Under the pieces are notes generated by a model. It was not told where the DNA came from. It was given only the letters and a program-made list of their open reading frames with translations, and did not search any database. Shown piece by piece: positions 1 to 64,000 of a stretch of DNA of 64,000 bases; position 1 is the first letter of the stretch, and every line of letters starts with the position of its first letter. Made by a program: the position numbers and the translations under genes. The stretch comes from an uncultured Nitrososphaerota archaeon. GTDB taxonomy: Archaea; Thermoproteota; Nitrososphaeria; Conexivisphaerales; DTJL01. Location of the stretch: assembly GCA_963842885.1 (NCBI GenBank), contig CAWJIE010000003.1:64001-128000 (forward strand), read 5' to 3'.

Positions 1-155
1 ACGGGCAGGCCGAGGACAACCGCCGAGGTATCGATGCCACTCATCGTAACCCCTAGCATGACGACCGTGATTGCTATGTTGCGATAGCGCCGGTCCGGGG
101 CTGACGGGGTTTGGGTTGACCAGTTTGCCGCCGGGTTGGTTGATGACTCGTCCAA
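1..155 (-). CDS. MFS transporter (DHA2/EmrB-QacA-like), N-terminus only; runs off the window edge
   Basis: Manual translation from TTG at 155 gives ...RYRNIAITVVMLGVTMSGIDTSAVVLGLP, matching the DHA2 TM1 motif (lDxtivnvalP). Confidence 0.75.
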   Translation of the reverse strand, partial: MDESSTNPAANWSTQTPSAPDRRYRNIAITVVMLGVTMSGIDTSAVVLGLP

Positions 156-166
156 GGTGGGACCGC

Positions 167-469
167 CTATGACGAGGGGTCTGTCTTGGTTGTCTTCTTC
201 AAGACATAATCGAAGAACTTCTATGTCGTTCCGTTGTCAGAGGCCCATTCCGCGCGCAACCTTGTCTTCTTCTCCGCTCTTCTCAACGCGGAAAGGAGAG
301 AGCGGTTCAACTTCCTTGCGCTTTCGCCCTCCATCTCCGCCTCGATGACGAGCTCGCCTCCCGCCTCTTTGACGGAGCCTGTAATGATGGCTTGCTCCAG
401 GACAGGCTTGATGACCTTCGGATTCAAACTGCTCACTCGTGCCACGACTCTAAAATGACTGCTCACCAT
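167..469 (-). CDS. Small hypothetical protein with a probable premature TAG at 221-223
   Basis: The ORF track stops at 221, but the frame continues KFFDYVLKKTTKTDPSS* to 167. Codon usage is gene-like. Confidence 0.55.
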
Positions 470-655
470 CTGCGGTTCGAAGTCAAGGCAGCAGAACGCC
501 TAGAAAAGCGTTTCTTCTTACGGAGCAGCCAGCCGTAATTTGAATCGCATGGGACCAATCCCATGCGAGGGCAGGTCCCGGCTTTGGTCACTAGGGTGGA
601 ATGGTTCCTCGAATCTGGGCAGTCTGCCCACGTTTATTAGAGGCCTTGAGTCGCC

Positions 656-1915
656 ATGCCCACATTGGGCTCTGCTAGCTCCAGGAGCTACTTGCGTGAC
701 TTTGTGGCCTACTTTGGCCCGGCTCTGATAGTGAGCGTCGCCTACATGGACCCTGGGAACTATGGGACGGACATCAGCGGCGGCTCGTCCTTCGGCTACA
801 GCATGCTGTGGGTCGTCTGGCTCGCCGGGATCATGGCCATGCTGCTCCAGTACCTTTCGGGGAAGCTGGGGATAGCCACGGGCCTCTCCCTGCCGGAGCT
901 GATGCGCATCCGCCTGAAGAAACGCTCCTACATCTTGGCCTACTGGCTGGCAGCTGAAGCCGCTACGCTGATGACGGACCTGGCCGAGTTCCTAGGCACC
1001 GTCATCGCGCTCTATCTGCTCTTCGGGATACCGCTCCTGTACGGCACGTTCCTGTCGGTCCTGGACGTCTTCCTCATCTTCGGCGTGACCGGAGGCAACG
1101 TGAGGAAGCTGGAGTACGTCTTCATGGTGCTCATCTCCACCATCGGCATCGGATACGTCTTCGAGATCTTCATCACCGCCCCGCCCCTGATTCCGGTGGT
1201 GCTGGGATCCGTGATCCCCAACCTGGGCTCCTCAGGCAGGATGCTGATCGCCGTCGGCGTCGTAGGGGCGACCGTCATGCCTCACGCCATCTTCGTGCAT
1301 TCAGCGCTGGCCAACGACAAGGTCACCACGCCTGACGTCGAAACCAAACGCCGGGTGCTTGGCCTCCACAGGGTGGAGAGCCTGGTCATGTTCACGTTCG
1401 CGGGGCTCGTCAACGCGGCCATCATGGTAATGGCGGCGGCAGCCTTCGGCCAGCACCATCTGGCCGTGGCTACGATTCAGGACGCGTACCTGACCCTAAT
1501 GCCGCTCTTCGGAGGAGCCGCAGCGACGGCGTTCGCGGTGACTCTGCTGGCATCAGGGCTCTCGTCTTCGACGACGGCGACGATTGCCGGCCAGGCCATA
1601 ATGGAGGGGCTCCTAGGTCGGCGGACGAACCTCTGGGTCCGGAGGATCGTCACACGTGTTATCAATATGGTGCCGGTCACGATAGCGATCCTTGCGGGGA
1701 TAGCGCCTCTCAACATTCTGGTCTACAGCCAAGTGGCCCTCAGCATGCTCCTCCCTCTCCCTCTCCTGCCACTCTGGATACTCACGAAGGACCGGAAGTT
1801 GATGGGTAGCTTCGTCAACAGGAGGATCACCTCCGCGATCTCGGGGATCTTCATCGTGGTCATAGTGGCGCTCAATGCTCTGCTCCTCTACCTGAGCTTC
1901 GGTGGAAGCATCTAG
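656..1915 (+). CDS. mntH: Nramp family divalent metal (Mn2+/Fe2+) transporter
   Basis: AYMDPGN and GATVMPH motifs; SSSTTATIAGQAIMEG transport signature; about 11 TM segments. Confidence 0.95.
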   Translation: MPTLGSASSRSYLRDFVAYFGPALIVSVAYMDPGNYGTDISGGSSFGYSMLWVVWLAGIMAMLLQYLSGKLGIATGLSLPELMRIRLKKRSYILAYWLAAEAATLMTDLAEFLGTVIALYLLFGIPLLYGTFLSVLDVFLIFGVTGGNVRKLEYVFMVLISTIGIGYVFEIFITAPPLIPVVLGSVIPNLGSSGRMLIAVGVVGATVMPHAIFVHSALANDKVTTPDVETKRRVLGLHRVESLVMFTFAGLVNAAIMVMAAAAFGQHHLAVATIQDAYLTLMPLFGGAAATAFAVTLLASGLSSSTTATIAGQAIMEGLLGRRTNLWVRRIVTRVINMVPVTIAILAGIAPLNILVYSQVALSMLLPLPLLPLWILTKDRKLMGSFVNRRITSAISGIFIVVIVALNALLLYLSFGGSI

Positions 1916-2108
1916 AGCAAGTGGCATGCTCGTGAGCCCACTGGCCTTCCTAGGGGCAACAGGATCAGGCGAAGATAGGTCAGAAGGAACAGACCATACC
2001 GGACCAGCAGGCGCCGGTCGGTCTGAACGCCTTGCCCGGCTTTGACGGCCCCGGCGCCGGGGGGCCCCAAATCGGAGGCAGTCAGACCGCGCCGACCCTC
2101 GCGTCTGA

Positions 2109-2753
2109 TTACGCTCGGTTTGCGATCCTATGCACGGCAAGGGCGAAGACAATGAAGAGTGGAACGAGTGTAAGGTCGCTCAGGACCACAAATGCCTCGC
2201 CGAACCAGAACACGGCGAAAGACAGGAGCAGGGCAGAGACGACTACCTTCATGTTCGCCTGCTTCACCTTCCTAACTTGATTCCTCAGAAGATACGTCGC
2301 GACTACGACCACGGCGATTCCGGTGCCCATACCAACGACTGTCGATTGGAAGCTGCTGGGGAGCAGTGCCACGAGAACGATGGCTGCCTCGAAAGCTTCG
2401 ACCGCTCCGACTGAGAACCCCGTGGTCATCACGCCCTTTTCGAAGTGTTCTGGCGAGGAACTTCCCTTCCGGCTCCGGATGACTGACCGACGGGCGCTAC
2501 TGACTAATCGAAGGCCGAAGTAGAGGAGCAGCACGCCACCCACGAGCCTTACGTACACCTCGGGGAGAAGGGTGATGAGTGCCCCGAGCACGAACATGGG
2601 GACGAATACCGCCACGACTCCCAAGGCGACGTAGAGGAAGGCCGAGGTGCGCTTCGAGTCTACGTAGAGCGCGAGTCCTACCGCCGCGGCCTCCACCAGC
2701 TCCAGTGTAGTTATCCCGAGGGCAGCGAGAAATACTGCCACATCAAACGGCAA
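2109..2753 (-). CDS. COG4280-like integral membrane protein (duplicated ExxE motif), possible cation transporter
   Basis: Two repeats, LELVEAAAVGLA and VEAFEAAIVLVA; 6-7 TM segments. Confidence 0.7.
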   Translation of the reverse strand: MPFDVAVFLAALGITTLELVEAAAVGLALYVDSKRTSAFLYVALGVVAVFVPMFVLGALITLLPEVYVRLVGGVLLLYFGLRLVSSARRSVIRSRKGSSSPEHFEKGVMTTGFSVGAVEAFEAAIVLVALLPSSFQSTVVGMGTGIAVVVVATYLLRNQVRKVKQANMKVVVSALLLSFAVFWFGEAFVVLSDLTLVPLFIVFALAVHRIANRA

Positions 2754-2941
2754 ACTGACTGTAGTCCTCAGAGCTGCATGCTAAAACCGTTATGGCCGGG
2801 TGTCGTACAGTTATCGACTTAGATCAGGGATAGAAGCAAGCTGAAGCCGAGAAAGACAAGCAGCCAGAACAAGAAGTTGGCGACCATTGGAGGAGTAGAG
2901 TCCTACATGCTCGTCCGCTGACGCTCTTCTTCGCATCCGCA

Positions 2942-3364
2942 TTGGCCTCCGTCGCAATGACCGCAGGCGTCTACTTGGCGAGGCTGGAAGGCTACAACTT
3001 CTTGTCCCTACCAATCATGACTGCAGGTGTAGTCGCAATCATACTCTCCGCACAGGGATTCGGCCTCATACTGCCCGACGAGGCGCGCATCTTCCCAGAA
3101 CTCAGGAAGGAGCATCCGGGCGTCCAGAAGGTGGTGAAGCTCGGGATGGGGAGCATCTACCTCTCCGGGAGCCAGGGCGTGTTCCACACAGCCTTGATCG
3201 TGGTGGTGGCTTACCCGCCATTGAGTGAGCGGTCGGTCATGACCAGCTTGGCCAGTCGCCAACATGATCGAACGAGCCAAGTGAGCTCCGTCGAAATGGC
3301 CCTCCTCGGGCGGGGTGATGCAAAGGCTAAAGATGCCGATGTCGCTCCACACGTGGGGGCTTGA
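2942..3364 (+). CDS. Hypothetical membrane protein (boundaries uncertain, possibly decayed)
   Basis: Two hydrophobic segments at the N-terminus; the C-terminus overlaps the next gene. Confidence 0.3.
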   Translation: MASVAMTAGVYLARLEGYNFLSLPIMTAGVVAIILSAQGFGLILPDEARIFPELRKEHPGVQKVVKLGMGSIYLSGSQGVFHTALIVVVAYPPLSERSVMTSLASRQHDRTSQVSSVEMALLGRGDAKAKDADVAPHVGA

Positions 3365-3388
3365 TGTTGGAATGATACCTCCATCACG

Positions 3389-4361
3389 GATGGCTGGTTT
3401 GGTGAAGTATGTCGACAGCGTGAATTCGGAGCTCTCTCATCTCCCGTTCGGTGAGTCGACCCTAGCGGGGGCCGTCAGCGATTCTCTCTCCAACGGCGGG
3501 AAGAGGGTCAGAGCCGTACTCGCCCTGCTTTGGTGCGAAGTCTTCTCCGGCAGTTACGAGCCAGCCATCCCAATGGCGGTTGCCTACGAACTCGCGCACT
3601 CAGCTGCCCTCGTGGAGGACGACGTAATCGACCAATCCGATACAAGAAGGGGGAATGAATCCATCGTGCACAAGTACGGGCTGTCGCACGCCATCCTCGC
3701 CTCGAACATGTTACTCTTCAACGTGCCCAAGATGGTCTCGAGGTACAGGGACATGGACAGCGAGAGGCTCTGCAGGCTCTTCGACCTCGTTGGGGAGTGT
3801 TGCAGGGCAACAACCATGGGTGAGTTCCTCGACTTTCAGATGGCCCAGAGGGAGGACGTCAGCGAAGAGGAGTACGAAGACATGATTAGGCTCAAGACGG
3901 CCGCGCTTCTTGCTGCCCCTTCAGCCAGCGGAGCGATAGTGGGAGGCGCCTCTGATGGGGAGGTCGATACAGCCTACAGATTCGGAGAGCGGCTGGGCAT
4001 GGCCTATCAGATACGTGACGACCTTCTTGACATCATAGGGGATCAAGAGGTGCTTGGCAAGCCTGTCTTCACAGACGTGAAGAGCGGGAAGAAGAGCATA
4101 GTGCTCATCCATGCCCTATCGAAGTGCTCTGATGGGGAGAAGAGCTACATCGAGAGCCTCTTCAACAAGAAGCGTATCAGCGAGGATGAGATCAAGAGGG
4201 TGAAGAGAATAGTCTTCAAGTATGGCTCAGCGGATTACTGCGAGAAGAAAGCTGCCCGCTGCGTAGAATCTGCAAGAAAGCTGCTCGAGCCCATCAGGCC
4301 GTGCGAAGCGAGGACAGCCCTCCTCGGTCTCTGTGATTTCATTTCTGAGAGATACTACTAG
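3389..4361 (+). CDS. idsA: Polyprenyl diphosphate synthase (archaeal GGPP synthase type); start approximate
   Basis: GGKRVR, HSAALVEDDVIDQSDTRRG (FARM), KTA, YQIRDDLLD..GK (SARM). Confidence 0.93.
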
Positions 4362-4743
4362 AATAGGATGCCAGCGGATGCTGGCTGTCCTGCCAGATGC
4401 CCGATTGACTGCGACTTGTTCTGCACGCTCAAACCACGGGAGCTCATTGTAGCCGCCACCCCTACGAGGCCCTGGCTGACAAAGAGGACGGGAAGGCCCA
4501 CGGCGAGGCTTAGGTCAAGCAGATCAAGGAGGTGCACTGTGTCACCCCAGTCCAGATGGTCGAGCTAGTGAGGGTTAGGAATCGCCTCTCCGTCACTTGA
4601 TTCTCTTTTCACCCTCTGAGGCCCGACCTGACGGGACCCTCGGAAGAACGGCTGTGGGCCTCCGTGGCTTTCTCCTTGCCTCCCAGTCAGAGGCTCCCCC
4701 GCTTCGAAATGTTTTAACCACCCACGTAGAAACACAAGCCTAG

Positions 4744-6138
4744 ATGACCGATAAGCCAGCCACCATGGAGAGATTCGGAATCGAACACATCCCCGAGGAC
4801 CAGAGGCATGGCTCGACGGGGAGGGTGTTCACGCTTTGGTTCGCCGCGAACCTCACCATCGCCGATTACGTCATAGGTGTCCTCTGCGTGCTGGCGTTCC
4901 ACCTGACGTTGCTCCAAAGCATTCCGATTCTCGCTGCGGGAAACGTCCTCGGCGGCCTGGCGCTGGGACTCTCTGCGGCGATGGGCCCCAGACTGGGCTT
5001 TCCTCAGATGTTCTCCTCCAGGGCCGTTTTCGGTCGACGTGGGAACTACGTCCTTGGGATGGCGAACTGGATAAGCACCGCCGGCTGGTTTACGGTCAAT
5101 ACCATTCTGGGCGCGGAGGCCGTCGAGGCGGTCGCTCCTGGGCTCAGTTTCGTCGGGATCTCCATGCTGCTGGTCGCGCTGCAGGTCGTCATAGCCATCT
5201 TCGGGCATGATCTCATTCATTCCTTTGAGAAGGTGATGTCGGTGGTGCTGGGCGTCCTTTTCTTCGGGGTCTTCGTGATCTCCATCCCGCGTTTGGGTGA
5301 CGCGCTCGCCTTCATTCCCGCGGGCGCGTCCGACATCCCCTCCATCGGCTCAATCGGAATAGTCCTCGCCGTCTCCTTTTCATACATCATGAGCTGGGCG
5401 CCATATGCCTCCGATTACTCGAGGTATCTCCCGGCTACCATATCGGTCAGGAAGGTGGCTGCATTCGCCCTCGCCGGTGGCGCGTTGGCATCGTTCGCGA
5501 TAGAGATGATTGGCGGCATAGTTGGCAGCCTGACTCAGAGCTTTGACTACTTCGGGGCGCTGAAGTCCTTCGCGGGCACCTTCGGCACGGCGGCGGTGGT
5601 CGCCATAATACTTGGAGCAATGGCGGCGAACGCACTCAACATATACACTAACTCGCTTTCGGCACTCGTGCTTGATGTAAGGGTCAAGCGATGGGTTACT
5701 GTCATCGCTGGCGGGTTGGTTGGCCTTGCCCTCGCCATAGTCGGGGGCGCGAACTTCGAGTCCTTCTTCGAGAACTTCCTCCTGATTCTGGACTACTGGA
5801 TAACGCCTTGGCTCGCGATAATCTTGGTGGATTTCTTCGTCCTGAGAAGGACCACGGTCGAAAGCTGCCTACACGCCCGAAACTGGGAGGTGGGCGTCCT
5901 CTCCATCTATGGGCTCTCCATCCTGTGCTCGGTGCCATTCATGGTTCCGCCCACAACCGTCGGCTGGCCAGTCGGCTCGCTGGCCGGCTGGTTCGGCGGT
6001 GCCGACTTCAGCTACTATGTCTCGTTTTTTGTAGCAGGCCTCCTGTACTTCCTGTACCGAGAAAGGGCAGCCAGAAGTCAGCCCTTCGCTCACGAGAGCC
6101 TCACCTTCCCGCGAACACAGGCTTCCTCTTCTCGATGA
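4744..6138 (+). CDS. NCS1 purine/cytosine permease
   Basis: E.FGIEHIPE..RHG, WFAAN, GPRLGFPQM.SSRA.FG, SWAPYASDYSRY. TATA-like TTTTAA about 27 nt upstream (leaderless). Confidence 0.92.
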   Translation: MTDKPATMERFGIEHIPEDQRHGSTGRVFTLWFAANLTIADYVIGVLCVLAFHLTLLQSIPILAAGNVLGGLALGLSAAMGPRLGFPQMFSSRAVFGRRGNYVLGMANWISTAGWFTVNTILGAEAVEAVAPGLSFVGISMLLVALQVVIAIFGHDLIHSFEKVMSVVLGVLFFGVFVISIPRLGDALAFIPAGASDIPSIGSIGIVLAVSFSYIMSWAPYASDYSRYLPATISVRKVAAFALAGGALASFAIEMIGGIVGSLTQSFDYFGALKSFAGTFGTAAVVAIILGAMAANALNIYTNSLSALVLDVRVKRWVTVIAGGLVGLALAIVGGANFESFFENFLLILDYWITPWLAIILVDFFVLRRTTVESCLHARNWEVGVLSIYGLSILCSVPFMVPPTTVGWPVGSLAGWFGGADFSYYVSFFVAGLLYFLYRERAARSQPFAHESLTFPRTQASSSR

Positions 6139-6880
6139 AGGCTCTCATGCCCTCCGTCCTGTCCTCTGTGTCGAAGCATCTGGCGTAGAGCTCGACCTCC
6201 TTCTTCCCCACATCTCCCTCGAGCAGAGAGAACGTCGAGTTGACCAGGAGCTTGTTGTAACCCGTTGCGATGGGAGCAAGCCGGAGGACCTTCGCGGCGA
6301 CGGACTTGGCTTCGTCGAGGAGACGATCGGGTTTCACTACCCTGTTGGCCATCCCTATCTGGTGGGCTTCTTCGGCTGAGATGGCGTCCGCGGTCATGAA
6401 GAGGTACTTGGCCCTAAGCGGCCCGACGACATTGGGGAGGCGGCTGGTCCCCCCGAACGGCGTGATTATCCCCATCCTGGCCGAGGGGTCGCCGAACGAG
6501 GCCTTCTCGGACGCTATTACGATGTCACAGGAGATGGCGAGGTCGCTCCCAGCCCCTAGGGCGGCGCCGTTTACAGCTGCGATAATGGGCTTCGGCACGC
6601 CCTCCATCTTCCTTAGGACCTGGTGTGCCTCCTCTGCGAACTCCGCCGCCTCTCTGCTCGTCATCTTCGCCATCGCCTTTACGTCCCCCCCTGCGCAGAA
6701 GGCGGTCCCGGACCCGGTTATGATGAGAGCGCGGTCAAGATCTCTCTCCCCAAACTCGCTCAAGACCTGCCCTAACTCGGCCAGCGTCTGCCTGCGAAGG
6801 GCGTTCAGGACCGCCGGCCTGTTCAGCGTCACGACTACCAGACCTCCCTCCCTTCCGACAAGGAGGTCTTCGAAACTCAT
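6101..6880 (-). CDS. Enoyl-CoA hydratase/isomerase (crotonase) family protein
   Basis: LNRPAVLNAL, AFCAGGDV, KPIIAAVNGAALGAG, EGMRAFIEKRKPVF. Confidence 0.92.
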   Translation of the reverse strand: MSFEDLLVGREGGLVVVTLNRPAVLNALRRQTLAELGQVLSEFGERDLDRALIITGSGTAFCAGGDVKAMAKMTSREAAEFAEEAHQVLRKMEGVPKPIIAAVNGAALGAGSDLAISCDIVIASEKASFGDPSARMGIITPFGGTSRLPNVVGPLRAKYLFMTADAISAEEAHQIGMANRVVKPDRLLDEAKSVAAKVLRLAPIATGYNKLLVNSTFSLLEGDVGKKEVELYARCFDTEDRTEGMRAFIEKRKPVFAGR

Positions 6881-7210
6881 GGCCATGCCCACAACGGCAC
6901 GAATGCCCCGCCCTTATGTGCCTTCCCCGCTTTCAACAAGCGGTCGACGAGCGAGCACTTGGTGTCAGGACCGAATTTCTCCTCTTGATAAGACTTGGCA
7001 GCAGAGAGAACTGGAACTTGGGCATGACGCTCCCGAGAGCCGCTGCCACCATGCCTCGCCTCAATCCACCTGTTTCTTCTGGGATGGAATGCTGCGTATC
7101 CCTCGGTGGCCATTCATCCTTCTATGCAACACCTGTGCCGAATACCCTATGAGCACGAAGGCTAAGGAAGTCGAAGACCACACAGTCGTTCGTCCGCGAG
7201 CAAGGCAGAG

Positions 7211-8174
7211 TCATGCCGTCACGGGGGCAACCTCAACCTTCGTCGGGTTCTTCGAACGCATTGTGACGCTCATGTAAAGACCCAACATAATCGCGAGCAT
7301 CACCCCTCCAACTGCCGTGATGGTGAAATAGGCGGATGCCAACGGACCTGACGTCGTCACAGCATCGATCGAGATAGCCCCTCCTACTGCAGAAGGATAA
7401 ACCGAGAACTGAAGAGAGAATATTATGGCGCTAAGAACTGCGATGAAAATTGCTTTGTTCGATACAATCGATGCGGTCTTGTCCGACATGAAGAGGACTC
7501 CGGCGATCAAAGTGAGAGCGACTGGGATCAACATCCAAACAGAGACAAGCGACGGAGAATACAGGTAGAAGGAAAGAACAGAGAGGACGATGCCGGACGC
7601 GGTCACGGGCAGAACGATTTCTCTCATGGGGATCAGCGAATAGAATACAGGGCGCAACGCCGAAACCTATGACCAGCGTGCCGATCACGAAGAGGAGAGA
7701 CTCAGGCGAAGAAATCCACGCACCCAGTGAAAATGTCTCTTTGGTAAGATCAACGCCAGCGCCGCTGACCAGGGATGACAGAAGAACCAGAACAGTAAGC
7801 CCAAGGACAAGCGTCGAGACAGCATACGTCTTGTAGAGCTTCGCTTCGTCCAGCCACTCTCCTCTTGACTATGAATTCTCCGAAAGCTATGGACGTGTTC
7901 CTTGCAACAAAGAGGATCAAGAACACGATAAGCAATGGAGCGAAAATCGAAGCGACAGGGATGAGGAGGCTGGGATAGGCGAAATATCCCGTCACGACCC
8001 AGAACGCCCCAAACGTGCCAGTCACTTCCCAGATTGGGATGACGTATTCAAGAACATTGGACCTCGCCTTCCTCCAAGAATAGAAGCAGCAGGACCGAGC
8101 CCATTATCTCGGTTATGAGCAGCGAGGCAAATATCGAAAATACGGCATAATTTACCTCGAATACCAGGATTCAA
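7211..8174 (-). pseudogene. cydB: Cytochrome bd oxidase subunit II, split by four +1 frameshifts (probably sequencing errors)
   Basis: TTG overlaps the cydA stop. Removing single bases near 8165, 8075, 7860 and 7652 gives an uninterrupted 319-aa membrane protein with PIWEVTGTF (CydB PxW motif). Confidence 0.8.
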
Positions 8175-9562
8175 TAGTTGACACCTCCGCTGACCGTAGC
8201 TTCTTCCTGCCCTTGCTCCCCTTCCTCCGAGATCGAACCGGAATTGAAGACCCGCGAGAAGAAGTAGAACGTGAGAGGTAGCAGGATAATGTAGAAGGCC
8301 ACTATCAGGATGCCCGGGATCAGCATGGAAGAACTGTAATTGGCCGCCTGTTGGACAGTCATCACGTTGTAGACTATCCAGGGCTGTCTACCGACTTCAT
8401 CCGTCACCCATCCGAGCTCATAGATGATCAGAGCAACGAACGAGAGAGGGACCCAGCTATAGAGGAAGAGTCTTGACTCGTGGGGTTTCCTTTTCAAGAA
8501 TACCCATGTGACAAAATACGATACAAAGAACAAGGCCAGTAACATTCCACCAGCGAACATGATGTCGAACGTCGCGTGCACGTATAGAGGAGGCCAGGTT
8601 GAAGACGGAAACTGTGATAGGCCCGGGAGGGCTGTGATTCTAGCTTCGAGCCGCGCAAGAAGTGCCTGCGCTTGGGGGATTACTATGCCGCCAGAGAACT
8701 GCCCATTGACTAACCCGCCAAACAACTTCTCAGGAAGGTTGGTGCCCGGCGCCGGGTTCAGCTCAAACGCTGAATACTTGAGTGGTTGTAACTGTAATAG
8801 TGTCACCATCTCGTTCGAACCTGTCAGCCCCGACAGGAGTATCATTGCTATCCCGAGCACCGCTGTGATCTTCAATCCTTTGGTGAGCATCTTCCTTTCC
8901 TCGGCGTCCCTTGACCCAATACATCGCCAGGCAAAGTAGCCTCCAACGAGCATCGCTCCTGTGAACAGCGTCGTCGGAAGCACGTGTGCCAGTTCACCGA
9001 AAGTTGAAGACGTGATGAAAGCCGCCCAAGGATTGACCCCAACAACCTTGCCACTCTGAATGAATGTGGACTGATCGAATCCACTGGGCGTGTTCATCCA
9101 GGCGTTGACCATCGTGATGAACAGGGCCGAAAATATTGCACCCGTGGCAATGAGGACCGACAAAATCCAGTGCAAATACCCTCTGCCCCTGAAATAGTCG
9201 GCGTAGTAGATGTACAGGACGAGCGCGATAGTTTCCAGGAAGAAGGCGAAGACCTCCGCATAGAGGAGAGAGATAGCTCCCGTCTCGGACACGAGCGTCA
9301 TAAATGCAGGGAATAGGGCCATCAGCTCGACGGCCATGACGATGCCGCTAGCTGTTCCAACACCGAACGATATCACGAAGACCTTTGATAGACGCCTGCA
9401 AAGAGCCTCGTAATACTTGTCCTTTCTGCGTAATGAGAGGAATTCTGCAATCGAGATCACAACAATCAGGGCTATGCTCGTTGAGACAAGTACGATGTGA
9501 AACGCGATCGTGACAACGAAGAGGAACCTGTCAAATAGCACCATCATGCTCGCGTCGATCAA
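8171..9562 (-). CDS. cydA: Cytochrome bd quinol oxidase subunit I (short Q-loop)
   Basis: AFHIV (b595 His), GVGTASGI..E, EVFAFFLE, NAWMNTP, LAHVL (b558 His), QPLKYSAFE, GWVTDEVGRQPW. Confidence 0.96.
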   Translation of the reverse strand: MIDASMMVLFDRFLFVVTIAFHIVLVSTSIALIVVISIAEFLSLRRKDKYYEALCRRLSKVFVISFGVGTASGIVMAVELMALFPAFMTLVSETGAISLLYAEVFAFFLETIALVLYIYYADYFRGRGYLHWILSVLIATGAIFSALFITMVNAWMNTPSGFDQSTFIQSGKVVGVNPWAAFITSSTFGELAHVLPTTLFTGAMLVGGYFAWRCIGSRDAEERKMLTKGLKITAVLGIAMILLSGLTGSNEMVTLLQLQPLKYSAFELNPAPGTNLPEKLFGGLVNGQFSGGIVIPQAQALLARLEARITALPGLSQFPSSTWPPLYVHATFDIMFAGGMLLALFFVSYFVTWVFLKRKPHESRLFLYSWVPLSFVALIIYELGWVTDEVGRQPWIVYNVMTVQQAANYSSSMLIPGILIVAFYIILLPLTFYFFSRVFNSGSISEEGEQGQEEATVSGGVNY

Positions 9563-9599
9563 GTGGTTTTCTCCTCTGTTGTATAGCGAAAAACGGAAC

Positions 9600-9631
9600 C
9601 AAGATTCTTAAACTTTTCATGGCGAATCTTG
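9600..9631 (-). promoter_or_regulatory. cydAB promoter (BRE/TATA) bracketed by a perfect 8-bp inverted repeat
   Basis: CAAGATTC-N16-GAATCTTG. The spacer reads GAAAAGTTTAA on the minus strand. Confidence 0.55.
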
Positions 9632-9859
9632 TTCATGAAGCATCCATCCGATTTTCAAGGTTGAGAACAGAGCGCGGGGGTTCACGGACAAGGGTATGGA
9701 GAAAGAATAGAGGCACCATCAGGACGCGGATTGACAGAGATGTCTACCCTACGAGCTAATCAGCGTCGTCACCCGTTTGAGCGTTCCATTTCAGGCATCG
9801 ACTCGGCCGAGCGTGAGACGTCGTCATTTGAACAAGATATTTAAGCCGGGGAAGGGCGG

Positions 9860-10837
9860 TTGAACAGAACCTTGATAGTCGAGCTGGAGTCTCTCAGGAA
9901 GAAGTTCGGGGACCTTGTGGCCGTGGACGGCGCCACCTTCTCCATAAACGAAGGTGAAGTCTTCGGCCTCCTGGGGCCCAACGGGGCGGGGAAGACGACG
10001 ATTCTTCATATGCTGGCCACGCTGCTCAGGCCCACGGGTGGCAAGGCTAGGGTCAACGGCTACGACGTCGTCAGGGAGCCCGCGAAGGTCAGGAAGAGCA
10101 TCGGCATGGTCTTCCAGGAGCCCAGCTCCGACGACCTCCTGACGGGCTACGAGAACCTGAAGCTCCACGCCCTCCTCTACGGGGTCCCCCGAGGCATCAG
10201 AGAGAAGCGGATCAAGGAGGTCTTGGACCTCGTCGACCTGTGGGACAGGAGGGGGGACCTCGTCAAGCACTACTCCGGAGGGATGAGGAGGCGGCTCGAG
10301 ATCGCCCGGGGCCTCCTTCACAACCCGAAGGTCCTCTTCCTGGACGAGCCGACGCTGGGGCTGGACCCGCAGACGAGGGAGCACATCTGGCACTACATCG
10401 AGGGGCTGGTCGCCGAGCATAAGATCTCCATCATCATCACGACCCATTACATGGAGGAGGCGGACAGGCTCTGCGACAGGATAGCCATAGTGGACCACGG
10501 GAGGTTGGTCGTCCTGGACACCCCCGAGAACCTGAAGCAGGAGCTCGGGGGAGACATCGTGAAGCTGGAGATCAGGGAGCCCAACCTGAAGGCGGTCGAG
10601 TCGCTTCCCTATGTGAAGAAGGTGGAGGTGAAGGGTTCCGCCGTCTTCCTGACGGTGACGGACGCGGGCGCCCACATCCAGGAGATACTGTCTCTCGTCG
10701 GCAAGGTGAACACGGCGGAGCTGCGCCCTCCCTCTCTGGACGACGTCTTCATGCACTACACCGGGCGCGAATACAAGGAGCAGGGAGAGGAGGGGGGCTT
10801 CTGGGAGAGGGCCATGACGGCCAGTGAGAGACGATGA
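9860..10837 (+). CDS. ABC exporter ATP-binding protein (DrrA/NodI-like)
   Basis: GPNGAGKTT, YSGGMRRRLEIA, LFLDEPTLGLD, TTHYMEEAD. Confidence 0.95.
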   Translation: MNRTLIVELESLRKKFGDLVAVDGATFSINEGEVFGLLGPNGAGKTTILHMLATLLRPTGGKARVNGYDVVREPAKVRKSIGMVFQEPSSDDLLTGYENLKLHALLYGVPRGIREKRIKEVLDLVDLWDRRGDLVKHYSGGMRRRLEIARGLLHNPKVLFLDEPTLGLDPQTREHIWHYIEGLVAEHKISIIITTHYMEEADRLCDRIAIVDHGRLVVLDTPENLKQELGGDIVKLEIREPNLKAVESLPYVKKVEVKGSAVFLTVTDAGAHIQEILSLVGKVNTAELRPPSLDDVFMHYTGREYKEQGEEGGFWERAMTASERR

Positions 10838-11580
10838 GCGAGCTCTCGGGCTTCTACGCCCTCTGGCAGAGGGAGCTGAAGATTTACCTGAGGGAGCGCT
10901 CGAGGATAGTCTCCTCCGCCATCAACCCCCTTCTCTGGCTCTTCGTCTTCGGGGCTGGGCTGGGCTCTTCGGTGAGCCTGGGGGAGGCCAACTACCAGAC
11001 CTTCATCTACCCGGGGATAATCGTGATGACGGTCATCTTCTCCTCCATCTTCTACGGCGCCTACGTCGTATGGGACAAGAGGCTCGACTTCCTGAAGGAG
11101 GTCCTCGTGGCCCCCATAGGGAGGAGCACGGCCTTCCTCGGCAAGGTGATGGGCGGGACGACGGACGGCGTCATACAGGCCACTATAATGCTCATTCTTG
11201 CGCCCATCTTCGGCGTGAAGGCGGGGCTCACATTCGCACTCGTATACCTGTTCCTCTTCGTCCTGGTCGTGGGGCTTGTGAGCGTCGGGCTCATCATCGG
11301 CTCCATGATGGAGTCCCCTGAGGGCTTCGGCCTGCTGAGCAGCTTTGTCACTTTCCCACTCTTCTTCCTTTCCGGAGCCCTGTTCCCGCTTACGAACCTG
11401 CCCCCCTGGCTTTCGGCCTTCACCAAGTTGAATCCAGTGACCTACGGCGTGGACGCCATCCGCGGGCTGATGCTGGGAACCTATGCCTTCGGGCTCCCGA
11501 CGGACTTTGCGGTGCTGGCCGGGTTCGCGCTGGCCATGATAGCCCTGGGGACCCTAGCCTTCAGAAGGATGAAGTTGTGA
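10834..11580 (+). CDS. ABC-2 type permease
   Basis: ATGA overlap with the ATPase gene; FLKEVLVAP, FFLSGALFP, NPVTYGVDAIR. Confidence 0.93.
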   Translation: MSELSGFYALWQRELKIYLRERSRIVSSAINPLLWLFVFGAGLGSSVSLGEANYQTFIYPGIIVMTVIFSSIFYGAYVVWDKRLDFLKEVLVAPIGRSTAFLGKVMGGTTDGVIQATIMLILAPIFGVKAGLTFALVYLFLFVLVVGLVSVGLIIGSMMESPEGFGLLSSFVTFPLFFLSGALFPLTNLPPWLSAFTKLNPVTYGVDAIRGLMLGTYAFGLPTDFAVLAGFALAMIALGTLAFRRMKL

Positions 11581-11986
11581 GAGCCCTCTGGCTTCGCACT
11601 GGAAAGGCCCCACCCCGACGGAGGTCATCTGCACGAGACCCGCTCGCCCCGGGCCGTTTCCTGCCTGTATGGGGGCTCATCTTCCCGCCCCCGAACAAGG
11701 CCGACGAACCGACCAGCAGACGCACATGCGACGTCAGCAATTTGTGACAGGGCGGACCTGACGCTACTGTGGTTAGGAGCGCCCACGGCGTCAAAGAGAG
11801 CACCTCCATGCTGGTGGGTGGCGCAGGATAGCCGCTGCCGGCGGAGGACCAGACGTGACACATCCTGTGTGCTTTGCAATATTCCACGGCAGATCATAAA
11901 CCTTATTAAGGTATTATCTCGATAGTTAAGAGGCTCCGATAAAACAGGTCCGATTCTAGTGATTCTGGAGAGGGGGAGCGTCAGGA

Positions 11987-12421
11987 TTGCAGAGGAAACA
12001 ACACAAAGAATGGCCTGAACTGGTAGGCCCGCCTGACCCTCAGGTGGGCGCCGTCGGTGTCGTCAAGCTTCTGGACGTTCAGGTCGACGGCATCACCTCC
12101 CCTAGGCTGCGCCACGTAATCAAGAGGTACCTGAGGAGGACGGGGTTCCGTGACCTGGTCGTTGAGCACCTGCCCGGCGAGGACTACACGAGCCTTCGAC
12201 TTGTTGCGCGAGGTCGTCCCGTCCTGCCCCTCAGCTCGGAGCAGCTCGAAAGGATCTTCTACCTCTACGACTCCGTCCTTTACCTCCTGGTCGGCAGGGC
12301 TATGGGGCCGCTTCCCCTTACGACGGCGGCGGACGCGGAGTCCCTGAGGCTTCTGCTGGCCAAGGAGGACCCAGACCTGCGCAAGGCATACTACGGGCAA
12401 TCTCCCGCGCCACAACTCTGA
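11987..12421 (+). CDS. Hypothetical protein, RHVIKRYL-family paralog 1
   Basis: Full-length similarity to 13866-14282 and 58891-59271; SD-like GGAGAGGGGGAG upstream. Confidence 0.85.
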   Translation: MQRKQHKEWPELVGPPDPQVGAVGVVKLLDVQVDGITSPRLRHVIKRYLRRTGFRDLVVEHLPGEDYTSLRLVARGRPVLPLSSEQLERIFYLYDSVLYLLVGRAMGPLPLTTAADAESLRLLLAKEDPDLRKAYYGQSPAPQL

Positions 12422-12428
12422 AGCGATT

Positions 12429-12635
12429 TCACCTATTGGATGCCCTTTTCCTGGCTTTCATAAGAGGAGCGAAATAGGCCCCGAACGTCTTGCCATACTT
12501 CGCCTTGAAGCATCCATCGAAATACTCCCTGTCCTCCTTCTTGGAGTGCCTGTAGAAGTCCAAGACCTTCACGAACCTTTCGGCAGTATCGCAGTACCTC
12601 TCCATCACGTACTTGTACTCTGGAGTAATCCCCAT
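12429..12635 (-). CDS. Small aromatic-rich, basic hypothetical protein (68 aa)
   Basis: ATG about 26 nt after a TATA-like GATAAAAA; gene-like codon usage. Confidence 0.6.
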   Translation of the reverse strand: MGITPEYKYVMERYCDTAERFVKVLDFYRHSKKEDREYFDGCFKAKYGKTFGAYFAPLMKARKRASNR

Positions 12636-12869
12636 TCTATCTGATATTACACGGAAGTGGCTTTTTATCCTTGGGGTCCTCCCACCGCGCCTGAATCGAC
12701 GCCATGTCTAGCCCTGACGGCGTGATCCTTTGGGACTCCTACCCTCCTTTTCCCCGACGCAGGTGAGACCTTCAGACAGGAGTCAATGGGCGGCTGGAGG
12801 ACTAGAATGACCGGGCTGAACTCAAGGATTCCCCATCGGTCAGATATCTACCCTATCATGTTCGTGGAG

Positions 12870-13631
12870 CTAAAGCTTTGCGTATGCCTCTACGATGTCG
12901 CGGGCCGTGACGATCCCGACGATCTTGCCGTCCCTCGTCAGGGGGAGCCTCTTGATCTTGTTCTTCTTCATCAGGGTCACAGCCTCCTCCATGGAGGACT
13001 TCAGAGGGGCAGTTATGACGGGCTTGCTACGGTGCTTGCCCACCGGACCTCTGATGTCGGGTGACTTGGCCGTGAGCACCGGGATAAGGTCCCTCTCGGT
13101 GAAGATGCCGTAGCGCCTTTGACGGCGTGTAATCAGTACGCTGCCAATCCTCTTCTCCCTCATCAGCCGCATTACGTCCTGAAGGGGCGTGTCGTAGTTC
13201 ACCCTCTCCACCTCCCCGGTCATGGTCGAGGTGAGCTTGGGCTGCGCACCCCGCGTGAAGGGGAGGCTGTAGGCGAGGTCACTGGCCGTCAGCACGCCGG
13301 CTTTCTTCGTCGATACAAGGAGCAACTTGGCCTTCTCTGACAGCATCAACTTGGCGGCCCCCCGGATCCCTGTCCTGGGCGATATGGTGAAGGAATGAGA
13401 CGAAGCCATGGAGCCGGCGGACGCGGTCCTCAGTTGGTCCATCCTCTCAGGGACGATTCCTAGAACATCCCGCTCGGAGAGAAGGTTGACGTATTCCCCC
13501 TGTCTCTTGATGACCAGATGTCCCACGCGGTGCTGAAGCATGCATTTCAGGGCCTCGAGGATGGGCGTATCGTAGTCGACAGCAACCGGGTGCTTTGTCA
13601 TTACGTCCCGAACTGTCTGGAGCTTTGCCAA
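12870..13631 (-). CDS. Four-CBS-domain protein (two Bateman modules)
   Basis: TVRDVMTKHPV, LSERDVL, GIFTERDLI, IKRLPL...GIVTARDIV. Start taken at TTG 13631, about 25 nt after an AT-rich box. Confidence 0.9.
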   Translation of the reverse strand: MAKLQTVRDVMTKHPVAVDYDTPILEALKCMLQHRVGHLVIKRQGEYVNLLSERDVLGIVPERMDQLRTASAGSMASSHSFTISPRTGIRGAAKLMLSEKAKLLLVSTKKAGVLTASDLAYSLPFTRGAQPKLTSTMTGEVERVNYDTPLQDVMRLMREKRIGSVLITRRQRRYGIFTERDLIPVLTAKSPDIRGPVGKHRSKPVITAPLKSSMEEAVTLMKKNKIKRLPLTRDGKIVGIVTARDIVEAYAKL

Positions 13632-13865
13632 ACCATGTATGGAAGGGGTCCCGTCTCTAATAACGCTTAAGGGCCTTGGCCTCGAGCCTGGCCAGAGAAC
13701 ATCCTCTTCCCTTGACTTGTGGCTCCGTCCCGTATTTCCGTAGTCAGAGCGACGTGGCGCTGACGTTCGCTGGAGCCTGGGAGAGTTATCAAGGGGCGGC
13801 GCAAGGAACAGGAACGCGGCGTGGTTGAAGGCATCCACTGCGGGCTGCAGCCAGCGAAGGGTCGT

Positions 13866-14282
13866 TCAGGCCTTGGTGTGATAGACCGCTCTCAGGCGCG
13901 GCTCCACCTTAGCGAGCTCTGTCCTCAGGAGCTCAGCGTCGGCGTGAGACGGAGGGGGAGGGGCCCGCGTTCCCCCGCCGTTCATGACGAAGGATACGCG
14001 ATCGAAAAGGTAGAAAAGCTTGACCATCTGGTCGGACCCAAGCGGCTCGCCGACGCTCCCTTCCACCTGCAGCCTCATGGAGAACGGGTCCATGTCCGCC
14101 GCGTGGTGCGCCTTCAAGTTATGGAAGCCCACCCTCTTCAGGTACCTCTTTATCACGTGGCGGAACGAGGGGGAAACCATCGCGTCGACCCGGATGTCTA
14201 GGATCCTAACCCGTCCACTTACGCCCACGGATGGTTCCGCCGGAACGAGGCTGACGGCGGGGGCAAAGCTCTTCTGCATCAA
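13866..14282 (-). CDS. Hypothetical protein, RHVIKRYL-family paralog 2
   Basis: ILDIRVDAMVSPSFRHVIKRYLKRVGF; TTG/ATG 33-36 nt after the TATA of operator copy 1. Confidence 0.85.
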   Translation of the reverse strand: MMQKSFAPAVSLVPAEPSVGVSGRVRILDIRVDAMVSPSFRHVIKRYLKRVGFHNLKAHHAADMDPFSMRLQVEGSVGEPLGSDQMVKLFYLFDRVSFVMNGGGTRAPPPPSHADAELLRTELAKVEPRLRAVYHTKA

Positions 14283-14314
14283 ATCCCAACGATTCTGGGT
14301 GGCCTGCACAGTGC

Positions 14315-14346
14315 ATATAACGGATTTCCGGAAAGGTACCCAAATC
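14315..14346 (-). promoter_or_regulatory. Conserved 32-bp operator plus TATA, copy 1
   Basis: GATTTGGGTACCTTTCCGGAAATCCGTTATAT; 20 of 32 positions identical in all four copies. Confidence 0.85.
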
Positions 14347-14580
14347 TATCGCTAACGCTTAGCGAATGACCTAACCCCGGGGAGCCAACACCTGGGACGG
14401 CCCGGACGGTGCGGAGATGCATCAAGGGTTGCGCTAGCCACTCAGCTTGTCTCGAACCTTCTTCAGTGACTCTATGACTTCCTGCTCCGCAATGCTGAAG
14501 AACGTTAGGGGCAGCGACATGGAAATCCCTCGCGCTGCAAGCCGGACGATGATCGTTCCTTTAGAGACGGGAACCCCAAC

Positions 14581-14661
14581 CTAAGAGAAGAGGATAGCAA
14601 GTAGGACGAGGACCAAGAACATGCAGAACAGAAAGATCGCCAGGGCCTTGTACAGATTCAA
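14581..14661 (-). CDS. Putative 26-aa single-TM microprotein
   Basis: MNLYKALAIFLFCMFLVLVLLAILFS*; GGAG upstream; below the ORF-track cutoff. Confidence 0.35.
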   Translation of the reverse strand: MNLYKALAIFLFCMFLVLVLLAILFS

Positions 14662-14897
14662 GAGACAGCGTCACTCCGCCTCACACTCTTCTTCGCCCCT
14701 GCCGTCCGTTCGTCTGGCTTCAATTTGCATGCGCCGCCTCTATGAGGGTTCAAGCATTACAAGAGTTTTCCATCCGTGATCGTCCCGCAACGCCAAATCG
14801 AAGCTTCGCAGGACATCTCGAATTGGCCCTTGCTGGCACGGGTCAACTGCTCACGCTGGGGGTCAGGTGCGGATTAAGCTCGTAGGAACGGGGCCCA

Positions 14898-15272
14898 CTA
14901 TGAGAAGAGGCCTCCCAGGTAGATGGGCGCCGTGAATTCTATCCCTATCACCATGCAGACCAGCCCCGCGATGATGATATACAGTCCCTTGTTTCCTTCC
15001 TCTCTCTTCCAGACCATCGCCCCCAAGATGACGGCGACAGAGCCGAAGATCTCAGGCACAATAAAGAGACTAAGGAAAGCACTCACTATTCCGAAGGCCG
15101 CATACCTGCTCGGCACGACCGCTTGAGAAATGCGGGGTGAAGGAGAAGAGTACGGCATGGGCTGAGGGCTAGGCGAGGCGAAAGGCTGCTGAGGCTGAAG
15201 CGTGGCGCCGCACCTACTGCAGAAGGTGGCCTGTGAAGACACCAGCTCGCCGCAGCTTGGACAGGTAGGCAT
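14898..15272 (-). CDS. Zinc-ribbon membrane protein
   Basis: CPSCG..FCSRCG, a Pro/Gln linker, then TM helices. Confidence 0.85.
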   Translation of the reverse strand: MPTCPSCGELVSSQATFCSRCGATLQPQQPFASPSPQPMPYSSPSPRISQAVVPSRYAAFGIVSAFLSLFIVPEIFGSVAVILGAMVWKREEGNKGLYIIIAGLVCMVIGIEFTAPIYLGGLFS

Positions 15273-15354
15273 GGTTCGACCGGCCTAGCCGAAATCCCTC
15301 CGTCTTTTACGTCTTTCTCCGCATGGGCGAGGCATCAATCCGAGGGCATCGCGC

Positions 15355-15480
15355 ATTGGGAGACCTCGACCCATATTCGTTGGCGTCTTCTATCTAGGTC
15401 CATCTTGCCGTCTTTGTCCTAATCTCTTTGACCAGGCGATGCCCCGGCTTTTTCGCCCTGACCACTGTCTCCTCCCTCAT
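15355..15480 (-). pseudogene. Decayed VOC/glyoxalase fragment, paralog of 36450-36830
   Basis: EETVVRAKKPGHRLVKEIRTKTARWT*IEDAN/IWVEVSQ versus intact DETLGRAKKMGYRVIREIKTKTSRWAYIEDPNGIWVEVFQ. Confidence 0.75.
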
Positions 15481-15865
15481 TGTAAGCGGTTCCGCCACCC
15501 TGGGCGCTGTCCTTACCTTGACCCCTGCCCCGTTTAAGATGCGGTGGCCCTAATGGTCGTCTGGATCGCTCTGATGCTCCTGAGCATCCACCATATGTCC
15601 AGGATAGGAAGACCACGCGCAGGGGCGGGGCCGCCAGGGCCTGACTAGGCGAGCCACCGGCAGAGACCCATCGTCCCACGGTCCGATCTCCATGAGGTCG
15701 GTTCCTCGGCAAGGTGTGTCATGACCACTGGGCTCAGCCGCCGTTCAAGAAGGACAGCGGGGGGCCAAAACGCCCTCGGGTAGGATGAATCAACCTGATC
15801 TGATTTCCCTCCAGGACCAATGACTCTGGACCGTTCAATCTTACCTGCGTGGGCGTCACGATTTC

Positions 15866-16508
15866 CTACGAAGTGACCGCGAAGTGGAGGAGCGTGAGCC
15901 CTCCCCATTCGTCACCGCCGACCAGCGTGTAGAACCCTGGTGCGAAGCTCCTGAAACCCAGGAGGCCGTACTCCCCCGAGAACGTCATCGAGGCGGACAT
16001 GTTCTCAGAGAAGCAGGCCGAGGGCGAGCACGACCCCATCACCGTCGCGTACGCTGCTGGACGGCGAGAAGACGTAGCTCTGTATGGGCATCAGGATCAT
16101 GGGGCAGGCGTACGTCCCCGGCGCATAGAGCTGCAGAGACTCACCGTTCTTCACCTGATCGAGGGTGAGGTTCCCCCTCATTATCACGAAGCCCATAGGG
16201 TAGTTCAGCGAGCCGCATGGCCCCACGCCCATCCCTTGGACGGCCCAGTTCCCCGAGTAGGGGGCGTCCGCCTCGGAGGCCGACGGATTGTACACCCAGA
16301 CGGTGACCGAAACGGACTGCCCTGAGGTATGGAGGTGGCGTTCAAGGACAGGTGCAGCTCCAGGCCGGAGGTCGTCAGGGTGACGCTCGACGTAGACAGA
16401 AAGCTCGATCCCGTCCCGGGTGAGACCGGCGCCAATAAGAAGAGAGCCACCAGAGTCGCGACTACTCCCGCCGTCGCCAACCCATGCGCGACCAAGTCGT
16501 TTGCGCAT
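15866..16508 (-). pseudogene. Membrane-anchored Cys-containing extracellular protein with three frameshifts (likely read errors)
   Basis: N-terminal TM, then GLELHLSLNATSI/QSVSVTV..GPCG..YPMG..YACPMI../..PGFYTLVGGDEWG. Indels near 16501, 16320 and 16050, two of them in homopolymers. Confidence 0.65.
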
Positions 16509-16822
16509 CTATCCCCTCCTTCACTTCCTCCCTACCCTCAAGCCTATTCAGACTAACGTTTAGTACAATCTGTTCAAGTCATATCCGAGGAGTGCAGGTT
16601 GACGCTGACCTTGAAACCCATCCCGTTAGCCTGCAGTTCGATGTCATCGATTGGAAACCGAAGACCCCCTGAGAATGCCGTGCCGAGGAGACGGCCGTGC
16701 AAAGGGCGCGAGCATAGCCGGATGAGGGATGCGGCAGTGTTGTTCTCGCGATGGATGCCTTTCCGTGTTCACGTCGAAGCAAGTTAAATAGGCGAAACTG
16801 CTGGTCCGTCAGCGGCAAGGGA

Positions 16823-17390
16823 ATGGGCGAAGTCCTCAAGATCGAAGGCGGGCGTTGGACGGATTTCTGGTTTACCGACAAGGACGTCCTGCAGATCACT
16901 GTCGCCCCCTCTTCCTACGTCTACGTCTACAACGGCGGCCTTCGTCGCGGTGGCCATCCTGTTGGCCAGGGACTGAACCCGACATTCGTTAACGGAATCA
17001 TAGTGGCAGCGGCCGGCGGCGCCGTCGCCGCCGCGCTCGGCGGCATATTCGGCTCTCTCCTGGCCAACCGCTCTGCCAGTCAGGAGGAGAAGGGAGATCC
17101 TCTCTCTCACATCGGATCAGCTCCGTGCCAAAAGAAGATGGCGATCTAGCGTTCCCTGGAAGGAGATCGAGTCGGTGAAGCTGAGCGGGAAGACGATGAC
17201 GCTCTGCACGGCAAGGTTCAGATGAGGATACTGCTTCCGCCCAAGGCCGTCGTGCCTGCGAGAGAATACGTGTCAGGGAAGCTCGCCGGCAGGCTGGTCA
17301 TCGAACAGAGCGGAACCTCTTCCATGACCAGGCCGAAACTGCCTTCGTCTGGCCGGGGAGACCCAGATCGAATAACCTGGAAGCTGCGGT
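16823..17390 (+). pseudogene. Hypothetical membrane protein with several frameshifts
   Basis: ATG about 32 nt after TTAAATA; coding-like segments alternate frames (…AAALGGIFGSLLA…/…VPWKEIESVKLSG…). Confidence 0.4.
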
Positions 17391-17460
17391 AGTCATACTT
17401 GAATAATACCCTCCTCCCTTTATGAATACGATTATAGCCTAGTGGTGCGATCCACCACTT

Positions 17461-18609
17461 ATGCCAATTCAGACGACGATGACCGGGAGCTGGTTCAGGA
17501 GCCCCGAGATACTGGACCTGGTCCGGCCGGACAACTTGCCCCACGGGTGAGATCTCCGAGGAGCATGCTCTCCGTGGTCGAAGCGGCCGAGAGGGAGGCC
17601 GTCCGCGCCCAGGTGGGCCAGGGCCTGACCTGGGTGAGCAACGGCGAGCAGAGGAAGGCCGGCTACACCTACTACATCCCCAACAGGTTCAGCGGCTTCT
17701 CCAAGACGGAGCGGGCCTCCATGCAGCCCCAGCCCACCCTTATCCAGGAGTTCACGAGTCGAACCCAGCTCTAGCCCACGTCATGTCGGAGATGGGCTCC
17801 TTCTCCCTCCCCAAGATCGAAAGCAGGCTGGTATATACTGGAGAGAGGCTGGCGAGAAGGGAGGCCGAGGACGCTCGACGGCTGGCCCGGGAGGAGGGCG
17901 CGAAGAGGGTCTTCGTCTGCGCCGCCTCGCCTGGCGTCGTCACCGTCTTCTTCCCGAAGGGCGACGCCTACGGGACCCACTACGACTACCTCTTCGACGT
18001 CGCGAAGGAGCTCCGCAAGGAGTACCAGGCGATCCTCGCGGTGGACGGCGTGGACATCCAGCTCGATGCCCCCGACCTCGCCATGGGCAAGCAGACGGCC
18101 ACCTGGGGGGTGGACTTCTACGAAGCGGTCCGCCACCACGTCGACGCCATTAACGAGGCGGTGGCTGGCCTGCCAAGCGAGAGGATAAGGGTGCACTACT
18201 GCTACGGCAACTGGGTCGGGTCTCACAGGTTCGACGCCGACTTCCGGAGGATCCTCCCCGAGCTCCTCCGCCTTAACGCCGGGACGCTGGTGGGCGAGAT
18301 GGCCAACCCCAGGCACGAGAGGGGACGCCCTCATCCTGCGCGGACTACCTGAAGGAGCACGACTGGCCTCGAGGGATGAAGCTGGCGGCAGGGGTCATAG
18401 ACGTCAAGACGCCCATCGTCGAGACCCCCGAGACGGTCGCCATGAGGCTCGCGTTCCTGGCCTCCATGGACAAGCTGGGGCCGGAGAGGGTCCTCGGTGG
18501 GACGGACTGCGGATTCGAGACGTTCGCCGGGATGGGAAACGTCCCCAAAGTCGTCGGCCTTCAGAAGCTGAAGTCCCTTTCGGAGGGGGCGGCCGAGGCT
18601 TCGGGATGA
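17461..18609 (+). pseudogene. Cobalamin-independent methionine synthase II family (core MetE-like) protein, frameshifted (likely read errors)
   Basis: MPIQTTMTGSW, SNGEQR, IQLDAPDL, Zn ligands HYC..E(MANPRHE)..TDCGF, GVIDVK...VETPE. Indels near 17520-17570, 17758 and 18320. Confidence 0.85.
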
Positions 18610-19017
18610 TGCCTCGCAGGGCGGTTCCAGCTTCACCAAAAACGCAGGCTGGGCAAGGCCGTCTTGTGCTTTCGAACTGTGGGCTATGAGGTCTCTTACT
18701 GTCCTTCTTCGATGCGCCGTGTGAAGAGTATGATAGGGAGATTCGACGACGCCGTCGTGCTGTCATATGCCTGGAACTTCCTCGACGATGCAGGGTAGGG
18801 TCTGCGCCGTGACAGGGCAGCTTGAGCCCCGATTTGCCTCCTAGGGTGGCAGGCGCCTCCGGCCAGGCGCCGACAGGAAGAAGGCTCATCTCTTAGCGCG
18901 ACTTCTGTCTGCTCTTTGATTGCCCGTCCGCATAGGCTGCACCAGCAGTGTGGGACGGAGAATGTTCTTATGAGGCCAGGTCCCCATACGATTGGAGAGA
19001 AAGGAGGAGGATGTAAG

Positions 19018-19413
19018 ATGACAGGCTATTTCGGGTCGATCGAGAAGCAGACGCTGAAGAACAGATATTTCAGGCAGGTCTTATTCACGGGGAAGCACGC
19101 GCAGCTGGTCGTGATGTGCCTAAAGGCAGGGGAGGAGATAGGAAACGAAGTGCACCCGAACGTTGACCAGTTCTTCCGGATAGAGACGGGAGAATTCAAG
19201 TTCGTCCTCAACAACGGCAAGGAGACTCACGTCGCGAAGGACGGGGATGCGGTGATCGTGCCGGCCGGGATTTGGCACAACGTAATCAACATGTCGAAGG
19301 GGGAGTCGAAGCTCTACACGGTCTACTCCCCCCCGAACCATCCGGACGGAACCGTCCACAAGACCAAGGCGGAAGCGGAGAAGGCTGAAGAGGAAGAGCA
19401 TAAAGCTAGTTGA
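19018..19413 (+). CDS. Cupin_2 domain protein
   Basis: FRQVLFTG, EEIGNEVH..DQFFRIE.G, VPAGIWHNV, LYTVYSPPNH; strong SD AGGAGG. Confidence 0.9.
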   Translation: MTGYFGSIEKQTLKNRYFRQVLFTGKHAQLVVMCLKAGEEIGNEVHPNVDQFFRIETGEFKFVLNNGKETHVAKDGDAVIVPAGIWHNVINMSKGESKLYTVYSPPNHPDGTVHKTKAEAEKAEEEEHKAS

Positions 19414-19626
19414 GGCAAACGATAGATATCATACGCAACCATAGGCCTGCAAACCCCAATTCCAACGGGCCTTGGACATCTATTGAAGGAAGGAATCACC
19501 ATATCATCAGCTTAAATGGTCGGGTGACGCTGGACAGTCCTCTGTTGTCGTCTGAAGATAGACAGCTAAGACGGCGGCGACTCATCGCAGGCCTCAGGTC
19601 GTCGGAGAAGACGGCGGATGCCGACT

Positions 19627-20337
19627 TCAACGCGTAAGGCTCAGAAGTAGCTTGATCTTGCCGAAGATTGGCTCGACCGGGACGTTGACCTCCACGGTCC
19701 CCAGCGTGGGGACGCCTGTGCTGCCTCCTATGGAGGCTCCGGCCAACGAGCACGCCCACCCTCCCTCCGTCAGCGTCCTCGGGTCGACATCGGAGCGCGC
19801 TGCGACCAGGTAACAGTGTCTTCCCTTCTTGAGCATCTCCTCTCTCTTCTTCCTCTCCTCTTGGAACCTCTCCTGGCTCAGGTCCAGGAGCACCGTCAGC
19901 TCCCCCAAAATGTTCCGGCCACGCTTCAGGGGGAGCGAGTTCCACATCGCGCGGTCGGCTCCCTTCCCTCTTCGCGTCAGATTCAGCTTCTTGAGGCTGT
20001 CCCCCTCAGTGAGGAGCTGAAGCGTCTCGGCGACCAGCCCTACGAAGTACATCTCCGCGGCCGAGTTCATAACCAGCCTGGCTACCTCGTTCTTGCTTTC
20101 GCTCCCGGCGCACTCGCGCAGCCTGAGGAGCATGGAGCGGGTCAGGAGAGAGTTGGACTCGACCACCTCCCACTTCTCTAGGAAGATGGCGTTGAGGGAG
20201 CGCCGCGCCGCCGTGGCGCCCATGTCTCCGCCCGTCCCCTGCATCTCTATCTGGCAGAGCTCGCTCACTTCCTTCTCGAGCGCAATCCTCTCCAGTACCT
20301 TGGGTGAGCTGCCTGCGACAGTCCTCCGGGACATCAT
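19627..20337 (-). CDS. Hypothetical protein
   Basis: 236-aa ORF with gene-like codon bias; no motif recognised. Confidence 0.55.
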   Translation of the reverse strand: MMSRRTVAGSSPKVLERIALEKEVSELCQIEMQGTGGDMGATAARRSLNAIFLEKWEVVESNSLLTRSMLLRLRECAGSESKNEVARLVMNSAAEMYFVGLVAETLQLLTEGDSLKKLNLTRRGKGADRAMWNSLPLKRGRNILGELTVLLDLSQERFQEERKKREEMLKKGRHCYLVAARSDVDPRTLTEGGWACSLAGASIGGSTGVPTLGTVEVNVPVEPIFGKIKLLLSLTR

Positions 20338-20602
20338 GCAGAACGGAGGTTACGGCGGACTTAAGGCGAAAGCCCATCAGGAATTGACTCAGCAGTCAAC
20401 TGGCCGCCGCCCGAGTGGCCATGCCTTTGATCAGAGAGGTCAGGCAGGGACAAGAGACATGTCCAGCTAACCGTTGCACGGGCCACTATGAGAGAGGGTG
20501 GCAGGAGAAGGCAAGGCCCACAGGAGTCAAGGCGAATAGCGGCGACAAGCATTTCAAGGCCGCCGACAAGACGGTCATGATCAAGTGAGAGGGTGTTCAG
20601 GC

Positions 20603-21214
20603 TTGCTATTCATCCAGGTAAAGAAAGCGGGCGACAACTTCTCCTACCTGCTAGCGGACGAGACCACGGAAGAGGTGGCCGTCATCGACCCCAGCAGGAA
20701 TGGGAAGGAGATAGAGAGAATCATCAAGGAGAAGGGCTTCAAGCTTAGGTACATCTTGCTAACGCATCACCATCCGGATCATGTAGGTGACGCGTACGAG
20801 CTGAAAGAGCGCCTCGGCGGGCTCGTGGCGGCCCACAGTCTCTCGAACGCAAAAAAGGATGTGACCCTCGAAGGCGGAGACCTCCTAGAAGTCGGCTCCG
20901 TCCGGCTGGAGATTCTCCACACTCCGGGGCACACCCCCGACAGCATCTCTATTCTGGCCGGCAAGAAGCTGATGACGGGGGATACCCTCTTCGTGGGGGA
21001 GTGCGGGAGGACGGACCTCCCCGGAGGCGACCCCGCGAAGATGTTCGACTCCCTCCTCCGAAAGATATCGGGCCTGGAGGACGACGTGGAAATCTACCCG
21101 GGCCACGACTACGGCCCCAGACCGTCCTCCACCGTGGGGGAGGAGAAGGCGACGAACTTCACCCTGAAGAAGCGGACACTCGGGGAGTTCGTCAGGTTCA
21201 TGGAGGAGCCGTAG
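20603..21214 (+). CDS. MBL-fold metallo-hydrolase (glyoxalase II/ETHE1-like)
   Basis: THHHPDH, HTPGHT, TGDTLF..CGRTD, YPGHDY. Start approximate. Confidence 0.93.
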   Translation: MLFIQVKKAGDNFSYLLADETTEEVAVIDPSRNGKEIERIIKEKGFKLRYILLTHHHPDHVGDAYELKERLGGLVAAHSLSNAKKDVTLEGGDLLEVGSVRLEILHTPGHTPDSISILAGKKLMTGDTLFVGECGRTDLPGGDPAKMFDSLLRKISGLEDDVEIYPGHDYGPRPSSTVGEEKATNFTLKKRTLGEFVRFMEEP

Positions 21215-21238
21215 TCATTCTTCGCCCTCTCCGGGGTC

Positions 21239-22195
21239 TCAACTGATCGAATGGTGGGCGACCTCAGGCGTCGCGGCCTCCACGTAGATATGGTGATACC
21301 GGGGGCTGAGGTCCCTTATCGCCTTCTCGATCATGCCGACGACGAGCTCAAGCTCCGCCGTTTTGAGGTCGTCCCGAAACTCCACCTCCAGCCCCAGGAC
21401 TATGTCTTCGGGCCCGAAGTATATCCCCCTCACATCTATAACCGAGACCACCTGGGGGAACCCTTTCAACAAATTCTGGATCTCCGCTATCTGGTGCTTG
21501 CCTATGCCCTCTCCGATAAGGAGGTCCTTACTCTCGAAGGCAAGTATTACCCCGTACACGGCGAGGCTCACCCCTATCACGATGGCCGCAGCGGCGTCGA
21601 AGAACTCGTCCTTCGTAACGTAGGTCAGAGAAACCCCCAGGAGGGCGACCACGACCCCCAGGAGGGCCACTACGTCTTCGAGGAAGGTGGCCAGGATGAC
21701 GGGGTCCTTGGAGACCTGGAAGAAGTGGCGGATGTCCCTGAGGTTGAGGGCGTGGACTCTCCTGTTGATGTGCTGCCGCGTCACGAAGAGGGCCGAGCCT
21801 TCGATGACGGAGATGGCGGCCAAAGACACAATAGTCAACTCGATGTTGTTCAGCTGGGGGGCTCCGCCCAGGCGGGACAACCCTTGGCTGATGGAGAAGG
21901 TGGCCGAGACCCCGAAGACCACGAGCGAAACAATGAACGACCAGAAGAACTGCTCCTTCCCCCTGCCAAAGGGATGCTTGGCTGAGGCCGGGCGGCGGCT
22001 GAGGTTGATGCCTGTGAGGAGGAGGACCTGGTTGACGGTGTCTGAGAGGGAGTGAACGACCTCAGCCATCACTGCGCTGCTCCTGCTGAATAGCGCGACC
22101 AGCAGCTTGACCAGAGCCACCAGGAGGTCGGCCACAAGGGCGGCCTTGACGGGTCGGCTGGCGCTCTCGGTCAAAGAGGGATTGTCCGTGGACAT
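21239..22195 (-). CDS. Cation diffusion facilitator transporter
   Basis: AEVVHSLSDTVNQ, HPFGRGKE, LED; soluble C-terminal dimerisation domain. Confidence 0.92.
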   Translation of the reverse strand: MSTDNPSLTESASRPVKAALVADLLVALVKLLVALFSRSSAVMAEVVHSLSDTVNQVLLLTGINLSRRPASAKHPFGRGKEQFFWSFIVSLVVFGVSATFSISQGLSRLGGAPQLNNIELTIVSLAAISVIEGSALFVTRQHINRRVHALNLRDIRHFFQVSKDPVILATFLEDVVALLGVVVALLGVSLTYVTKDEFFDAAAAIVIGVSLAVYGVILAFESKDLLIGEGIGKHQIAEIQNLLKGFPQVVSVIDVRGIYFGPEDIVLGLEVEFRDDLKTAELELVVGMIEKAIRDLSPRYHHIYVEAATPEVAHHSIS

Positions 22196-22276
22196 GCCTT
22201 GCGGGGGGTGTCCTTGCCCGTCGGCCTGAATCCTCGATGCCAGGGCTACCTCCGATTCTTCTATGTCCGTTTTGAA

Positions 22277-22736
22277 TCACCTTTCTAAACCCAGGTGCCC
22301 TTCCCTCACCAACACGAAGGTCCCCTTGGAGGTCGCGGTCACCGCGTCATCGGCGTGAATGGTGGTCCTGACGGCCACTCGATTCCCCCAATGGTGGGTC
22401 ATCCTCGATTCTAGGTTAAGCACCCTGTCGATGGAGGTAGGCTTGTGGACGAAGACAGAATGCTCGGCAGTGACCGTCGCCTGAGGCCCGCCCAGCTTTT
22501 TCGATTTCATCAGGAAGTGGGCCGCGGCCCAGTTGCCGTCGGAGTCGAAGAGCACCCCGATTGTCCCTCCGTTCAGGTAGCCTTCGAAGGCGAGGAACAG
22601 CGGGTTAGGCCTCCAGTTGGCCACTTCCCTGACCCCGCCTCCCAGCCCTTAATGTGGAGCCCCGCGCTGTTGGCAGAGCTGCAACTGAAGCGGACGCTGT
22701 TCGGGGCGTCCTGTCCTGAAGGCCGATTTCAGGCAT
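22277..22736 (-). pseudogene. PaaI/hotdog thioesterase, N-terminus degraded
   Basis: AFEGYLNGGTIGVLFD core. The N-terminal APNSVRFSCSSAN.GLHIK (family CFGCG..N..GL) lies in a shifted frame with substitutions. Confidence 0.7.
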
Positions 22737-22799
22737 GAGGTAGACTAGGGGGACGGGCTATTTTAACGTAGGAAACAGCGGTAGGCCGTCCCTGATTGG

Positions 22800-23045
22800 C
22801 CTTCCTCTGCGCGAGCTCTCCATCCACCAAGATGAGCCCGACGCTCATGTCGGCCACCATCCTGAGCCTCTGCACGATCTCGTCCACCTGCTCCCCGACG
22901 AACCACTAGAGCAAGTTGAAGGTAGCATTGTCCCTCTCCGCGCTGGCAAGGCTCACCAGCTCGTCGATCATCGCTGTCACCTTCACCTCGTGCGTGTGGG
23001 CTGCCTCCACCACGGCGAGGGGCGATGCCCACGGAAATCGGCTCG
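22800..23045 (-). pseudogene. ftnA: Ferritin C-terminal remnant
   Basis: WASPLAVVEAAHTHEVKVTAMIDELVSLASAERDNATFNLL*WFVGEQ-VDEIVQRLRMV..GLILVDGELAQR; TAG at 22906-22908; the VEEE segment is deleted. Confidence 0.8.
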
Positions 23046-23132
23046 TCGAGGGCTAGTGGGAGGTCGGCCTCCTGGATCTTCCCCATGTCTGCCGACTAGG
23101 TTCGCGCCCGATGAGCCATGTCTCTCCCAAGA

Positions 23133-23564
23133 CTACTCCAGGCTCAGATACAGGAAGATGGTATATGCCATCACCATGAAGATGTCCGCCGTCGAAAGGA
23201 ACTCTCCTGGCCCTATGGGAATCGGTCCTGCCCTCACGAGCACCAGCGGATACGAGATCAGGGAGTGCAGGAGCAGAACGCCCAGCATAACCACCAACCC
23301 CAGAGAGAAGTTTGCCTTCGTCTCACTGTACATCTTGACATAGACCACGATGAGAGCGACCAGCAGTGCCACGCTGGTGGTCGAAAGTATGACACGGAAT
23401 GTCAGCACTGGGTCGAGGATGTTGAACGGCGGCGGACGGAACCCGAAGCCGATCCCTCTCATCTGATCAAAGATGGAAAGGAAGATGCCAGCGGCTATGC
23501 CGACCACCAGCACCATCAGCACAGTGAGAAGGCCGCCGTGTCCCTTCTTCTCAACTTTTGCCAT
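23133..23564 (-). CDS. Four-TM membrane protein, coupled to the wHTH regulator
   Basis: ATG 23564 with SD GAGGAGGTG overlaps the end of the wHTH gene; LLVALIVVYVKMYSETKANFSLGLVV. Confidence 0.85.
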   Translation of the reverse strand: MAKVEKKGHGGLLTVLMVLVVGIAAGIFLSIFDQMRGIGFGFRPPPFNILDPVLTFRVILSTTSVALLVALIVVYVKMYSETKANFSLGLVVMLGVLLLHSLISYPLVLVRAGPIPIGPGEFLSTADIFMVMAYTIFLYLSLE

Positions 23565-23883
23565 TTCCGGTTTCACCTCCTCGCCTGGCGCGGCCTGTCT
23601 TTTCAAGGATGGATTCAAGGCCTTTCCAGTGGAACTCCATGGCATCAGAGACGAAGTAGATCCTTCCGTACTTGTCACCCTCGGCCACCACGATGCCGTT
23701 CTTCTCCAGGACCTTCAGATGATGCCTCACCGTGGTGTAGTCCAGACCCAGCTCCTGGGAGAGCTGAAGGGCATTCCTCGGCTGCTCCTTGATAGCCAGA
23801 AGCACCAGGACCCTCGTCTTCCCTCCTGCGCTCCCGGCGAAGAGCCACCACAGAAGGCGCTCGAATGCGTCCAAGACCGCCAA
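23551..23883 (-). CDS. ArsR-like winged helix-turn-helix regulator (archaeal LLWWLFAGSxGG type)
   Basis: TRVLVLLAIKEQPRNALQLSQELGLDYTTVRHHLKVLEKNGIV..YGRIYF; no Cys metal site. Confidence 0.9.
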   Translation of the reverse strand: MAVLDAFERLLWWLFAGSAGGKTRVLVLLAIKEQPRNALQLSQELGLDYTTVRHHLKVLEKNGIVVAEGDKYGRIYFVSDAMEFHWKGLESILEKTGRARRGGETGNGKS

Positions 23884-24018
23884 GATTCAACCGAGGCCCC
23901 GAAATAACGATATCGTCGGCCGAGGGCTCGGGACTCTCCAGCCTCAACGGGAAAAGCAGCCTGATTGCGGAGGCCGAAGACAGGTCGAAACCGCCGTGCC
24001 CGAAGTGCGAAGCCAAAG

Positions 24019-24171
24019 TCATATGGCCCCCGCCACCAGATATGAAGCTAGAATGACAAGGGAGAAGCCCCCTAGTATGACCAGGTTGGAGCCCAGCCTG
24101 ACGGCGAAGTCCAGCACTCCCAGGCTCATGTCCAGCAGATCGCACCCGGCCCTGCGCAGAAGCTCCGACAA
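24019..24171 (-). CDS. Unannotated 50-aa small membrane protein
   Basis: MSELLRRAGCDLLDMSLGVLDFAVRLGSNLVILGGFSLVILASYLVAGAI*; TTG 34 nt after the TATA of operator copy 2. Confidence 0.6.
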   Translation of the reverse strand: MSELLRRAGCDLLDMSLGVLDFAVRLGSNLVILGGFSLVILASYLVAGAI

Positions 24172-24204
24172 GCCAGTCAGGAGAATACACCCTCCTCGGA
24201 CGAT

Positions 24205-24236
24205 ATATAACGGATTTCCACAAAGGTTCCCTAATC
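24205..24236 (-). promoter_or_regulatory. Conserved 32-bp operator plus TATA, copy 2
   Basis: GATTAGGGAACCTTTGTGGAAATCCGTTATAT. Confidence 0.85.
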
Positions 24237-24332
24237 GTTAGCAAGGCGCGCTAGACACTTGAAGGGCGGATGCCAGCGCCTCTGACCGTGTGCGCCGGCG
24301 CCGGGCCGTGTATTACCTACGGGGTTGGTAGA

Positions 24333-24364
24333 GATTATGGAGTCATTCCGGAAATTCGTTAAAT
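24333..24364 (+). promoter_or_regulatory. Conserved 32-bp operator plus TATA, copy 3 (divergent from copy 2)
   Basis: GATTATGGAGTCATTCCGGAAATTCGTTAAAT. Confidence 0.85.
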
Positions 24365-24491
24365 GCCATCTGATTGTCGGTCACTCGTAGCGTGAACTTC
24401 TTTGTCCGTCAGCAGATCGGTGATTGAAGATAGCATGGTATTCCCAGTATTCTCTGGTGCGGCGCTGAGCACGAGAGGGCGGTAGGTCGCA

Positions 24492-25775
24492 TTGTCGTCA
24501 TGGAATCTGGCCGTTAGAAGCCTGAGACAGAGAAGGACGAGAACTGCCCTCACCGTCTCCGGCATAGTGGTGGGCGTGGCCATGATACTCGTGCTCCTGT
24601 CTCTGGCCGCTGGCACGTCTGCGCAGACCAGCGGCCTTCTGAGGAATCTCGTCGGGGCGGAGATTACGGTGGCGAATGACACCACCCCCTCATTCAACGC
24701 GACAGTGTTTACTGGGTCCGGAGGCAGAGGTCTTGGAGGCGGTGGGTTCGGAGGTGGATCTGGAGGTTTCGGATTCCAGCAGATATTCGGGTCCGGCAAT
24801 ACGCTCCCTGATACGGTGACCGAAGAGATCGGAAACATAACTGGCGTCACGGCCGTTACGGGGCAGCTGTCGACCAGCGGATCCATCAATGGCAGCCCCG
24901 TCTTCCTTTACGGGATTGACCCCGCGACCTATTCCGAAGCCACTAACGGGCTGAACATCGCCAACGGAACCTCCCTAAATCCCTCGTCCCAGGAGAACCA
25001 GATCGTCCTAGAAAGCACGCTGGCTTCGAACCTCAACGTGTCCGTAGGGGATACGGTCACGGTGGGTTCCAACTCCACAGATGAAACGAACTATACGGTA
25101 GTGGGCCTCTATTCGGCGGGTACCACCTTCGGAGCGAGCGCCAGGTCGGGGTACATTACGCTGGCGAACGCCCAGAGCATAGCCAACGAAACGGGACAGG
25201 TTTCGGAGATTTACGTCAAGGCCACCAGCCCCAACCTTGTGCAGAGCCTTGCCTCCATAATCTCCTCCACAATCTCGGGGATCAGGGTGACCACGGCCAA
25301 CAGCGTCACCGGCACGGCTTCCACCCTCTCCAGCACCCTGGGCACCTTCTTCACGGTCATAGGGCTCGTGGCCCTGCTGGCTGGTGGGTTCGGAGTCGTG
25401 AACACGATGATGATGTCGATAAGTGAAAGGACGCGCGAAATCGGGACTCTCATGGCCATCGGCGCCAAGAAGGCTCAGGTTATGAAAATCTTCATGAGCG
25501 AAGCCGTCATCATCGGAGTGATGGGCGGTCTCGTTGGTGCGGGCGTAGGCGCGGTGGTGACCTACGTGATCCCCTCGTTCACGGGAAGCGCCGCGAGGGG
25601 AGGACTTGGCCCCGGGGCCGCGGGACTGTTCAGCGGCCAGCTCGCCCCTACGCTAACTCCCTTCAACCTGCTCCTGAGCTTCGGGCTTGGGACCTTGGTG
25701 GGTATCCTTGCCGGCCTCTACCCGGCATGGCGTGCGACGAGGATGGATCCTGTGGAGGCGCTGAGACATGTCTGA
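24492..25775 (+). CDS. MacB/FtsX-type ABC permease
   Basis: RTALTVSGIVVGVA; large extracytoplasmic domain with a Gly/Phe-rich loop and many NxS/T sequons; ERTREIGTLMAIGA; YPAWRATRMDPVEALR. Confidence 0.95.
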   Translation: MSSWNLAVRSLRQRRTRTALTVSGIVVGVAMILVLLSLAAGTSAQTSGLLRNLVGAEITVANDTTPSFNATVFTGSGGRGLGGGGFGGGSGGFGFQQIFGSGNTLPDTVTEEIGNITGVTAVTGQLSTSGSINGSPVFLYGIDPATYSEATNGLNIANGTSLNPSSQENQIVLESTLASNLNVSVGDTVTVGSNSTDETNYTVVGLYSAGTTFGASARSGYITLANAQSIANETGQVSEIYVKATSPNLVQSLASIISSTISGIRVTTANSVTGTASTLSSTLGTFFTVIGLVALLAGGFGVVNTMMMSISERTREIGTLMAIGAKKAQVMKIFMSEAVIIGVMGGLVGAGVGAVVTYVIPSFTGSAARGGLGPGAAGLFSGQLAPTLTPFNLLLSFGLGTLVGILAGLYPAWRATRMDPVEALRHV

Positions 25776-26517
25776 GAACGTCGTCGAGACAGAGCGCGTC
25801 GCCAAGCAGTACCAGCGCGGCAAGATCCCCGTCGCGGCCTTGAATGGGGTGAACATGAGGGTCCGGCGCGGCGAGATCGTCGGGATCATAGGCCCCTCGG
25901 GGTCGGGGAAGACGACGCTCCTCAACCTGATTGGGGGGTTGGACACGCCCTCCCAGGGCAAGGTGGTGGTCGACGGGGTGGACCTGGGCCAACTCGGGGA
26001 TTCCGAGCTGGCCGAATACCGCCTGAAGAAGGTCGGTTTCATCTTCCAGTTCTACAACCTGATATCGACACTCTCCGCCCTCGAAAATGTGAAGCTGCCC
26101 ATGGCTCTGGCCAACGTTCCGAAGAAGGATCAGGACGACCGCGCCCGGGACCTCCTGAAAACGGTGGGGCTGGGAGACAGGCTCCACCACAGGCCCGACG
26201 AGCTCAGCGGCGGCGAGCAGCAGAGGGTGGCCGTGGCGAGGGCTCTTGCGAACGGGCCTTCGGTCATACTTGCCGATGAGCCCACTGGGGACCTGGATTC
26301 GAAGTCGGCGAAGAGGCTGATGGACCTGATCAAGGAGCTGCGCAAGGACCAGAAGGTGACGTTCGTCATGGTCACCCACGACCCCATAGTCATCGCCCAG
26401 TGCGACAGGGCCTACGCCGTCAGGGACGGGAAGGTTACCCACGAGCTGTCGTCGAAGGAGCTGGAGAGCGCCATGCTGTCGGACAAATACAACAGGGCCC
26501 TAGACGGCATCTACTGA
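25768..26517 (+). CDS. MacB/LolD-type ABC ATP-binding protein
   Basis: GPSGSGKTT, GFIFQFYNL, LSGGEQQRVAVARAL, LADEPTGDLD, VTHD. Confidence 0.95.
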   Translation: MSENVVETERVAKQYQRGKIPVAALNGVNMRVRRGEIVGIIGPSGSGKTTLLNLIGGLDTPSQGKVVVDGVDLGQLGDSELAEYRLKKVGFIFQFYNLISTLSALENVKLPMALANVPKKDQDDRARDLLKTVGLGDRLHHRPDELSGGEQQRVAVARALANGPSVILADEPTGDLDSKSAKRLMDLIKELRKDQKVTFVMVTHDPIVIAQCDRAYAVRDGKVTHELSSKELESAMLSDKYNRALDGIY

Positions 26518-26617
26518 CCCACTCCTTGGTTGCAAGACACTCCTAGGGCATCTTTTTCGTTTCAGTAATGCGTCAGCCAGCGGACCGACTGAAGGCACTC
26601 TGTACCTTCTCTCTAAC

Positions 26618-26649
26618 GATTATGGAGCATTTCCGGAAATCCGATAAAT
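26618..26649 (+). promoter_or_regulatory. Conserved 32-bp operator plus TATA, copy 4
   Basis: GATTATGGAGCATTTCCGGAAATCCGATAAAT. Confidence 0.85.
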
Positions 26650-26682
26650 AGCTTGCAACGGAACTTTGCACTGACGAACTGA

Positions 26683-26829
26683 TTGCAAGAGCTGGTGAGA
26701 AGGAGTTGGGCTCTCCCGGAAGTGTCCGGCCCGGTCGCTGAAGCGACGGCGTTTGGGCCGGACCTCCCCCGGGGGAGAAGACATAGTCCCTACTCGTACA
26801 TCGCTTTCTTTCGGGAGGAGATTCCTTGA
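26683..26829 (+). CDS. Unannotated 48-aa small ORF
   Basis: MQELVRRSWALPEVSGPVAEATAFGPDLPRGRRHSPYSYIAFFREEIP*; TTG 34 nt after the TATA of copy 4; stop overlaps the next start (TTGA). Confidence 0.5.
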   Translation: MQELVRRSWALPEVSGPVAEATAFGPDLPRGRRHSPYSYIAFFREEIP

Positions 26830-27182
26830 CTGAGACCCCGAACCGGGCTTTCTCGTCCGATGAGGGAGCAATGGTGCGCATCGAGGAGATGGCAAGGGTC
26901 GCATGCGGGGGTGCAATCGGGAGCCTCCTGCTCCTGGTCTTCGGCGTGGCGCTACCGCTCGTCGGCCAAGCCCTAGCATCCTCGGCTGCCCCTGTGGTGG
27001 CCTACGTCGCTCTGGCTGAGCTGCTGACGGCGGGGTACGTACAGGAAAAGGACACCATCATTCGTCATGGACTCGTTTTTACGGCGGGCGTGACCTTCGG
27101 GCTCCTCTTGGGCGCGGATTGGCTAGGACTTGTGGTCGCCGTAGCGGCATATTGTCTTGTGACCGTCCTGAGGTTCGGGTAG
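26826..27182 (+). CDS. Small multi-TM hypothetical membrane protein
   Basis: SD GGAGGAG; 3-4 hydrophobic segments. Confidence 0.7.
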   Translation: MTETPNRAFSSDEGAMVRIEEMARVACGGAIGSLLLLVFGVALPLVGQALASSAAPVVAYVALAELLTAGYVQEKDTIIRHGLVFTAGVTFGLLLGADWLGLVVAVAAYCLVTVLRFG

Positions 27183-27785
27183 CTCCCTAGTGAATCTCGT
27201 ACTAGGCAAGGAAAGCGAACTCTGGACATGCTGTATTCAGAGCTGGGGGACTAGTCAGACCCAAGCAATCGTGCAAGGGAAATGCACTGGAGAATGCCCA
27301 CTCAGATCTGCCGCCCACATACCATCCAGCACTCGGGACAGAGCAGGCTGCGCCGGATAGGCTCCTCAGACGGCATGGAAGTTGTCAGAGACCCTGAGGT
27401 CTGAGCCGCATTGGCGGCAGCGACGGTCATCCCAGCTTCCCCCACGATATCATCCGGAAGTCTCTTCCCCCCAGTCGCACACATTCGTACAGTATTACAG
27501 TATGAATGAGTACTTGGTGAACCTCATCGGCCCGCTGACGACGAGCTAATGAAATCCGGTCTGGGGCATCGTTCGAACACGTCCCGTACGAATAGCCCTT
27601 CTAATCAGATGTTGGCCATTTCGCAACACGACGAGAGCCTGGTGCCATGCCGGGATGGAAGGACATCTCCAGGAGAATCGACCATCTGAGGGTTCGGAGG
27701 TCGTCAAGAAGGTCACCGCCATCCTCCCTTGGCACGGCGTCGATGCGAAAGCATAACTATCTGGGCTGGATTGTAATGGTCGACG

Positions 27786-28670
27786 ATGCCTTCTAGCGTC
27801 CTTTACTTCCCGAAGTCGAACATCAGGGAGCAGGTGGCGGCCAGCGTGGACGCCTCCATCAGCGAGGCCATCGGCGAGAAGGCGTGGCGGGAGCTCAGGA
27901 GGGAGCTCCTCGACCTCTACGGCCTAGAGCCGGGGGACATCGTCTACGACCAAGAGCGGTTCGTGGAGTCGGTGGGCGTGCTCCTGGGCAGGCATCCCTC
28001 CGTTGTGCTCTATCCCCTCGTCCTCGCGCACTTGAAGGGTTCCTTCCCAGAGGCGCTGAACGACGCCGAGTCCATCCAGGACGTCCCGCAGAAGATGGAG
28101 GCCATCGACCTCTCTCTACAGGTCCAGAACGCCGTCATGGAGAAGGTGGGCCCTGGAGACCATGTCCTGGTCCTCTGCGACAACCTCAACATGAAAGAGC
28201 AGGTCGTGCGGTGGTTCTGCCGTGCGGCGGGTGAGAAGGGGGAGATGTTCGTGCTGATCACCGGTAACCCCTATGGCTCCAGCACGTCTGGGACCCTCGA
28301 CATCAGGGAGCTCGTGGACGAGGTCCACAGGACCTCCAGCTATCAGCTGAGCGTCAGGAAGGTCTTCTTCGAGGGGTATGAGTTCAGCGACCTGACAGCC
28401 ATCGAGACCCTCCAGGGGCTTGCGGAGGAGGCCGTCAAGAAGGGGTTCAGGGGGATCAGGCTGGTCATGGACACAGCGGACCTGCTGAAGTTCGGCGAGG
28501 ACGAAGGGTTGATGAGGCTCGAGAAGGCGCTGGGTAGCAGGCTTCCCTTCAACGCGGTGTTCCTTTGCACCTTCGACAGCAAGCAGTTCCAGGGCAAGGA
28601 GGGCCTCAGGGAAACGCTCATAGGGTGCCATTCGCTTCTAATCCTTCCCGAAGGGTACATGCTTCCCTAG
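27786..28670 (+). CDS. NitrOD5/DUF3227-like N-terminal domain fused to a MEDS (DcmR-like) sensory domain
   Basis: SVDASISEAIGE..LLDLYGLEPGDIVYDQERFVESV..LLG; GDHVLVL..GEMFVLI..GFRGIRLV..RLE..FLCTFD..H. Confidence 0.75.
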   Translation: MPSSVLYFPKSNIREQVAASVDASISEAIGEKAWRELRRELLDLYGLEPGDIVYDQERFVESVGVLLGRHPSVVLYPLVLAHLKGSFPEALNDAESIQDVPQKMEAIDLSLQVQNAVMEKVGPGDHVLVLCDNLNMKEQVVRWFCRAAGEKGEMFVLITGNPYGSSTSGTLDIRELVDEVHRTSSYQLSVRKVFFEGYEFSDLTAIETLQGLAEEAVKKGFRGIRLVMDTADLLKFGEDEGLMRLEKALGSRLPFNAVFLCTFDSKQFQGKEGLRETLIGCHSLLILPEGYMLP

Positions 28671-28818
28671 GCTGACGGGGAACCATTCAAGTGCCTCTGG
28701 CCAGGGGAGGGCCTTCCCGACGAACGGATGATGTCTGGAAGATCTTGGCGCTGTGGCTCCCACTCTCATGCGATATGGGTCATTAGACTTAATAGCGCGG
28801 ATTACATAACGTCCCCTG

Positions 28819-29211
28819 ATGAGGGGTCAAGAGGATTCCTCCCCCTCGCAGCCAGATATCGACGATGATGTCGACCTAGGGGGACCCATCGGCCGCGCGT
28901 CTGTTAAGGTCCACTGCACCCACGAGAAGACAAGGACCGACAAGACGCACAGCGGCAACTTCCTGGTATTGCGGACTGTCTGCGAGAGTTGTGGAAGGAT
29001 CGTGAACGAGGAGAATATCCTCTTGGGCCTCGAGCATTCGCGCTGCCCCGTCGACCCTCGGTTGGACCGGTGTTTGCTATCGTGCCCTGTAGAAGATGGT
29101 TCGGTCGGTGTCTTCGAGAACCCCTGCGAACCCGTAAGGAATGCCATGGAGACCGTCGGCTTCATGGCAATCGCTCCCAGCCCTCCCGAACGAGAATCGC
29201 CTGAGAAGTAG
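28819..29211 (+). CDS. Cys-rich hypothetical protein, possibly Zn-binding
   Basis: CTH...CESCG, C..CLLSC..C; ATG about 27 nt after TTAATA. Confidence 0.55.
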   Translation: MRGQEDSSPSQPDIDDDVDLGGPIGRASVKVHCTHEKTRTDKTHSGNFLVLRTVCESCGRIVNEENILLGLEHSRCPVDPRLDRCLLSCPVEDGSVGVFENPCEPVRNAMETVGFMAIAPSPPERESPEK

Positions 29212-29566
29212 TCGCGGTCAATAGGTCAATGCTTCTAAGACCCAGCCTGAAACTCAAGGGCCGTCAACCATCGCAGACCACCCTAGGAAAAGAGGGAAAG
29301 GGATGACAAGTCGCGGGCGTGATGCCCGCCCACAGCCTCCTGCCCAGCTTCGACGCCGTCTTCCAGATTATGGAAGGCGAAGTGTCCCTGATGGCGAGGA
29401 GCGAAAACCTGATGAAGATCGATTCGGCCTCCCTCATCGCCGTCCTTCGTGCCGGCAAGGATTCATCGTACAACAGTCCTCCACCCTAAGGGAGAAAACT
29501 TGATCGGACAAGGCATTCAACCGCGCGCTGAATCTTGCGAGCTCAGGTTCCAGACCCGGGTCCCCG

Positions 29567-29986
29567 ATGAGCTCAACACTAATAAGTTTCGAATTCGCCG
29601 GCAAGATGATGGACACTTCAGTCGTCCGTCCGCGTCGCAACTTTGCGTTCATCGCCTCGATCGTCGGAGGTGTATTGGTCTGCGTAGACTACATCGCCGT
29701 CTTGGTCGTGATCGCAACGCTTCCCCCTGGCGACGCTTCCGGCCTGAGCGCCCTCCCTCTTGTGCTTCTAGGCCTGGCATGCGGCTTAGCGATGGTCGCC
29801 AGCTCATATCTTGGCCGGTCCAGCAGCGAAAGGAAATGGCCCTACATCCTGCTAGGCTCGTCCCTCCTTACTCTCTTCCTCCCCCTCCTGAGCGTCATCT
29901 CCTCGGTGGGCGCCGTACTTGGAACGGCAGCTGCTACATACCTGCTTTCGAAGAGGAGGATGCAGCCCACGGTCAAGAGTGCCTGA
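29567..29986 (+). CDS. Hypothetical four-TM membrane protein (start probably near 29606)
   Basis: Hydrophobicity pattern. Confidence 0.65.
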   Translation: MSSTLISFEFAGKMMDTSVVRPRRNFAFIASIVGGVLVCVDYIAVLVVIATLPPGDASGLSALPLVLLGLACGLAMVASSYLGRSSSERKWPYILLGSSLLTLFLPLLSVISSVGAVLGTAAATYLLSKRRMQPTVKSA

Positions 29987-30160
29987 ACCCAGAAGATCTG
30001 CCTCAGGCCATCAACTCATGCTGTCTGTAGGGGCTAGAACGTTCCAAGTCTGGTCGGATGGCGTCTCCGCTTCGATTCCCCCCTCAGCTTCGCATCCCTC
30101 AAAGAGTTCGGGTTCAGGCTCGAACTTCTTCGTCTGCAACCATGCACCGAGAGGAAATGA

Positions 30161-30283
30161 CTTCTGGATTCAGGGAACCTGAAGCCGGGGTAGACGTGCT
30201 CGTGCACCTTCACTACGGCGGGCAACCACTCTGGCGTCTGCAGCTACCACCAGGGGATGGAGGCGGAGATCCTCGTCCAGGGT
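30161..30283 (+). pseudogene. Cupredoxin (blue copper) C-terminal remnant
   Basis: DSGNLKPG*TCSCTFTTAGNHSGVCSYHQGMEAEILVQ retains the C-x2-H-x2-M ligand loop; TAG at 30191. Confidence 0.7.
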
Positions 30284-30313
30284 CCGCAGCACCGGGGGCA
30301 CACCGGGAGAGCT

Positions 30314-31873
30314 CTAGCTCCAGCCCGCCATCTTCATCACGACGGGGGTGATGTTCCCTTCTATGATCCCCGCGACAAAGAAAAGCAGCGCCAGGCCCAC
30401 GACGATATAGACGGACTTCCTGGCGACACGATGAAACTCCTCGGTCGTCGAAGGGTCATCACTCCTGACCGACCGCAGGAAGGCCACCCCCAGCTTCATG
30501 CCCACGGAGCCGGCCAGCACGAACGAAGGTATCTCGATGATTCCGTGAGGGAGGATGGCCGCTAGGAACATGGTCGTGTTGGGGACGAGCCCTGAGACGG
30601 CGCCGACGACCGCGCCGTTAAGGAAGAGCGTGACGAAGGGGGCCGCAGAGAACCAGACCCCCGACAGGACGGTGGCTAGGCTGACCTGCCAGTTGTGGAA
30701 GAATATGTAGATCCCCAGCGAGAAGGGGAGGCCTCCGCTGACGAGGGGGTTGATTTGGCCCGCCGAATAGCCCAGGCTGTCGATGAGCTGGGTGAGGCCG
30801 TTCTGCGCCACGTAGACGCCGGCGAACCATCCCAGTACCATGGAGAGGGATGAAAGACAATGGTAGGGGAGGTTCTGGAGGTCCAGGGCGTATGCCTTCA
30901 GTTCCCTCAGCCCCGCGAGGAAGCTCGACCAGAGAGATCTAAGGAGTGGTCTGACGTCCGAGAAGATCGAAGGAAGGAACTCGAGGGGAAGAGGCTCAGG
31001 CCTGCCCACCTCTCTGTAGACGCTGGTCTTGGTCAGGTGAAGCACAGGTGTCACGAGTATCAGGACGCCCACACTCGCGAGCGAAGACAGCGGCAGGTTG
31101 GCCCCCGGCACCAGCGTCGACGCGCCCGTCACGGCGGCAGTGAAGAAGAAATACACTACGCAGTACGTCAGGGAGATCCCATAGTTCCTCCTGCTGACGT
31201 GGATGCTTCTGGTGATGGCGGCCCACCCCGAAAGGTTGTCACCCATGACTGCGACCGGGGTATAGATTAACAGGGAAGAAAGGATGAGGGTGCCTGCAGT
31301 CGCCACCCCGAGGAGGACGAACGAGGCCAGGACGGTGGCCAGCCCGGTGCTCCCGAGAATCGTCAGAGAAGCAACCAGCGCTGCGAGCATCAGGGGCGCG
31401 AAAGTGACGAGATACGAGAGGAAGAGGGTCCAAGCCATCGGCCCCCACCTTTCCCTGAACTTGACCATGACTTCGGCGACTCCCACATGCGACCCGTTCA
31501 GCGCCTCCCAGTACGACCCGAATTCGGCCGAGTAGACGAAGCCGCTCGCCAGGACGTTCACAACCAATGCGACAAGGACCGCCGGGAGCAGGAACACTAG
31601 GGCGACGCCCAGGAACTGCTGAGACGACAACAGTGTCCCCAGCGACGAGTAGTCCCCCGCGCTGAAGGCCTGCGCTATCTGTCTCAAAATGGAGGTCCTC
31701 TCCAGGTCCACGATGAGCCCGAGGATCGCGACCCCGAGGATCGCCTCCGCCAAGACACTCAGCGAACTGGACAGCATCGTGGGCACTGACAGGGCCAGGT
31801 TGGCCCTCCAGGTCCAATACGACTTCGACATCATGGTGTCGATTGAAAAGGCCTTGCGTGGTTGTTGGACCAT
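30314..31873 (-). CDS. SpoIIM (DUF95) family integral membrane protein with an extra N-terminal membrane domain
   Basis: IFFHN, LFLNGAVVG, ILPHGIIEIP, VAGIIEG.ITP. Start uncertain. Confidence 0.88.
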   Translation of the reverse strand: MVQQPRKAFSIDTMMSKSYWTWRANLALSVPTMLSSSLSVLAEAILGVAILGLIVDLERTSILRQIAQAFSAGDYSSLGTLLSSQQFLGVALVFLLPAVLVALVVNVLASGFVYSAEFGSYWEALNGSHVGVAEVMVKFRERWGPMAWTLFLSYLVTFAPLMLAALVASLTILGSTGLATVLASFVLLGVATAGTLILSSLLIYTPVAVMGDNLSGWAAITRSIHVSRRNYGISLTYCVVYFFFTAAVTGASTLVPGANLPLSSLASVGVLILVTPVLHLTKTSVYREVGRPEPLPLEFLPSIFSDVRPLLRSLWSSFLAGLRELKAYALDLQNLPYHCLSSLSMVLGWFAGVYVAQNGLTQLIDSLGYSAGQINPLVSGGLPFSLGIYIFFHNWQVSLATVLSGVWFSAAPFVTLFLNGAVVGAVSGLVPNTTMFLAAILPHGIIEIPSFVLAGSVGMKLGVAFLRSVRSDDPSTTEEFHRVARKSVYIVVGLALLFFVAGIIEGNITPVVMKMAGWS

Positions 31874-31954
31874 CGAAGCAGGCCAGGCCTTCGTTTCTTA
31901 AAAGGCTTGGAGACGTTCGCGGGCGAGTCCCTTCGGGCTTCGAGGAGAAACCTT

Positions 31955-32248
31955 ATGTCCGAAGGGCACCTCCTCATATGTGGGTTGGCTGGAGAACGGG
32001 GGAGAGACTGGTGGTCGGTGGCGATAGGTCTCGTCATCGTCGTGATAGCCACAGCTGCCATGTGGAGCTGGCTGGATGGGTCTTTCCCCTCTGGGGGTTT
32101 CGGCAGTGGTATCGGTGCCGGCTGGCTGGTCGCCATCTCCGCAGCGGTCATTTTCTTGCTGGTGCTGATAACCAGGATGTCGTGCTCGAGACGTCGGCCT
32201 CGCGAAATCTCCCAGCCTGTCCCTAGCAGTTACACTCCCTCTGTCTGA
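31955..32248 (+). CDS. Small two-TM hypothetical protein
   Basis: Two hydrophobic helices; start uncertain. Confidence 0.45.
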   Translation: MSEGHLLICGLAGERGRDWWSVAIGLVIVVIATAAMWSWLDGSFPSGGFGSGIGAGWLVAISAAVIFLLVLITRMSCSRRRPREISQPVPSSYTPSV

Positions 32249-32293
32249 GACATGTCAAAGCCGCGTCGGGTCAGATTGGAGGGCAGAGGGCAT

Positions 32294-32718
32294 CTACGAG
32301 CCGCCCTCTTCGCCTAGGACCTCCACGACGACCTTCCTCCCCGACCTGGGCCCGTCCAGCTCGACGAAGAAGACGCTCTGGAACTCGCCGAGAGAGAGCG
32401 ACCCCCCTCTGACCGGGAGCACTACCGATGGTCCCAGGTACGTCCCAGCCAGATGCGAGTGGGCGTTGTCGTCCATCAGGTTGTGAAGCCAGGTCCCCCT
32501 CCGAGGGAAGTCCTCAGCGATTTTGTTGGCGATGTCGCGCACCAGCCCCTCCTCGTTTTCGTTGACCACGATGGAGGCCGTGGTGTGAGTCGAGTAGACG
32601 AGACACAGCCCCCCTTTCACCCCGCTGTCTCTCACCGCGGCCACCACGGCAGCCGTGACGTCGATGAGCTCTCTGTCCCGTGGCTGTCCAGCGACACCTC
32701 CCTGAAGAACGTCTTCAA
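32294..32718 (-). CDS. yjbQ: YjbQ/UPF0047 family protein (one homopolymer frameshift near 32680)
   Basis: ELIDVT, HTTASIVVNENE, HN..DDNAHSHL, LGEFQSVFFVELDGPR. Confidence 0.88.
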
Positions 32719-32722
32719 GCTC

Positions 32723-32893
32723 TCACCTGAAGCCCGCGGCGACGAATTCCTTCAGGATCTTCTCGGCGTTCCCGGGAAGGCCAGTGTCCACCAGTGTGAA
32801 ACCCTCGCCACTGCCCACCAGGTACGAGTTGGCACCCCTAACTCCCTCTATCACATGAATGCCGTTCGCGATCTCCATGGCTTCCTCGACCAT
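32723..32893 (-). pseudogene. Truncated MBL-fold hydrolase N-terminus (56 aa)
   Basis: MEIANGIHVIEG..ANSYLV..FTLVDTGLPG..EKIL; stops before THxHxDH. Confidence 0.65.
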
Positions 32894-33008
32894 CGCTTTG
32901 TGGTCCGTAGTCTAATGAGGTTTGCTGGAGACATGTCAACGGGGATTACCCTTCCTTCGTCCATAGCACAACGCTGGCTCAGGGAGGTGGTCTTCCCTCG
33001 GCTTCTAC

Positions 33009-33284
33009 CTACATCGCCAAGATGATTTCTATGCTTGAGACGTTGCTCATCGTGTTGGTCTCGGCGTTCTTCAGCTGTTCGGTGTCGATCTTGATCTCCT
33101 TGATCTTGGCTTCGGTGGCGAACCGCTTCCTCGTAATTTCAGCCACGTCGACAGCCGTGCTGATGGACCTTCCTCTGGCCTTGATGTGTACCTCGTTGAC
33201 TCCGTTCTGGAACAGGGTGAGGCACGCGAGCACATAGTTCATCGCAGGCTTCTTTCCGATTAGTACGGTGTTTGGTGCAGACAT
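33009..33284 (-). CDS. albA: Archaeal chromatin/RNA-binding protein Alba
   Basis: [39 protein letters not shown]; TTTAAA about 30 nt upstream. Confidence 0.97.
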
Positions 33285-33431
33285 TTTGAGTCCTACTGGC
33301 ATTACTTTGCATGTTTTAAATGTGTTTCGATGGCATCCAGCCTGGCGACGCCCGCCAGGGAACGGGGACACGTCGAAATGAGAGACGGAAGTGCAAGCTG
33401 CTCGCACCGGATTCCCTCCATGCCGCTGAGC

Positions 33432-34205
33432 TCACAGCTTGCCCACCTCTCTCACCTTGTAGAAGACCTCCCTGTACGAGACGGCGCCCACGGCCAGCAA
33501 CAGCAGCGACGTGAGGACCAGGGAGCCCAGCGCCACCGCCGCTATGGGCTGGCCTCCGAACACCCACGACCTCAGCGCGTCCACTCCCTGGCTCAGGGGA
33601 TTGTATTCGATGGCGGTGGCCAGGGATGCCGGGAAGACCCCCCGTATCACGGAGAGCGGGTATGAGATGGTGCTCATCCCCAGCAGAGCCACCTGGAGCC
33701 CTTCGGCGAAGACCCAGTACCGCTCTCCCCTCTTCGAGAAGAGGTTCAACACGGCGGCGATCCCGGAGAGGCCCATCGACAGCACAAGCATGATGGGGAT
33801 CATCGCCAGCGCCGCCGTCCAGGACGGATGCGGCAGCAGGGCCAGCGCCACGGCGAGGAGTATCCCCGAGTAGATGGTCCCTCCCAGCCCTCCCGAAATG
33901 ATGTGCGCCCAGACGAGGCCGTCGGTGCTCACCGGGAGGCTGAGGTAGTACTGCGTGACGCCTTCGGTGAGCCCAAGGTAGACCCTCCTGCCCACGTCCA
34001 GCGCCGCGGCGAACATGCCCGCTATCACGACGCCCGGCACGAAGAAGGTGAAGTAGTCGATGCTCATCATGCCGTTGTACACCAGCCCGAGGACAAGCAT
34101 GTCGGAGAGGTTCAGCGCGATGAGGGTGGCGATGAGCCACTTGGTCCTGAAGAAGTATGAGACGTCGACGACGATTATCCTGAAGATCCTCTGGCGCTGC
34201 CTCAT
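33432..34205 (-). CDS. ABC-2 type permease
   Basis: True start MRQRQRIF (ATGA overlap); YFTFFVPG, YYLSLP, NPLSQGVDALR. Confidence 0.88.
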   Translation of the reverse strand: MRQRQRIFRIIVVDVSYFFRTKWLIATLIALNLSDMLVLGLVYNGMMSIDYFTFFVPGVVIAGMFAAALDVGRRVYLGLTEGVTQYYLSLPVSTDGLVWAHIISGGLGGTIYSGILLAVALALLPHPSWTAALAMIPIMLVLSMGLSGIAAVLNLFSKRGERYWVFAEGLQVALLGMSTISYPLSVIRGVFPASLATAIEYNPLSQGVDALRSWVFGGQPIAAVALGSLVLTSLLLLAVGAVSYREVFYKVREVGKL

Positions 34206-34972
34206 GACGACTTCACCCCCTCCACCGCGTGAGATATCGTGAACATGCCCGCGAACAGGGCGCCCACGGCCAGCGTCATGACCACCACCGTCGCCAGGTA
34301 CGGGTCGACCAGCAGGGAGGGGGGGAATCCCAGAGCGTCCCTCAGCAGGTCCGTCCCGTACGTCAGGGGGTTGCCCTTCGAGACGGTCGCTATCCCCTGC
34401 GGCATGAACGCCAGCGGGTAGTACATCGTGCTGAAACGGATCAGCAGGGCGCTCAATCCGGCGACGACGGCGCTGTATATGTCGAAGGACCTGAACGCCA
34501 CGAAGGACAATGCCACCATGAGCCCGATGACGGCTATGCCCAGGAGCGTCAGGATGGCGAGTGTGGAGAGGAGGACCCCCGGAGACATGGTCCCGCTCAG
34601 CCACATGATCACCGCCAGGGGGGGCACCAGCCTCACCGTGTTGACGACCGCCCCCAGCATGATCTGCTCGAAGAACAGGTGGTTCCGGTCTATGGGAAGC
34701 GAAAGGAGGTACTTCAGCCTGCCTTCGTGGGCGCTCTCGACGAAGCTCCTCCCCGCCCACGAGGCCGTGTTGAAGAGTATGAGGACGAGGAGCCCGGTCC
34801 CGTAGTAGAAGATGTAGTTGTCGGGCTTGACCACCAGGGCGGAGATGAGCCTGCCGTACACGAAGTACTCGAACGCGAAGAATACCCAGTAGTAGGCCAC
34901 CCACGGGACGGAGTCGAAGGCCTCCCGGAGGTCAAAGGACAGAAGAGAGAAGGTCCTAGGCGTCGGCGCCAT
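34202..34972 (-). CDS. ABC-2 type permease
   Basis: EGRLKYLLSLP, STMYYP, NPLTYGTDLLR. Confidence 0.88.
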   Translation of the reverse strand: MAPTPRTFSLLSFDLREAFDSVPWVAYYWVFFAFEYFVYGRLISALVVKPDNYIFYYGTGLLVLILFNTASWAGRSFVESAHEGRLKYLLSLPIDRNHLFFEQIMLGAVVNTVRLVPPLAVIMWLSGTMSPGVLLSTLAILTLLGIAVIGLMVALSFVAFRSFDIYSAVVAGLSALLIRFSTMYYPLAFMPQGIATVSKGNPLTYGTDLLRDALGFPPSLLVDPYLATVVVMTLAVGALFAGMFTISHAVEGVKSS

Positions 34973-35933
34973 TTTGAAGCGTCCCTCCGGTGTAATGCAG
35001 GAAGATGTCGTCCAAGGACGGCTCCGTAACCCTGACCGACGTGACCTTCAGCGACTGGGACGACGCGCTGGCCATCATGAGGGGTAGCCAGTCCTCCGAC
35101 CTGGTGACGTAGGCCCTGAGCCTGTTCTCGGACTCCTGAAGGACCCTGGCGGTCCCCTCCACCTTCTTGAGGGCCTCGACGACGTGGCCTCCCACGGACA
35201 CGGAGAACTCGATGTCCACGATGTCAGCGCCCCTGACGCTGTCCTTCAGGGTCCGCAACGTGTCCGTGACCACCTCCTTCCCCTCGCTCATGATGGTTAT
35301 CCTGTCCGCGAGGTACTCCGCCTCCCTGACCTCGTTGGTGGCCACCACCACGGTCGAGCCCTCTTCTCTTAGCTCCCTGATCTTATCCCAGATCATCCTC
35401 TTCCCAGCGAGGTCCACCATGCTGGTGGGCTCGTCGAAGATGGCCACCTGAGGCCTCTGGATGAACTGCTTGGCCACTTCGAGCCTCTTGGCCTGTCCCC
35501 CGGAGAGCTCCATGAACCTCTTGTCACGCGAGTCCCAGAGGTCGAACTCATGGAGGGCCCTCTCCACCGCCTCCTTCCTCCTCGCCCCCTCGAACCCGTA
35601 AATCGAGGCATGGAAGGAGAGGATGCCCCTGGGCTTGTGCCTCCAGAAGCCCCTGGGCTCCTGGAAGGAGATGCCCACCACCTCCCTGACCTGCAGTGGC
35701 TCCCTGACGATGTCGTAGCCCATGACCTTGGCCGTCCCTCCGCTGGGCTTGAGGACGGTCGAAAGGAGATGGAGGAGGGTCGTCTTCCCCGAGCCGTTGG
35801 GCCCCAAGATGACGAGTATCTCCCCCTTCCTTACGTTGAGGTTAAGGCCGAAGAGGGCCGTGAATTTCCCATAGCTCTTCGCCAAGTCCAACGTCTCCAC
35901 GGCGAACTCCAACCCTAGCTTCGACCCCTTCAT
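34956..35933 (-). CDS. ABC exporter ATP-binding protein
   Basis: GPNGSGKTT, LSGGQAKRLE, FDEPT; the H-loop His is replaced by Asn (ATNEVREAE). Confidence 0.93.
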   Translation of the reverse strand: MKGSKLGLEFAVETLDLAKSYGKFTALFGLNLNVRKGEILVILGPNGSGKTTLLHLLSTVLKPSGGTAKVMGYDIVREPLQVREVVGISFQEPRGFWRHKPRGILSFHASIYGFEGARRKEAVERALHEFDLWDSRDKRFMELSGGQAKRLEVAKQFIQRPQVAIFDEPTSMVDLAGKRMIWDKIRELREEGSTVVVATNEVREAEYLADRITIMSEGKEVVTDTLRTLKDSVRGADIVDIEFSVSVGGHVVEALKKVEGTARVLQESENRLRAYVTRSEDWLPLMMASASSQSLKVTSVRVTEPSLDDIFLHYTGGTLQNGADA

Positions 35934-36449
35934 CTCGCCGTCCCGGAGAAACGACTCTTTAAGACTTTTGACCGCGCAGCTCGAAGGGGCTGGGGTCGGC
36001 AGGTCCTAAACGGTGGCATCCCCCTCGAGGGACACCATATCATCTTGAACCTGGAGCTCCGTGCCCGGGTCCTCTGGCCTTTGGGTCTTGGCGTCCCTGG
36101 GGTCCTCCATTGGGGTCGCGACTCCAATTCGGAACAGGCTCCATCTCCGCTGACGGCCTGACCTTTGTCGCAAGAGCCCTCGTCTCCGCCGTCTTCCTCT
36201 TTCTGATCCCTCGGACTCTCGACTCGGCGTCCGCCGCCAGGGGACTCAATTCATCTTCAGCCCGTCCTCGCACCGAAGGACCACAAGTTGGTCCAATCTA
36301 CTCCGGCGTTCTCGCTGGATGTTGAGCGTGAGCTACGCCAAAGGCGGAAGCTCTGGTTGACCTTGAGAATCTGCCGGACATTCAAGGCCATCTGCCAATG
36401 GAGGCCTGGCGGCCCCCATTTTGAAGGGATTGAAGTCTGAAGTTACCCG

Positions 36450-36830
36450 TCACTGGAAGACTTCGACCCAGATGCCATTGGGGTCTTCGATGTAGGCCCA
36501 TCTGGAAGTCTTGGTCTTGATCTCCCTAATCACCCGGTATCCCATCTTCTTCGCCCTCCCAAGGGTCTCATCAAGGCTCTCAACTTGGAAGCAGAGGTGA
36601 TCCAAACCCTCCCCAACGGTGTAACGCTTGTCGTAAAGGCTCTTCTCCTCATAATAGTTTAGCTCCAGAGGGAATCCACCCTTCTCGCTGACAAGAGAAG
36701 CGACCTCGCCATGCGTAACATCGATCTTTGACCTGCCGACCAACTCCATCTTGAACAGCCGGGAGTAGAAGCCGATGGACTCGTCCAAGTCCTTGACCCT
36801 TATCCCAACATACGTGAACTTCGGTTTCAC
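36450..36830 (-). CDS. VOC/glyoxalase family protein
   Basis: YVGIRVKDLDESIGFY, LELNYY, GEGLDHLCFQV, IEDPNGIWVE. Start approximate. Confidence 0.9.
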   Translation of the reverse strand: MKPKFTYVGIRVKDLDESIGFYSRLFKMELVGRSKIDVTHGEVASLVSEKGGFPLELNYYEEKSLYDKRYTVGEGLDHLCFQVESLDETLGRAKKMGYRVIREIKTKTSRWAYIEDPNGIWVEVFQ

Positions 36831-37103
36831 GAGTTCCTGGCACTCCCCCGTCGTCATAAGCTTGTCGTCACTCGTTGGTCCTCGAGCGGGACCGCCCGTT
36901 TCCCCGGCATACGCGCTACGGTCGTATCCATTTGCGGGGCCCCTATGTTTAAACTTCATAGCCGCAAAGCTCTTATTATAAAAAGCAACTTTATCGGTCG
37001 ATGTCGTTCGAACCCCTTTCACGAGAAGGGGTGATCACATCAAGAGAATAAAAGAGATATGACAATCGAAGAAGACGATAACATCATAGGAAGAAATTCC
37101 AAG

Positions 37104-37793
37104 ATGAAGAGACGTGACTTCCTTAAAGGTGTCGGAATAGGCGCTGTAGTCGCCGGAGTCGGTGTCGCAGGCGCGGCTGAGATAACGCTGCTCAACAAGA
37201 GCAGCCCTGGTGGCAGCTCTAGCAGTAGCTCCAGTAGCAGCTCTAGCAGTAGCTCCAGTAGCAGCTCTAGCAGCTCGTCCTCAGGCACTACCTCCACGAC
37301 GGCCGCCGGGCTTCCTACGCCGGTGCTCACCAAGGTCGTCACCCTCAGCGTGAACGGCGGGTCTCAGACCCTCCAAGTCCAGAGCAACTGGACCCTCCTC
37401 AGGGTCATCCGGGACCAGCTTCACCTGTTCGGGGCGAAGGAGGGTTGCGACCGAGGCGAGTGCGGTGCCTGCACCGTCATCATAGATGGGAATGCCGTCA
37501 ATTCATGCCAGATACTAGCTATCGAAGCTGAAGGGCATACCGTAACCACCATCGAAGGGATAGGCACCCCACAGAACCTCCATCCGCTACAGGCGGCTTG
37601 GATAGCGAACCAGGGCACCGAATGCGGCGCCTGCGCGCCGGGAATGATCATGCAGGCGAAGGCGCTTCTGGACGCCAACCCCAAGCCTACGGTAGACCAG
37701 ATTCGCCAGGCCCTCGCCGGGAACATCTGCGGATGCGGTCAGTACGCCGCCATCACGCGTTCCGTGATGGACGCTGCAGGGGTGAGCTCCTAG
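37104..37793 (+). CDS. Xanthine-oxidase-family 2x[2Fe-2S] small subunit with Tat signal and Ser/Thr linker (PaoA/CoxS-like)
   Basis: MKRRDFLKG plus hydrophobic stretch; KEGCDRGECGACT..NSC; ECGACAPG..NICGCG. Alternative ATG at 37059. Confidence 0.93.
   Translation: MKRRDFLKGVGIGAVVAGVGVAGAAEITLLNKSSPGGSSSSSSSSSSSSSSSSSSSSSSSGTTSTTAAGLPTPVLTKVVTLSVNGGSQTLQVQSNWTLLRVIRDQLHLFGAKEGCDRGECGACTVIIDGNAVNSCQILAIEAEGHTVTTIEGIGTPQNLHPLQAAWIANQGTECGACAPGMIMQAKALLDANPKPTVDQIRQALAGNICGCGQYAAITRSVMDAAGVSS
37215..37283 (+). repeat. Coding tandem repeat producing poly-Ser
   Basis: The 24-nt unit AGCTCTAGCAGTAGCTCCAGTAGC occurs twice plus a partial third copy; 23 consecutive Ser codons. Confidence 0.9.
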
Positions 37794-37794
37794 A

Positions 37795-40005
37795 ATGAGT
37801 TCATTCAATGTAGTGGGCACGGACCAGCACGACAACTTCGCCATGGAGAAGGTCTTGGGCAAGTGGCTCTATCCCAACGACCACGTCATCGACAATCTCC
37901 TATACATGAAGATCCTTTCCAGCCCATACGCCCATGCGAAGATAACCGCCATAGACGCCAGCGCCGCGTTGGCCCTTCCGGGCGTCAAGGCCGTCACGAC
38001 GTACGTGGACTGCCCCTTCTTCTCCCAGGAAGTGTTGTTCGTGGGACAGGAAGTGGCCGCCGTCGCCGCGACCGACCCTGACATCGCTGAAGAGGCCCTG
38101 GACCTTATCAACGTCACCTACTCGAAGCTCCCCTTCGTCCTGAACCCCCAAGACGCGATGGCGTCAGGAGCACCCAACGTGGGCTTCCTCTCCAGTGGCA
38201 ACGTAATCGGCGGCGCCCCCACCATCAGCAAGAAGGGCGACGTCGACTCAGGCTTCGCCTCCTCCGACGTGACCGTCGAAGACAGCTTCGGCCCCACTGC
38301 CACCTACCAGCACAGCCCGATCATACCGAGGTCGGCGCTCGCCATTTACTCGTACGACGCCGTTCCCAGTCTGACCGTCTACACCGTTGGGCAGTGGCCC
38401 TTCATGGGCCGCACGGTCGTGGCGGGCTTCATGGGGATGCCTCTCAATAGCGTGAGGATAATCAACCACGGCACCGGCGGCGGCTTCGGGGACTTGACGG
38501 GCTACGAATACGCTATACTGCCCTCGTACCTCTCCAAGAAGACGGGCCAGCCTGTCCTCAACTACCTCTCCAGGAAGGACAACTACCTCCACGCGACCCG
38601 CCAGTACCGCAGCTACATTGACGTCAAGGTGGGCGCGAAGAACGACGGCACGTTCCAGGCTATCCAGGCTACACTCGTCGGCGACATGGGAGGGAGCGCA
38701 GGATTCGGCGAGGGGGACGTCGTCTCTCCACTCCAGATCACGTACCGCTGGCCCAACTACCTGTTCACGGCATACGCCGTCACGACGAACCTGCCTCGCA
38801 CAGGCGCCTGGAGATGTGTAGGCGAGCCCGCCGGAACCTTCGCGATGGAGCAGGTCATCGACGAGCTGGCGTACAAGCTGAACATGGACCCCGTCCAGCT
38901 CAGATTGCAGAACGTCCTGACCTCCACCGAGACGGACGGCGCGACCGGGCTTCCGTTCAGCAGCGTCGCCGTGAAGGACGCCACGACGTCGGCGGCCAAC
39001 ACGATGCAGTGGACCACCAGGTGGCACCAACCCGGGATCAAGCAGCTATCAGACGGGACTTGGCACGGAATAGGCGTAGCTAACTTCATCTGCAACAAGG
39101 GCGCGGTGGCCGTCTTCGGCCAGGTGACCCCGTTCATCCTGAGCGCAGCGGACGGAACCTTCCTCCTTAACTTAGGCCAGTCCAACATCAACACTACAGC
39201 GCAGGAGATGCTAATGATCGCGGCCGAGACACTGGGCGTCACGATGGATAAAGTGGCCATCGGCGAGTTCGGAGATACCTCTGCCACTCAAGACTGCTTC
39301 CTGCAGGCTGGCAGCTCGAGGACCGGGCACACGGGCAACGCCGTCATCGCCGCCGCCACAGACATCAAGAACAGGGTCTTTGCGCTGGCTGCGGCGACAC
39401 TCAACACTACTGTGGACAACCTTACAGCGAAGAACAACGTGATCTCGGAAATCTCGGACTCCACCAAGAACACCACCTACGCAGCCGTCCTCGGCCAAGC
39501 GACGGGCATGGTCGGATGGGGCAACAATGCGCTCAACTACGGCATGACTACGCGCACAGCCTCTACGACCGTGGTCGAGGTGGCCGTCGACAAGGACACG
39601 GGCGACGTGGCCTTGCTGGACGGTTGCATCTGCGATGACAGCGGAACCGTCATCTTCCCCAGGGGCGCGCTCGGACAGGTGGAAGCCGGCTGGGTTCACG
39701 GAGGGGGCTTCGCAAGGACCTGGCATCAGGAGTACGACGCCAACAACGGCACCGTGATGAACCCCAACTTCAGGGACCACGGGTTCCCGACCATTCTGGA
39801 CTTTCCCACCCCCGACAAATTCACGGCGAGTTGGGTGCAGCCATACGACAAGTTGGGACCTTACGGAGCGAAGGGCATGGGCGAGCCTCCGGTCGGCGCG
39901 GTTTCGGCAGCCATCGCCAACGCTGTTTACAACGCCATCGGCGTCAGGTACAAGGACGAGACGACAATGCCTGCCAAGGTCTTGAAGGCCCTAGGGGTGG
40001 CCTAG
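37795..40005 (+). CDS. Xanthine-oxidase-family molybdopterin-binding large subunit
   Basis: SPYAHAKI, ALPGVKAV, GGGFG, active-site loop GAWRCVGEP, GQVEAG, catalytic AKGMGEPP, AIANAVYNAIG. Confidence 0.95.
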   Translation: MSSFNVVGTDQHDNFAMEKVLGKWLYPNDHVIDNLLYMKILSSPYAHAKITAIDASAALALPGVKAVTTYVDCPFFSQEVLFVGQEVAAVAATDPDIAEEALDLINVTYSKLPFVLNPQDAMASGAPNVGFLSSGNVIGGAPTISKKGDVDSGFASSDVTVEDSFGPTATYQHSPIIPRSALAIYSYDAVPSLTVYTVGQWPFMGRTVVAGFMGMPLNSVRIINHGTGGGFGDLTGYEYAILPSYLSKKTGQPVLNYLSRKDNYLHATRQYRSYIDVKVGAKNDGTFQAIQATLVGDMGGSAGFGEGDVVSPLQITYRWPNYLFTAYAVTTNLPRTGAWRCVGEPAGTFAMEQVIDELAYKLNMDPVQLRLQNVLTSTETDGATGLPFSSVAVKDATTSAANTMQWTTRWHQPGIKQLSDGTWHGIGVANFICNKGAVAVFGQVTPFILSAADGTFLLNLGQSNINTTAQEMLMIAAETLGVTMDKVAIGEFGDTSATQDCFLQAGSSRTGHTGNAVIAAATDIKNRVFALAAATLNTTVDNLTAKNNVISEISDSTKNTTYAAVLGQATGMVGWGNNALNYGMTTRTASTTVVEVAVDKDTGDVALLDGCICDDSGTVIFPRGALGQVEAGWVHGGGFARTWHQEYDANNGTVMNPNFRDHGFPTILDFPTPDKFTASWVQPYDKLGPYGAKGMGEPPVGAVSAAIANAVYNAIGVRYKDETTMPAKVLKALGVA

Positions 40006-40006
40006 A

Positions 40007-40981
40007 ATGAAGAACTTCTATCACGTAGACGCGACTTCGTTGAATCAGGCCGTACAGCTCCTTGACAAGTACGGCACGAATGCGGTCGTCATCGCCGGCG
40101 GGACGGAGGAAATCACGACGATGAAGGAATCATCGCTCCCCACTAGCCAGCTCCCGACGTATATCATCAACCTGAAGACGATCTCCCCCGCGCTGAACAC
40201 CATCACGACCGACTCTGCGGGCCTCCACGTGGGACCCCTGGCGACGCTGGCCGATATCGCCGCAAGCGCGACGGTCAGCCAGAGCTGGCCCGCGTTGGCG
40301 CAGGCGGCCCTGTCCGTAGCCACGCCCAACATAAGGAACGTCGGGACCATCGGCGGCAACATCTCTCAGGACGTGTGGTGCTGGTACTACAGGTATGAAC
40401 ACAATCTGTTCAACTGTCTAAGGAAGGGAGGGTCTGTATGCTATGCGACCCTCGGGAACAACACGTACCACTCCATCTTCGGAGGGCCCAAGGGCTGCTA
40501 CTCGGTCCATCCCTCAGACACAGGCGTCGCCCTTCTGGCTCTTGGCGCATCGGTGGTCACCACGCAGCGGACCATCCCCATGAACCAGTTCTTCTACGCG
40601 TTCGCACCAGGGAACGTCCTCAACGCTGACGAGATCATCAAGGACATCGTCGTGCCGACTCCAACGACGGGCAACATGCAGGTCTACCTGAAGTACCGCG
40701 CAAGGAAGGGCTTCGACTTCGCCACTTCCAGCGTCGGGCTGCTGGTGGCACCCGCGACCGGTACGGTGAGCACCGCCAGCATCTGGCTCGGTGGCGTCGC
40801 ACCCGCACCAGTCGAGGCCACTGCCGCCGAGGCCGCGCTGAAGGGCAAGACGATAAGCGCTTCCGTGGCGGCTACGGCCGCTGCCGCCGCTGTCAACGAC
40901 GCCAGTCCGATGCCCCTGAACAACTACAAGATCGCCCTCACGTCTGGCTTAGTGAAGAAAGCAATCTTATCTCAGAGCTAG
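40007..40981 (+). CDS. FAD-binding medium subunit with [4Fe-4S] insert (PaoB/HcrB-like)
   Basis: IAGGT, ATPNIRNVGTIGGN, four Cys in WCWYYR..CLRKGG..CYA..GCYSVHPSD, KYRARKGFDFA. Confidence 0.93.
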   Translation: MKNFYHVDATSLNQAVQLLDKYGTNAVVIAGGTEEITTMKESSLPTSQLPTYIINLKTISPALNTITTDSAGLHVGPLATLADIAASATVSQSWPALAQAALSVATPNIRNVGTIGGNISQDVWCWYYRYEHNLFNCLRKGGSVCYATLGNNTYHSIFGGPKGCYSVHPSDTGVALLALGASVVTTQRTIPMNQFFYAFAPGNVLNADEIIKDIVVPTPTTGNMQVYLKYRARKGFDFATSSVGLLVAPATGTVSTASIWLGGVAPAPVEATAAEAALKGKTISASVAATAAAAAVNDASPMPLNNYKIALTSGLVKKAILSQS

Positions 40982-40990
40982 CATCTGATG

Positions 40991-41005
40991 TTTTTTCTTT
41001 TTTTT
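40991..41005 (+). terminator. Archaeal oligo-T terminator
   Basis: TTTTTTCTTTTTTTT, 10 nt after the operon stop. Confidence 0.75.
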
Positions 41006-41035
41006 GGCGCCTACCGGGAGGATTAGATCGTTAAG

Positions 41036-41758
41036 ATGATCGGACATGCGACGATGGACGCAGGAGGCTGTGGGGGGGCACACGCGGGGCAAGAGCCTTG
41101 CGGGACGGAAAAGCCCTACGTCCACGGAATCCCCCTGCGACGATATGCGGCGCTGGCGACGCTGGCCATGCTCATCACCGCCTCGGTCGGCGGCACAGCC
41201 CTGGCCCAGCAGGTCGAGAGCCAGTGGCAAATCAGCCTCTCCTTCAATCAGCCCACCTTCGTCGTCGGTCAGCCGATCAGCCTCACCGGGAGCCTCTACC
41301 CGCCGCAGCAGGCTACGATCTTCCTCACAATCATCCTCCCCGATGCCAGCGTGAACACCTTCTACGTCGACACCGACACCTCGGGGAACTTCAACTTCAG
41401 CCACGAGTGGGGCGGCCTCGGATACTACGGCGCCTACGGGACCGTCTACCCCCCTCCCGCCGACGCCAACGTCACCACCGATGTAGCCCATTGCGAGCTC
41501 ACCTATGCTCAGACGACGCCGGGAAACACTACGAGCACAGCTTCCCAGGCGGGCACCACGACGCAGACAGTGACGACCACCAGCAGCTCTCAGCAGGAGG
41601 GCTCTGGGTCGTCGCCATCGACTCCGGAGGTGGCGGCCTATAACCTCCTCTACGCAGGGATCGCGATCGCTGCGTGTGCCGTCGTGATGGGCTCCGTCTT
41701 CGCGATCAGGCATAGGAGGTCTGGACGCCGGGCTCCTCTCTTGCCCAGGGAAGCCTGA
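41036..41758 (+). CDS. Surface protein: signal peptide, beta-rich (Ig-like) domain, Thr/Ser linker, C-terminal TM anchor; start likely later than 41036
   Basis: RRYAALATLAML..ALA|QQ; GQPISLTGSL..TDTSGNF; TTTQTVTTTSSS; TM followed by RHRR. Confidence 0.75.
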   Translation: MIGHATMDAGGCGGAHAGQEPCGTEKPYVHGIPLRRYAALATLAMLITASVGGTALAQQVESQWQISLSFNQPTFVVGQPISLTGSLYPPQQATIFLTIILPDASVNTFYVDTDTSGNFNFSHEWGGLGYYGAYGTVYPPPADANVTTDVAHCELTYAQTTPGNTTSTASQAGTTTQTVTTTSSSQQEGSGSSPSTPEVAAYNLLYAGIAIAACAVVMGSVFAIRHRRSGRRAPLLPREA

Positions 41759-41834
41759 TCTGCTGCCGAAGGCCGATAGAACGGATTTTCTGCAGTGAGA
41801 TTAATATAACGGGATGTCTCTCGTAGACACTGTC

Positions 41835-42443
41835 TTGAACAAAGGGGAACTGGCCAAGCTCGTCACCCTGCTCGCCATAGTGACCATCTTGACGGTCTTC
41901 TCCCAGTACAAGATCACCATGGCGGCTGTCCCGTCCGGCTTCGCCACTCTCCCGGCCGACGCCCAGAACAAAGTGAGCGTCACGTCCTTCGACGGGCAGG
42001 CGCAGACGGAGGAGACAAACATTGAGAGTTATGTCATGCCCGTTCCGGATACCGTTTCGACCTGGAATGCGACCACAGGGGTAACGATAGCGCACACGAA
42101 CGTGGCCTCTTCGGGCTGCCAGAGCGTCTTCACCGACAACATCGACGTGAACTTCACCGTCACCAACGATCTGACTGCTCCTGTCAGCGGCGCCATCAAC
42201 ATCACTGTCTACAACGACAAGTCCGGCGAACTTCTGGAGAGCAAAGTGCTGATGTTCACGTACACCCCCGGTCAACCCGCATTTGCTGCCGCCAAGTTCA
42301 GCCTCTCAACGCAGGAGATCCAGCCTGTTTTCCTGGTGAAGGTCACCTTCCCCACAGGTCAGGATGCGGCCTCGGTGACCAGCACGAAGCAAGTCAGCCT
42401 CCTCGAGTTCCTGCTCATGCGAGCGGGCCTGCTCGTCGGCTGA
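41835..42443 (+). CDS. Secreted or membrane-anchored beta-rich hypothetical protein
   Basis: TTG about 27 nt after TTAATATA; N-terminal TM; several NxT sequons. Confidence 0.75.
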   Translation: MNKGELAKLVTLLAIVTILTVFSQYKITMAAVPSGFATLPADAQNKVSVTSFDGQAQTEETNIESYVMPVPDTVSTWNATTGVTIAHTNVASSGCQSVFTDNIDVNFTVTNDLTAPVSGAINITVYNDKSGELLESKVLMFTYTPGQPAFAAAKFSLSTQEIQPVFLVKVTFPTGQDAASVTSTKQVSLLEFLLMRAGLLVG

Positions 42444-42511
42444 TTGGTTGTCCTCCTCGGATAGCCTTAGTCTTTCCTCGCTCCCGTCTGGTCCCGTATG
42501 GGCAAGAGACT

Positions 42512-43687
42512 TTAACGTTGTCCAACGTCATGCCCAGCGGAAGTGCAGGATTGCTCATGAGGGACGGACGCCCCGGCCAGGAGCACGCCGACGATGGGCG
42601 CCACGGGCAGCATCATGGTCAGCCACAACCCTGACGAAGCGACGGCCCCTGCCAAGGCCGGCCCGACGAAAGAGCCGAACCCCAGAGACGATTCGAAGAG
42701 GCCCGCCGAACGCCCCCTCCCCTCTATAGGCCCGCTGAGCATGCTCACCAGGGTCGCGGAGTAGACGAAGCCGAAGGCGGCGCCGGTCACGAAAGAGGAG
42801 ATGACGAGGAGAGAGGCGCTCGGGTGCGGGGTCACGGAGTATAGGGGGAAGCATAGGGCAAGGAGGAGGAAGACGGTCCTGGTAGTCTTCATCCCCAGTG
42901 CCTGCATCACTCTTTCCGAGACTAGGAACGCCATGAGCCGCCCCGCGTAGATGGCGCTTAGAACTGTTCCCCAAAGCGTGACCTCGAAGTTCAAGCTCGC
43001 GGCGTACTTGGGGAAGAATGTCGAAAAGGTGGTCATCGTGAGGCCGTACACGAACGCGTAAGAGAGGAGGCCCGCCGTCGCCCCCGGATCTAGCCTGACC
43101 TTCGGCCTCTCCTGGGAGGCCGTGCGCGCCGAGGGCCTTCCTTCTATGCTGAGGCTCACGAGCAGGGCCGCCGCCATCATGGTCGCTGAAAGCAGGAAGG
43201 TCTCGCCCACCGAAGAGAAGCTCACGACAAGGCTACCCAGGATGGGCGCCGTGATGGCCCCCAGCCCCCAAGCTAGGTTGAACATCTTCATGTTTCTTCT
43301 TAGGTCGGTTCCTCTGAGACTGTAGAGTGCCTCCAAGGGAGGCCAAATCATCGCCCATCCTATCCCTTCCAGAAGCCTCAACCCCACGTAGATGACGGGG
43401 TTGGACACGAGCGTGTAGGAGAGGCAGAGCACCGTGATCAGAGAGGTCCCCAAGACCAAGAGCCGCCTGGGGCCAACTTTGTCGGAAAGCCTCCCCGTCA
43501 GGACCGGGGCGAACATGTACACGACCGACCCCGAGGCGCCCACCAGCCCCACGAGCCAGCTGTCGGCGCCCAGCTGAAACGCCCTGTAGGGGAGGTAGAT
43601 CGAAACCATTACGATGGTCACCTCAGAGATGAAGGAGATGACGGCCGGGAGCTGTTGTCTTTCCACGCGCCTCTGAACGGCGACCAT
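42512..43687 (-). CDS. MFS transporter
   Basis: GRLSDKVGPRR (motif A), RLLEGIG; 12 TM segments. Confidence 0.9.
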   Translation of the reverse strand: MVAVQRRVERQQLPAVISFISEVTIVMVSIYLPYRAFQLGADSWLVGLVGASGSVVYMFAPVLTGRLSDKVGPRRLLVLGTSLITVLCLSYTLVSNPVIYVGLRLLEGIGWAMIWPPLEALYSLRGTDLRRNMKMFNLAWGLGAITAPILGSLVVSFSSVGETFLLSATMMAAALLVSLSIEGRPSARTASQERPKVRLDPGATAGLLSYAFVYGLTMTTFSTFFPKYAASLNFEVTLWGTVLSAIYAGRLMAFLVSERVMQALGMKTTRTVFLLLALCFPLYSVTPHPSASLLVISSFVTGAAFGFVYSATLVSMLSGPIEGRGRSAGLFESSLGFGSFVGPALAGAVASSGLWLTMMLPVAPIVGVLLAGASVPHEQSCTSAGHDVGQR

Positions 43688-43879
43688 GCAAGCTCTTAAC
43701 GTTGCCGCGCTCAGTTCCCTCAGTCCAAGAGGGAAGTACGTAGCATGTCTATGTCAAAGGTAGATATCGCCTATGGTCTATGGTCAACCAAGATGACCTC
43801 CGGTACCTCTCGGACTCACTCTGCACGGGACATCCCTCGGATGAGTCGCCATCTTCGCCGCCGTTAGAATCATGTCGGC

Positions 43880-44022
43880 TTTATACCTCTATGGGCGACC
43901 GCCGAGGCGTCTGGAAGAAGGAGCCCAACGCGGACGTTGGGGTCCACCTTCACGTCGACGCCTTCAAGGAGTACGTCATGAAAGGCCTCTCCCGGTACGG
44001 CACTTCAAAGAGCCTAGAGTAA
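43880..44022 (+). pseudogene. Possible nucleoside hydrolase C-terminal remnant
   Basis: GDRRGVWKKEPNADVGVHLHVDAFKEYVMKGL resembles the IU-NH tail (D.rg..kpNa.Va..vD...F). Confidence 0.4.
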
Positions 44023-45081
44023 GGAGCCGCCCTTCACTATCAGGTCGTCGCCCGACTTCAGCGTGGCGGCGCGCAGGATACCCGCGAAGCTGCCTACCAG
44101 GCCCACCGAGCCCGACGGGAACCTGTCCTGCCCGAAGCCGAACTTCATGAGGGGGTTGATGCCCACCGTCACGCCGTATAGCACCCGCTGCTTCTCTGGG
44201 ATGGCCTCTCCCAGGGCGCGAAGCACCGCGGGGGACTTCCTCGAGCTCCACTTGACGATCGTCCCGCCTTCGAAGACCAGCGTGGCATCCTCGAGGAGGC
44301 CGAACCTCGTCAGAGTCGGCGACAGCTTCGCCTTCCCGGATATGGAGGAGGGATCGACCTCCTTGTATACGTACCCTGGCGGCACATAGCTTACGTTATT
44401 CCCCGATGACACGTCATCGTCGTCCGTCCTCCCGTCCTGGATCTCCAACTCCCCCTTCAGCTCGAAGGTTAAACTTGTGCCCTCTCCCTTGACCGTGACC
44501 TTCCTCCCGTCCACTAGGCTCTTGGCGACATCCCTCGCCTTCCTTCCCACATGGGCGAAGTCCACCAGCGCAGCCTGCAACTGGTGCCGGGTGATGGTCG
44601 CCGGGCTCTTTCCAAAGACGCCGGCGATATCCTCGCCGACATACCCGAACGTCAGCCTCGCTCCTCTCAGCTTCGCCTTCTCGGCGGCCTTGTACCATGA
44701 TTCGTTGTATTTCGTGGAGTCGATGAACTCCTGCCTGGTGATCTGTCTGCTGAAGCTGGCCAGAGGTGGGCCAGGCATGAAGACGTAGGCGTCAGACCCT
44801 GACAGGAGCGCGTATTCATGCTTCCCCATGACCCCCCGGGCGTCCTTCGGCGTGCTGCGGACTCCTTGGATGTAGGTTGCCTCGTCCTCGTAGATCATCA
44901 GGGGAACGGCGCCCATCTTCTTGGCCTCGAGAGAGACCGTGAGGGCGAAAGGCAGGGAGTTGCTCCACGCCTCGATGGTCAGAGATTCCCCTTTCTTCAG
45001 CCCGACGGTCTCTGACAGGACCTTGCGGGCGACCTTCAGATACAGAGGATCGGAAGCGGCCTTCGTTGGCTTCATATTCAA
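44014..45081 (-). CDS. M29/aminopeptidase T-like protein lacking the canonical metal ligands
   Basis: GLKKGESLTI, GTSLTFEL, VPPGYVY, LVFEGGTIV, VGINP match the family fold. Confidence 0.7.
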   Translation of the reverse strand: MNMKPTKAASDPLYLKVARKVLSETVGLKKGESLTIEAWSNSLPFALTVSLEAKKMGAVPLMIYEDEATYIQGVRSTPKDARGVMGKHEYALLSGSDAYVFMPGPPLASFSRQITRQEFIDSTKYNESWYKAAEKAKLRGARLTFGYVGEDIAGVFGKSPATITRHQLQAALVDFAHVGRKARDVAKSLVDGRKVTVKGEGTSLTFELKGELEIQDGRTDDDDVSSGNNVSYVPPGYVYKEVDPSSISGKAKLSPTLTRFGLLEDATLVFEGGTIVKWSSRKSPAVLRALGEAIPEKQRVLYGVTVGINPLMKFGFGQDRFPSGSVGLVGSFAGILRAATLKSGDDLIVKGGSLL

Positions 45082-45370
45082 CTTCTAGGCCGACCTCGCT
45101 GGTATATTTGGCTTGACTCGTAAGCTCAACCCCCATTGGCGTCCGCTTCACGCAGGCCCGAAAGGCTTTCGAGAGGGGTCAGGCTGTGCTGGCCATTCAT
45201 GCTCATAGCGGACGGCCTTATCACTGCTGGAGTATTGCGACGACGCATGACTCCCCCCCCCCACTGCCAGCTGCCCGGCCTTAGAGGGAGCCCATGACGT
45301 CCCCGCCCACCGAAAGTAGAAGAAACGGAGGGTTAAATACCGACGATGGCGCTAGGAGTGAACGATTGGA

Positions 45371-45559
45371 TTGAAAGCCTCGGATCAGATTTTCTACGCC
45401 GGCTTGCTGTGTTTTGTCATTACGCTGGTGGCTATGGGGATAGACCTCCTCCGGGGGACGGTGACGTTGGGGAGCGGCCACGCTGAGGCGGTGGCCCTCA
45501 TCATCATCGGCGTCGTATTCACCTGGATAGGGTTCTACGGGAAGAGCAAGGGCGCCTAG
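45371..45559 (+). CDS. Small two-TM protein (62 aa)
   Basis: TTAAATA upstream; two hydrophobic helices. Confidence 0.65.
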   Translation: MKASDQIFYAGLLCFVITLVAMGIDLLRGTVTLGSGHAEAVALIIIGVVFTWIGFYGKSKGA

Positions 45560-45791
45560 CAGGGAGTCCCTCTCCCGCCGCTCTAAGGCCTGCGCGGCCC
45601 TTCAGATTCGCCTTTGTGCCATGTGCTTCGGATGCCTTCATCGTCGGCAGAGCAGTTCCCAACGAGCTCCAGGTCGAATTCCCCCCCATGGTCACACCTT
45701 CCTCCGTGGTGACCCTGGCGACGCGCTGACCCAGCCACCAGATAGAGTATCATTTCATGCGGGCTCTGTAGTGGCAGGTTCCCTCAAGGGG

Positions 45792-46589
45792 TCATGGTCC
45801 CCGAGTGTCCCTCCGCCAGACACTCTGGCCGAATAGCAGGATCAAAGCCTCCACAGAGAGGGCTGCGCCCAATGACAGGACCGCGGCCAAAAGGATACCC
45901 AGGGCGACCACTGTCGAAGCGAATGTGAAGAAGAACGCCGCCGCGGCAAAGGCGGCCGCCACTACGCCGCGCAGGAAGGGGGCGCTGGCGTCAGCTCCTT
46001 CGTACCTCTGCATGAAAACAGCGAAAACGGTCGCGTAAATCGGATAAGGTGCCAGCAGGCCGCTCCAGCGCGATCCCAACAGGGAGGCTCCTCCGGTGAT
46101 CAGCAGCACCAGAGACGTGGCCGCGACCATACGGGCCGGCAGCTCCCACGAGGAGGGATACCTGGTCGGGATGGCATCCGAGCCCGAGGGCATGATCTTC
46201 AGGGACATGGCTATCCCGACGATGGCCGCTGCCAGGGCGAGGAAGGGGGTCACTCCTGTGAAGCTCAGGAGAGTCGCCACGAAGAAGTAGACTGTGGTGC
46301 TCGCGACGATCGTGACCTGCCAGCTCTCCCTGAAGCTGACCAGGCTGTAGGTCGCACAGTACGAGGCCAGCGGGAGCACGCCCAGTAGAGTCCCCACCGC
46401 TGCCGCCGACGCGAACCCTACGCCTTGCTCGAGCGCCAGGAAGACGAGGACAGGCCCGGAGGTCAGGGGGAGGCCTATGATGAAGCCGCCGACAGAAGGG
46501 CCCCACCTGCGCGCCGCCACGCTCACCGTTAGGATGAGCACAGGAACGGCCACCAGCTTGATTAAAAAGAGGAGGTCGGACTGCGTCAC
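45792..46589 (-). CDS. Conserved eight-TM membrane protein with internal duplication
   Basis: RRWGPSVGGFIIGLPLTSGP versus LGSRWSGLLAPYPI. Confidence 0.75.
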   Translation of the reverse strand: MTQSDLLFLIKLVAVPVLILTVSVAARRWGPSVGGFIIGLPLTSGPVLVFLALEQGVGFASAAAVGTLLGVLPLASYCATYSLVSFRESWQVTIVASTTVYFFVATLLSFTGVTPFLALAAAIVGIAMSLKIMPSGSDAIPTRYPSSWELPARMVAATSLVLLITGGASLLGSRWSGLLAPYPIYATVFAVFMQRYEGADASAPFLRGVVAAAFAAAAFFFTFASTVVALGILLAAVLSLGAALSVEALILLFGQSVWRRDTRGP

Positions 46590-47019
46590 GTCTTAATTCC
46601 GTAAATCAGGCCGGTAAATATGGATGACGTCAGGGGATCCCATTTTCTCGAGAATTCAGGAGACTAACGTCTCCTGCCACAAGCCCTTAACAGCTCAGGA
46701 GGCGTTCGAACTCCGAGGCGCTTAGCGACTGGTAGGCCGCCTGCTCGTAGCATTACCCCATTGGCATGGAAGCGTTCATTGCCTCTTTTGAGTCGGGGGG
46801 CATCTCCGTAAGCAGCGCCGCGCACTTCTCCGCGGCTTCGCTCCATTCGCAACTCTTCTCACGTTCAAGGGCTGATTGGAGAATGGATGGAGCTTGCGAA
46901 GGCCTTCTGATACTCTTTGGCTCCTCTGCACGGCGTCAATAAACGCTCTAAAGAAACTGTGTGACCGCTGCGGGATAATCCTTTAAACCACCCGAGCCGG
47001 GAGGACCGCGTAGCGCTCC

Positions 47020-47790
47020 ATGCCCTTGGAAGCCATCGTAGTGGACTCCGTTACCAAGACCTTCGGCAGGAAGGTGGCGGTGAACAACATCTCCCTGCGG
47101 GTCGAAGCAGGCGAGATCCTCGGCCTTCTCGGGCCCAACGGCTCCGGCAAGAGCACGACCATGAGGATGATCATGGGCATAATGAAGCCCGACTCTGGAA
47201 GAATCTCCCTCTGCGACATCGACGTCCTCAGGCAGCCGACCGACTCGAAGAAGCTTGTCGGCTACGTACCCGAATCCCCCTATCTCTACGAGTACCTCAC
47301 GGCTTCCGAATACCTGGACTTCGTGGGGACCGCGTATGGGATAGCTCCGAGCGATAGGCGGGAGCGCGTGGCGGAGCTCCTGGACGCGCTGCAGATGTCC
47401 GAGCATGTGAATGAAGTCATGAGCGGCTTCTCCCAGGGGATGAAGCAGAAGGTCGCCTTCACCGCGGCACTCCTACACAGGCCTCGCGTCCTGGTGCTCG
47501 ATGAATCCCTCAACGGGTTGGACCCCAGGTCCGCGAGGATTATCAAGGACATCCTCAACCGCCTGTCGAGGGAGGGCGTCGCCATCCTGTTCAGCACGCA
47601 TGTCCTCGAGATTGCAGAGGCCATATGCCACTCCATAGTCATAATGAACGAAGGAAGCGTGATCGCCGAAGGCACGGCCCAGGAGCTCAGGTCCAAGGCG
47701 GGCATGCCCGGATCGAGCCTCGAAGACACCTTCCTGAAGCTCACCGGAAGCGAAGACACTGCAAAAATTGTGGAGGCACTGAGCCTTTGA
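47020..47790 (+). CDS. ABC exporter ATP-binding protein
   Basis: GPNGSGKSTT, FSQGMKQKV, LDESLNGLD, STH. Confidence 0.95.
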   Translation: MPLEAIVVDSVTKTFGRKVAVNNISLRVEAGEILGLLGPNGSGKSTTMRMIMGIMKPDSGRISLCDIDVLRQPTDSKKLVGYVPESPYLYEYLTASEYLDFVGTAYGIAPSDRRERVAELLDALQMSEHVNEVMSGFSQGMKQKVAFTAALLHRPRVLVLDESLNGLDPRSARIIKDILNRLSREGVAILFSTHVLEIAEAICHSIVIMNEGSVIAEGTAQELRSKAGMPGSSLEDTFLKLTGSEDTAKIVEALSL

Positions 47791-49427
47791 GGCGGGCCAC
47801 GGTCGCGAGCCTCGCGGCCGTCCTCTTCAAGTCGTACTTCAGGGCCAGCCGCGCGGGCCGCAGGAGCAACTTCTCCAACCCCAGCTCGATCTTCGCCATC
47901 GACGCGCTCCTGTTCGTCCCCCTCTTCGCCGCCGTCTGGTACCTGGTCCCCGTGGTTCCGTCAGACATCAGGGCTCTGCTGGTGCCCATCGCCGCGCAGG
48001 CCGTCGTAGGCTTCCCTGTGATTCTAACCTCGGCGGTCATCCTCGCGGGGATCCTCTTCGAGCTGGGCACTGCCAGCGGCCTCGCCTCGAGCGAAGCCGT
48101 GAACTGGCTTCCCGTCACTCCGCAGGAGTATGTCGTTGCGGCGTGCCTCTCGCTCGACTTCGCGTATTCACCCTTTCTGGCCTTGGGCCTCGGGCTCATC
48201 ATACCGTTGGCTGTGCAGCTGGGCTTCTCTTCTGTGATACCCTCAATGGTCGTTCTTTCCTTCGTCGCCTTCTTCATGGGAGCCGCGATTGTCGAGGCCA
48301 TCAGGTCCGTGATGAACCGCGTCTCGACCACGGTCTACAGGAAGAGCGGCAGGCTCGGAGCGATCTTCCGCATCGTCCTGGTGATCGTCCTCTTCGTCGC
48401 ATTTCAGCTGGCGTTCCAGCCGACCATTCTTTACCTGGCCCTGTCCGTGATTGTCAAGGGGGTCAGCCTCGTATGGTTCGTCCCTATGGTGTGGCCTTCG
48501 GTGGCCATTGAGGCTCAGCTGTCCTCCGACCTGGTCAGGGCCTCCGTCTTCTTTGCGCTCACCCTGGCCTTCGCATTCGGCCTGTTCGAAGCGTCCTCCT
48601 TCCTCAGGTCAAGGTATTGGTCCCCCGTCCCCGTCACAGTCAGCGTCGCCTCCTCCCCGGTCTACGTCCCTCAGGGGAGGTCCTTCCTCTGGTTGGACGC
48701 CGTCGCATTCTCCCTCGCGTTGAAGGATCTAAGGTCGCTGGTGAGAAGGAAGGAGATGATTAGATTCCTAGCCGTCCCGGTGATGCTCGTCGTCGTCTTC
48801 TTCCTCCCCACGGTCTACAACGGCTACGGCTCCAGCGGGGTGGCTTCTCCTGTCAGCCTCCTCCTGCTGGGCGAGGTCTCAACGATCCTTCCGATCATGC
48901 TATCTTCGATCAGCATTGGACAGGAAGGAGGTTCCATCGCCAACATCTACATGCTTCCCATATCTTCTTCGGAGCTCATTATGGGGAAGCTCTTCATCCC
49001 CTGGGTGATCTCCGGTGCCGCCTCCGCCGCTGTGGTTTCCCTCATTCAGCTCCTCTTTCCCTTCGCCTGGAGCCAGCTCGCCGTCATCCTGGTCGCCTTG
49101 GCCTTCATCGTGTTCATCCAGGGGTTCATCGGGTTGGGCGCGGGGGCGCGATACCCCAACTTCAGCCTGGGCCCCAGGGCCAGGTACGTAACGATGATGG
49201 GCTTCTTCATCGCCTTCCTTGCCGGGCTCTTCTCCACGGCGCTGATGTTCATTCCGTTCGCGGTCTACCTCGTCACGCCGCGCTTCGCATCGCTGGGATT
49301 GGGGGCTGGCGACACGATGCTCGTCGTCCTCGCCCTGACTGCCTCCACCGGCGTCGTCCTCCTGTCTCTTACGAGGGCTTACTGCGTCAGCGGAGTGAAG
49401 AAGTTCCTGTCCGATATGGCGTTCTGA
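47787..49427 (+). CDS. Large ABC-2-like permease (duplicated membrane domain)
   Basis: TTGA overlap; NWLPVT and QEGGS..YMLPIS..LIMGKL; 12 or more TM segments. Confidence 0.85.
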   Translation: MRRATVASLAAVLFKSYFRASRAGRRSNFSNPSSIFAIDALLFVPLFAAVWYLVPVVPSDIRALLVPIAAQAVVGFPVILTSAVILAGILFELGTASGLASSEAVNWLPVTPQEYVVAACLSLDFAYSPFLALGLGLIIPLAVQLGFSSVIPSMVVLSFVAFFMGAAIVEAIRSVMNRVSTTVYRKSGRLGAIFRIVLVIVLFVAFQLAFQPTILYLALSVIVKGVSLVWFVPMVWPSVAIEAQLSSDLVRASVFFALTLAFAFGLFEASSFLRSRYWSPVPVTVSVASSPVYVPQGRSFLWLDAVAFSLALKDLRSLVRRKEMIRFLAVPVMLVVVFFLPTVYNGYGSSGVASPVSLLLLGEVSTILPIMLSSISIGQEGGSIANIYMLPISSSELIMGKLFIPWVISGAASAAVVSLIQLLFPFAWSQLAVILVALAFIVFIQGFIGLGAGARYPNFSLGPRARYVTMMGFFIAFLAGLFSTALMFIPFAVYLVTPRFASLGLGAGDTMLVVLALTASTGVVLLSLTRAYCVSGVKKFLSDMAF

Positions 49428-49521
49428 AGGCCCGAAGGGGGGCCCGGCGGTCCTGACCAGCAAACGGGCTTCCTCCCATCTCCTTGATAAGCCGAGTGAG
49501 CTGGACCTCGGCTTTCCCGAC

Positions 49522-49640
49522 CTATCCAGAGCCCGTCTCCACCTTATTGAAACCTCTGCTCCGGTAGAAAGCGAAGGCCCAGAAGTCCTCTGCCTCGGTC
49601 TTCACGGTGATTCGCCTTGCCCTCCTCCGCGTCGAGGCTC
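49522..49640 (-). pseudogene. GNAT acetyltransferase C-terminal remnant
   Basis: ARRITVKTEAEDFWAFAFYRSRGFNKV resembles motif B (N..A..FY...GF); no in-frame start. Confidence 0.45.
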
Positions 49641-49748
49641 CTCGCCCAAAGCTGAGAGGTGGGCTCGCTCGACGCACATTTGAACATGTGACGCACCGCT
49701 CCGCCGATTCGAATTCTTATATCTCGGACTCCCCTGACGCCTTACGTT

Positions 49749-50582
49749 ATGTCGGCGGGCTACGGAGGAAGGGGCGGCGGCTCCTTCACGAGGAGGGGGT
49801 CTTCCTCTAAGAAGGTGAGGCACAGGAAGAAGGACTTCCATGAGCACAAGATCAGGCTGGCCGAAAGCGGAACCCCGCAAGATTTCCAGGCTCTTAGGGA
49901 GAGAACGCTCCAGTCCTTGGACAAGCTCGGCCATCAGATGTTGCCGCCGGACTCGAGCTACGGCATGCAGAACTGGATGAAGAGCCTGGGCGTCCTCCTC
50001 GACGACTTCGAAACCAGGGCCTCCTCCATGGTCACGCTGCCGGAGGGCTATGCCTCAGGGAAGGAGGGGGTCCTCTCGATGCTTTCGAAGGGATTCACCT
50101 TTCCAGAGATGGACTCCGCCATCGCCGTGGCGAGGGATGAGGTGGCCCGAATCTCCTCAAGCATAGGCAATCGGGACGCGGCATACTTCGGGTCCAGGCT
50201 AGGGGCGCTGAGGACGAAACGACAGCGACTGGTCACAGAGCTGGATGCCGAGCGGGCGTCGATCTCTCGAATCAAGGCCGAGCCACGGCCCGGCCGCCTC
50301 TTCCAGAGGATCCTTGGCGAGAGGCCTCCTTCGACCGCTGAAAACGAGGCTCATGCGGCCGCTCTGGAGAGGGAGATTAGCGAGTCGGACTCCCAGACGG
50401 CCGCGCTGCAAGAGGAGGAGCTTCGCTACAGGGAGGCCAAGAAGGAACTGGCGGTCGCTTCGGACAAGTTGGCAGGACTTGAGGCGAAGATGATGGAGAG
50501 GCTCCAGCTGGCCCCCGAAAGAGAGGAGGCCACCCGGAAGCTGGCGGAGGAGATTTCGAAGATCCTCCCTATGCAGCCCTGA
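49749..50582 (+). CDS. Coiled-coil hypothetical protein with basic RG-rich N-terminus
   Basis: GGRGGG..KKVRHRKK, heptad-rich C-terminal half; TTATAT about 27 nt upstream. Confidence 0.75.
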   Translation: MSAGYGGRGGGSFTRRGSSSKKVRHRKKDFHEHKIRLAESGTPQDFQALRERTLQSLDKLGHQMLPPDSSYGMQNWMKSLGVLLDDFETRASSMVTLPEGYASGKEGVLSMLSKGFTFPEMDSAIAVARDEVARISSSIGNRDAAYFGSRLGALRTKRQRLVTELDAERASISRIKAEPRPGRLFQRILGERPPSTAENEAHAAALEREISESDSQTAALQEEELRYREAKKELAVASDKLAGLEAKMMERLQLAPEREEATRKLAEEISKILPMQP

Positions 50583-50687
50583 CTCAGTGTGCGCCTCGCT
50601 GGTTGCGAGCACGAATGCCGATGGGTTAAATACGCGGTCGCTTCGTCCTAATGCCGTTACTCTCGGTGATGAGCGCTGGCCAACTGG

Positions 50688-51515
50688 TTGCTCGGTGTCC
50701 TTCTGGGCATCGTCCAAGGGATAAGCGAATGGCTTCCCATAAGCAGCAAGACCCAGATCATCATCGTTTCGACCTACCTCTTCGGGCTGGACTTCCAGAG
50801 GGCCTACTCGTTCGGCCTCTTCCTTGAGGCGGGCACCTTCCTCGCGGCGGTCATCTACTTCCGAAAGGAGGTGGTCAAGGTCCTCCTCGCTCTCGTCGGG
50901 AGGGGGGATGGAGAGGGCAGGTCGCTCCTGAAGTTCCTCCTTGTCGTCACGGCGATCACGGGGGTCTTGGGCGTGGGCATCTACCTGTTGGTCTCCGACG
51001 TCACCAGCAGTCCCGTGATAGGCATCCCGATGATAATTCTGGGAGTCGTGCTGCTGGCCGACGCATCGCTCATCAGGTTCGCGAGGAACCGCCGTACCCC
51101 CACCAGAGGGATTCAAGGCCTCACCCTCAGGGACGACGTACTCATTGGGCTGGCGCAGGCCCTCTCAGCCTTTCCCGGCGTCAGCAGGTCGGGGACCACG
51201 GTGTCAGCGATGCTCCTCCTCGGCCTGAAACCAGAGGAATCATTCAGGTTGTCGTTCCTCGCGCTGATTCCCGCCTCCGTCGGGGCGGCGCTCGTCTCGG
51301 TGCTGTTCTCGCACGGCGCGATGAGCTCTGTGATCTCCACCGTGGGCTTGCCGACCATCGCCGTGGCCATAGTCACTGCCATGCTGGTCAGCCTGCTCCT
51401 GATCAGGGTGCTGCTCAGGTTCGCCGCCAGCAGCAGGATCACCGTCCTCATCCTCGCCCTTGGGCTCATCGCCATCTTCAGCGGCATTACTAGCCTCCTG
51501 TCGGGCTATGGTTGA
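50688..51515 (+). CDS. uppP: Undecaprenyl-diphosphate phosphatase (BacA family)
   Basis: GIVQGISEWLPISS, AQALSAFPGVSRSGTT, SFLALIP. Confidence 0.92.
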   Translation: MLGVLLGIVQGISEWLPISSKTQIIIVSTYLFGLDFQRAYSFGLFLEAGTFLAAVIYFRKEVVKVLLALVGRGDGEGRSLLKFLLVVTAITGVLGVGIYLLVSDVTSSPVIGIPMIILGVVLLADASLIRFARNRRTPTRGIQGLTLRDDVLIGLAQALSAFPGVSRSGTTVSAMLLLGLKPEESFRLSFLALIPASVGAALVSVLFSHGAMSSVISTVGLPTIAVAIVTAMLVSLLLIRVLLRFAASSRITVLILALGLIAIFSGITSLLSGYG

Positions 51516-51760
51516 GCGCACTCTTCCGTAGCCGACGAGTGGCGCTCAGGGCGGATGGAATTGGAAACAAGACGGCCATGCAATGCTCGAGATCGTCTGG
51601 AGCTCGCCGCAGCTGAGCGTCTCCTAGGCCACGACAGTGGCGCCATGGGCGCCCGCCCTCCTGGCTTCTGGGGAGACGGATGAGCGAGATCGCGGATACG
51701 GTCTCTTCTTCGTAAAGAGGGTTAACTTATATAGCCCAGTCCCGGCGCTCTTGTCCTGAG

Positions 51761-52709
51761 TTGTCCATTGCTACAATAGAGGCGGTCGGGCTTTCCAAGA
51801 ACTACGGGTCCTTCACCGCCCTCTCTAACTTGAACCTTAAGATAGAAGGTTCGAAATGCGTCGGGTTCCTGGGGCCCAACGGCGCCGGGAAGACAACCAC
51901 GCTCAAAATCTTCGCCGACCTGATATCGCCTAGCAGCGGCCGAGCGCTCATCAATGGAACAGACGTCCACCAGAACAAGCGGCTGGCGCTTTCCTCCTGT
52001 GGCACGCTGGTGGAGACACCCGAGATCTATCCCGCCCTTACGCCCAGAAAGGCCCTAATGATGATCGCCGAGCTCAGAGGCATCCCGAATGCGGACCGAA
52101 ACAGGAGAATCGAGGAGAGCCTGGCCGAGGTCAAGATGGAGGAATGGGCCGACAAGCGTGTCGGCAAGTTCTCCAAGGGAATGAAGCAAAGGATCAACGT
52201 CGCCTCGGCCATACTCAGCGACCCCGAAATCGTGATCCTCGACGAACCCACTATGGGCCTCGACCCGCGCGGCATGAGCGAAGTCAGGGACATCGTGAAA
52301 TCGCTCAAGAAGAAGGGCAAGCTAGTCTTCATGAGCTCCCATCTCCTCAGCGAGGCCACCGAGATATGCGACGAAGTAGCCATGATCGATCACGGCAAGC
52401 TACTGGTGTATGACACCCTGGCGAACGTCTCTTCGCGTTTCTCCTCCAGCGGAAACCTGGTGGACGTGACCCTGGCTCGCCGCGCTGACGTCGAGAAGCT
52501 GAAGGCCCAAATCTCGGCCCTGAAGGGTGTCGCCTCTGTAGAGAGCATCGACCCTCTGAACTTCAGGATCGGAATGGCGGGCGGCGTTGAGGCGCAGGAG
52601 CGACTCCTCAGCGATCTCGTCTCCCTAAAGATAGGGCGTCATCAGCTACAAGGATGCGTCCCTTGCCCTGGAGGACGCGTACCTTAACCTGATCAAGGAC
52701 ACAGTGTGA
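51761..52709 (+). CDS. ABC exporter ATP-binding protein (+1 frameshift in GGG near 52635)
   Basis: GPNGAGKTT, FSKGMKQRI, LDEPTMGLD; corrected tail GVISYKDASLALEDAYLNLIKDTV*. Confidence 0.9.
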
Positions 52710-52715
52710 TGATAG

Positions 52716-53566
52716 ATGGCACAATCAACCAAGGTCACCCCCCGTAGCCTTCCTTCGAGCGGTTCGCAGCTAATCACCGTCTCCAAGTACGAGTTCAGAA
52801 ACTACTTCGGGTCAAGGAGGTTCTACGTCCTCCTCGCCATCGCCCTCGCCGTAAGCGCGCTTGCTCACTTATGTAGTGGCCGCTCGAAGGCCCGTCTCCT
52901 TCCTCGACAACAGCTTGGACTTCTATTCCAGCTGGTGGGGGAGGATCGCAGGGCTGATGGTGATCCTGTCGGGGATCTTCTTCGGCGGCGACGCCATCTC
53001 CTCGGAGTTCCAAAACAGGACGGGGTACTTCCTGGTCCCCAACCCGATCAGGAGGTCCTCCATCTACATCGGCAAGTGGGTTTCAGCGTTCATGGCGGCC
53101 GTGATCATACTGGTCATCACACTCGCCATAACGATGGCGAACGCATTCTATTACTTCGGCCCCACTATTCCCACCGAGTTACTTGAATCGATAGCCTTCT
53201 CCCTGATCTACCTGGCCTCCGTGATGGGCCTCACCTTCATGTTCAGTTCCCTCTTCAAGAGCAGCTCCTACTCCATACTCGTGTCGGCCATGCTCTATCC
53301 TGTTCGTCTTCTCCCTCGTGGAGACCCTTGTCTCCACCATCGTGCAGATAGAGCCATGGTTCATACCGACCTACGGCGCGTCAATCATCGCCAACGTGAT
53401 GACGGTGCCCTTCCCTCTCCACGTGGTAACGACAACTTTCGGACGTGGCATAACCCTCACCACCTACAACGCTACCATCCCTGAGGGCCTCGCAATTCTG
53501 CTGGGCTACTGCGTGATAACCGCCATCCTCGGGCTGGTGCTCTTCGAGAGGAAGGACTTCACCTAG
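52716..53566 (+). CDS. ABC-2 permease split by two frameshifts (about 52858 and 53297)
   Basis: Three track ORFs join into one permease; GDAISSEFQNRTG..NPIRRS.IYIGK; LFERKDF. Confidence 0.85.
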
Positions 53567-53650
53567 GAGATCCACGCCGCGGCGGGCGCAGGGCTCGACA
53601 GCTTCGCGCCAACACTTATATCCGTTTTTGGTCAGGAAGTAGAGCCGACC

Positions 53651-54496
53651 TTGAAGATAGGCCTAGCAGCAAAGGGTGCCTCCGATCACCGGCTCTTGGA
53701 GAGGATGGCCGTCCGGGCGGACGAGCTGGGCTACGACTCGTTCCTGGTCACGGACCACTTCATGACCCCAGTGTCGAACAGGAACATCGATGCATGGACC
53801 TTCCTGCCGTATCTGGCCGCGAAGACCAAGAGGATCAGGCTGGGGACCTGCGTCACTCCCCTGCCGTTCAGGCACCCGGCGATGCTTGCCAAGATGGTGG
53901 CCACGGCTGACGTCCTTTCTGGAGGGAGAATTATCCTCGGCTCCGGCTTGGGCTGGAGCAGGCCAGAATTCGATGGGTTCTCGACATGGCGAGAGCTCCC
54001 CGACCGGGCCGCGATGTCTAAGGAATCGCTGGAGCTAATGACCCGTCTCTGGACGAGCGAATCACCCGTGGACTACAAGGGGAGGTTCGTCTCCGTCAGG
54101 GGCGCTGTCGTAGAACCCAAGCCCATTCAGAAGCCATACCCTGCCATCTGGTTCGGAGCCATGGCGCCCTTCCATTTGAGGCTCGCCGGCAGATACGGCC
54201 AGGGCTGGATCCCTGTGGGGCCTCGCTGGGCCTCTGCGGACGTCGTCTCCCCTCAGCGGTACGCCGAGATGAAGGAGGTCATAGCCGGCGAGCTGTCCAA
54301 GAGGGGGACCCAAGGAGATGGCTTCGTGTACTCCATCCTCCTAGGTCACGCCGACGTCGCGACCCTCCGCTCTGACGTCGAGAGATACGAGAAGGAGGGG
54401 ATGAATTATTTCATCGTGGGCCAGCCTCGGGATGCCGACGAGACCTTCCTCCAGAACCTGGAGGTCCTCGCGAAGGACTTGGCCTCCTCTCTGTAG
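53651..54496 (+). CDS. LLM-class flavin/F420-dependent oxidoreductase
   Basis: ADELGYDS..TDH, LAAKTKRIRLGT.V, RHPAMLAK.VAT.D.LSGGR, PKPIQKPYP. Confidence 0.92.
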   Translation: MKIGLAAKGASDHRLLERMAVRADELGYDSFLVTDHFMTPVSNRNIDAWTFLPYLAAKTKRIRLGTCVTPLPFRHPAMLAKMVATADVLSGGRIILGSGLGWSRPEFDGFSTWRELPDRAAMSKESLELMTRLWTSESPVDYKGRFVSVRGAVVEPKPIQKPYPAIWFGAMAPFHLRLAGRYGQGWIPVGPRWASADVVSPQRYAEMKEVIAGELSKRGTQGDGFVYSILLGHADVATLRSDVERYEKEGMNYFIVGQPRDADETFLQNLEVLAKDLASSL

Positions 54497-54584
54497 CATC
54501 GGTCGGGTTCGTCCACTTTCTTTGGCCCGGCCAATCGACCTCGCCATGCAGCGTAAATACGGGAGGGAAGCTGTGATGGCCGCT

Positions 54585-54932
54585 TTGAGCATCCCACCGG
54601 GCGTTCTGAAGGCGATTCACGTGGTCTACGCCAACTGGTGCCCCCACTGCGTCCCCACGACCGTCGAACCCATGAAGAAGGCGGCCGGTGACCTGGGAAT
54701 CCCCTGCTTCCTCTACGACATAGACACCGTCAAGGTCTCTGAGGCGGACGACCTCGTTAAGAAGTATGGTGACTGGAGCGAGGACTACATCATCCCTCAG
54801 GTCTTCTTCGAGTACGCCGACGGCTCCATCAGGCACGTGATGACGGGCTACTCTGGAGGGGTGGCGCTCACGCGCAGGGCTGTCGAGAACGTCCTGAAAG
54901 GCCTGCAGCCGCACGTCGCGAAGGCATCATAG
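54585..54932 (+). CDS. Thioredoxin-fold protein
   Basis: YANWCPHC, IPQVFF (cis-Pro). Start approximate. Confidence 0.85.
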   Translation: MSIPPGVLKAIHVVYANWCPHCVPTTVEPMKKAAGDLGIPCFLYDIDTVKVSEADDLVKKYGDWSEDYIIPQVFFEYADGSIRHVMTGYSGGVALTRRAVENVLKGLQPHVAKAS

Positions 54933-55081
54933 GGTAGTCCAGCCCATGGAAGATCCGAAAAAGCTCGTCGCGGAGAGGTTGGGCGGCTCGTCCCAGTGCC
55001 ACGGCCACAAATGCCTGATGGTTACAGAGGTTATCGTTCTGTTGCGGTCGAACTGGCTGGACGCAGAGATGGACCGGCGGC

Positions 55082-55666
55082 TCACTGGCTAAGCGTCTCT
55101 CTGAAGTAGAGCACCTGTCCGTCGAACCTGTAGATGATGGCGACGTTCTCGGGGCCGATGACCTTCGTGGTCACGAACCAATCCTTCATGGAGCCCGCAA
55201 GGCCCTGCGCCACCACCCTTCTCAGCTCTTCGGGCTTCCTCCTCGCTAGGAATTGGAAGACGTGCTCGACCCCCTCGGGCCTTTCGAAGACCACGTAGGC
55301 AGAGTCCCTCCTCTTCGGTCCCTCTAGGCGCCTGCGGAGGTGACGGAAATCGCCGTCTCTGGCATCGGTGGCGAAGGTCATCCTGTCCTGTATCCCCCTG
55401 AAGTCATGATACTGCGGAACGATACCATCATCCATTACGGAGTCCAGCTTCTCGCGTGTCGTCTCGTGCGACAGCAGCCATATCTCTTTGGATTGCTCTA
55501 CGACCGAGCCTGTCGCTTTCATTCCATCGTCGGCTTCCACGTTCAGCCACCAATGTCCTGGCCGGGGTCTTCCAGGGACAGCCGAGCTCCGTAAGTCCTC
55601 CAGTAGAGGACCGCGCCCGCGGAATCGCCTGCCGCAGTACATAGGGCGCCCTCCATATTTAATCAC
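55082..55666 (-). CDS. Hypothetical protein (start uncertain)
   Basis: Long ORF with coding-like C-terminal two thirds. Confidence 0.55.
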   Translation of the reverse strand: MIKYGGRPMYCGRRFRGRGPLLEDLRSSAVPGRPRPGHWWLNVEADDGMKATGSVVEQSKEIWLLSHETTREKLDSVMDDGIVPQYHDFRGIQDRMTFATDARDGDFRHLRRRLEGPKRRDSAYVVFERPEGVEHVFQFLARRKPEELRRVVAQGLAGSMKDWFVTTKVIGPENVAIIYRFDGQVLYFRETLSQ

Positions 55667-55862
55667 AACTTCTCGTCGGTGGCCTTCCCCGACGCGGGGA
55701 CCTTTGCTCAGGTCCGGGCGTCCTGGTGGACGATGGCCTACTTGACCTAGACCATGCCTATCCTGGCCGTGACCAGCTGCGCGAGGCCCCGAAGGGGGGC
55801 GCGTCGCTGTGACATCACTAATAAGGAGGCCTGGTCATGAATGCCACGCGGAGATCCCCAGG

Positions 55863-56105
55863 ATGAGGTTCGTGGTGGAAGCAAGTAGGAACCTTTCGAA
55901 CGCCGTCGTCGAAGCAATCAGAAAGTACTATCCCGCCACTTCTGAGGAGCCGGTCGAAGGCTATGGCAGGATTGTCGTCTTGGAACCGGGCAAGCCGCCT
56001 TTCACCCTCTGCAGCTTCCTCCTGGACATGGAGCCAGAGGACGTCCTCACTCTCTTCTGGGTGAAGATGAAAGAGTACTTCCCCAAGGCCGAACAGCCTG
56101 GGTGA
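55863..56105 (+). CDS. Small hypothetical protein
   Basis: MRFVVEASRN...; gene-like codon usage. Confidence 0.55.
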   Translation: MRFVVEASRNLSNAVVEAIRKYYPATSEEPVEGYGRIVVLEPGKPPFTLCSFLLDMEPEDVLTLFWVKMKEYFPKAEQPG

Positions 56106-56111
56106 ATGCTT

Positions 56112-56942
56112 TTACCTCAGGGATCGCTTCTGCATGAAGGCGGGCCCGTACTTCTCGGCTATCAAGCTCAACAGCTCGCCGGCGTGCCTGTTCACGACAT
56201 GGTCGAGGAAGGCTGCAGCAACGTCGCCTCTGAACGCGCCGTCGGACTCGAAGGCCTGGTCGGCGAAGTCCATGCACGTCTCACATTCTGCGATGGTCGC
56301 TGTCCGGCCCAGCTCACGCAGAGCCTGAAGGTCTCTCTCCAGACGTTCGCTGACCCTCGCCAGCCTCTTCTTCGGGTCCAGTGTCTCCAGGAGCTCCAGC
56401 CTCTCTTCGTTGGTGAACATCGGTGAGCCCGCGCAGACGTCGGCCAACTTGCCCGGACTGTCGATGCCCTTGACGAAGGAGATCACCTCTTCGGGTACCA
56501 TGGGCATCAGCTTGGCGAATTCGTCCACCTGGCCATGGACCTTGTTGATGATGTCAGCCGCCTGCCCCGATCCGTCCTTGAAGTCCTCCGCCTTCTGGAA
56601 CTTGACCGACGGGCCCGCCCCCTCCTTGGTCACCTCCTTGACCCTGATCCTCCACAGACCCTTTAGCTGGACGCTTCCCTTGGCACTCTGCTTCCCGTCA
56701 TCCAGAAGGGCCAGTGTGCCGATGTCCCCCACCTGATAGCCTTTAGAGGGAATCATAGCAATCAGATGCTTGGAGCTCAGCGCTGAGACGATAGCAGAGA
56801 AGCCCGCGCTCTCCTTCAAGGAAATGGTGACCTCCATGTGGGGGAGAATGACCACGTCTTCAGAAAACACCGCCGGGACCTCGAAGTCGTCCTCCGCCAG
56901 AATATCACGTCCATAGAGCCACCTGTCTCGAAGGGAAACCAA
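56112..56942 (-). CDS. Stand-alone Lon substrate-binding (N) domain protein with C-terminal CxxC..HxxxxH
   Basis: DVVILPHME, IGTLA, KGLWRIRV, IDSPGKLAD, ERLELLETLDPKKRL; no Walker A motif or protease domain. Confidence 0.85.
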   Translation of the reverse strand: MVSLRDRWLYGRDILAEDDFEVPAVFSEDVVILPHMEVTISLKESAGFSAIVSALSSKHLIAMIPSKGYQVGDIGTLALLDDGKQSAKGSVQLKGLWRIRVKEVTKEGAGPSVKFQKAEDFKDGSGQAADIINKVHGQVDEFAKLMPMVPEEVISFVKGIDSPGKLADVCAGSPMFTNEERLELLETLDPKKRLARVSERLERDLQALRELGRTATIAECETCMDFADQAFESDGAFRGDVAAAFLDHVVNRHAGELLSLIAEKYGPAFMQKRSLR

Positions 56943-57047
56943 TACGACTAGGTGGACCGGAGTTTTCGATATAAACGCATCGCAGGTATCGTTCTTCCTC
57001 TTTCTAGGCATGCACTAAGAGGCTGCAAGTGCCAACCCTCTGGCGGA

Positions 57048-57314
57048 TCATTCGCTCGAGGGGCGTCTGCAGAAGCCGGGGCGGATGCACGATACCTTCC
57101 TTTCATCGAGGAGCTTCGGCCAATCGATCACCGTGAAGACCACGGTGGCTGCGAAGCCCAGTATGTCGAGCATGGAAACCGAAAAGAGCTGGGCGCTGAA
57201 GAGGGCCGAGAACGGCCTCTCCGCGACAATAGAGAGCCCTATTAACACAGTAAAGGAAACGAACCTGCCAGTCGCAAATCCAGCGTACGCCTGAGCTGCG
57301 CCGCACTTCATCAT
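57048..57314 (-). CDS. Small hypothetical membrane protein
   Basis: Hydrophobic ORF; may be a remnant. Confidence 0.35.
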   Translation of the reverse strand: MMKCGAAQAYAGFATGRFVSFTVLIGLSIVAERPFSALFSAQLFSVSMLDILGFAATVVFTVIDWPKLLDERKVSCIRPGFCRRPSSE

Positions 57315-57413
57315 CCCGATGAACAGGAAGCAAGCATTGCTGGGCGGCGGGCTCAGGGCCCTCTCAGGGATTCATCTTGAGACGAGTTTCGGTTGGGACA
57401 AGCCTATTTTCGG

Positions 57414-58058
57414 TCAGCCCCTCGGCGCCAGCCGATAGTAGGCCTCCCCGGCGCAGGCCACGCAGACGTACATCCCGTCTCTGCTGACGCCCCTTCCATC
57501 CAAGATATCTTCCCCGCATGCCGAGCATGGCGACCTGCGGGCTGACACACCCCGCCCGAACGCGGCCGCTTCCCTCAGGATGACCTCCTGCTGGTCGAAG
57601 ATCTCGTCCTCGGACAGCTTCATTAAGGCGTTCATCATCGTCTTCTTGCCCAGCTTCGATGGCAGGTCGACCTCCTCCCCCTTCTTCAGGATCCCGTCTT
57701 CCACAGCCAGCTTGACGGCCTCCGACGCAAGCTCAGGTCTCGCGAACACCCTCACAGCCCTGCCTGCGGCCCTGTCGTAGAAGGTCGCCGCGGACTTGCC
57801 ATATTCGTACACCTTTAGCCTCCTGCTGCCCATGCTGCATCCCGTAGCGACCTGAATTGCGTCGACCGCGCACCTGCTGTTCTCGACGAAGACGACCAGG
57901 TCGTCCCTGTGGGCGGGGTCCTCCATCCCCACAAGGCGCAAGCCCTTCCGAGCCATCTTGATCCCAAGAGGGAGGCCGAGGCAAAGGTGACCCCTCAGCG
58001 CAGCAGCCCTGGTCAGAAGCTGCTCGAAGTCATCGTCTCCAGGCCTATCAATCATCAC
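57414..58058 (-). CDS. FmdE/FwdE family protein with C-terminal Zn finger
   Basis: RGHLCLGLPLG, VENSRCAVDAIQVATGCSMG, YGKSAATF, CSACGE..CVAC. Confidence 0.9.
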   Translation of the reverse strand: MMIDRPGDDDFEQLLTRAAALRGHLCLGLPLGIKMARKGLRLVGMEDPAHRDDLVVFVENSRCAVDAIQVATGCSMGSRRLKVYEYGKSAATFYDRAAGRAVRVFARPELASEAVKLAVEDGILKKGEEVDLPSKLGKKTMMNALMKLSEDEIFDQQEVILREAAAFGRGVSARRSPCSACGEDILDGRGVSRDGMYVCVACAGEAYYRLAPRG

Positions 58059-58228
58059 TCCAGAGTCTCGCGGAAGTATCTTATCAGCTCGTCGCAGTTA
58101 GCCCGCTCCCCAAGCAGCGATTCCCTCTACTTCACCCGGGCTTCTGTAGGGCTTCGGCAAGGTCCGTTAAGGAGATTTTAGTCCCAGCTCCATCCTCGGA
58201 GCCTCTCCTCTCCCGAGTGCCGAGCGAC

Positions 58229-58822
58229 CTACTTTGACCTGAGGACGCAAAATAGGGCCTTCCTGTCCCCAGCACCGCCCCCTCTGAATAAGGCCTCTCT
58301 GATCTTGAGAATCATGAACGAAACCCCGAAGACATCACGTATCTCTTTGGGACTGAACCTGTGGGGGCCGGGAGCCCTTTCCGCCCTGCTGAAAACCTTC
58401 AGGAGGAGGAAACCCCCGGGTTCCAGGAGTCGATGGATGTTGCGCACATATGCAGACCTTTCAACCGGCTCCAGCGTGTGGAAACAGCCCCTGTCCACTA
58501 TTACACGATAGCGGCCGGTGAGCCTGGTGGAGACGATGTCGTCCACGAAGAACTCGACAGAGACGCCCTCGGCTGCGGCCCTTGCCTTAGCCTTTCCCAC
58601 TGCAACCTGGGAGACGTCCGTCGCCGTGACCTTCCAGCCGAGCCTGGCCAGTTCGATGGCTTGCGTTCCAGGGCCTTCACCAATCGTAAGAAGCCTGCCG
58701 ACATCTACCCCCAGCCCGGTGACGGCCGCAGAGACGTCTGCGTCGAGGCCCGCCGTGAACCAGGGAAGGTCCTCCACGGGCGCGGACCTGTAAACTTCAT
58801 CCCATCTTCTGCCTTCGGTCAA
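58229..58822 (-). CDS. Class I SAM-dependent methyltransferase
   Basis: WDEVY..LPW, IGEGPG, TDVS, VDRGCFH, LEPGG. Confidence 0.9.
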   Translation of the reverse strand: MTEGRRWDEVYRSAPVEDLPWFTAGLDADVSAAVTGLGVDVGRLLTIGEGPGTQAIELARLGWKVTATDVSQVAVGKAKARAAAEGVSVEFFVDDIVSTRLTGRYRVIVDRGCFHTLEPVERSAYVRNIHRLLEPGGFLLLKVFSRAERAPGPHRFSPKEIRDVFGVSFMILKIREALFRGGGAGDRKALFCVLRSK

Positions 58823-58890
58823 CCAAAGAATGGCGGATCCGGGTGGATTATAACCTGGAGCTCATTTCCTTGAAAGACGTGAGGGTGCCC

Positions 58891-59271
58891 TTAGGCCATC
58901 TTGTAGAAGACACGTTTCATGCTGGGCTCTTCATCGGACAGCTTCATCCTGAGCAATTCGGGATTAGCCTGCGAGGGGTGAGGGACAAGGCCATCCACCT
59001 TCAGGGAGAGAGTCTCTAGGATAGCACCTTCTAGGACCTCCAGCTTCCTTGAGTCCTCGGCGGAGATCTGCTGAGGGAGCTTGCCGTAAGCCACGAGCCT
59101 TACTCCCAGCTCGCCGCCGTCCAGCAGGTGAACCACATCGACGTCCGTGAACCCCACGCGTTTGAGATATCGCTTGATTACATGTCTCATTCTGGACGAA
59201 ACCAATCCGCTGAGATGGAGATCGAGGAGCGGCGCCCGAACGGCCTCCGCTTTGACCTCTGTGAGGCTCAA
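58891..59271 (-). CDS. Hypothetical protein, RHVIKRYL-family paralog 3
   Basis: LLDLHLSGLVSSRMRHVIKRYLKRVGF; TTATATA about 32 nt upstream. Confidence 0.85.
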   Translation of the reverse strand: MSLTEVKAEAVRAPLLDLHLSGLVSSRMRHVIKRYLKRVGFTDVDVVHLLDGGELGVRLVAYGKLPQQISAEDSRKLEVLEGAILETLSLKVDGLVPHPSQANPELLRMKLSDEEPSMKRVFYKMA

Positions 59272-59336
59272 CCTAGACCTGTCTCTTGTTGCGGTCCACG
59301 ACTATATAACCCTTGTAAATACTACAAAGTAATAAG

Positions 59337-59590
59337 TCATTTTTCATACATAGCCCACGTTTTCGCCGGGCAGGCACGCCAACATAAATCGAAGTCCTCC
59401 GTCGACTTCCTGAGCAAGAAGTTGATGCTTCTGTGGAGTTCCGCCTGCTTCGTGAGCCCGCTGACCGCAGTGCATGTCCGCGACCACAGTAGGTCCTCGT
59501 TGGTCACCTCCGGGCTCGACTGGGCCTCGACGGTCTTCACCTTCTTCGGCTCTTCGTTCTGGTCGGAGCTTAAGAAGATCGTTTCATTCA
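59337..59590 (-). CDS. Small hypothetical protein
   Basis: The frame is open upstream of the track start; no motif recognised. Confidence 0.4.
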
Positions 59591-59651
59591 GCTACAGAAA
59601 GTCAGATATATCATCGATGCGGTACTCGTACTGTAGGAGAGCGTTGATAGT

Positions 59652-60287
59652 TTGAGCAGGGCCGATGAGATAACGAGTGAAGTGCGGAAGCTCGTTCTTA
59701 CATGCAAGGCGCTGGAGGCGCAGCTGCAGCAGTCCATACCTAAAAAGACCCACGAAGAGGAGGTCGCGAAGTTGCGCAGAGAGATAGACGACCTTCAGAG
59801 TCAGGTGAGCCTGACCAAGGGCGAGCTGGAGAAGACCATCAGCGTGGGAGCACGTCTAGGAGCGCTGGAGTCGAGGATAACCACCCTCTATGACGTCGTC
59901 GCCGCCCAAAACGAGGCGGTGAAGTCCCTGTCGGAGAAGCTCTCTGAGGGGACCGTCCCCTACCCACTTCATGCCCAGGACCTCACCCGGATTCAGCAGC
60001 TGGAGGAGCAGGTCTACACGATGGTCCCAGGGAGCGACGTCGAGGCGCTTAAGGGAGAGCTGGCGAATTCTGTCCCCAAAGCCAAGCTCGAAGAGGCGGA
60101 GAGGGCACTGGCTGACACCGTGCCGAAGGATCGCCTCGCGATGGCGGAGGCCAAGATCGCTGAGCTCGAAGCAGCGTTGGCCGACTCGGTCCCCCGTGGG
60201 ACGATGGAGGAGCTGAAGGAGAAGATCGCCTCACTGATGAAGGAAGCACCCGCCGTCGGAGAGGAGCCAGCCCCGCCACCGGCCTGA
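59652..60287 (+). CDS. Coiled-coil protein with six [ST/M][VI]P repeats
   Basis: SIPK, TVPY, MVPG, SVPK, TVPK and SVPR, each followed by amphipathic heptads. Confidence 0.8.
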   Translation: MSRADEITSEVRKLVLTCKALEAQLQQSIPKKTHEEEVAKLRREIDDLQSQVSLTKGELEKTISVGARLGALESRITTLYDVVAAQNEAVKSLSEKLSEGTVPYPLHAQDLTRIQQLEEQVYTMVPGSDVEALKGELANSVPKAKLEEAERALADTVPKDRLAMAEAKIAELEAALADSVPRGTMEELKEKIASLMKEAPAVGEEPAPPPA

Positions 60288-60829
60288 TGGATTCGGCGAG
60301 CCCAGGCCACCACGGGCATTTGTTCAAAGAGCACCCGTTGCCTTTCGTTAGATGCCTAGGATAGCCCACTATGACCTGCCACGGTTCTACGCTTGGTAAG
60401 CCTCTTGAACCCCTCGCGCCAAGCTCGAATCGACGAGATATGCTCCGACGGAATGCCGAGAGAGGCATCTCATCGAGCGACGCGCGGTTGCGGTTCAGGA
60501 TTGCCTGCATCCTGAAACTGAGAGGGCACTGCTGGGGTTCCTCGCTCGCTGTTCTGGCCCCCTAGAGATCGCCCACGGTCCTGGGCACCCTCGGAACAGG
60601 CTGCACTTCGCCCAGCGCCCACTATCCAGCTCACCAGACGCTCGATCCCTGTTCTTGCATCAGACGAAGAGAGGAGCCTCACCTCTTTGACGAGCCTGAG
60701 AAGGGCCATGCAGTTCTGCCCTTTGACGCGGCCCCTCCACACCTTCGCTCGCAACCTGGCCAGCTCCCACTCGCGCTTCCCCGAAAGTAGGAACGATTTA
60801 AGAGGTAGAAGGAGGAAGCTCAAGTAGCC

Positions 60830-61642
60830 TTGTCATTCTGCAAGAGCTGCGGCAAGGAGCTTCCCAGTAACGCCAGGTTCTGCCCTTCATGCGGTTCCCC
60901 AGTGGCCGACATCTCGTCCACGCCGACCCAGAACCACAGGACATTCGATGTGACCGCAAAGCCGCGGGTGGTGTTGGCCAGCTACGTCCCGGGAAAAATC
61001 GGAGTAAAGGCGGCCGGGGACGGGAAGGTCGACGTGGACCTCGACCTGAGGCGGGCCGAGGACATGGATTGGAACGTCTACCAGCAGGGCGACCTGATAA
61101 GCGTGTCTTTCAGGAACAACTCCCGCACCTACTGGAGCTGGGCTTCACATCCTGACGGCGGTCCCCGAGCGGATATATCGCTCTCCGTCCCGAAGGACTG
61201 CGACCTCGACCTCGAGAACAGGCTGGACAGGGTGTTCGTCAGCGGCATCCAGGGCGTCATCGTGGTGAACTCCGCCGTCGCCAGCGTCGAAGCGACGAAC
61301 TGCAGCGGCAGCATAAAGGTCAAAACGAGGACCGGCTCTATTTCGCTCGAAAACGTCAATGGTGCTGTCTCCGCCGAGACCGCCACGGGCCATGTCAGGT
61401 ACTCTGGTTCCCTGTCCAACGCCGAGAACTGGTTCCGCACCAGCGTGGGCACCATAGATATCTCTCTGAAAGGAGAGCCAGACCTGACCGTGGATGCCCA
61501 TTCAGGAATCGGTCCGGTGACCTGTACCCTTCCCCTTGTGGACTCGCGCAGCCAGGGAGGGAGGGTGTATGGACGTCTAGGCGCGGGGACTGGGCGGCTG
61601 AGGGCAGAGACGAGCACCGGAAGCATAAGGTTGGGGCTATAG
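60830..61642 (+). CDS. Zinc-ribbon plus DUF4097-like beta-strand repeat protein
   Basis: FCKSCG..FCPSCG; ISLSVP; repeated xTxxGxI units. Confidence 0.85.
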   Translation: MSFCKSCGKELPSNARFCPSCGSPVADISSTPTQNHRTFDVTAKPRVVLASYVPGKIGVKAAGDGKVDVDLDLRRAEDMDWNVYQQGDLISVSFRNNSRTYWSWASHPDGGPRADISLSVPKDCDLDLENRLDRVFVSGIQGVIVVNSAVASVEATNCSGSIKVKTRTGSISLENVNGAVSAETATGHVRYSGSLSNAENWFRTSVGTIDISLKGEPDLTVDAHSGIGPVTCTLPLVDSRSQGGRVYGRLGAGTGRLRAETSTGSIRLGL

Positions 61643-61726
61643 GGCCGCCTGACCACTAACGATGAAGGGACCCTTGCGCCCAACTACGTTTATATTTGCC
61701 TCCGACCACATTTGCATTGATTCGAC

Positions 61727-62152
61727 TTGAAGACATGGACAGCGATGTACGGGCTGATCTGGCTCTCTTTCATACAGATCCTATTCGGGTTCTGCTCCCC
61801 CTTCGGCAACGACGCGTTGACGGTGGCCGTTCATGCGCCCTTGGGCCTAGTGATATTCGCCCTCGCGTTCTACGTGAGCCGGAAGGTGTGGTCATCGACG
61901 TGCCCTGAGAGGATCAAGAGGATTACGAAGACCACCAGGAACCTTGCCCTCCTCCAGGGGATCATAGGCTTTGTCCTCGCAGGCGCGATTTCGATGAGCG
62001 CCGCGACGGTCTACCTCTGGGCCATCAGCTTCATCCATGTGGCGAACTCCCTGGCAATCATAACTCAGGCCTCATCCTCCGCCACCGCGTTCGACATGTG
62101 GGAAGAGAAGGAGTTCCAGGCGGCCACGATTCCCCCGACGCAGACCTCCTAG
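61727..62152 (+). CDS. Four-TM membrane protein with two intramembrane His
   Basis: IQILFG..VHAPLG..LQGIIG..IHVANS; TTTATAT about 30 nt upstream. Confidence 0.75.
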   Translation: MKTWTAMYGLIWLSFIQILFGFCSPFGNDALTVAVHAPLGLVIFALAFYVSRKVWSSTCPERIKRITKTTRNLALLQGIIGFVLAGAISMSAATVYLWAISFIHVANSLAIITQASSSATAFDMWEEKEFQAATIPPTQTS

Positions 62153-62155
62153 GGA

Positions 62156-62374
62156 TCACAGGTCATCTCTGAACATAATGTCGCTGTATCGACTTTCAAG
62201 ACGCCATAGCACGACAAGGAAGGGCATTCCAATCAGAGCGGCTCCGAAATAGGCCACCAGCAGGGGGAAGAGGAACGACAGCAGGAAGAGAGAGCCGAAT
62301 GTGGCGACGAGCGCGCTGGCTCCCGCCACGGCCACAAGTCTCTTGTATTTCTTCAGCTCCTTCTGCCTGTCCAA
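62156..62374 (-). CDS. Small two-TM protein
   Basis: Hydrophobic hairpin downstream of the M20 gene. Confidence 0.6.
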   Translation of the reverse strand: MDRQKELKKYKRLVAVAGASALVATFGSLFLLSFLFPLLVAYFGAALIGMPFLVVLWRLESRYSDIMFRDDL

Positions 62375-62405
62375 GGTAGATCGGACTGTCCCGGCTCCCT
62401 GGCCC

Positions 62406-63767
62406 CTACCCCTCGCCCGCGGACGCCAGCCGTTCGATGCCCCTAGCGAAGAATTGAATGGCCCTTCGGTAGTCCGCCTCCATTATGTGCTCGTTGGGGG
62501 CATGGTAACTCGAGCCCAGATATGAGACGCTGGGAGTCAGGACCGAAGGCACCTTGAGCTCGTTGATGAACAGAGAGATGGGTCCCGTGGCGGCCATGCT
62601 GGGCCACACGTTGGGGGTCATTCCGTACACCTGCTGGGCCGCGTCGACTAGCGGGGCCAGGAAGGGCGTGTTCAGCGGGGTCTTCCCGGGGAGCTCGCTG
62701 CTGTAGGACCGAAGCTGGACGTCAGTGCAGCCCAGACTATCTAGGTATCTCCTGACGGAGACGAAGATCTTGTCCGGGTCTTGGTTGGGGACCAGCCTGA
62801 AGTCGATCTTGACCATGACCTTTCGCGGCAGGACCGTCTTGGAGCCAGGCCCTCCGTATCCCGACACGAACCCAGCGATGTTGCAGGTAGGCGTGAAGAC
62901 GGTGTCGCGTGCCGTGCTCGAGCCGGGCGAAGGTCTGAGGAGGTCCTTTGCCCCCAGCGTCTTGCCGTAGGCTCCAGGGTCGAAGGCGTTGCGGTCCGTT
63001 CTTTCGAGCTCCTCCCCGGTGGGGGGGACTATATCATCGTAGAATCCGGGGATGAGGACCTTCCCGTTTTCGTCCTTGAAGTGGTTCAGGGCCCACACGA
63101 GCCTCCAGGCGGGGTTGGGCGCGACGGCAGCGTACATCGAGTGCAGGTCGAGCGAGGCCGTCTCGAGGGTCATCTCGATGTAGAGGAGACCCTTCGCGCC
63201 GAGGTAGAACTGCGGCCTTCCGTCGGCAGCCAAGTCGGACCCTTCCCATATGCATACGTCACCCTTCATCCTGTCGCCGAACCTCTTGACGAATTCATGG
63301 AGATGGGGGCTTCCTATCTCCTCTTCGCCCTCCGTCAAGAACTTCACGGAGACGGGGAGGCGCCCTCCCCTGGCGAGCAATACCTCGACGGCGTGAATCC
63401 GGGCCATCAGGTCTCCCTTATCGTCGGCGACGCCGCGGCCGAAGATTTTGCCGTCCTTGAGCTCGCCACCGAAAGGCTCCACCTTCCATTCGTCCAGTGG
63501 GTCCACGGGCTGCACGTCATAGTGATTGTAGAACACCAGCGTCCTTTCGCTGTTCCCCTTCAGGTCCGCTATAATCAGGGGCGGGGCGTCGGGGAGCATG
63601 AGCCGCTGCGTCCTAAATCCCAGGGAGTCCAGTTTTCTCGAGACGAAGTCCGCTGTCTCCGGTATGGCCTTCCCCTCCGCAGAGATGGTCGGAAAGGAGA
63701 TGAACTCCTTCAGCTCGCCGACGTAACCGTCGATCGACTTGGCTATCGCCCCCTTCAGTTCGTCCAT
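62406..63767 (-). CDS. M20/M25/M40 family metallopeptidase (ArgE/DapE-like)
   Basis: YNHYDVQP, GRGVADDKG, EGEEEIGS, DLHS, HAPNE. Confidence 0.95.
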   Translation of the reverse strand: MDELKGAIAKSIDGYVGELKEFISFPTISAEGKAIPETADFVSRKLDSLGFRTQRLMLPDAPPLIIADLKGNSERTLVFYNHYDVQPVDPLDEWKVEPFGGELKDGKIFGRGVADDKGDLMARIHAVEVLLARGGRLPVSVKFLTEGEEEIGSPHLHEFVKRFGDRMKGDVCIWEGSDLAADGRPQFYLGAKGLLYIEMTLETASLDLHSMYAAVAPNPAWRLVWALNHFKDENGKVLIPGFYDDIVPPTGEELERTDRNAFDPGAYGKTLGAKDLLRPSPGSSTARDTVFTPTCNIAGFVSGYGGPGSKTVLPRKVMVKIDFRLVPNQDPDKIFVSVRRYLDSLGCTDVQLRSYSSELPGKTPLNTPFLAPLVDAAQQVYGMTPNVWPSMAATGPISLFINELKVPSVLTPSVSYLGSSYHAPNEHIMEADYRRAIQFFARGIERLASAGEG

Positions 63768-63883
63768 GCCCCTTCCGTCGACCGGACCTTTCCTTAACCC
63801 TTTCGCGGGAAGGATGCCCCTCGTTTTCGACGCAGGAATTCGAGACACAATACTTGCCGTCCACTTTCCTGTCACTCCCGAAC

Positions 63884-64000
63884 ATGGCTCCGAAGGCGGC
63901 CAGTCGCAACGCGGGCTTGGCCATGACGGTGCTGGCGAACCTCCTCTGGGGGACGGTCTTCGTAGCCTCCAGCGTAGGTCTGACCTACGCCGACCCCTAT
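63884..64000 (+). CDS. DMT/EamA transporter, N-terminus only
   Basis: MAPKAASRNAGLAMTVLANLLWGTVFVASSVGLTYADP (LWG..F motif); runs off the window edge. Confidence 0.7.
   Translation, partial: MAPKAASRNAGLAMTVLANLLWGTVFVASSVGLTYADPY

Follow-up and report, generated by a model that had tools for sequence, protein, structure and literature searches.

The locus at 23133-27182 of the window (the whole stretch of DNA analysed, 64,000 nucleotides from an uncultured Nitrososphaerota archaeon) raises the question of which protein reads the 32-bp element that recurs around it, and what that element controls. The element occurs at 14315-14346 on the minus strand (copy 1, GATTTGGGTACCTTTCCGGAAATCCGTTATAT), 24205-24236 on the minus strand (copy 2), 24333-24364 on the plus strand (copy 3, divergent from copy 2) and 26618-26649 on the plus strand (copy 4), with coordinates and strands exactly as an earlier, sequence-only reading had given them. 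The four copies align without gaps and share 20 of 32 positions; as had also been noted, one variable dinucleotide reads GT in copy 2 but CC in the other three, and CTAAC lies directly upstream of both copies 2 and 4. The observation is thus confirmed and the interpretation built on it, a kinase-free envelope-stress circuit, is partly supported: the regulon and the assignment of a locally encoded winged-helix (wHTH) protein to the operator are well supported, with binding by the wHTH itself predicted.

The element is composed of ATTnnGG half-sites arranged head-to-tail every 11 bp, a spacing that places them on one face of the helix, with the proximal half-site fused to the BRE/TATA in fixed register. 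The description of two wTTnnGG half-sites abutting the BRE/TATA was right, and the array extends to three to five phased repeats, the two promoter-proximal ones being the best conserved; at copy 1 weaker phased repeats run on to ~14368. Every array, in this genome and in other lineages, ends flush with GRAAA-N3/4-TATA.

That the element marks a small, specific regulon and is no generic BRE/TATA was borne out by scanning the whole assembly (2,034,618 bases, or 2.03 Mb, in 11 contigs, 87% complete) with the 20-position pattern. Thirteen sites were found at ≤5 mismatches, the four copies at zero and nine at five, with none anywhere in the assembly at one to four. Chance is excluded, since the window holds four matches at ≤3 mismatches and 100 dinucleotide shuffles gave 0.00 on average. 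The promoter-proximal part, GGAAATNCGNTANAT, has exact matches in the assembly only at the four copies, and in the assembly scans most promoters of the genome lacked phased ATTnnGG repeats.

Copy 2 lies upstream of the string small50-wHTH-DUF8036. Its first gene, small50 (24019-24171, minus strand), encodes a 50-aa protein with a hydrophobic C-terminal half and has tblastn matches of 44-65% identity in three congeners; its start position is an ATG in one of them (G001), 34 nt after the TATA. The wHTH gene (23551-23883, minus strand) had been described as ArsR-like and lacking Cys, and indeed its 110-aa product contains no Cys and matches Pfam HTH_5 well above the cut-off (41.3 versus 22 bits). 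The AlphaFold2 model (pLDDT 87.4) has the order a1-a2-a3-a4-b1-b2-a5, and by this model the fold is that of ArsR/SmtB. A comparison of homologues showed a conserved Trp-rich N-terminal helix, RLLWWLFAGSxGG. The proposed coupling to a four-TM protein also holds: the next ORF (23133-23564, minus strand) overlaps the wHTH stop by 14 nt and encodes 143 aa with four hydrophobic segments, and four helices likewise support the four-TM layout. The precomputed annotation PF26119, named DUF8036 in the Atlas, is present on all 33 of 33 partner homologues; this is a family of unknown function, with an invariant YxETKANF in the TM2-TM3 loop and an invariant C-terminal FLYLSLE.

Copy 3 precedes, divergently from the wHTH locus as claimed, a MacB-type ABC transporter. 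Its 427-aa MacB/LolC-type permease (24492-25775, plus strand; FtsX 84.5 bits, MacB_PCD 69.7 bits) has a TTG start conserved in four genomes and a leader of ~128 nt, and its stop is overlapped by the gene for a 249-aa ABC ATPase (25768-26517, plus strand; ABC_tran 125.2 bits), for which the closest NCBIfam models are LolD and MacB, both below cut-off. Copy 4 lies upstream of p118 (26826-27182, plus strand; leader ~175 nt), a small membrane protein with hydrophobic segments, probably of ~103 aa from an ATG at 26871 as judged by comparing frames, with orthologues at 49-60% identity. The TATA of copy 1 is followed after ~36 nt by p147 (13866-14279, minus strand), a soluble protein of 137 aa from its ATG that gave no Pfam or NCBIfam match and is unassigned to a family; the assembly contains four p147 paralogues, all without the motif. 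The foreseen targets, the MacB-type pump and small membrane proteins, are found along with secreted proteins; other lineages add a membrane-anchored HtrA protease, in keeping with an envelope function. None of the nine ORFs scanned at the locus has a kinase or response regulator domain.

The motif is unique, its regulon is conserved, and it is associated with the wHTH/DUF8036 pair. Sites are kept upstream of the small50-wHTH-DUF8036, macB-abc, p118 and p147 orthologues in same-genus genomes, with four in G002, three in G004 and two exact plus three at two mismatches in G001; the reversed-pattern control gave zero in all. Copies 2 and 3 are retained in G001, G002 and G004, copy 2 at the same place, and copy 4 is retained at the p118 orthologue in G002 and G004; in G001 p118 has moved ~9 kb and keeps the proximal half and BRE/TATA there. 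Copy 1 has orthologous sites upstream of the p147 orthologues of G002 (69% identity, no mismatches) and G001 (53%, two mismatches). A further genome of the genus (G003, 88% complete) showed no wHTH, MacB, p118 or motif match, and other genes occupy the syntenic interval that lies between MEDS and CDF there. In a member of the same family (G005), where the wHTH is 65% identical, a diverged four-repeat array is followed by the single string htrA-wHTH-DUF8036-x-abc-x-macB. HtrA is not part of the regulon in the genus studied here, a point against the explanation favoured below: its orthologue lies elsewhere on the contig, without the motif.

Across the phylum, wHTH homologues were found in 120 of 401 genomes (E≤1e-20), and among 29 loci retrieved, 26 have an ORF of 94-188 aa with three to five hydrophobic segments directly after the wHTH gene. 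An exact pattern derived from the consensus of this genome matched 28 sites in 21 of the 401 genomes compared to four control matches, and the wHTH is present in 18/21 pattern-positive versus 102/380 other genomes (Fisher p=8e-8, with related genomes not independent). Co-occurrence of the motif with the gene pair, which the earlier reading had proposed as a check, is seen both within the genus and across distant families. In the distant family f21, five genomes carry two to four sites each (control zero), which precede macB-abc-htrA operons, the htrA product combining Trypsin_2 and PDZ domains, as well as genes for N-anchored ~180-aa proteins, a Peptidase_A4, a beta-propeller protein and a Cthe_2159 protein. 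Several results count against the explanation favoured below: three pattern-positive genomes lack a wHTH at E≤1e-20, no array was seen upstream of the wHTH in 8-9 loci with the 94-aa-type partner, and in the strict local scan promoter-like matches came from only 4 of 27 loci, with 4 of 12 matches falling inside the wHTH coding sequence.

The explanation we favour, at a little under even confidence, is that each of the four elements combines operator and promoter, all within one small regulon in which the ArsR-fold wHTH activates, DUF8036 restrains and the output is an extracytoplasmic stress response. The wHTH would bind the ATTnnGG array and most likely activate by helping TFB/TBP to load; this sign of regulation is suggested by the position of the array, which in every lineage abuts the upstream edge of the BRE in an unchanged register, and by a sub-optimal core BRE/TATA. 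A PWM trained on 30 tRNA promoters from the same genome gave the four cores scores of 3.5-7.9 (tRNA median 11.1), above only one to three of the 30; since tRNA promoters are the strongest promoter class, this is weak evidence for activator dependence. The proposed role of the co-translated four-TM DUF8036 protein, for which the evidence is gene adjacency and conservation, is to link the wHTH to a membrane signal; it may keep the wHTH inactive as long as the envelope is undisturbed, as an anti-sigma holds an ECF sigma. In this genus the output would comprise the regulator pair itself together with the MacB-type ABC exporter, one soluble and two small membrane proteins, and in other lineages the membrane-anchored HtrA protease and anchored secreted proteins; because of these outputs we read the circuit as a response to envelope or secretion stress. 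Recurrence of the direct-repeat element and the wHTH/membrane protein pair in distant archaea, where an export pump and a protease of protein quality control are their neighbours, points to an undescribed cell-envelope response circuit. A difficulty for activation is that nearly all ArsR/SmtB proteins characterised so far are repressors acting on inverted repeats, so that direct repeats would demand an unusual binding mode.

The main competitor, which we consider somewhat unlikely, keeps the regulon and operator and makes the wHTH an autorepressor: with the wHTH bound to the array, the proximal protomer would occlude the BRE, and upon an extracellular signal DUF8036 would sequester the wHTH at the membrane, derepressing all four promoters. 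The fold belongs to a repressor family, the proximal half-site shares bases with the GRAAA of the BRE, and the regulator pair sits within one of its own target operons. The model for this reading is SdpR/SdpI of Bacillus subtilis, an ArsR-family autorepressor with a membrane immunity/signal protein that forms a kinase-free route from membrane to promoter; both systems pair a small regulator gene with a gene for a multi-pass membrane protein that directly follows it, here with stop and start overlapping, in a single operon that is autoregulated there and predicted to be so here (PMC2910880). The SdpR model is among the weak NCBIfam matches of the wHTH (E 4.3e-5), but at 23.3 bits it falls far below the cut-off of 100, and the profile searches gave DUF8036 no SdpI-family match. 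Points of difference from SdpR/SdpI are the operator, here direct repeats arrayed ahead of an archaeal BRE/TATA, the regulon, with its MacB pump and elsewhere HtrA, and a sequestration that is putative. Furthermore, the array extends upstream from the BRE and leaves the TATA and start site uncovered throughout, its register is fixed across distant lineages where occlusion would need no fixed register, and the core promoters score low.

SdpR/SdpI and ECF sigma/anti-sigma pairs are the closest analogues, closer than BceRS-BceAB. SigmaE-RseA with DegS and DegP is such an ECF pair, controlling an envelope regulon that includes an HtrA-family protease. There, as here, a DNA-recognition protein and a small membrane protein would be co-transcribed from a self-controlled promoter governing a small envelope regulon, and an N-anchored protease with one PDZ domain clusters with the system in G005 and f21; by this analogy, regulated proteolysis of DUF8036 is pure conjecture. 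In contrast to the ECF pairs, no sigma factor is involved, the wHTH would have to act on TBP/TFB-dependent promoters, and no homology to sigmaE-RseA/DegS/DegP-type proteins was found. The suggested functional analogy with BceRS-BceAB is loose: an FtsX-fold ABC transporter under a local regulator and the envelope theme stand, but no histidine kinase or response regulator domain turned up in the nine ORFs scanned, the permease is a single FtsX plus MacB_PCD protein where BceB is duplicated, and nothing points to a role of the transporter in sensing. For the promoter layout, the GvpE activator of haloarchaeal gas vesicles offers a parallel, although it is not known to be related to the wHTH, its half-site sequence differs and its system has no membrane partner. 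Its upstream activating sequence consists of two short conserved portions directly ahead of the BRE that are needed for activation, and divergent promoters share a control region (PMC2241852).

It is improbable that the wHTH simply senses metals or metalloids as a typical ArsR/SmtB repressor does, with the pump a detoxification exporter and the membrane protein a non-signalling member of the regulon. The wHTH shares fold and Pfam family with CzrA, SmtB and NmtR, the first two being its best Foldseek matches, and E83/H85/W86 are conserved on a5, the helix that carries the metal site of some family members; the gene for a CDF cation transporter is ~1 kb away (21239-22195). However, with no Cys there is no a3N-type site, the second His pair is absent from the a5 sequence, and the metalloregulator model NF033788 reached 31.4 bits against a cut-off of 55. 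The CDF gene carries no motif and is retained in G003, where the system is missing. Also unlike the metalloregulators are the direct-repeat operator, where the family uses an inverted repeat, the Trp-rich N-terminal helix, the membrane-protein neighbour coupled to the wHTH at 26 of 29 distant loci, and the HtrA and secreted-protein targets found elsewhere.

Similarly improbable, in our judgement, is that another factor, a TFB paralogue or an unlinked regulator, reads the element and that the wHTH/DUF8036 pair is merely a target. The conserved block is partly BRE/TATA-like and members of this phylum encode several TFB paralogues, but TFB reach falls short of the ~45 bp over which the phased repeats extend upstream from the TATA. 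Additionally, 15 of the 28 pattern sites lie within 5 kb of a wHTH gene in many families, no further DNA-binding domain was found among the ORFs scanned in the locus, and G003 lacks motif and wHTH together. Recent duplication of promoter cassettes, or a strong promoter of a generic kind that lacks a dedicated regulator, as 32-bp copies within 12.3 kb that include the BRE/TATA might suggest, is disfavoured and barely credible, given that orthologous sites of three other species have the same variable and invariant positions, the flanks of the copies are unrelated, the element is missing from this genome's tRNA promoters, and in distant families the half-site layout returns near wHTH homologues in a different sequence.

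Finally, the otherwise divergent small50-wHTH spacer contains a single block conserved in four genomes, CGATATCGTTATTTC (23901-23915, minus strand), just upstream of the wHTH start, which is a candidate internal promoter.

The 32-bp element lies at 14346-14315 (-; copy 1), 24236-24205 (-; copy 2), 24333-24364 (+; copy 3) and 26618-26649 (+; copy 4), and, as an earlier sequence-only reading had described, the copies align without gaps with 20 of 32 positions invariant. When up to three mismatches were allowed over these 20 positions, the window contained exactly four matches, against a mean of 0.00 in 100 dinucleotide shuffles. A scan of the whole assembly (an 87% complete MAG of 2,034,618 bases in 11 contigs) at up to five mismatches listed 13 sites, four with no mismatch, nine with five and none in between. 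The promoter-proximal part, GGAAATNCGNTANAT, was exact at the four copies only, with seven assembly sites at one mismatch or fewer, and the distal part alone, GATTNNGGNNNNNTTNNGG, was exact at 10 places in the assembly. Because the usual promoter of this genome, taken from the upstream regions of 31 tRNA genes, approximates cGAAA-gc-TTTAAt, the GGAAAT-CCG-TTATAT end of the element is BRE/TATA-like, and the element-specific portion is what lies upstream of this end. The earlier reading had allowed that a PWM of the element might hit most promoters; with four exact sites and none at one to four mismatches, the assembly scans single out the four copies, so the element is not a generic BRE/TATA.

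Fifteen sites aligned from four species of the genus give the consensus T....a.....T.gCtA..gATTAtGGa.CctTT.cGGAAATcCGtTA.ATa. Reading individual sites, we found ATTnnGG-like words recurring every 11 bp, as in copy 3 (ATTACCT / GTTGGTA / ATTATGG / ATTCCGG) and in the array of G005, a genome of the same family (ATTAGGG / ATTTGG / ATTTTGG / ATCTTGG). Conservation is strong in the two proximal repeats and weaker in the distal ones. Two symmetric candidates were rejected. The palindrome TTCCGGAA, present in copies 1, 3 and 4, reads TTGTGGAA, TTTCGGAA, TTCAGGAA or TTCTGGAA at orthologous sites and, being unconserved there, is not the recognition unit; the inverted symmetry GATT...AATC is not kept in distant lineages.

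Copy 2 precedes, in this order, small50 (24019..24171, -; a hydrophobic protein of 50 aa), the 110-aa winged-helix regulator, wHTH (23551..23883, -), and a 143-aa four-TM protein (23133..23564, -) whose gene overlaps the wHTH stop by 14 nt. With 41.3 bits against the Pfam HTH_5 cut-off of 22, wHTH belongs to the ArsR/SmtB family, and its AlphaFold2 model (pLDDT 87.4) has the ArsR/SmtB winged-helix element order a1-a2-a3-a4-b1-b2-a5. The top Foldseek matches of the model are CzrA and SmtB (TM ~0.6-0.7), and the nearest solved proteins by sequence are weakly similar (NmtR, E 0.0015). The protein is a member of this fold family, but, lacking any cysteine, as first described, it is without the cysteine site and hence without the a3N metal site. 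In a5, E83 and H85 are conserved and the second His pair is absent, and the metalloregulator model NF033788 gives 31.4 bits, below its cut-off of 55. Invariant features among 60 homologues include an unusual N-terminal RLLWWLFAGSxGG helix and a DYTTVRHHL recognition helix. A wHTH protein search of genome contigs returned two related loci, both from the same genus.

The spacer between small50 and wHTH has a single block conserved in four species, CGATATCGTTATTTC at 23901-23915 (-), which could be a weak internal promoter for basal, leaderless expression of wHTH and its partner. From 24022 downwards (-), the stop codon of small50 shares bases with an ATG (as ATGA or TGATG) in all four species, and this ATG opens an ORF that runs into the wHTH gene in another frame. 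The encoded sequence is unconserved, so the frame has probably stayed open by chance in GC-rich DNA; even so, it is curious that the stop-start overlap is conserved.

The four-TM partner and all 33 of its listed homologues carry the precomputed label PF26119, and its nearest Atlas clusters are 98-100% PF26119, an archaeal family that the Atlas names DUF8036. Pfam (without PF26119) and NCBIfam gave no match for DUF8036, small50 or the p118 and p147 proteins downstream of copies 4 and 1, and the local Pfam library gave no SdpI-family match to the partner at E<=0.01. Two motifs of DUF8036 are invariant, a YxETKANF turn between TM2 and TM3 and a C-terminal FLYLSLE, and by the positive-inside rule both would face the cytoplasm. 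These presumably cytoplasmic motifs, together with near-obligate coupling to wHTH, point to DUF8036 as a putative sensor or anti-factor. Its predicted model (pLDDT 65.1) is too uncertain for a fold search, and a prediction of the DUF8036-wHTH complex from two alignments scored 0.00 without controls, which weighs neither way on binding.

Copy 3, divergent from copy 2, precedes the genes of a permease (24492..25775, +) and an ABC ATPase (25768..26517, +). The Pfam scores for FtsX (84.5 bits), MacB_PCD (69.7 bits) and ABC_tran (125.2 bits) identify the divergent MacB-type (type VII) ABC transporter that the earlier reading had recognised; the specific LolCDE and MacB NCBIfam models stay below their cut-offs on this pump. 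The TTG start codon of macB is conserved in all four species, and its ~128-nt leader (24365-24491) is unconserved in sequence within the genus except between this genome and the same-genus genome G002.

Copy 4 precedes the gene for p118 (26826..27182, +), a small membrane protein. The ~175-nt p118 leader (26650-26825) contains the block GACGAAnnGrTTGAAcGG, conserved in four species, and a long GC-rich hairpin in which 19 of the 36 predicted base pairs have changed on both sides with pairing preserved. Rfam had no match to this leader, and an Rfam scan of 13000-29000 at E<=1 returned one chance-level lncRNA match and nothing else. Small ORFs over the conserved block were rejected as genes, their protein sequence, length and start all being unconserved. 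Copy 1, 10 kb away, precedes the gene for p147 (13866..14279, -), a soluble protein without known family (no Pfam, NCBIfam or usable Atlas assignment for the p147 family). It is one of five paralogues in this genome (34-43% identity), with others at 12029-12403 (+), at 58894-59238 (-) and on contig C8, and only the copy at 13866-14279 has the operator-promoter. The HtrA orthologue of this genome, 57.5% identical to that of G005, is elsewhere on the contig without the motif, and HtrA, by this mapping, is outside the regulon here. A gene for a MEDS-domain protein (27786-28670, +; Pfam 30.9 bits) flanks the locus and is probably unrelated to the regulon, because it is kept in G003, a same-genus genome that lacks the regulon. 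The 19 sequencing runs listed with window DNA, whole or in part, are all DNA, with no RNA among them.

wHTH is 85-88% identical in the same-genus genomes G001, G002 and G004, and 65% identical in G005. Exact sites numbered four in G002, three in G004 and two in G001, the last having three more with two mismatches; the pattern of the source genome had no sites in G003 or G005, and a reversed-pattern control had none in any genome. Within the genus, the sites are found in front of orthologues of the same four units. G001 has its p118 orthologue ~9 kb away from the locus, with the proximal half and BRE/TATA retained, and its p147 orthologue has a two-mismatch copy. In G003, which is 88% complete so that absence is unproven, we found no match to wHTH (E<=1e-5), MacB (E<=0.001), p118 or the motif, and other ORFs (TerC-, TatA- and ferritin-like by eye) occupy the syntenic position between its MEDS and CDF genes. 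Thus the motif does not persist there without the gene pair; its persistence was the outcome that the sequence-only reading had named as damaging to its case.

G005 has its diverged four-repeat array 25 nt upstream of a gene for a membrane-anchored HtrA (Trypsin_2 + PDZ), and the same strand continues with wHTH, DUF8036, a 122-aa ORF and the genes for an ABC ATPase, a secreted-type protein of 571 aa and a MacB-like permease. In four order-level relatives (loci L027, L030, L031 and L032), an ORF of 355-376 aa occupies the position of the G005 HtrA, directly upstream of the wHTH-membrane pair on the same strand; its product has one N-terminal TM helix and no Pfam match.

Across a sample of the phylum, a wHTH homologue (E<=1e-20) was found in 120 of 401 genomes and 45 of 162 genera. 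The adjacency of wHTH to a membrane-protein gene, which in the window includes the 14-nt overlap, recurred in 26 of 29 loci fetched from distant genomes (mostly 3.3 kb long), where an ORF of 94-188 aa with three to five hydrophobic segments starts within ~50 nt of the wHTH stop; the remainder comprised one locus with a non-membrane ORF (a heuristic call) and two with none. Classified by eye, 11 of 27 analysable loci (L068, L072, L073, L075, L076, L080, L082, L083, L087, L093 and L096) have [A/G]ATTnnGG-N4-ATTnTGAAAAA-N3-TTTAAT within 320 nt upstream of wHTH, with the promoter mostly pointing in the opposite direction to wHTH; the products of the divergent genes are N-terminally anchored proteins, or in L075 a MacB-like permease. 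No such array was seen upstream of wHTH in the 8-9 loci with a 94-aa partner. The strict pattern of the source genome, ATTNNGGNNNNNTTNNGGAAA, at one mismatch or fewer gave 12 matches in 8 of 27 loci (100 block shuffles: mean 0.69, maximum 3); four of the 12 are inside the 3' part of the wHTH CDS, and the eight promoter-like ones come from four loci.

Genome-wide, the exact pattern ATTNNGGNNNNNTTNNGRAAANNNNTWWAWW had 28 sites in 21 of the 401 genomes, from at least eight families, versus four control matches. wHTH is present in 18 of the 21 pattern-positive genomes versus 102 of the other 380 (odds ratio 16; Fisher p=8e-8, which overstates the association because related genomes are not independent), and 15 of the 28 sites are within 5 kb of a wHTH gene on the same contig. 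In five genomes of f21, a distant family of the phylum, a lineage-adapted pattern gave 2-4 sites each (14 in total; control 0). There the element precedes macB-abc-htrA operons (in G405, G357, G116, G172 and G429; FtsX + MacB_PCD, ABC_tran, and Trypsin_2 with or without PDZ), N-anchored proteins of ~180 aa without known family, a gene run with Peptidase_A4 and a beta-propeller protein, and a Cthe_2159 carbohydrate-binding protein. What the predicted targets have in common is an extracytoplasmic role, be it in export, in proteolytic quality control or as anchored or secreted proteins.

Comparative genomics makes a strong case that wHTH would read the repeat array, because the two co-localise across families and are jointly absent from G003, because an invariant recognition helix goes with a conserved half-site, and because no other DNA-binding domain was found in the nine ORFs scanned at the locus. 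The operators of ArsR/SmtB metalloregulators are imperfect inverted repeats overlapping the promoter, whereas here the conserved repeats are direct, 11 bp apart and upstream of the BRE/TATA. That wHTH activates from this position has, in our estimate, about an even chance. The register between array and BRE is fixed, all arrays abutting the BRE directly, which counts for activation because it is expected if protein-protein contact with TFB/TBP matters. The low scores of the core promoters also favour activation: on a PWM trained with 30 tRNA promoters of this genome (median 11.1), the four score 3.5-7.9, exceed only one to three of those promoters and come close to the value of 4.4 that marks the 95th percentile of random windows. 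The haloarchaeal GvpE UAS has a comparable layout, with similar placement of its elements relative to the BRE (PMC2241852).

That wHTH is instead a repressor appears less likely to us than activation, though its ArsR/SmtB membership speaks for this reading, as does the precedent of SdpR/SdpI (PMC2910880). Both systems place the regulator gene directly before that of a multi-pass membrane protein in one operon; here, however, the regulator is not of the SdpR family (23.3 bits with NF033789 versus a cut-off of 100) and the partner is PF26119/DUF8036, not SdpI-like. As a repressor, wHTH would work most like SdpR/SdpI, the pair belonging to neither family. If wHTH is an activator, the closest counterpart would presumably be an ECF sigma/anti-sigma pair whose regulon contains HtrA; the system is not a member of that class, since there is no sigma factor here. 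The analogy to BceRS-BceAB drawn in the earlier reading is loose: HisKA, HATPase_c and Response_reg had no match in the nine locus ORFs scanned, the FtsX-fold pump is the sole shared feature, and BceB-type permeases have a large extracellular domain and a pair of FtsX domains, whereas this 427-aa permease combines MacB_PCD with a single FtsX domain (residues 289-420).

Returning to activation, we tentatively suggest that wHTH and DUF8036/DUF7521 might form a widespread kinase-free archaeal signalling module, a counterpart of ECF sigma/anti-sigma with phased-repeat activation of an envelope regulon. The membrane protein would report damage or overload at the cell envelope; wHTH, once released, would bind head-to-tail on the ATTnnGG repeats, which are helically phased and fused to the BRE, and would from there recruit the basal machinery to a small regulon of MacB-type exporter, HtrA and anchored secreted proteins.

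To our knowledge, hardly any archaeal signalling route from the cell envelope to promoters has been described. In the literature searched outside subscription journals and preprint supplements, we found no functional study of PF26119, DUF8036 or DUF7521, and searches for SdpR/SdpI-type or HtrA-linked winged-helix envelope-stress circuits (the latter by titles and abstract starts of the papers listed) found no archaeal circuit. In a preprint on Haloferax volcanii, an expression table entry gives HVO_B0192/B0193, a transmembrane protein and a DUF7521 regulator, as the most up-regulated genes of a qarA mutant (bioRxiv 10.1101/2025.11.10.687552). As read here, the system would be a one-component regulator with a membrane partner, unusual in its operator architecture and conserved across the phylum. 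It offers a conserved regulon, a near-obligate membrane partner with two invariant motifs, a candidate regulator that is modelled with confidence, and an operator defined by its half-site, its spacing and its register to the BRE. Direct repeats flush with the BRE, apparently read by an ArsR-fold protein, are also relevant to the question of how archaeal activators or repressors contact TFB/TBP. If true, the suggested module would give Archaea their first defined pathway for envelope or secretion stress, with comparative genomics having mapped its operator, regulator and regulon.

One further site was seen outside the window. At position 96515 (+) of contig C2 of the source genome (G000:C2:96515), GATTGGGGAACCTTTGTGG is near-exact to the distal operator of copy 2, without a BRE/TATA, and stands ~430 nt upstream of a gene pair for an ABC ATPase and an ABC-2-type permease; this could be an operator copy that has decayed or lacks a promoter, or a chance match.
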